Shown one piece after another: positions 1 through 20,000 of a stretch of DNA of 20,000 nt. The DNA lies in IMG/VR virus record IMGVR_UViG_3300042346_000126. One strand, given 5' to 3'. A model generated the notes under the pieces. That model saw only the letters and a list, made by a program, of their open reading frames with translations, had not been told where the DNA came from and did not search any database. Positions within the stretch are counted from its first letter, which is position 1; each line of letters starts with the position of its first letter. The position numbers and the translations under genes were made by a program. Source of the stretch: an uncultured virus (IMG/VR IMGVR_UViG_3300042346_000126) (taxonomy: Duplodnaviria; Heunggongvirae; Uroviricota; Caudoviricetes).

Positions 1-390
1 CATGATGGACACGGGACAGACGATAAGCACCCGCTTGATCTCGCCTTGCAGCATGAGGTAATCCGCAGCCCATGCCGCTGCACTGGTCTTGCCCGTCCCC
101 GCCTCAGAGAGCACAAGGCACCGTGGGTGGGTAGCGAGGAACGCTGCGGTAGTACGTTGATGGTCGAATGGGGTATACACCCCGGGCCACTTGTACCTGC
201 CCGTTATGGGGTGCGGTACGTTTTTGATCTGCAGGTTGCGCAGAAGCTTCGCCTCTACATGGCCCCAGTTAACGAGGATTTTGGCTTGGTCGCCGTTGCG
301 GGCGAGCACCTTGCTTTTCGGAATCAATGCAGTGATCTGGTCTGCCTTGCGGGTCACAAACTGTAGCGCCCGATTGTCTATTATCTGCAC
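1..390 (-). CDS. SNF2/HepA-like superfamily II helicase, N-terminal part (runs off the left edge)
   Basis: Not in the ORF track. Manual translation from GTG at 390 (AGGA RBS upstream) gives MQIIDNRALQFV...YTPFDHQRTTAAFL...LVLSEAGTGKTSAAAWAADYL...RVLIVCPVSIM, with Q-motif, Walker A (GTGKT) and motif Ia (LIVCP). Confidence 0.9.
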   Translation of the reverse strand, partial: MQIIDNRALQFVTRKADQITALIPKSKVLARNGDQAKILVNWGHVEAKLLRNLQIKNVPHPITGRYKWPGVYTPFDHQRTTAAFLATHPRCLVLSEAGTGKTSAAAWAADYLMLQGEIKRVLIVCPVSIM

Positions 391-410
391 GGGAAATCCT
401 TTCACGGACG

Positions 411-440
411 AAAAAAGCACGGTAGGGTGAACTACCGTGC
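411..440 (-). terminator. Intrinsic terminator-like hairpin just upstream of the helicase start
   Basis: Minus strand GCACGGTAG-ttcacc-CTACCGTGC followed by TTTTTT. Confidence 0.7.
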
Positions 441-494
441 AAAAACCAACACTCAGGAGAGACGCCAAATGACAAGCGTCTCCGGGATACTACT

Positions 495-767
495 CTACTT
501 AGCGGCTTCCCGCTTGCTTGTTTGCGACTTCAGCGTCCCGGTCTTGGTGCGGGAGAAGCTTCGGTTGTTCTTTGCGGGTACGGCTCTAAGGTTACTTAGG
601 CTCGTAGCGCCCCCTTTGGACATAGCCTTCTTATGGTCTACGTCTACGTTATCTGGCAGGGTGCCATGAGCCTTTTCGTAGATGCGACGCGCCCTATGCC
701 GCTCTGCTTGAGCCTTAAGCTGCTTTGGCGTGCCTTGATAATTTTTATACTCGCTATTTATAATCAC
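495..767 (-). CDS. Small HNH endonuclease-like protein
   Basis: DVDHKKAMSKGG...SNLRAVPAKNNRS HNH-type motif; GTGA overlap with the upstream gene. Confidence 0.8.
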   Translation of the reverse strand: MIINSEYKNYQGTPKQLKAQAERHRARRIYEKAHGTLPDNVDVDHKKAMSKGGATSLSNLRAVPAKNNRSFSRTKTGTLKSQTSKREAAK

Positions 768-1444
768 GCGGTTTCGCCATGATCGTTCTCCTTTTCTCCT
801 TGCACATCGAACAAGGTACGTGGTTTGGTAGTCATAGGTTCCGGTCTAATTCTACGTTCCTGCGGGGGCGTACCCCATTTATCTTTAGGCCACCCCGCAG
901 CTATGCGGTGGGTAAGGGTCGAATACTTTATGCCTAAAGCGATTGCCAATTCTGGATACGTTTTACCGTCCACAAGGGGTACGTTACGTCGATTCTTTGA
1001 CTGAGCAGATCGCAGTATCCAGCGACAGTTAGCGGGTTCGTAAGAGCCCTCCGAAGAAATCCTATCTATAGACCCTAGCGCCCCATATGGGGAGGGCCCC
1101 ATCGAACTATAAAACCCTTCAAAGGTATCCCATGCAGCGCATACGTATATGCCACGCCCCCCATACAGCGCATAGTGTGGGTGCTTGGTATACAGGCAAC
1201 GTTTTCGCATAGCAGTCCAAACCCTAAATTCAAAGCTATGGGTAAGGCCATGGGTAATCGAGGCTAGATAGGGCCTGCAGGCCATACACCCAGACTTTGC
1301 CGCTACCAAAACAGATTTACGAACCGTTGCGGCACTGCCACAAGAACAATTGCATACGTAATACTGTTCGTTCCCTCGCTTATCCGCTACGGACAATACT
1401 TTCCACTTGCCGTATACACGTCCGATTACTATTTGTGTTCGCAT
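764..1444 (-). CDS. Free-standing phage HNH-type (homing) endonuclease
   Basis: CNCSCG and CMAC Cys motifs; THGLTH...WTAMRKRC...YGGRGIYVC...SIDRISSEGSYEPANCRW typical of phage HNH homing endonucleases. Start placed at ATG 1444 (GGAGG upstream). Confidence 0.8.
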   Translation of the reverse strand: MRTQIVIGRVYGKWKVLSVADKRGNEQYYVCNCSCGSAATVRKSVLVAAKSGCMACRPYLASITHGLTHSFEFRVWTAMRKRCLYTKHPHYALYGGRGIYVCAAWDTFEGFYSSMGPSPYGALGSIDRISSEGSYEPANCRWILRSAQSKNRRNVPLVDGKTYPELAIALGIKYSTLTHRIAAGWPKDKWGTPPQERRIRPEPMTTKPRTLFDVQGEKENDHGETA

Positions 1445-2091
1445 GCGTCCTCCGATAAAGGGCAAAACTTACAAAGTCCTGAGGGGCGAGCGTTCCATAC
1501 CCCTGCTTCTAAGGCAGCCTCAATCATACTTGCATGGCCTGCCCACTTGGAGAAAATTTCAGGTAGCTGAGCGCGTGTGTACTCTGCTTTGACTGCATCC
1601 TTGGCAACCACGAATAGAAGGACACCCTTAACGGTGTTGATCTTTGGGTAGTGTGCCATGACCATAGCGGCCATAAGCTCTAGCTGATCTGTATCTGCAT
1701 AGCGACTGGACTTGCCAGTCTTGTAATCTACGACTCGCGCAATGCCTTTGTCGTGGTTAAGTGCGAGATAGTCGGGCAACCCGCGGAACCATACATCCGG
1801 GGCAAAAAATTCGCATGGTGTGAAGTCTTTACGAATCCCGAGTTTGAGTTCGCATTTGATCTCTCCGGGGATTTTGGTGAGAGGTTCCACGAAAGGCAGG
1901 TAGTGTTGAAAAGCTTCTGGTAGTGGGGTGCCGTCTTTGACATAATTCTCGAATGCAGTATGCACCGCCGTTCCGTAAAGGGTAGCTGTGGTGTCGCCTT
2001 GTTTGTATTGCTTCAGAATACGAACCACATGGTACTTGCGAGCGCAATTTTGGAAATCCTTGATCGCGCTATAGGAAAATGCGAGTGCCAT
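1429..2091 (-). CDS. PD-(D/E)XK nuclease, Cas4/RecB-like phage exonuclease
   Basis: SYSAIKDFQNC...GTAVH...E...PDY...VDYKTGKS...QLELMA, plus C-terminal CKFCP...C (1+3 Cys arrangement as in Cas4/AddB-type Fe-S nucleases). Confidence 0.88.
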   Translation of the reverse strand: MALAFSYSAIKDFQNCARKYHVVRILKQYKQGDTTATLYGTAVHTAFENYVKDGTPLPEAFQHYLPFVEPLTKIPGEIKCELKLGIRKDFTPCEFFAPDVWFRGLPDYLALNHDKGIARVVDYKTGKSSRYADTDQLELMAAMVMAHYPKINTVKGVLLFVVAKDAVKAEYTRAQLPEIFSKWAGHASMIEAALEAGVWNARPSGLCKFCPLSEDACEHK

Positions 2092-2132
2092 GTGTGTTCT
2101 TTATTCAGTTGATTGGGACTGTATTTTAACAG

Positions 2133-3968
2133 TCAGCAGTCGCCCAGTGTGTAGCCAAACCCACCTTCAGCACCCAGCGGTAGCTCTTGTGCCCAGCTTG
2201 GCGGCGTACATAATGCGTCAATTGAAAACTGCAGCGCCGCTGCGCCGTCCGCTTCTAGTGCAACGAAATACTCCGCGTCATGAATCGTCAAGGCAACCGG
2301 ATACTTCTTGGCTGTGCGCAACATCCCGTCCCCCATCACGCACCTAGCCAACGCTTGTGTGAGGCCTTGAAATACCTTGGCACCATACAGCTTCTCCGCA
2401 CCTTTGCGTGTGTAGTATTGCCAATGCGCTCGAACAACTTCCCCACCCTCAGGGGGTGTCTCGGTAACCATGACCTTCTCTAGCCCCGGGTACTTCATGA
2501 ACATACCTGACGGCAGTCTGCACCCAGCCTTACCGTGCACCTTGATCACATCACGAGTACCATAATCCATCAGTTGATCTGCGGCTACGCTTTGTAGGAC
2601 TTTCTCCCCCAGCTTCCACGCTTTTGCTACGAGGTGGTACTCTTGACGATACAGGGCCACAATACGCTGAGCCTCCTCTTCCCCAATGTCTACGCCCGAA
2701 CCCTGTTTGATGGCAGCACGCAGCTTCTTGTGGCCGACACCATAAATAAGCGACAACTGTGATGTCTTGCCAATGAACCGCTGATCCTTTGTAATCTCAT
2801 CGTATGGCGTGTCGAACACCTTGGATGCGAAGTCTTTGTATAAGTCCTTGCCGTCTGCTAGTAGCTCCAACTTATCCAACTGACCAGCGAACCACAAACC
2901 AACACGTAACTCAATATTAGACAAGTCGACACCAACAAGCACATGACCAGCAGGTGCGCGGATAGCGTACTTCAGTTTGGACACCCGTGGAATGTTCTGC
3001 ATATTGTAGACCTCACCCGACCAGCGACCCGTACGAGCACCGTAGTACTTCAGCGGTACCGGGAGCTTACCGCGCTTTGCGGTTGCGATAAACAACTCTG
3101 TGCGTGTTTCCTCCAGCGTAGATTTGGCACCCAGCCTAGCTGCAGCCAGCGCCTGAATCACCGGGTTGGGGTGTTCGGCTAGCGCTTTCATGCCTTCGTC
3201 TGTCTTAGCCAGCGCCCATGTTTCTTTGCCGGTAGTCGGGCTGATCTTGCGCGGCGCTACCACACCCATGCGCTCCAGCAATGCAGCAAACTTAGGGTTT
3301 GACGATAGCTCCTCTTGTGCCACACCAGCGTTGATCAGTAAATTGGTCTTCATGTGCTTTACCTCATGCAGATGGGCTTCCAGTGCGTCCATGTCCAACT
3401 CCAACACCGGCTGAATGAACATACGCAGTGTCATGTCAATGAGTTTTAGCTCCTTCTTGGGGAACCCCTCGCGCATGAAGTTCTGAAAGATAGCCTCGCA
3501 CAACACCACATCATGAGCACAGTACGCAGCTAGCTCCTCCTCAATACGCGGGGATAACTCTGTCAGTCCGTTCGTGTCATATACAGCCTTACCTTTGGGC
3601 GGCAGTCCATAGTGATCGGCCAACCTAGCCAGTGAACCGCCAGCGTCCACACCACGTAGCGCCCGCGCCATCGACAACGTATCGAACAGCACAGCAGGCA
3701 CAGCGCCATATACCCATGCAAGGATCGCATTGTCAAACATGCTGTTGTGCGCAACTGTAGCCGTATTGCCCCAGTCAACCGATGCGGCCCACGCAGGGAT
3801 ATCGTCGTGGGAAATCCACTTGGGCGGCTCTGCGCTATTCAGTTCCTTCACGCACAGGCCAAATGCCTTGAACCGTGGGTCGCGTATGTAGGCTTCTCCT
3901 GACAGCTTACTCAATGTGTAGTTAGTTGAATCCCACACAGTTTCAAAGTCGATAACTAATGTTTTCAT
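2133..3968 (-). CDS. polA: Phage DNA polymerase, family A, with 3'-5' exonuclease domain
   Basis: Exo motifs DFET, HNSMFD, YCAHD; RTGRWS; motif A DLSNIELR; motif B RFIGKTSQLSLIYG; motif C IHDA. Confidence 0.95.
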   Translation of the reverse strand: MKTLVIDFETVWDSTNYTLSKLSGEAYIRDPRFKAFGLCVKELNSAEPPKWISHDDIPAWAASVDWGNTATVAHNSMFDNAILAWVYGAVPAVLFDTLSMARALRGVDAGGSLARLADHYGLPPKGKAVYDTNGLTELSPRIEEELAAYCAHDVVLCEAIFQNFMREGFPKKELKLIDMTLRMFIQPVLELDMDALEAHLHEVKHMKTNLLINAGVAQEELSSNPKFAALLERMGVVAPRKISPTTGKETWALAKTDEGMKALAEHPNPVIQALAAARLGAKSTLEETRTELFIATAKRGKLPVPLKYYGARTGRWSGEVYNMQNIPRVSKLKYAIRAPAGHVLVGVDLSNIELRVGLWFAGQLDKLELLADGKDLYKDFASKVFDTPYDEITKDQRFIGKTSQLSLIYGVGHKKLRAAIKQGSGVDIGEEEAQRIVALYRQEYHLVAKAWKLGEKVLQSVAADQLMDYGTRDVIKVHGKAGCRLPSGMFMKYPGLEKVMVTETPPEGGEVVRAHWQYYTRKGAEKLYGAKVFQGLTQALARCVMGDGMLRTAKKYPVALTIHDAEYFVALEADGAAALQFSIDALCTPPSWAQELPLGAEGGFGYTLGDC

Positions 3969-4258
3969 GCAAGCACCTTGAGAACTGCGCTTAATGCATC
4001 ATAGTTGTCCTCGTTAATCACCATAGCAATACCGCCTGCCTCTTTGATAGCTTGTAGCTCCCGGTCTTGCAGTACCGTAGTCTTGCCCTTGCCTGCCTTG
4101 CACTCAATAGCGAGGAACTTTCCGTTAACGCAGCAGATGATATCGGGGACTCCCGAGCGCCCGTACCCGCCCGTAGCCGGGGGGAAGTGGTATACCTCAT
4201 GCGCATCAAGTATGCGCTTAACCGCTGCTTTTACTGCGGCTTCAGGAGTTTGTGCCAT
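3965..4258 (-). CDS. VRR-NUC domain nuclease (Holliday junction resolvase-like)
   Basis: PEAAVK...GVPDII...FLAIECKA...LQ...I...GG motif pattern; ATGA overlap with polA. Confidence 0.88.
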   Translation of the reverse strand: MAQTPEAAVKAAVKRILDAHEVYHFPPATGGYGRSGVPDIICCVNGKFLAIECKAGKGKTTVLQDRELQAIKEAGGIAMVINEDNYDALSAVLKVLA

Positions 4259-4472
4259 TTGGTATCTCCTTGTACTGTAGTTCTAATATTAGTTGGCAGT
4301 AGTGCAACGCCTTGCGGACATCGGCAGCACCGTTCTTGTTCTTGTGGCGTGTGATGTACTTGACCACGTTGCCTTGCAGGAAGTCCAGTTCATTAGCGTG
4401 AATGAATTCGATGGGTTGAATCTTCATCTTCCGGTAATGGTCGCCGCCTTCTTGAATGTCTAATGCGCTCAT
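4242..4472 (-). CDS. DUF3310 family protein (T7 gp1.7-like putative nucleotide kinase)
   Basis: GGDHY...IQPIEFI...FLQGNVVKYITRHKNKNG..DVRKA.HY signature. Start MSALD at 4472 overlaps the upstream stop (ATGA). Confidence 0.85.
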   Translation of the reverse strand: MSALDIQEGGDHYRKMKIQPIEFIHANELDFLQGNVVKYITRHKNKNGAADVRKALHYCQLILELQYKEIPNGTNS

Positions 4473-4642
4473 TTCCAATCATCTTTCTGTAGTTCGTTAA
4501 CCAGCTTGGCTTCCCTAAGCGCAAGCCGTAATTTGGCGTTCCGCTCCACAACATCTATTAGTTGCTTGTGCAGTGTGTATGCCAGTTTGTTAATTTCTTC
4601 CCGAGTCCACGTTTCAAATGCGGGGGTGTTCTGATCGTGCAT
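4469..4642 (-). CDS. Hypothetical 57-aa coiled-coil protein
   Basis: Manual ORF MHDQNTPAFETWTREEINKLA...KDDWK; GGAG RBS; fills the gap and is coupled to DUF3310. Confidence 0.65.
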   Translation of the reverse strand: MHDQNTPAFETWTREEINKLAYTLHKQLIDVVERNAKLRLALREAKLVNELQKDDWK

Positions 4643-4668
4643 TTACCGTCTCCGTTACAAAGAAAGCG

Positions 4669-5082
4669 CTAATTGTGCCCGCCCGCATACATGCTATACA
4701 GCGCTTTTTGCATTGCCTCCGGGTTAACCCTAGGGTTAACTTCTTCCGCCGCGTCGAGCGCATCACAAATTACACGGGCTTGCAGTGGGTCATAGGTACC
4801 CGCAGTAAGTAGTTGTACGCATGCATCTCGACCCGTCTGCATGGTCCGAATAAGCTCTTCCAGCTTAGTCCCTCGGTCTGTGGTTTCGATGCATGCCGCT
4901 ACGATCATGGGTCCCAGCGTAGCTACGATAGCACCCAGACGTTCCTGATACTCATCCTCAGGAGTCATCATGTACAGTGAAATCTTGGATGTAAGTAAAA
5001 GACTTCTCAACTTCTGCCGTGCAACAGCCCGCGCTATGGGGTTGGTTGCTGTGTCCTTGGTAACCACACGGATGTAAGTCAT
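4669..5082 (-). CDS. Hypothetical protein (137 aa)
   Basis: ORF in operon orientation, ATGA overlap with the upstream gene. Confidence 0.7.
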   Translation of the reverse strand: MTYIRVVTKDTATNPIARAVARQKLRSLLLTSKISLYMMTPEDEYQERLGAIVATLGPMIVAACIETTDRGTKLEELIRTMQTGRDACVQLLTAGTYDPLQARVICDALDAAEEVNPRVNPEAMQKALYSMYAGGHN

Positions 5083-5282
5083 TTTTTTGGGTGCTCAAAA
5101 GTTGGTAGTGGAAACCAGTGCGTGAACCCGTCACCCTTGTGGTGAACTCTGGTGTATGCCACGCCTTGCGCACGCTCTATAAGCTGCATCCGGCAACCGA
5201 TAGGCGTGTTCTTATCAATCGGTATCCACTTCACATCCGGCGCAACCACTGCCGCGCCATCGCTGCTTATCTTGTGAGTCAT
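5079..5282 (-). CDS. Hypothetical phage protein (67 aa; W.PI...P...THW.PLP pattern, DUF551-like)
   Basis: AGGAG RBS, overlapping start/stop junctions, KWIPIDKNTP...FTHWFPLP. Confidence 0.7.
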   Translation of the reverse strand: MTHKISSDGAAVVAPDVKWIPIDKNTPIGCRMQLIERAQGVAYTRVHHKGDGFTHWFPLPTFEHPKK

Positions 5283-5467
5283 GTGTACTCCTTTGGTCGC
5301 CGCACTGACTGCGGTATCGTTTCGTTAGCCGTGACAATCTCTACTGTGTTGTACCGGTGACCACAGGCCGTGCAGAGGTGAACCCGGTAAGTTGTCGCAG
5401 CAGACTTGCGGGACTCGACAATGCGGGTGTCGTCTGTGCTGGTGCAATCGTCGTTTATGCACTGCAT
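5279..5467 (-). CDS. NrdR-like zinc-ribbon protein (62 aa)
   Basis: MQCINDDC...TRIVESR...RVHLCTACGHRYNTVE resembles the N-terminal Zn ribbon of NrdR; GGAGG RBS before ATG 5467. Confidence 0.7.
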   Translation of the reverse strand: MQCINDDCTSTDDTRIVESRKSAATTYRVHLCTACGHRYNTVEIVTANETIPQSVRRPKEYT

Positions 5468-5823
5468 ACCAACCCTCCCCACATACCCGCTTGTTGCCGT
5501 AACTCTGCGTAGGCCCGAGCCTTTGCCTGCACTGCCGCTGCCTTGGCTTCTTTCGCTGCTTTGGCGGCTTCGGCTAACGCACGCTTGCCTCTGGGCTTGC
5601 TTGCTGCGTCGGGCGCATTGCCAAGGGCATAAATGGGTGTGTTGCGACCCGGCCCGTTGCCCGTGAACAGTATCCAATCCATGATGTGGACTTCTCGCTG
5701 TTCGCGCAGGCTTTTAAGCTGTGAGCTAATTGACGGCGGGCTAAGTTCAACGCGTGCGCCAAGTTGCGCTGCTGTCATCGGGCCGTGCCGCGTCAGTGCT
5801 TCCCTGATTGATTGCATGCTCAT
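5455..5823 (-). CDS. Winged-helix HTH DNA-binding protein
   Basis: IREALTRHGPMTAAQLGARVELSPPSISSQLKSL HTH pattern. Confidence 0.7.
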   Translation of the reverse strand: MSMQSIREALTRHGPMTAAQLGARVELSPPSISSQLKSLREQREVHIMDWILFTGNGPGRNTPIYALGNAPDAASKPRGKRALAEAAKAAKEAKAAAVQAKARAYAELRQQAGMWGGLVCSA

Positions 5824-6764
5824 GGCTTTGCTCCTATGCCGTGGTGGGCTTCGATTGCGCGAACAAAGTCAACTACAGTTACTGTATCCAACGCAATTCC
5901 GTAAGACTTATCTGCAAACATTGTTCTAGGCCAGCAGCGCAGAGCATGAATATTTAAAATATCCACCCTATTCAGAGGCTCACGCTTTTCAAGCGCTGCT
6001 ACTTGCTGCGCCTTGTTACCCTCATTGATGAAGGAGACATCAGATTCCAGCATGTCGGCTGCTTCCAAGATTACTTCTTTCGGGCAATATTCGTGATTGA
6101 GTCGAAGGTCTGCAATCAACTCCGCACGCTCACCGGCTGGTGGAGGGGCTGGGTGGGTGAACAGTGGTGTCACTTCGGCGTTGTGGTTTGTGCAGTCATC
6201 TACAAGCTGTCGATCGTCAAGATCGCATACGGCGTATTGATTGTTTGCTTCGGCGACATAGACCATCCACGCCACAGGCTCTACCGCCTGCGCTGGTGGG
6301 GCTGGTGGGGCTGGGTGGGTGTAGAGCTTGGTGCCGACCGGCTGCATTACGTCAAGATAACCAATAGTCACCCCGTTTATGCATTGCACTGTAGCCACAT
6401 GCTCCACCGCCTGCGCTTGCTCGGCTGGTGGGGCTGGGTGGGTGAATAAAGGAATCTCGCTTTCATCGTCTGTTTCGCGCCAATAATCTCCATTGTCCGA
6501 GTCAAAAACAAAATGGAAGTAGCCAAATGGGCGCTGGCATCCGGCCAACGCCTCATGCTCATCGAAGCATTCGGCAGAATGTAGCTTTGGGCTGATACTT
6601 CCACAGTTATGACCCTTGCAAGGCTCCACCTCCTGCGCTTGCTCGGCTTCCAGTGCTTTGCGTAGCTCTGCGATATACACGCTTGTGTGGGGCTGATCTT
6701 TCCAAAGCGGCGAATCCCAGCGGTCTACTACTGCTTGCGCTGCTTGCTGAAGTGGTGTGTTCAT
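5820..6764 (-). CDS. Mosaic multi-module phage protein (Ead/Ea22/DUF551-like style)
   Basis: 314-aa ORF with three AQ(A/E)VE(P/H)...L(F/Y)THPAPP modules. Confidence 0.7.
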   Translation of the reverse strand: MNTPLQQAAQAVVDRWDSPLWKDQPHTSVYIAELRKALEAEQAQEVEPCKGHNCGSISPKLHSAECFDEHEALAGCQRPFGYFHFVFDSDNGDYWRETDDESEIPLFTHPAPPAEQAQAVEHVATVQCINGVTIGYLDVMQPVGTKLYTHPAPPAPPAQAVEPVAWMVYVAEANNQYAVCDLDDRQLVDDCTNHNAEVTPLFTHPAPPPAGERAELIADLRLNHEYCPKEVILEAADMLESDVSFINEGNKAQQVAALEKREPLNRVDILNIHALRCWPRTMFADKSYGIALDTVTVVDFVRAIEAHHGIGAKP

Positions 6765-6964
6765 GATTTCAAGCTCCTGATTTTGTCGGCAATCTGATAG
6801 CCATCGAGTGCATATTTAAACCCGCTTTCAGCGGCCATTGCGGCTTCTTCAAGTGCAGCATCTCGGCAGGCTTGGCCGTAGGCTATCGCCTCATGGTAGT
6901 GAAGGGCGTCAAACCCGCAGGCTTGCTCTAGTGCTTTGTTTCTTGGTAGGGTCGGCAGGCTCAT
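6761..6964 (-). CDS. Hypothetical phage protein (67 aa)
   Basis: MSLPTLP...RDAALEEAA...IADKIRSLK, a pattern common in phage accessory genes; ATGA overlaps on both sides. Confidence 0.65.
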   Translation of the reverse strand: MSLPTLPRNKALEQACGFDALHYHEAIAYGQACRDAALEEAAMAAESGFKYALDGYQIADKIRSLKS

Positions 6965-7113
6965 TGCATCCTCGCTCTCTCGTTGATGCGCCACTTCCAG
7001 TCCCAGTAGGCTAACGCCGGATCGCGTGCTACGCCAAGGCAACCCGCCCCACGGCAAAACCACATTTGGCAACGGTAGAGTGCCGACATTTCTTTGGTTA
7101 TGCGGGGTTTCAT
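6961..7113 (-). CDS. Hypothetical protein (50 aa)
   Basis: MKPRITK...WDWKWR; ATGA overlaps on both sides. Confidence 0.6.
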   Translation of the reverse strand: MKPRITKEMSALYRCQMWFCRGAGCLGVARDPALAYWDWKWRINERARMQ

Positions 7114-7550
7114 TGCACACCCGCCTGACGTAGTGCTGTGATAGCTTTTGATAGAGACTCCATTGCCTTTTGATCGCCATTTCCATACCGATCGCATGTA
7201 GCGTATACGTCTACAGCAGAATCAAGTGCCAGCTTTGCAGCCGCTGCAAGTGCGTCACGCTCTACCGACACACCCGCCTGACTCATTGCCGTATCGACTG
7301 AGGTGTCAACATCTTCACCGTCAGCCCACGCAACCCAATCATCAAGTCCGTCAACATACGTCATCACTGTTGCATCGTTGTGTCTACTGGATCGCAGCCA
7401 GCGATACCGAGATGCGTCGGCTGCGAGGGCGTCACGCTCTTTTTTGAGCGCTTCGATGTGCAGCAGTTGCAGCAACACGCCGCAGCGCAATTGCGCAATG
7501 TCAAGCTTGTCAACATCGGCGCGGGCTTGTTCTATTTCTTGTTCTGTCAT
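7110..7550 (-). CDS. Ead/Ea22-like hypothetical phage protein
   Basis: ERDALAADASRYRWLR motif typical of this group; GGAG RBS. Confidence 0.7.
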   Translation of the reverse strand: MTEQEIEQARADVDKLDIAQLRCGVLLQLLHIEALKKERDALAADASRYRWLRSSRHNDATVMTYVDGLDDWVAWADGEDVDTSVDTAMSQAGVSVERDALAAAAKLALDSAVDVYATCDRYGNGDQKAMESLSKAITALRQAGVQ

Positions 7551-7575
7551 TTAGTTATCTCCATTACTTGTTTAT

Positions 7576-7740
7576 CTACAACTCACCTCGAAGCAGGGCT
7601 TCGGCGTCTTCCCGTGCCCGCTTGGCCTTATACTCTCGGCGCTCTTCTGGGGTGCCGTCTGCAACTTCCGCAAGAACTGCCGTAAGCCAGCAGCCCGCAA
7701 CAACGCCTAGGATAAGCATCACCCAGTAGCCGGGGCTCAT
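7576..7740 (-). CDS. Small putative membrane protein (54 aa)
   Basis: Manual ORF MSPGYWVMLILGVVAGCWLTAVLAEV...RGEL with a hydrophobic N-terminus; ATGA overlap with the upstream gene. Confidence 0.6.
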   Translation of the reverse strand: MSPGYWVMLILGVVAGCWLTAVLAEVADGTPEERREYKAKRAREDAEALLRGEL

Positions 7741-7919
7741 GTCGGGTATCCTTTGGACTTGTACTTGAGGAAGTCCAGTGACCCGGGGCGGGCTGGGATA
7801 ATTTGGTCCCCATCACCCGTTCTATATGTTGTGGCCTTGTAGTTACTCTTTGGCGGAGTCGCCTCGTTAGGGCGTTTGACCCGTGGGGCGTATGCTTCTG
7901 TCGTGGCAGTCTTGGTCAT
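7737..7919 (-). CDS. Hypothetical protein (60 aa)
   Basis: GGAG RBS, ATGA overlaps on both sides. Confidence 0.65.
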   Translation of the reverse strand: MTKTATTEAYAPRVKRPNEATPPKSNYKATTYRTGDGDQIIPARPGSLDFLKYKSKGYPT

Positions 7920-8434
7920 TTCAATACTCCGGGGTATGAGGAATTGAGGAATGCTTCATGTTCATCTAATATTAGTTCGAGGTTAGGTGGCGTCCAGCCC
8001 TCGGGTTTCAGAATTTTGCCATCCTCACGGCGAGTTACCTTGCCAGTAACCGGGTCTACCTTAGCGAAGTTAGAACGAACAACCTCTGCCCACCCCTCCT
8101 CCATAGGCCAGCCAAACGATAACCCTAGCCCGATCAGCACGACGATGGAGTCCAACACGGCATCAAAAGCTTCTACCTCATCACCCGCCTCAAGTGCCGC
8201 GCCAAGTTCGTTTAACTCTTCGCGTACCAGATCAAGGTACAGGTTAGCCTGAGCCGCATTTTCTGTGGCGGTTGTTTGTCCGCAAGCCTGCATAAATGCC
8301 GCTTGGTCTTGGAACACAGACCCTTTATATTGCTGCATATCCAGTCGTTCCGCCAGAGCACTAGCAAGCCCCTGCACATTTTGATTATCTGCCTCGCGGA
8401 TAAGTTCTTCATTTGATAAGTTGTCGTAGATCAT
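7916..8434 (-). CDS. MazG-like / PRA-PH family NTP pyrophosphohydrolase
   Basis: LVREELNEL...EAFDAVLD...WAEVVRSNFAK...REDGKILKPEGW matches the DR2231-type all-alpha NTP-PPase pattern. Confidence 0.85.
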   Translation of the reverse strand: MIYDNLSNEELIREADNQNVQGLASALAERLDMQQYKGSVFQDQAAFMQACGQTTATENAAQANLYLDLVREELNELGAALEAGDEVEAFDAVLDSIVVLIGLGLSFGWPMEEGWAEVVRSNFAKVDPVTGKVTRREDGKILKPEGWTPPNLELILDEHEAFLNSSYPGVLK

Positions 8435-8436
8435 AG

Positions 8437-8778
8437 TTACTCTTTTGTGAAGTCGATAAAGTCAATTAACGTCTGGTTTGCGTCGGTACGAAACCAGACG
8501 ATGCAAGTCGGCGGCGCTACCGGGGGGCGCTGTAACTGCCCCCCAATAGTAGCCAGATTTATGATGGCTGAAAGCCAGTCGGGGCGGTTTTGCAACTCTC
8601 CTTCTAAGTTCTTCTCTTTGCCTGCGTCGCTCCATGTGCGCAGGGTATATAAGCCTCCTCGCTCCTCATAACGGTTCGAGCAGTATCCATCTTCAGGGGG
8701 CATATAAAAAGCCTTTACTTGGTATAGGGCGTCTAGGCGTTTAACTCTGGGCCAGTCAGCAAGCGTCTGCGTCTGCAT
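8437..8778 (-). CDS. Hypothetical protein (113 aa)
   Basis: Start MQTQTL at 8778 after GGGGAG; operon orientation. Confidence 0.65.
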   Translation of the reverse strand: MQTQTLADWPRVKRLDALYQVKAFYMPPEDGYCSNRYEERGGLYTLRTWSDAGKEKNLEGELQNRPDWLSAIINLATIGGQLQRPPVAPPTCIVWFRTDANQTLIDFIDFTKE

Positions 8779-9658
8779 CTTCCACTCCCCAGTCGAAGGC
8801 GTCCAAGATAGCGTCCACCTTGCGTTTAGTCTCAATGCGAGTGCTGTCCTCTGTACGTAGTTCTTTGGGAGTAACACCTGTCATGGCATCCAACAGCTTG
8901 CTACGCGCCCGCTCCAGATCAGGGTCAGCCGTGACGTTCAGGGCGTCCAGCAACTCGCACAATTCCTCTGCATTGGACACGAGGGTATCGTGGAACTTAC
9001 GCTTGGTACCGTCCTCCTCAATGACGAGTCGCTCACTGAGATTGGACAATACCTTATGCAGCCGGGTCCATGAGTCTTGAGTAGACTGCGCAAGCAATGC
9101 CTTGGACTTAGCCTCATACTGCGTAATGAGTTGCTGTTGTACCTCGCTTTCGATGTCCACCCGGAAGTCACCTGCAATAGGCAGGGGGCTGAACGAAGTC
9201 TCAATCGCAAACTTACGGGCAATCTGACTGCCGGGCAGGTACTCATCACGGTCGAACAACGTACCCAGTTGAAACGCAGCCGCCGCCACGAGGGTGTCAT
9301 ACTTGACTACGAACTTGTCCACGAGGAACTCGAACTCAGTCTTGCACTTGCCCATAGCCCCTTGGTACTCCAGCAGCAGCTTGGTAGGCAGCAGGCGCTG
9401 GCCGTTATCTGCCCACGGCTTAGTCAGGCGGTAGTGCTCGGCACGTATGCGGGCTTGGTACTTGGTGATGTCGTCTAGCTCCTTGCAGTCAGCGAACAGC
9501 GATTTATACACAGACGCGGCACGCTTAGAGCCTGAACCCTTGGCCGTGGTAACTTCCGCTTGTGTCTTGCGGTCTTGCTTACGGCCTGAGTAAACTTTGA
9601 TGTTCAGGTCTACTAACATAGCAGCCCGTGCGATTCCGGCGATTGTTGTGATGCTCAT
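8756..9658 (-). CDS. Conserved helical phage protein (DUF3150-like, tentative)
   Basis: 300-aa ORF, AAGGA RBS; resembles proteins usually encoded beside phage AAA/VWA pairs. Family name is from memory. Confidence 0.6.
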   Translation of the reverse strand: MSITTIAGIARAAMLVDLNIKVYSGRKQDRKTQAEVTTAKGSGSKRAASVYKSLFADCKELDDITKYQARIRAEHYRLTKPWADNGQRLLPTKLLLEYQGAMGKCKTEFEFLVDKFVVKYDTLVAAAAFQLGTLFDRDEYLPGSQIARKFAIETSFSPLPIAGDFRVDIESEVQQQLITQYEAKSKALLAQSTQDSWTRLHKVLSNLSERLVIEEDGTKRKFHDTLVSNAEELCELLDALNVTADPDLERARSKLLDAMTGVTPKELRTEDSTRIETKRKVDAILDAFDWGVEDADADAC

Positions 9659-9684
9659 TTGATTTCCTTGGTTGGTAACTAATA

Positions 9685-10158
9685 TTAGATTGCGTTGCTT
9701 ACAGATGGCTTACTAAAAACAATAGCTGCGGGTAGCAGCAGAACGGCGGGGTGATGACCGCTAGCGGCCACTAGCCGAACGGCATCGGGGGGCATATCCA
9801 GAAATACTGCGCAGTCATCCCACGCTACGAGCGCCGCTATAGCGTACCGTGCAGCGCCCCGTGCAGCGCCCCGTGCAGCGCCCCGTGCAGCGCCCCGTGC
9901 AGCGCCCCGTGCATCGTCCCGTGCATCGTCCCATGCAGCGTCCCGTGCAGCGTCCCGTGCAGCGCCCCGTGCAGCGCCCCGTGCAGCGGTCCATGCAGCG
10001 TACCATGCAGCGTCCCATGCAGCGTCCCGTGCAGCGTTCCATGCAGCGCCCCGTGCAGCGCCCCGTGCAGTGTGCCATAGCTCCGGGGTAGCCGCTAGTG
10101 AGGCCAGCACCCGGTCGATGTGCGCGGCGTTGGGTAAGTGTGCCCATGCGGTAGTCAT
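9685..10158 (-). CDS. AAxx-repeat protein, paralog 1 (19 tetrapeptide units)
   Basis: Conserved ends AWAHLPNA.HIDRVL and AWDDCAVFLDMPP around a 12-bp repeat array; stop codon inside the palindrome. Confidence 0.85.
   Translation of the reverse strand: MTTAWAHLPNAAHIDRVLASLAATPELWHTARGAARGAAWNAARDAAWDAAWYAAWTAARGAARGAARDAARDAAWDDARDDARGAARGAARGAARGAARGAARYAIAALVAWDDCAVFLDMPPDAVRLVAASGHHPAVLLLPAAIVFSKPSVSNAI
9844..10071. repeat. 12-bp tandem repeat array, 19 units
   Basis: + strand consensus gtcccgtgcagc / gccccgtgcagc. Confidence 0.95.
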
Positions 10159-10197
10159 TTTTTGGCAGCGTCCGCTAGTTGTTTGATGCTGCCAAGG

Positions 10198-10788
10198 TTA
10201 GCCATTAGTTTCATAATCTTCCTCTGTTTCAAAGGTTACGTCGTTGGCTGCGCAATGCTCGATGTATGCTTCTTCGCTAGTCAGGTAGTCTTCTTCGTTG
10301 CGCAGCATCGTGTGCAACTCGTTACCTAAGTCGTTGCAGTACTTTTGTATGGCGGCTTCCAAGTCGGCCTCTGCTTCTTGGCTCTCGATAAGCTCCTCCC
10401 ACGTAGCTTGGTCCAGCCCCGAGAACATACCGGAAGGTGCAGTTTGGTTAACGTAGGAGTCATACGACACGCTCATATTGGAGTTGCGGGTAACCGACAC
10501 CTTAGCCCTACCCCCATCATCTACAACCCCGAGATACAGCGCCGGGTACTTCTCTGCTAGTCCCGAACGCTCCATGAATACCGCGACGTTTACCCAGCCT
10601 TCAAACCCTGCCGATCCGGGGATACTGAACGCAGTGTCCACTACCTCTACCCCTTTCGGGGCGCAGTCTTCTGTAAACATCTCCACCGTATAGTCCCACC
10701 ATCCGTAGTCCAGCACGTGCGCTGCCCATTTGAGGTATGCTTTGGTGAACCGCTTGGGGTCCGCGATCTTTAGTTCTGCTGCGTTCAT
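10198..10788 (-). CDS. Hypothetical acidic phage protein (196 aa)
   Basis: AGGAG RBS, operon orientation, DYGWWD and DYLTSEEA motifs. Confidence 0.75.
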   Translation of the reverse strand: MNAAELKIADPKRFTKAYLKWAAHVLDYGWWDYTVEMFTEDCAPKGVEVVDTAFSIPGSAGFEGWVNVAVFMERSGLAEKYPALYLGVVDDGGRAKVSVTRNSNMSVSYDSYVNQTAPSGMFSGLDQATWEELIESQEAEADLEAAIQKYCNDLGNELHTMLRNEEDYLTSEEAYIEHCAANDVTFETEEDYETNG

Positions 10789-10789
10789 A

Positions 10790-11950
10790 TCAATCTCCTA
10801 AGTGAATAGTCGTGCCGTATGGCGAACTAAGATTAGATGTGAGTGCCCACAGCGTAGGCCATGAGCTATTGCCGAAGCTACCTACGTAGCCATCACTGAA
10901 CTGAATGATGGCGTCAGGGGATATCTGCTTGTCACGCAGGTAATCAAACAGAACGGAACCGTCTGTACCGCCACCCCCACGGGGCTTGAGGCTCTGTACC
11001 GCGAACAGCCCGTCCTCGAACACCTGCTCGCCACGTACCTCGGTATCCCAGTAGATAATGCGACACTTGCTAGGCTTGACGTCCTCGATGATGACCTTGA
11101 TCTCGGACACGAACCTTGCCATATCTGCGCCACCGAAGCACGAGCCAGAGGTGTCGAACCCCACCACGAGTTCTCGCATGGTATTACTCATCATGCTAGG
11201 CATATACACATCATCGCCTATGTACCTGCGGTTGGGCTTGCGCCATGTGGACTCGTCGCGCCCCGCACAGGTCTCGGTTATGAAGTCGCGCAGCACCTTG
11301 CGCCAGTCAACCACAGGCGTCAGCAAGTCACCGAATACCCCGGACTGTCCCTTGCTACCCTTGCCTTGCATCTTGCTGCGCATGATCTCGCCCTGACGCA
11401 TAGCCCGGTCGATCTCCTTGCCTTGGGCCTCTTGCTCGGCTTCGCTGGGGGCACTGCCGGACTCCCAATCATGCTCGTCCATACCGCTACCCTCGCCGCT
11501 GCCCTCGTCCTTGGGTGGAGGGTCTTGCTTGAGCTTGTCGAAGATCATCGCCACGGACATACCACGGTACTGCGGGTCAGGCTGTACGCCTACCTTGGGC
11601 ATCGTAATGAACCCCTCGCCAGCATCCAAGTCAACCAGTGACAGGTTATTGAAGTGGTCAGCCGCAATATTCGCAAGCCGGGCGTCGATAGCCCACAGGC
11701 TTTTCCATACGTGCAAGTGCCTATAGGCAACGTGTGTGGCTTCATGAAGAACTAAGAACCGAAGCTCTGAGTCCTTGAGCCCGTCAACAAACGTAGGGTT
11801 GTACATCCGATTCCAGCCGTCCGTACAGGCAGTGGGTATGTCCTCGGTCACGGTCACTTTGCCGCAGGCCAGCAGGCCGGAGAATACGCAGAACTTCTTG
11901 TGTTGCATTATTGCAACGTGGGCTTTCTTGATACGATCTGAACTGTTCAT
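10790..11950 (-). CDS. DUF2201-type putative metallopeptidase with C-terminal VWA-like domain
   Basis: TACTDG, HEATH (HExxH), DTSGS MIDAS, GGGGTD, FSDGY. Confidence 0.9.
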   Translation of the reverse strand: MNSSDRIKKAHVAIMQHKKFCVFSGLLACGKVTVTEDIPTACTDGWNRMYNPTFVDGLKDSELRFLVLHEATHVAYRHLHVWKSLWAIDARLANIAADHFNNLSLVDLDAGEGFITMPKVGVQPDPQYRGMSVAMIFDKLKQDPPPKDEGSGEGSGMDEHDWESGSAPSEAEQEAQGKEIDRAMRQGEIMRSKMQGKGSKGQSGVFGDLLTPVVDWRKVLRDFITETCAGRDESTWRKPNRRYIGDDVYMPSMMSNTMRELVVGFDTSGSCFGGADMARFVSEIKVIIEDVKPSKCRIIYWDTEVRGEQVFEDGLFAVQSLKPRGGGGTDGSVLFDYLRDKQISPDAIIQFSDGYVGSFGNSSWPTLWALTSNLSSPYGTTIHLGD

Positions 11951-11980
11951 GGTGTTTCCTTAGGTTGTGTGTAACTAATA

Positions 11981-12406
11981 TTAGATGGAGGGATTGAAAA
12001 CAATAGCTGCGGGTAGCAGCAGAACGGCGGGTTGATGACCGCTAGCGGCCACTAGCCGAACGGCATCGGGGGGCATATCCAGAAATACTGCGCAGTCGTC
12101 CCACGCTATGAGCGCAGCTAAAGCGCCCCATGCAGCGCCCCGTGCAGCGTCCCGTGCAGCGCCCCGTGCAGCGTCCCGAACAGCGTCCCGAACAGCGTCC
12201 CATGCAGCGTCCCGTGCAGCGCCCCGTGCAGCGTTGTATGCAGCGTTTTGTGCAGCGTTTTGTGCAGCGTACTGTGCAGTGTCCCGTGCAGCGGTCCATA
12301 GCTCCGGGGTAGTCGTTAGTGAGGTTAGCACCCGGTCGATGTGCGCGGCGTTAGGTAAGTGTGCCCATGCGGTAGGCATGATTGCGTTTTTAATCATAGT
12401 AGTCAT
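11981..12406 (-). CDS. AAxx-repeat protein, paralog 2 (14 units)
   Basis: Same conserved ends; AGGAG RBS and ATGA coupling; stop codon inside the palindrome. Confidence 0.85.
   Translation of the reverse strand: MTTMIKNAIMPTAWAHLPNAAHIDRVLTSLTTTPELWTAARDTAQYAAQNAAQNAAYNAARGAARDAAWDAVRDAVRDAARGAARDAARGAAWGALAALIAWDDCAVFLDMPPDAVRLVAASGHQPAVLLLPAAIVFNPSI
12125..12292. repeat. 12-bp tandem repeat array, 14 units
   Basis: Direct reading of the sequence. Confidence 0.95.
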
Positions 12407-12567
12407 TTCTTGCTCCTTAGTAATACTGACTGCAATTTGTAGGCATCCCTTGACGGGATGTTGGTTTGGCCTCGGGGGACGTAGGCTTTGCTGATTCGGT
12501 CAGGTGACCAATCCCTGTGCAGGGTGACTACGACTTGGCCGTTTGATGTGCGTTCTGTAACTAGCAT
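12403..12567 (-). CDS. Hypothetical protein (54 aa)
   Basis: Manual ORF MLVTERTSNGQVVVTLHRDW...LLRSKK after an AGGA RBS; stop overlaps the paralog 2 start. Confidence 0.65.
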   Translation of the reverse strand: MLVTERTSNGQVVVTLHRDWSPDRISKAYVPRGQTNIPSRDAYKLQSVLLRSKK

Positions 12568-12589
12568 GATGATTCCTATCTAATATTAG

Positions 12590-13645
12590 TTAGAAGAACT
12601 TACCGAGAGCAGCAGCCATCACCGTGAATGGGCGGCAACTGCATGCCATGCCTACCTTGGCCTTGTTGCTTGCCAGTGTGGTAGCGAACAGCGCCTTGGC
12701 CTCGAACGAATCGAAGCGATTGACGTACGTAATGATCGCGCCCAGCGTGTCTTCCTTGGCACGAGCGGCCAGACTGAAGGCCATCAAAAAATAACTTCCA
12801 GCGCCCTCAGGCAGCCGCGCCTTGTCGGGATCAGCGACGATACTTGCGAAGCTAGTCATGCCATCGGCCAGATGCACAAGGGCCTCGAGGTCACGGGCAG
12901 CAGACTCGCCCAGAGTACCGATCAGAGCGGGCAGCAGGGCACTACCTAACGAACTACGCTGCTTGATAAGGTTACTGGCTTTCTCCATAGACCTAGGGGA
13001 ACAGAATGCCTTGGTGTTGCCCGTCAACGGGCTGAAGATGTATGGGTTTTTCTCGGCCTTGTCGATCAGGTCGTACCGCTCGAACACCTGAGGGAAGTCA
13101 CGGGCAAAGGCCATAACCTCCGGCGCTACGTCATTGTTAGCCGCCCAGCCAAGCCACTCGTCAACCGTAGGGTTAGCCACATCCAGCACAGTCATGCGGT
13201 TATGGGCATGCGCCGGGATGTTGTCGCCCACACCGTCAGTCGCAAGGTTAGTCGTGCCGAATACGATGCTGCCCACTGGCAGGTGAACGTCGCCCAGCCT
13301 ATGCTCAAGGATAACGGGCAGCAGCATATTGATGATAGGCCGCGCACCCTTGCCCAACTCGTCAAGCATCAGCAGCACCGGGCGATCTTGACCCTTGCCG
13401 ATACCGAACCTAGCATTTGGGGCGTAGTTGGTAACCATATGGTCACGGTCGATGACCGGCATACCGAGGTCACCGAGGTCAAGGTTAGCCACGTCGATGT
13501 AGCACGCCTGATAGTCAGGCATCTCACGGGCCAGCATACCGAGGAGGGCTGACTTGCCTACGCCGGGCTGCCCTTGCAGCAGAAAGGTATTGGTAGTGCC
13601 GCAGGTACGGATGAGAGTCGAAGCTTGATTGAGAGTAACTTGCAT
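12590..13645 (-). CDS. AAA+ ATPase (MoxR/dynein-related type)
   Basis: Walker A GQPGVGKS, Walker B LLMLDE, sensor GTTN, SPRS motif. Confidence 0.92.
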   Translation of the reverse strand: MQVTLNQASTLIRTCGTTNTFLLQGQPGVGKSALLGMLAREMPDYQACYIDVANLDLGDLGMPVIDRDHMVTNYAPNARFGIGKGQDRPVLLMLDELGKGARPIINMLLPVILEHRLGDVHLPVGSIVFGTTNLATDGVGDNIPAHAHNRMTVLDVANPTVDEWLGWAANNDVAPEVMAFARDFPQVFERYDLIDKAEKNPYIFSPLTGNTKAFCSPRSMEKASNLIKQRSSLGSALLPALIGTLGESAARDLEALVHLADGMTSFASIVADPDKARLPEGAGSYFLMAFSLAARAKEDTLGAIITYVNRFDSFEAKALFATTLASNKAKVGMACSCRPFTVMAAALGKFF

Positions 13646-13669
13646 GATATTTCCTTGAGGTAACTAATA

Positions 13670-14056
13670 TTAGATGGAGGGATTGAAAATAATAGCTGCG
13701 GGTAGCAGCAGAACGGCGGGTTGATGACCGCTAGCGGCCACTAGCCGAACGGCATCGGGGGGCATATCCAGAAATACTGCGCAGTCGTCCCACGCTATGA
13801 GCGCAGCTATAGCGTCCCATGCAGCGTACCGTGAAGCGCCCCGTGCAGCGTCCCATGCAGCGCCCCGTGCATCGTCCCGTGCAGCGCCCCGTGCAGCGTC
13901 CCGTGTAGCGTCCCGTGTAGCGTCGTATGCAGCGTCCCATGCAGCGTCCCGTGCAGCGTCCCGTGTAGCGGTCCATAGCTCCGGGGTAGCCGCTAGTGAG
14001 GCCAGCACCCGGTCGATGTGCGTAGCGTTAGGTAAGTGTGCCCATGCGGTAGCCAT
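13670..14056 (-). CDS. AAxx-repeat protein, paralog 3 (13 units)
   Basis: True start MATAW at 14056 after the AAGGA RBS; repeat array 13814-13969. Confidence 0.85.
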   Translation of the reverse strand: MATAWAHLPNATHIDRVLASLAATPELWTATRDAARDAAWDAAYDATRDATRDAARGAARDDARGAAWDAARGASRYAAWDAIAALIAWDDCAVFLDMPPDAVRLVAASGHQPAVLLLPAAIIFNPSI

Positions 14057-14081
14057 GATGATTTCCTTGAGGTAACTAATA

Positions 14082-14492
14082 TTAGATGGAGGGATTGAAA
14101 ACAATAGCTGCGGGTATCAGCAGAACGGCGGGTTGATGACCGCTAGCGGCCACTAGCCGAACGGCATCGGGGGGCATATCCAGAAATACTGCGCAGTCGT
14201 CCCACGCTACGAGCGCCGCTATAGCGCCCCGTGCAGCGCCCCGTGCAGCGTCCCGTGCAGCGTACCGTGAAGCGCCCCGTGCAGCGTCCCATGCAGCGCC
14301 CCATGCAGCGAGCCATGCAGTGCGCCATGCAGCGTCCCGTGCAGCGTCCCGTGCAGCGTCCCGTGCAGCGTCCCGTGTAGCGTCCCGTGTAGCGTCCCAT
14401 GCAGCGTCCCATAGCTCCGGGGTAGCCGCTAGTGAGGCCAGCACCCGGTCGATGTGCGCGGCGTTAGGTAAGTGTGCCCATGCGGTAGTCAT
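14082..14492 (-). CDS. AAxx-repeat protein, paralog 4 (15 units)
   Basis: AGGA RBS; repeat array 14226-14405. Confidence 0.85.
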   Translation of the reverse strand: MTTAWAHLPNAAHIDRVLASLAATPELWDAAWDATRDATRDAARDAARDAARDAAWRTAWLAAWGAAWDAARGASRYAARDAARGAARGAIAALVAWDDCAVFLDMPPDAVRLVAASGHQPAVLLIPAAIVFNPSI

Positions 14493-14517
14493 GATGATTT
14501 CCTAGAGGTAACTAATA

Positions 14518-14880
14518 TTAGATGGATGGATTAAAAACAATAGCTGCGGGTAGCAGCAGAAAGGCGGGGTGATGACCGCTAGCGGCCACTAGCCGAACGG
14601 CCTCGGGGGGCATATCCAGAAATACTGCGCAGTCGTCCCACGCTACGAGCGCAGCTATAGCGCCCCGTGCAGCGCCCCGTGCAGCGTCCCGTGCAGCGTC
14701 CCGTGCAGCGAGCCAGGCAGCGTACCGTGAAGCGCCCCATGCAGCGAGCCATGCAGCGCGCCATGCAGCGTCCCGTGCAGCGTCCCGTGCAGCGGTCCAT
14801 AGCTCCGGAGTAGCCGTTAGTGAGGCCAGTACCCTGTCGATGTGCGTAGCGTTAGGTAAGTGTGCCCATGCGGTAGCCAT
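14518..14880 (-). CDS. AAxx-repeat protein, paralog 5 (11 units)
   Basis: True start MATAW at 14880 after the AAGGA RBS; repeat array 14662-14793. Confidence 0.85.
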   Translation of the reverse strand: MATAWAHLPNATHIDRVLASLTATPELWTAARDAARDAAWRAAWLAAWGASRYAAWLAARDAARDAARGAARGAIAALVAWDDCAVFLDMPPEAVRLVAASGHHPAFLLLPAAIVFNPSI

Positions 14881-14905
14881 GATGATTTCCTTGAGGTAAC
14901 TAATA

Positions 14906-15667
14906 TTAGATGGAGGTGACCGTGGTTGCAGTGGTCTCATACATACGAGACTTGCAGGCTTTCATAATCGCAGCCCAGCAGGACTTGGCATCGCCGCGTT
15001 CCATGCAGAACCGTGTCTGCGTCTTGTAGTCATACTGCATCTCAAACTTGAAATACTCGATGATCTCCGGCCAGCTAGGGGCAAGGTGCGCTGTGGTGAA
15101 CGTCTCTAACAAATGGTAGTGGTTGGGCACGTGGGTTATCCCACTGTCCGGGGCCTTGCATGAGGCATACAGCAAGGGGAACATAGCCTTGAACCCTGAC
15201 GCCTTGATATCGTCAGCGAACTCTTTGGACTCTTGCTTGTTGATACCGTACCGCTCGAACGTCACCAGCGGGGTAGTCAGCGTACCGTCAGCGTCGAACT
15301 TCATACCGTCGTAATACCTGACGACCCGCCCATCCTTGAGCGATATGCACAACTGAGACGTACCAAATACGCGTCTGCTATAGACGTAACGCCCCGCCAG
15401 TGGCGTAAACCGCAGTGCTACCCACACTGCTTTCTTGGTTGTTGGGGAGCCGTGCCAACCCGCCGTGTCCAGCATGAACGTCCCATCCTCATAAGCCTGC
15501 AGGATAGCCGTGTTGTGCATGATGACCGCCATGTGGTCGCTCTGCTGTACTACGCGGTGAGTACAGCGACCCCTGCGGCTACCCTCTACCGGCGCATCGC
15601 CCTTGTGGGCACCCTTGGTATATACATGCTTGTTCATGTGCATCGACAATGCCGTAAACGTATTCAT
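14906..15667 (-). CDS. Hypothetical phage protein (253 aa)
   Basis: Long ORF, first gene after the promoter/leader; stop codon inside the palindrome. Confidence 0.8.
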   Translation of the reverse strand: MNTFTALSMHMNKHVYTKGAHKGDAPVEGSRRGRCTHRVVQQSDHMAVIMHNTAILQAYEDGTFMLDTAGWHGSPTTKKAVWVALRFTPLAGRYVYSRRVFGTSQLCISLKDGRVVRYYDGMKFDADGTLTTPLVTFERYGINKQESKEFADDIKASGFKAMFPLLYASCKAPDSGITHVPNHYHLLETFTTAHLAPSWPEIIEYFKFEMQYDYKTQTRFCMERGDAKSCWAAIMKACKSRMYETTATTVTSI

Positions 15668-16154
15668 AATAATTCCATTAAGTTAGATAGAGTAACTAAT
15701 CTTAGTTACCCAGTGGAGCATCCACTACATAGGACACGATGTGTGCCCTACATGCTAGGCGCTCTAGCACGGGCGGTTAGGCCCGTCAGAATCTTTGGTT
15801 TGTATGCTTCATTGGTACGATAGAGAGTGTCGGCGTGGCTTATCCCAGCGGTGCTGGTTCCACGTCCCTAGGGCTCATGCAGGTTTTCCCTGAGCGGAGC
15901 CCACCCATTTAAGTACCTATCGTTTACATTGCACTGTGCTGTTACCACACATATGCAGGGGCTATACCCTACGCTTACTCGCCAAGGGAGACTCGCACTA
16001 GGCGAATCTTTAGGCTTCTGGATTGAACCAGCAGCAGCTTGCTTGCCCTCCCAACTAATATTAGTTGGGTAGACTTACGTCAGATTGTTAATGATGTGGC
16101 CCTAGGGGAATATGGTGCCTAACAACTCGAAGCGATCCTCAAGTCGATAAGTCG

Positions 16155-16183
16155 ATTGTATCATACTCTTGACCGCGTGTCAA
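16155..16183 (-). promoter_or_regulatory. Sigma70-like promoter
   Basis: TTGACA-N17-TACAAT with TGn extended -10, just downstream of a terminator. Confidence 0.75.
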
Positions 16184-16208
16184 GCTATTTCGGGGTAGTT
16201 GGGGGTTG

Positions 16209-16229
16209 AAAAAGCCCCGTTTCCGGGGC
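16209..16229 (-). terminator. Intrinsic terminator
   Basis: GCCCCGG-aaa-CGGGGC-TTTTT immediately after the stop of 16238..17056. Confidence 0.85.
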
Positions 16230-16237
16230 CGTGGGTG

Positions 16238-17056
16238 TCATAGTTGCGGACGTAAATCCCGGTAAAACTCATATATCCGGCGTAGTTCGTCCACCGTGGC
16301 GTCATTCTTTATCCGATTTGCCCGTTGCGATATCATGACTACATTTCCCTTTACGTAGCCCAGGTTAGAGTCAATCCGATCAAGCGACATAGCGTTATCG
16401 GCGGCGCCTCGGCTACCAGTTCCATAATTTAGCGGTATGCCTAGCACGGGGCAAGTTTCTGGCAGGGGGTATAGGTCGGAGATAGTCAGGTCAAAGTCTA
16501 CCCCTACCCGCTTCGCATTGTTACGTTTGTGCGTAATACGCTGCGTCAGCAGTAGCCGAAGCTCTGGGTTCTCCGCAATGGCTGCATGGTCTGCACCATA
16601 TTTAGATAGCTTCGCTGTGGCAAATGCCTCGGCCCGCGCCTCCATGCGCTCCGCCTTAGCGGACACTACCATACCGTGTCTAGCTAGCTTATCCACGATC
16701 TGTTTTATGCGCTGCCGACTAAGCCCATACCCAGCCCCAATGTCTGCATACACCCCGCCAGATTTCAGCTTTTCGTATATCTCTAGGTCTCTGGGTTTTA
16801 GCTTGTGTACCTTAGCGTTTGCGTTGTAGGCGTTATCCAGCCATTGGGCATCTTGCGTTTGGATAGCCTTGATAAGAATCTTGGGGTTGTACATCGTACC
16901 CGCAATGCGGTAATAGCTCTTACCGTTCATCTGAGCTACCGCCACAGGATCGCCGATTGTGTAACGCATATGAGCAACCCGTTTGGTATAGACGAGCACC
17001 CCGTCTTGAATAGCCAATATTGAAAGGAGCGTAGCGCCCGGAAGTCGTACTGCCAT
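16238..17056 (-). CDS. HTH plus HNH-like endonuclease domain protein
   Basis: YADIGAGYGLSRQRIKQIV (sigma70 region 4-like HTH); CPVLGIPL...SLDRIDSNLGYVKGNVVMISQRANRIKN (HNH-like). Confidence 0.8.
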   Translation of the reverse strand: MAVRLPGATLLSILAIQDGVLVYTKRVAHMRYTIGDPVAVAQMNGKSYYRIAGTMYNPKILIKAIQTQDAQWLDNAYNANAKVHKLKPRDLEIYEKLKSGGVYADIGAGYGLSRQRIKQIVDKLARHGMVVSAKAERMEARAEAFATAKLSKYGADHAAIAENPELRLLLTQRITHKRNNAKRVGVDFDLTISDLYPLPETCPVLGIPLNYGTGSRGAADNAMSLDRIDSNLGYVKGNVVMISQRANRIKNDATVDELRRIYEFYRDLRPQL

Positions 17057-17082
17057 GATAACCCTTTATAAAATGTAAAGGT

Positions 17083-17110
17083 ATTATACGAAGTGATTAC
17101 GTTTTGTCAA
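17083..17110 (-). promoter_or_regulatory. Consensus sigma70 promoter
   Basis: TTGACA-N16-TATAAT; perfect palindrome at 17115-17128 just upstream of the -35. Confidence 0.85.
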
Positions 17111-17132
17111 CGATAACTAATATTAGTTGTGT

Positions 17133-17153
17133 AAAAAGCCCCGTTTCCGGGGC
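17133..17153 (-). terminator. Intrinsic terminator (identical to 16209-16229)
   Basis: aaaaagccccgtttccggggc on the + strand. Confidence 0.85.
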
Positions 17154-17226
17154 TCGGGCTCCCCACCGTAGGTGGGGCTCTGGCTCGTCCAGCTTAGCGG
17201 CGGGCTATCCGATCATAGTTGTGGCA

Positions 17227-18036
17227 TTACAGTCCACGGCCTGCCTTATCGCTGAGCCGCACTATTGTCAGTACCCCAGTGCCGCGCTCAGAACTGCTAG
17301 TAAACCTCTTCCCTACCCGTGCGGCATACACATGCACCGCAGTCTGCGCCCGCTTAGCAAGTAACGCAGGGATACGCACAACGTCGCCGGGCTGCATATC
17401 TTTGAACGGCCACTTAGTACGCTCTGCCTGTGCCCTGTGGCTAGGGTGCATACGCTCCAACCGCTCCAGCATAGCCGCGCCACCCGGTATGATCTGCATG
17501 AACGGGGACTCTTGCACGGATACCGTAGGGGCCTCAACGATATCGGCAATCCGGGTCTCATGGTCTTGGTTGCGCTTAGAGGCCATCGCAGTGGCTACCC
17601 GGCTAGCCCGCAGGTCCATAAGCAAGGGAGTTACGTTGGTCGCCTTGGCAATGATGAGGTTCAGCGACTTGGCCTTATCCATCAAGACTTGCAGCGCCGT
17701 AGAGGACCCCGCCTGTGCAGCTAGGGTGTGCATATCCACGCCAAGCCCTGCGCTAACTAATATTAGTTGCTCCACGGGTGTGAACGCGATAAAGGCAGCA
17801 GGGGAGGGTAGCGCCGCAGGGAGGGGGGAATCGAACGTATCCGCAGCAGACAGCAGGCCCGCCAAGATGGGGGCCACCTCGTAGAACTCAGGGTCCTCAG
17901 GCGTGCCGACCATAAAGAAGTGCGTCCCGGCCTCAGTGCAGAGCCGCAGGCTAGTGAACGGCAGGTCCTCCGCAGGGGAGAACATGACCGTATCGTGTTG
18001 GGCGTTGATAGCGAAATTGGCAAAAGAGTAGAGCAT
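17227..18036 (-). CDS. Hypothetical protein with a small C-terminal putative DNA-binding domain
   Basis: 269-aa ORF; C-terminal KWPFKDMQPGD...KRF...IVRL resembles a widespread small phage domain (function inferred). Confidence 0.65.
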   Translation of the reverse strand: MLYSFANFAINAQHDTVMFSPAEDLPFTSLRLCTEAGTHFFMVGTPEDPEFYEVAPILAGLLSAADTFDSPLPAALPSPAAFIAFTPVEQLILVSAGLGVDMHTLAAQAGSSTALQVLMDKAKSLNLIIAKATNVTPLLMDLRASRVATAMASKRNQDHETRIADIVEAPTVSVQESPFMQIIPGGAAMLERLERMHPSHRAQAERTKWPFKDMQPGDVVRIPALLAKRAQTAVHVYAARVGKRFTSSSERGTGVLTIVRLSDKAGRGL

Positions 18037-18780
18037 GGCTAGGTAAAGTAGGTAATGTGGTTGAGGGAACTGAAGTGTATCACGATATGTGACCGATTGA
18101 ATTGTACCACGACTTCAGAGAGGATTGTCACTAGGATACCAATAAGCTTAGTCCTACTCGTTATGTAACTTTCAATGTAGAAACGTAACACGTAACTATT
18201 CGGGCTTACTTAGAAATGCCTTATAAATCAACGACTTGCAAGGGGGTAAAACGGTGTATGTATGTGAAGCTGCAAAGCGGTACGGCGTAACTTTTTCTGC
18301 CGGAGAGAGCTCCTGAGCGAGGTCTGAACATGGAATGTGTATTCAAATAACTAGTTTTGGAGAACTCGTGGTGCCCCGGAACTCGTGCAATTCCTATGGT
18401 TTTTTTTGTAGGGTACAGGCAGCACACAACAACAATACAATCTTATTTATTATTATTATTAGGGGTTTCTTGGTTTTTGTAACGCCTTTTCCTGCCGTTT
18501 TCCCCCCTTTTGTGCTGCTAGTAGCCGTGAATACCGTAGGTTGTAAGCGATATACCGTTCATGTAAGGAACTTCACGGTCAATTATCTCTAGCATTACAA
18601 AAGTAGATAATTGTAAGTTACAGAGGCTTACCGGTATAAATGGTCTATTTGGATACTCTCTCTTACCTATCACCCGTCCGCGCTAGCCTTTTCGTAGCGG
18701 TTACTACATTGTTCTGTCAACTAATATTAGTTGGACTCTTACCGCCACACGTCGTACACTCAACTAATATTAGTTCCCCG

Positions 18781-18813
18781 CTCACTCACTCACTCACTCA
18801 CTCACTCACTCAC
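18781..18813. repeat. (CTCA)8 microsatellite
   Basis: ctcactcactcactcactcactcactcactcac. Confidence 0.95.
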
Positions 18814-18850
18814 CTTGGCTACTATGACCAAGCCTGAAAAGTACAGGCGT

Positions 18851-18871
18851 AAAAAAACCGCCTTGCGGCGG
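18851..18871 (-). terminator. Intrinsic terminator
   Basis: CCGCC-gcaa-GGCGG-TTTTTTT after the stop at 18892. Confidence 0.85.
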
Positions 18872-18891
18872 CTGGTTGGGTAGAACTAATA

Positions 18892-19098
18892 TTAGTTGAA
18901 CCCTACTCTTGTGTCGTACATATCAGGCAACTCACTACCGTCTAACCATACCTTGCGGGTTACGGCGTCGTCCAGCCACGTCTCAAGCGCTTCACGCGTG
19001 GGCATTGAACCCACTGTCAGAACCGCGTCGCCATCCATCACCACGCCATCCCACTGCCCGGATGTTTTCTCAATCATAAGAGTTCTAATATTGGCCAT
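18892..19098 (-). CDS. Hypothetical protein (68 aa)
   Basis: Start MANIRT at 19098; stop codon inside the palindrome; followed by a terminator. Confidence 0.7.
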   Translation of the reverse strand: MANIRTLMIEKTSGQWDGVVMDGDAVLTVGSMPTREALETWLDDAVTRKVWLDGSELPDMYDTRVGFN

Positions 19099-19165
19099 TT
19101 GATTTTCTCTGTTACGTGCAAAGGCGCACTGCAAACCCCTGCAATCAGGGGTTCAGGGTAAACCC

Positions 19166-19693
19166 CTAGACCTTGAATGCTGGATCAATCACGCATGCCG
19201 CATCGATCAGGATGGATTTAATCTCCAACTGGTTAAGCAGCACCGCCTGCTCGATCGCTTTGCGAATGGTGTCCAGCAATGCCTTGTTATCCGTTGTACT
19301 TACTTTGCCCACACGAGCCTTCCCGCCTTTGGCTGCACCCTTAGACCAGGGGAGTGCTGGGAGTCCGCCTTTCTCTTCGCTCAAGAATGCGCTTGCATAC
19401 CATGCGACATCATGATAGTAGGCACGCATGGCGGACTGCGCGTAATTCGTTACGGTATTCTTTTCAATTAGACCTACCGCAACAGCATCAATGAATACTT
19501 GGCACGTGCGCACTTCCTCGCCAATAGACTTCACGCCTTCCTCATCACGTGTAACTCCGGCCACTGTGCATGCGTCCATATATTGGGCGAATGCTTGAGC
19601 TACGATGTCGCGGGCCTTACCGGCAGCCTTATCGGCTGCGGTTGTAGCGGTAATGATAGTGGAACCGAATGCGTTGAATGAAACTGTAGACAT
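19166..19693 (-). CDS. Hypothetical early protein (175 aa)
   Basis: AGGAG RBS before ATG 19693; promoter upstream. Confidence 0.8.
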   Translation of the reverse strand: MSTVSFNAFGSTIITATTAADKAAGKARDIVAQAFAQYMDACTVAGVTRDEEGVKSIGEEVRTCQVFIDAVAVGLIEKNTVTNYAQSAMRAYYHDVAWYASAFLSEEKGGLPALPWSKGAAKGGKARVGKVSTTDNKALLDTIRKAIEQAVLLNQLEIKSILIDAACVIDPAFKV

Positions 19694-19751
19694 GTGATAA
19701 CTCCTATGTAGGTAGTAGGTATGAAACAACCCTTAAACAACCGACACCCAT

Positions 19752-19780
19752 AATGTAACCCAAGTCCTATACATTGTCAA
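19752..19780 (-). promoter_or_regulatory. Sigma70-like promoter
   Basis: TTGACA-N17-TACATT; palindrome about 25 bp upstream (19805-19814). Confidence 0.65.
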
Positions 19781-20000
19781 GTTGCCTAGCTGGTCAAGCG
19801 TGAACTAATATTAGGTGGAATCGCGACCCCACCGTACCCCGGGGACCCTTTTGAGGGTTTGGAGTCCCCCCGCACAAATACACTGAGCGCAACACTCGCA
19901 GCTACTTCGCCACCTCACAACTAGACACTGCTCCGCGTGACTAGACAAAGATAAATATTCCCGATGTCCGAATTCGGACATTGCCCCACAGAAAGACCCC

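Follow-up and report, generated by a model that had tools for sequence, protein, structure and literature searches.

Can a tandem array of phage genes divided by one short repeat be built by general recombination, or does it call for a dedicated cassette system? The question arises from a 20,000-nucleotide stretch of an uncultured caudovirus (IMG/VR record IMGVR_UViG_3300042346_000126), hereafter the window, in which an earlier note had read such an array as an integron-like system of excisable gene cassettes. Integrons are defined by the integrase IntI, the attI site and attC sites, and hold tandem promoterless single-gene cassettes. The window represents the early and replication arm of the genome, with all genes on the minus strand, including those for a family A polymerase, a PD-(D/E)XK exonuclease, a VRR-NUC protein, a MazG-like protein, an AAA ATPase, a DUF2201 vWA/metallopeptidase protein and HNH proteins. 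Complete relatives measure 62–68 kb; their other arm encodes the terminase, the portal and the major head protein. The best-matching read run is a lake metagenome.

The array contains four minus-strand copies of a 32-bp repeat, three identical to the 32-mer and one (14497–14528) with two differences. In the direction of transcription, the upstream flank is a conserved 253-aa early gene with no family assigned (14906–15667), whose end lies in junction repeat 1 (14885–14916) together with a palindrome (14898–14911) and a ribosome-binding site (RBS). Three tetrapeptide-repeat paralogs follow: paralog 1 (120 aa; 14518–14880), junction repeat 2 (14497–14528), paralog 2 (136 aa; 14082–14492), junction repeat 3 (14061–14092) and paralog 3 (128 aa; 13670–14056). 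Junction repeat 4 (13649–13680) holds the RBS of the downstream flank, an AAA/MoxR-like ATPase gene (12590–13645; PF00004, phrog_1297). All of these features lie on the minus strand. The repeats are spaced 388, 436 and 412 bp apart in transcription order, corresponding to gene-plus-junction units, and the units differ from one another at many positions and in the order of their internal repeats. The stop codons of all three paralogs and of the 253-aa gene fall within the palindrome, and the next start codon lies 16–17 bp beyond it. The repeats, paralogs and spacing given in the earlier note were thus all recovered, as was its view that each repeat supplies the upstream stop, the palindrome and the next RBS. 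Its inventory was incomplete, as the window holds 14 further palindrome copies and two further paralogs.

To compare alleles, we searched with the ATPase and obtained 26 viral and 48 metagenome loci, of which seven distinct ones are at least 85% identical (L145 and L192 duplicate L002 and were not counted). The same protein retrieved no close cultured relative, with best matches below 30% identity. The array site is empty in three of the seven (L001, L002 and L004), junction repeat 1 being the sole copy there. Three others carry one paralog (L144, 120 aa; L147, 132 aa; L148, 104 aa), although these are short contigs and their one-copy alleles could be collapsed arrays. In the seventh, L146, a 212-aa HNH gene flanked by two palindromes occupies the site. 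Direct joining of the 253-aa gene to the ATPase gene and the presence of different cargo had both been predicted, and the series of empty, one-copy, three-copy and other-cargo alleles upholds this main prediction. Along with the L146 HNH insertion, the ATPase gene has diverged in its 5′ half (L146 4275–6001), as homing-endonuclease co-conversion would leave. A palindrome also lies on the ATPase stop codon (12578–12591), and an inserted gene takes its place in two relatives, HNH-like in L144 (4431–5211) and 79 aa long in L146 (6001–6240).

The same gene family appears elsewhere in the window. Paralog 4 (11981–12379, minus strand) precedes the DUF2201 metallopeptidase/vWA gene (10790–11950, minus strand; palindrome 10825–10838 inside its 3′ end). 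It stops in a palindrome (11973–11986) that contains its stop codon, and its left palindrome is missing. This vWA site is empty in L001, L004 and L144, while in L002 and L146 it holds a paralog preceded by a palindrome. Paralog 5 (157 aa; 9685–10158, minus strand) likewise ends with its stop codon inside a palindrome (9677–9690) and has none on its left. This third site is occupied in the window, L002 and L004 and empty in L001, without palindrome duplication. Occurrence at three separate junctions means that there is no single insertion point. The tetrapeptide-repeat gene is mobile and fast-varying, with zero, one or three copies at the array junction and a presence at two others.

The encoded proteins consist of Ala-Ala-(Arg/Trp)-x units, specified by a 12-bp repeat, between fixed ends; the five short paralogs of the window have ~11–19 repeats each. 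They form a large viral family (1209 matches among 8000 candidates). In a structural model (pLDDT 89.9, pTM 0.42), a single long helix accounts for most of the protein; we found no significant viral fold match for it and, in the Atlas, only unnamed viral clusters. PHROG matches are weak and limited to the repeat region (phrog_8332, 3416 and 18326), and tblastn against a collection of phage sequences, run with low-complexity filtering, returned no match. Tandem arrays without dyads, joined by overlapping stop and start codons, occur in G026 (3 copies), G027 (2 and at least 3), L195 (6), L203 (4) and L206 (2). Six bases are common to both L002 copies and absent from all five window copies, though two of the positions are orthologous. 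In these six columns, copies within a genome are therefore closer than copies at the same site across genomes, which points to exchange through the gene bodies. Another gene of the window (5820–6764, 314 aa) contains three internal proline-rich repeated segments.

The repeat array is not a product of chance. With up to two mismatches allowed, the window contains 18 copies of its 14-bp core palindrome, of which 6 are perfect and 16 have at most one mismatch, against no match in 30 order-2 Markov simulations at the same threshold. The 14 copies beyond the array span 4281–19816, and roughly half of the junctions between early genes carry a palindrome. Eleven of the 18 copies end 10–44 bp ahead of a start codon. 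The one at 15694–15707 lies 26 bp ahead of the start of the 253-aa gene. Four lie within coding sequences, in rare codons (codon-frequency products 4e-5 to 3e-4), at positions retained in L001, L002 and L004; rare codons mark the copies in the DUF3310 gene (4281–4294) and the MazG-like gene (7964–7977), and a perfect copy sits in the 269-aa gene (17755–17768). L002 and L004 also have a palindrome inside the polymerase gene. The window's own polymerase gene (2133–3968) is ~42% identical to that of L004, with neighbours at 75–84%, and appears to be a swapped allele.

Two copies adjoin −35 boxes. The perfect palindrome at 17115–17128 lies 4 bp upstream of the −35 box of a promoter with a 12/12 consensus match (17110–17083), and the copy at 19803–19816 lies 22 bp upstream of that of the first early promoter (19780–19752). 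Another perfect copy (16053–16066) is located ~90 bp downstream of a sigma-70-like promoter (16183–16155), and three more (starting at 18719, 18762 and 18884; 18719–18897) fall in the early non-coding region, where a 4-bp microsatellite of eight copies (18781–18813) stands immediately upstream of a palindrome. Two long non-coding stretches (15700–16200 and 18040–18900) contain palindromes and promoters and may represent an origin or small RNAs; an Rfam search that included them gave no match. Within the four junction repeats themselves, we found neither promoter-like nor terminator-like sites. Folding is negligible, with a hairpin energy of −0.9 kcal/mol for the window palindrome, 0 for the G005 site, and −0.9 to −2.7 kcal/mol for the 32–36-bp junction repeats that include the 14-bp dyad. 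Searching viral contigs for the perfect palindrome by itself turned up 117 scattered stretches, all single-site among the 80 listed; this result was discarded.

One of the palindromes belongs to a gene that varies between relatives. A 272-aa HNH gene with an N-terminal Mor-like helix–turn–helix (HTH) domain (16229–17155) is framed by a terminator-like hairpin present in two copies and comes with a palindrome and a consensus promoter of its own; L001, L002, L004, L144 and L146 lack the gene. In read runs X1 and X3, a contig ending at 16229 resumes, by eye, near 17155, and X1 seemingly contains both alleles.

Dyads of this kind extend across the phage family. All 16 sites of G002 lie in ~21 kb of its 63.5 kb and 14 of the 15 sites of G003 in 18 kb, in each case in the early and replication arm, leaving none or one in the structural arm. 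Five complete relatives show this confinement, bar the one G003 site. The motif itself differs: G004 has a 15-bp dyad in 14 copies, and G005 and G006 a 20-bp dyad with 13 matches each, two of them overlapping, all at the same junctions as the window palindrome. Among 61 loci retrieved with the vWA protein, a redundant set with some short or distant members, 44 carry at least four copies of one dyad, compared with at most two in 25 simulations. More than ten motif types occur, and the sites number 12–18 per genome or window. In L024, the dyad is doubled at every site, the two copies 12 bp apart, and in L247 (10377–10553; G029), a 55-bp tandem repeat of the early non-coding region holds four copies of that phage's own dyad.

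The dyads are perfect or near-perfect, with strand bias solely at the central bases of the 20-bp type, and between lineages they change symmetrically on both arms; two symmetric positions, for example, distinguish the L007 dyad from those of L008 and L025. Symmetric changes together with negligible folding energy favour a dimer on double-stranded DNA over an RNA function. We infer that the dyads are binding sites of a dimeric protein and that the site drifts between lineages.

We considered several proteins as the putative binder. The first early gene (19166–19693, minus strand; 175 aa, no known family) is a candidate, present in the majority of lineages (16 of 24 records) with a dyad just upstream of its promoter. 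Its product has no PDB, Pfam or PHROG match and no fold recognisable from sequence. It differs between L007 and L008, yet also between the window and L002, which share a dyad. The 269-aa protein was rejected because it is absent from the complete genomes G031 and G032, whose dyad core is identical. Its C-terminal domain gave weak Alba/IF3-like matches (Z ≤ 5.6) and no Foldseek match at E 0.001, its Atlas scores are 0.84–0.85, and its gene slot is taken by a Mor-like HTH protein in many lineages. An XRE protein sits ahead of the primase in most genomes. The case for the XRE and Mor-like proteins as specificity factors is weakened, as both are near-identical in L007 and L008/L025 while the dyads differ. 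A general, not family-specific, scan of 51 G002 proteins showed no ParA or ParB.

The breakpoints indicate how the joints were made. Relative to the empty alleles, the duplicated stretch measures 37–39 bp for the paralog (two sites) and 13 bp for the L146 HNH gene, whose insertion duplicates exactly 13 bp of the palindrome. Insertions behind the ATPase gene also break at the palindrome. The paralog has no stop codon of its own; its reading frame continues into the target sequence and terminates within the palindrome, giving a tail that depends on the site. At the L002 vWA site, both flanking copies have that site's own spacer before the RBS, indicating that the flanks derive from the target by duplication, unlike attC sites, which are carried by the cassette. 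At the L146 vWA site, the left flank has the spacer of the third site and is thus a hybrid of two different sites, so junctions also exchange among themselves. Junction repeat 2 of the window is a comparable hybrid of the two repeats of a one-copy allele: it joins the 5′ half of the right repeat of L144 to the 3′ half of its left repeat, which places the crossover between units 1 and 2 within 19 bp containing the palindrome. This is not proof of site specificity, because a one-copy allele has no other flanking homology. Other changes do not keep to the palindrome. Losses of the NinX-like gene, the 93-aa gene and, in L001, paralog 5 have one or both ends off it, changes in the interval from the MazG-like to the DUF3310 gene have one or both ends outside any palindrome, and many differences fall in a palindrome-poor stretch. 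The breakpoint list covers six sequences, mixes true indels with divergent stretches and carries no statistical test.

The earlier note had suggested a search for a recombinase. Tyrosine (PF00589) and serine (PF00239) recombinases were found in none of 13 complete relatives (controls 14 of 14 and positive, respectively), and PF07508 in none of five. RecT, ERF and Rad52/22 annealing proteins were absent from five genomes with positive controls, a result that counts against the short-homology reading as well. No IntI tyrosine recombinase is present among the 32 window proteins, and we found no attC-type hairpin. These results agree with the earlier statement that this is not a classical integron, and on the features of its sequence we conclude that the array is not an integron. 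The proposal of a capture and accordion system held in part: the alleles and the 19-bp crossover support a short-homology accordion. Its other part, a dedicated cassette system, did not, given 18 palindromes across the arm with four in genes, no recombinase of the families searched, duplicated lengths that vary (13 and 37–39 bp), off-palindrome losses and palindrome-free arrays elsewhere. A diversity-generating retroelement was also dropped, as it is the number and order of the repeats that vary, with changes not confined to adenines, and no reverse transcriptase was present among the 51 G002 proteins scanned.

The reading we prefer, at a probability of about 0.6, is an operator- or stoperator-like dyad network whose palindrome-plus-RBS joints provide short homology for gene gain and for accordion-like amplification. 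The lineage-specific, A/T-rich dyad, which is scattered over the early and replication genes and in most cases separates a stop codon from the following RBS, would be bound by a dimeric protein of the phage that controls early and middle transcription. A tetrapeptide-repeat gene would enter once, by template switching or staggered short-homology exchange, with duplication of ~36 bp of the junction (palindrome and RBS). The two junction copies would then be the only flanking homology, and an out-of-register crossover there would yield a second copy. From that point, the gene bodies and the 12-bp repeats could undergo unequal crossover and gene conversion, which would expand, shrink and reshuffle the array, with stop codon and RBS staying intact throughout. 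General recombination, and no dedicated recombinase, would do the work. Against this reading, the 13-bp HNH duplication and the palindrome breaks behind the ATPase gene resemble the outcome that an active site would give.

Those features would be better accommodated if the palindrome were a protein-recognised joint of dual use, which regulates the early arm and also actively focuses recombination and gene capture through a bound protein, a nick or a fork block, without a classical recombinase. We regard this as possible but doubtful. Besides the exact duplication in L146, it could account for the unit 1/2 crossover inside the 19-bp stretch, for inserted genes that often end at the palindrome's stop codon, and for the similar anatomy in L197, a distant phage in which one copy of the gene has independently come to lie between two copies of that phage's own dyad and RBS; the last of these counts against our preferred reading. 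However, with palindromes at about half of the early junctions, gene-sized changes land there anyway, several losses have off-palindrome ends, many changes fall where palindromes are scarce, and the unit 1/2 crossover had no alternative homology to use. A still stronger claim, that an unrecognised phage recombinase or a host Xer-type enzyme moves circular cassettes at the palindrome in the manner of an integron, would explain the preserved reading frames of the empty, one-copy and other-cargo alleles and the hybrid left junction at the L146 vWA site. We consider it unlikely: the searches for tyrosine and serine recombinases were negative, sites within conserved genes would be destructive substrates, duplicated lengths vary and dyad-free arrays exist. 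Compared with loxP- or dif-type sites, a fully symmetric 14-bp site would moreover offer no directional spacer.

Two further explanations bear on the dyad and on the array separately, and both fare poorly. The position of 11 of the 18 copies shortly before start codons could suit an RNA element, either a processing site or an A/U-rich translation enhancer ahead of the RBS, but the low folding energy, the copies upstream of promoters and deep within genes, and the symmetric two-arm changes between lineages make this improbable. The triplication might instead be an assembly artefact of one variable gene, in that short-read contigs break over the array and no piece spans all of it. Yet the units diverge at many positions and arrange their repeats differently, a run X1 contig with zero differences spans 14459–14592 and crosses junction 2 with its private variants, and the empty and one-copy alleles are independent of the window assembly; we therefore hold an artefact to be very improbable. 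Run X1 is nearly identical to the window and possibly its source sample, so its contig is not an independent check of the assembly. Its read depth is higher over the shared repeat segments and was left out as a measure of copy number, and runs with a small share were left out of the read-run comparison.

Among known systems, the array has something of the integron, with promoterless single-gene tandem units, each with an RBS, between repeats; it differs in the absence of a detected IntI and of attC-type hairpins, in its several insertion points and in its target-derived flanks. Excerpts from PMC2839356 and PMC4122927 describe the PeSL of T4-type phages as a repeated regulatory element between non-essential genes that provides homology for their gain, loss and replacement, and those from PMC2839356 also liken PeSL cassettes to integrons, with no integrase identified there. 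Gene gain, loss and replacement between element copies in close relatives is what we see here. The PeSL, however, comprises a promoter and a terminator stem-loop, whereas the window repeat combines a 14-bp dyad with an RBS and contains neither of the two, and the window dyad also occurs inside genes and varies in sequence by lineage. Excerpts from PMC3029335 mention boundary sequences. The T4 counter-defence segment dmd-tifA is amplified between 6–10-bp microhomologies (excerpts from PMC9391042); tandem amplification, short-homology bounds and one homology copy between units are shared features, but the T4 homologies arise by chance and give identical laboratory copies in the account excerpted, while the window has a regulatory-type repeat and diverged, mosaic natural copies. 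The nearest match for the array is PeSL-type shuffling at a recurring regulatory element, combined with tifA-type amplification; its outcome is somewhat integron-like.

For the dyads themselves, the stoperators of Cluster A mycobacteriophages offer the nearest parallel, with many copies of a short site along an arm, few at promoters, and a lineage-specific motif (excerpts from PMC6550527). The window sites are likewise many, mostly off promoters and different by lineage. Cluster A sites, according to the same excerpts, are 13 bp long, oriented and bound by a known repressor in temperate phages; those of the window are symmetric dyads, no integrase was found in the relatives searched, and some dyads double as gene-exchange joints. 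The cargo recalls gp54 of mycobacteriophage Tweety, in which repeat number tunes counter-defence and which, in excerpts from PMC9262239 and PMC2884959, has fixed ends and a 12-bp Ala-Ala-x-x repeat, varies in repeat number and at the two final residues, and is dispensable in relatives. Tweety gp54 is a single gene of 15–48 repeats and the window has five short paralogs of ~11–19; the likeness is drawn as an analogy and not as homology. By analogy only, the cargo may have a tunable counter-defence role, which would be the likely selective driver of the array. A literature search of main texts, with limited journal coverage, found no account of these dyads, arrays or anatomy.

The natural series of alleles with zero, one or three copies or other cargo presents gene gain and amplification at regulatory joints that leave stop codons and RBSs unbroken, and in an apparently lytic phage it illustrates the 'linker' idea of modular phage evolution. 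If the palindrome did prove to be a joint of dual use, each lineage's own dyad would serve as an address channelling accessory-gene exchange among phages with the same motif, and the exchanged genes would include arrays of tunable tetrapeptide-repeat counter-defence genes. On the reading we prefer, an operator-like network diversifies by lineage across a large family of uncultured freshwater phages in which no integrase was found, raising the question of what is repressed and whether competing phages are excluded. The widespread, multi-copy tetrapeptide-repeat family is a candidate for tunable counter-defence.
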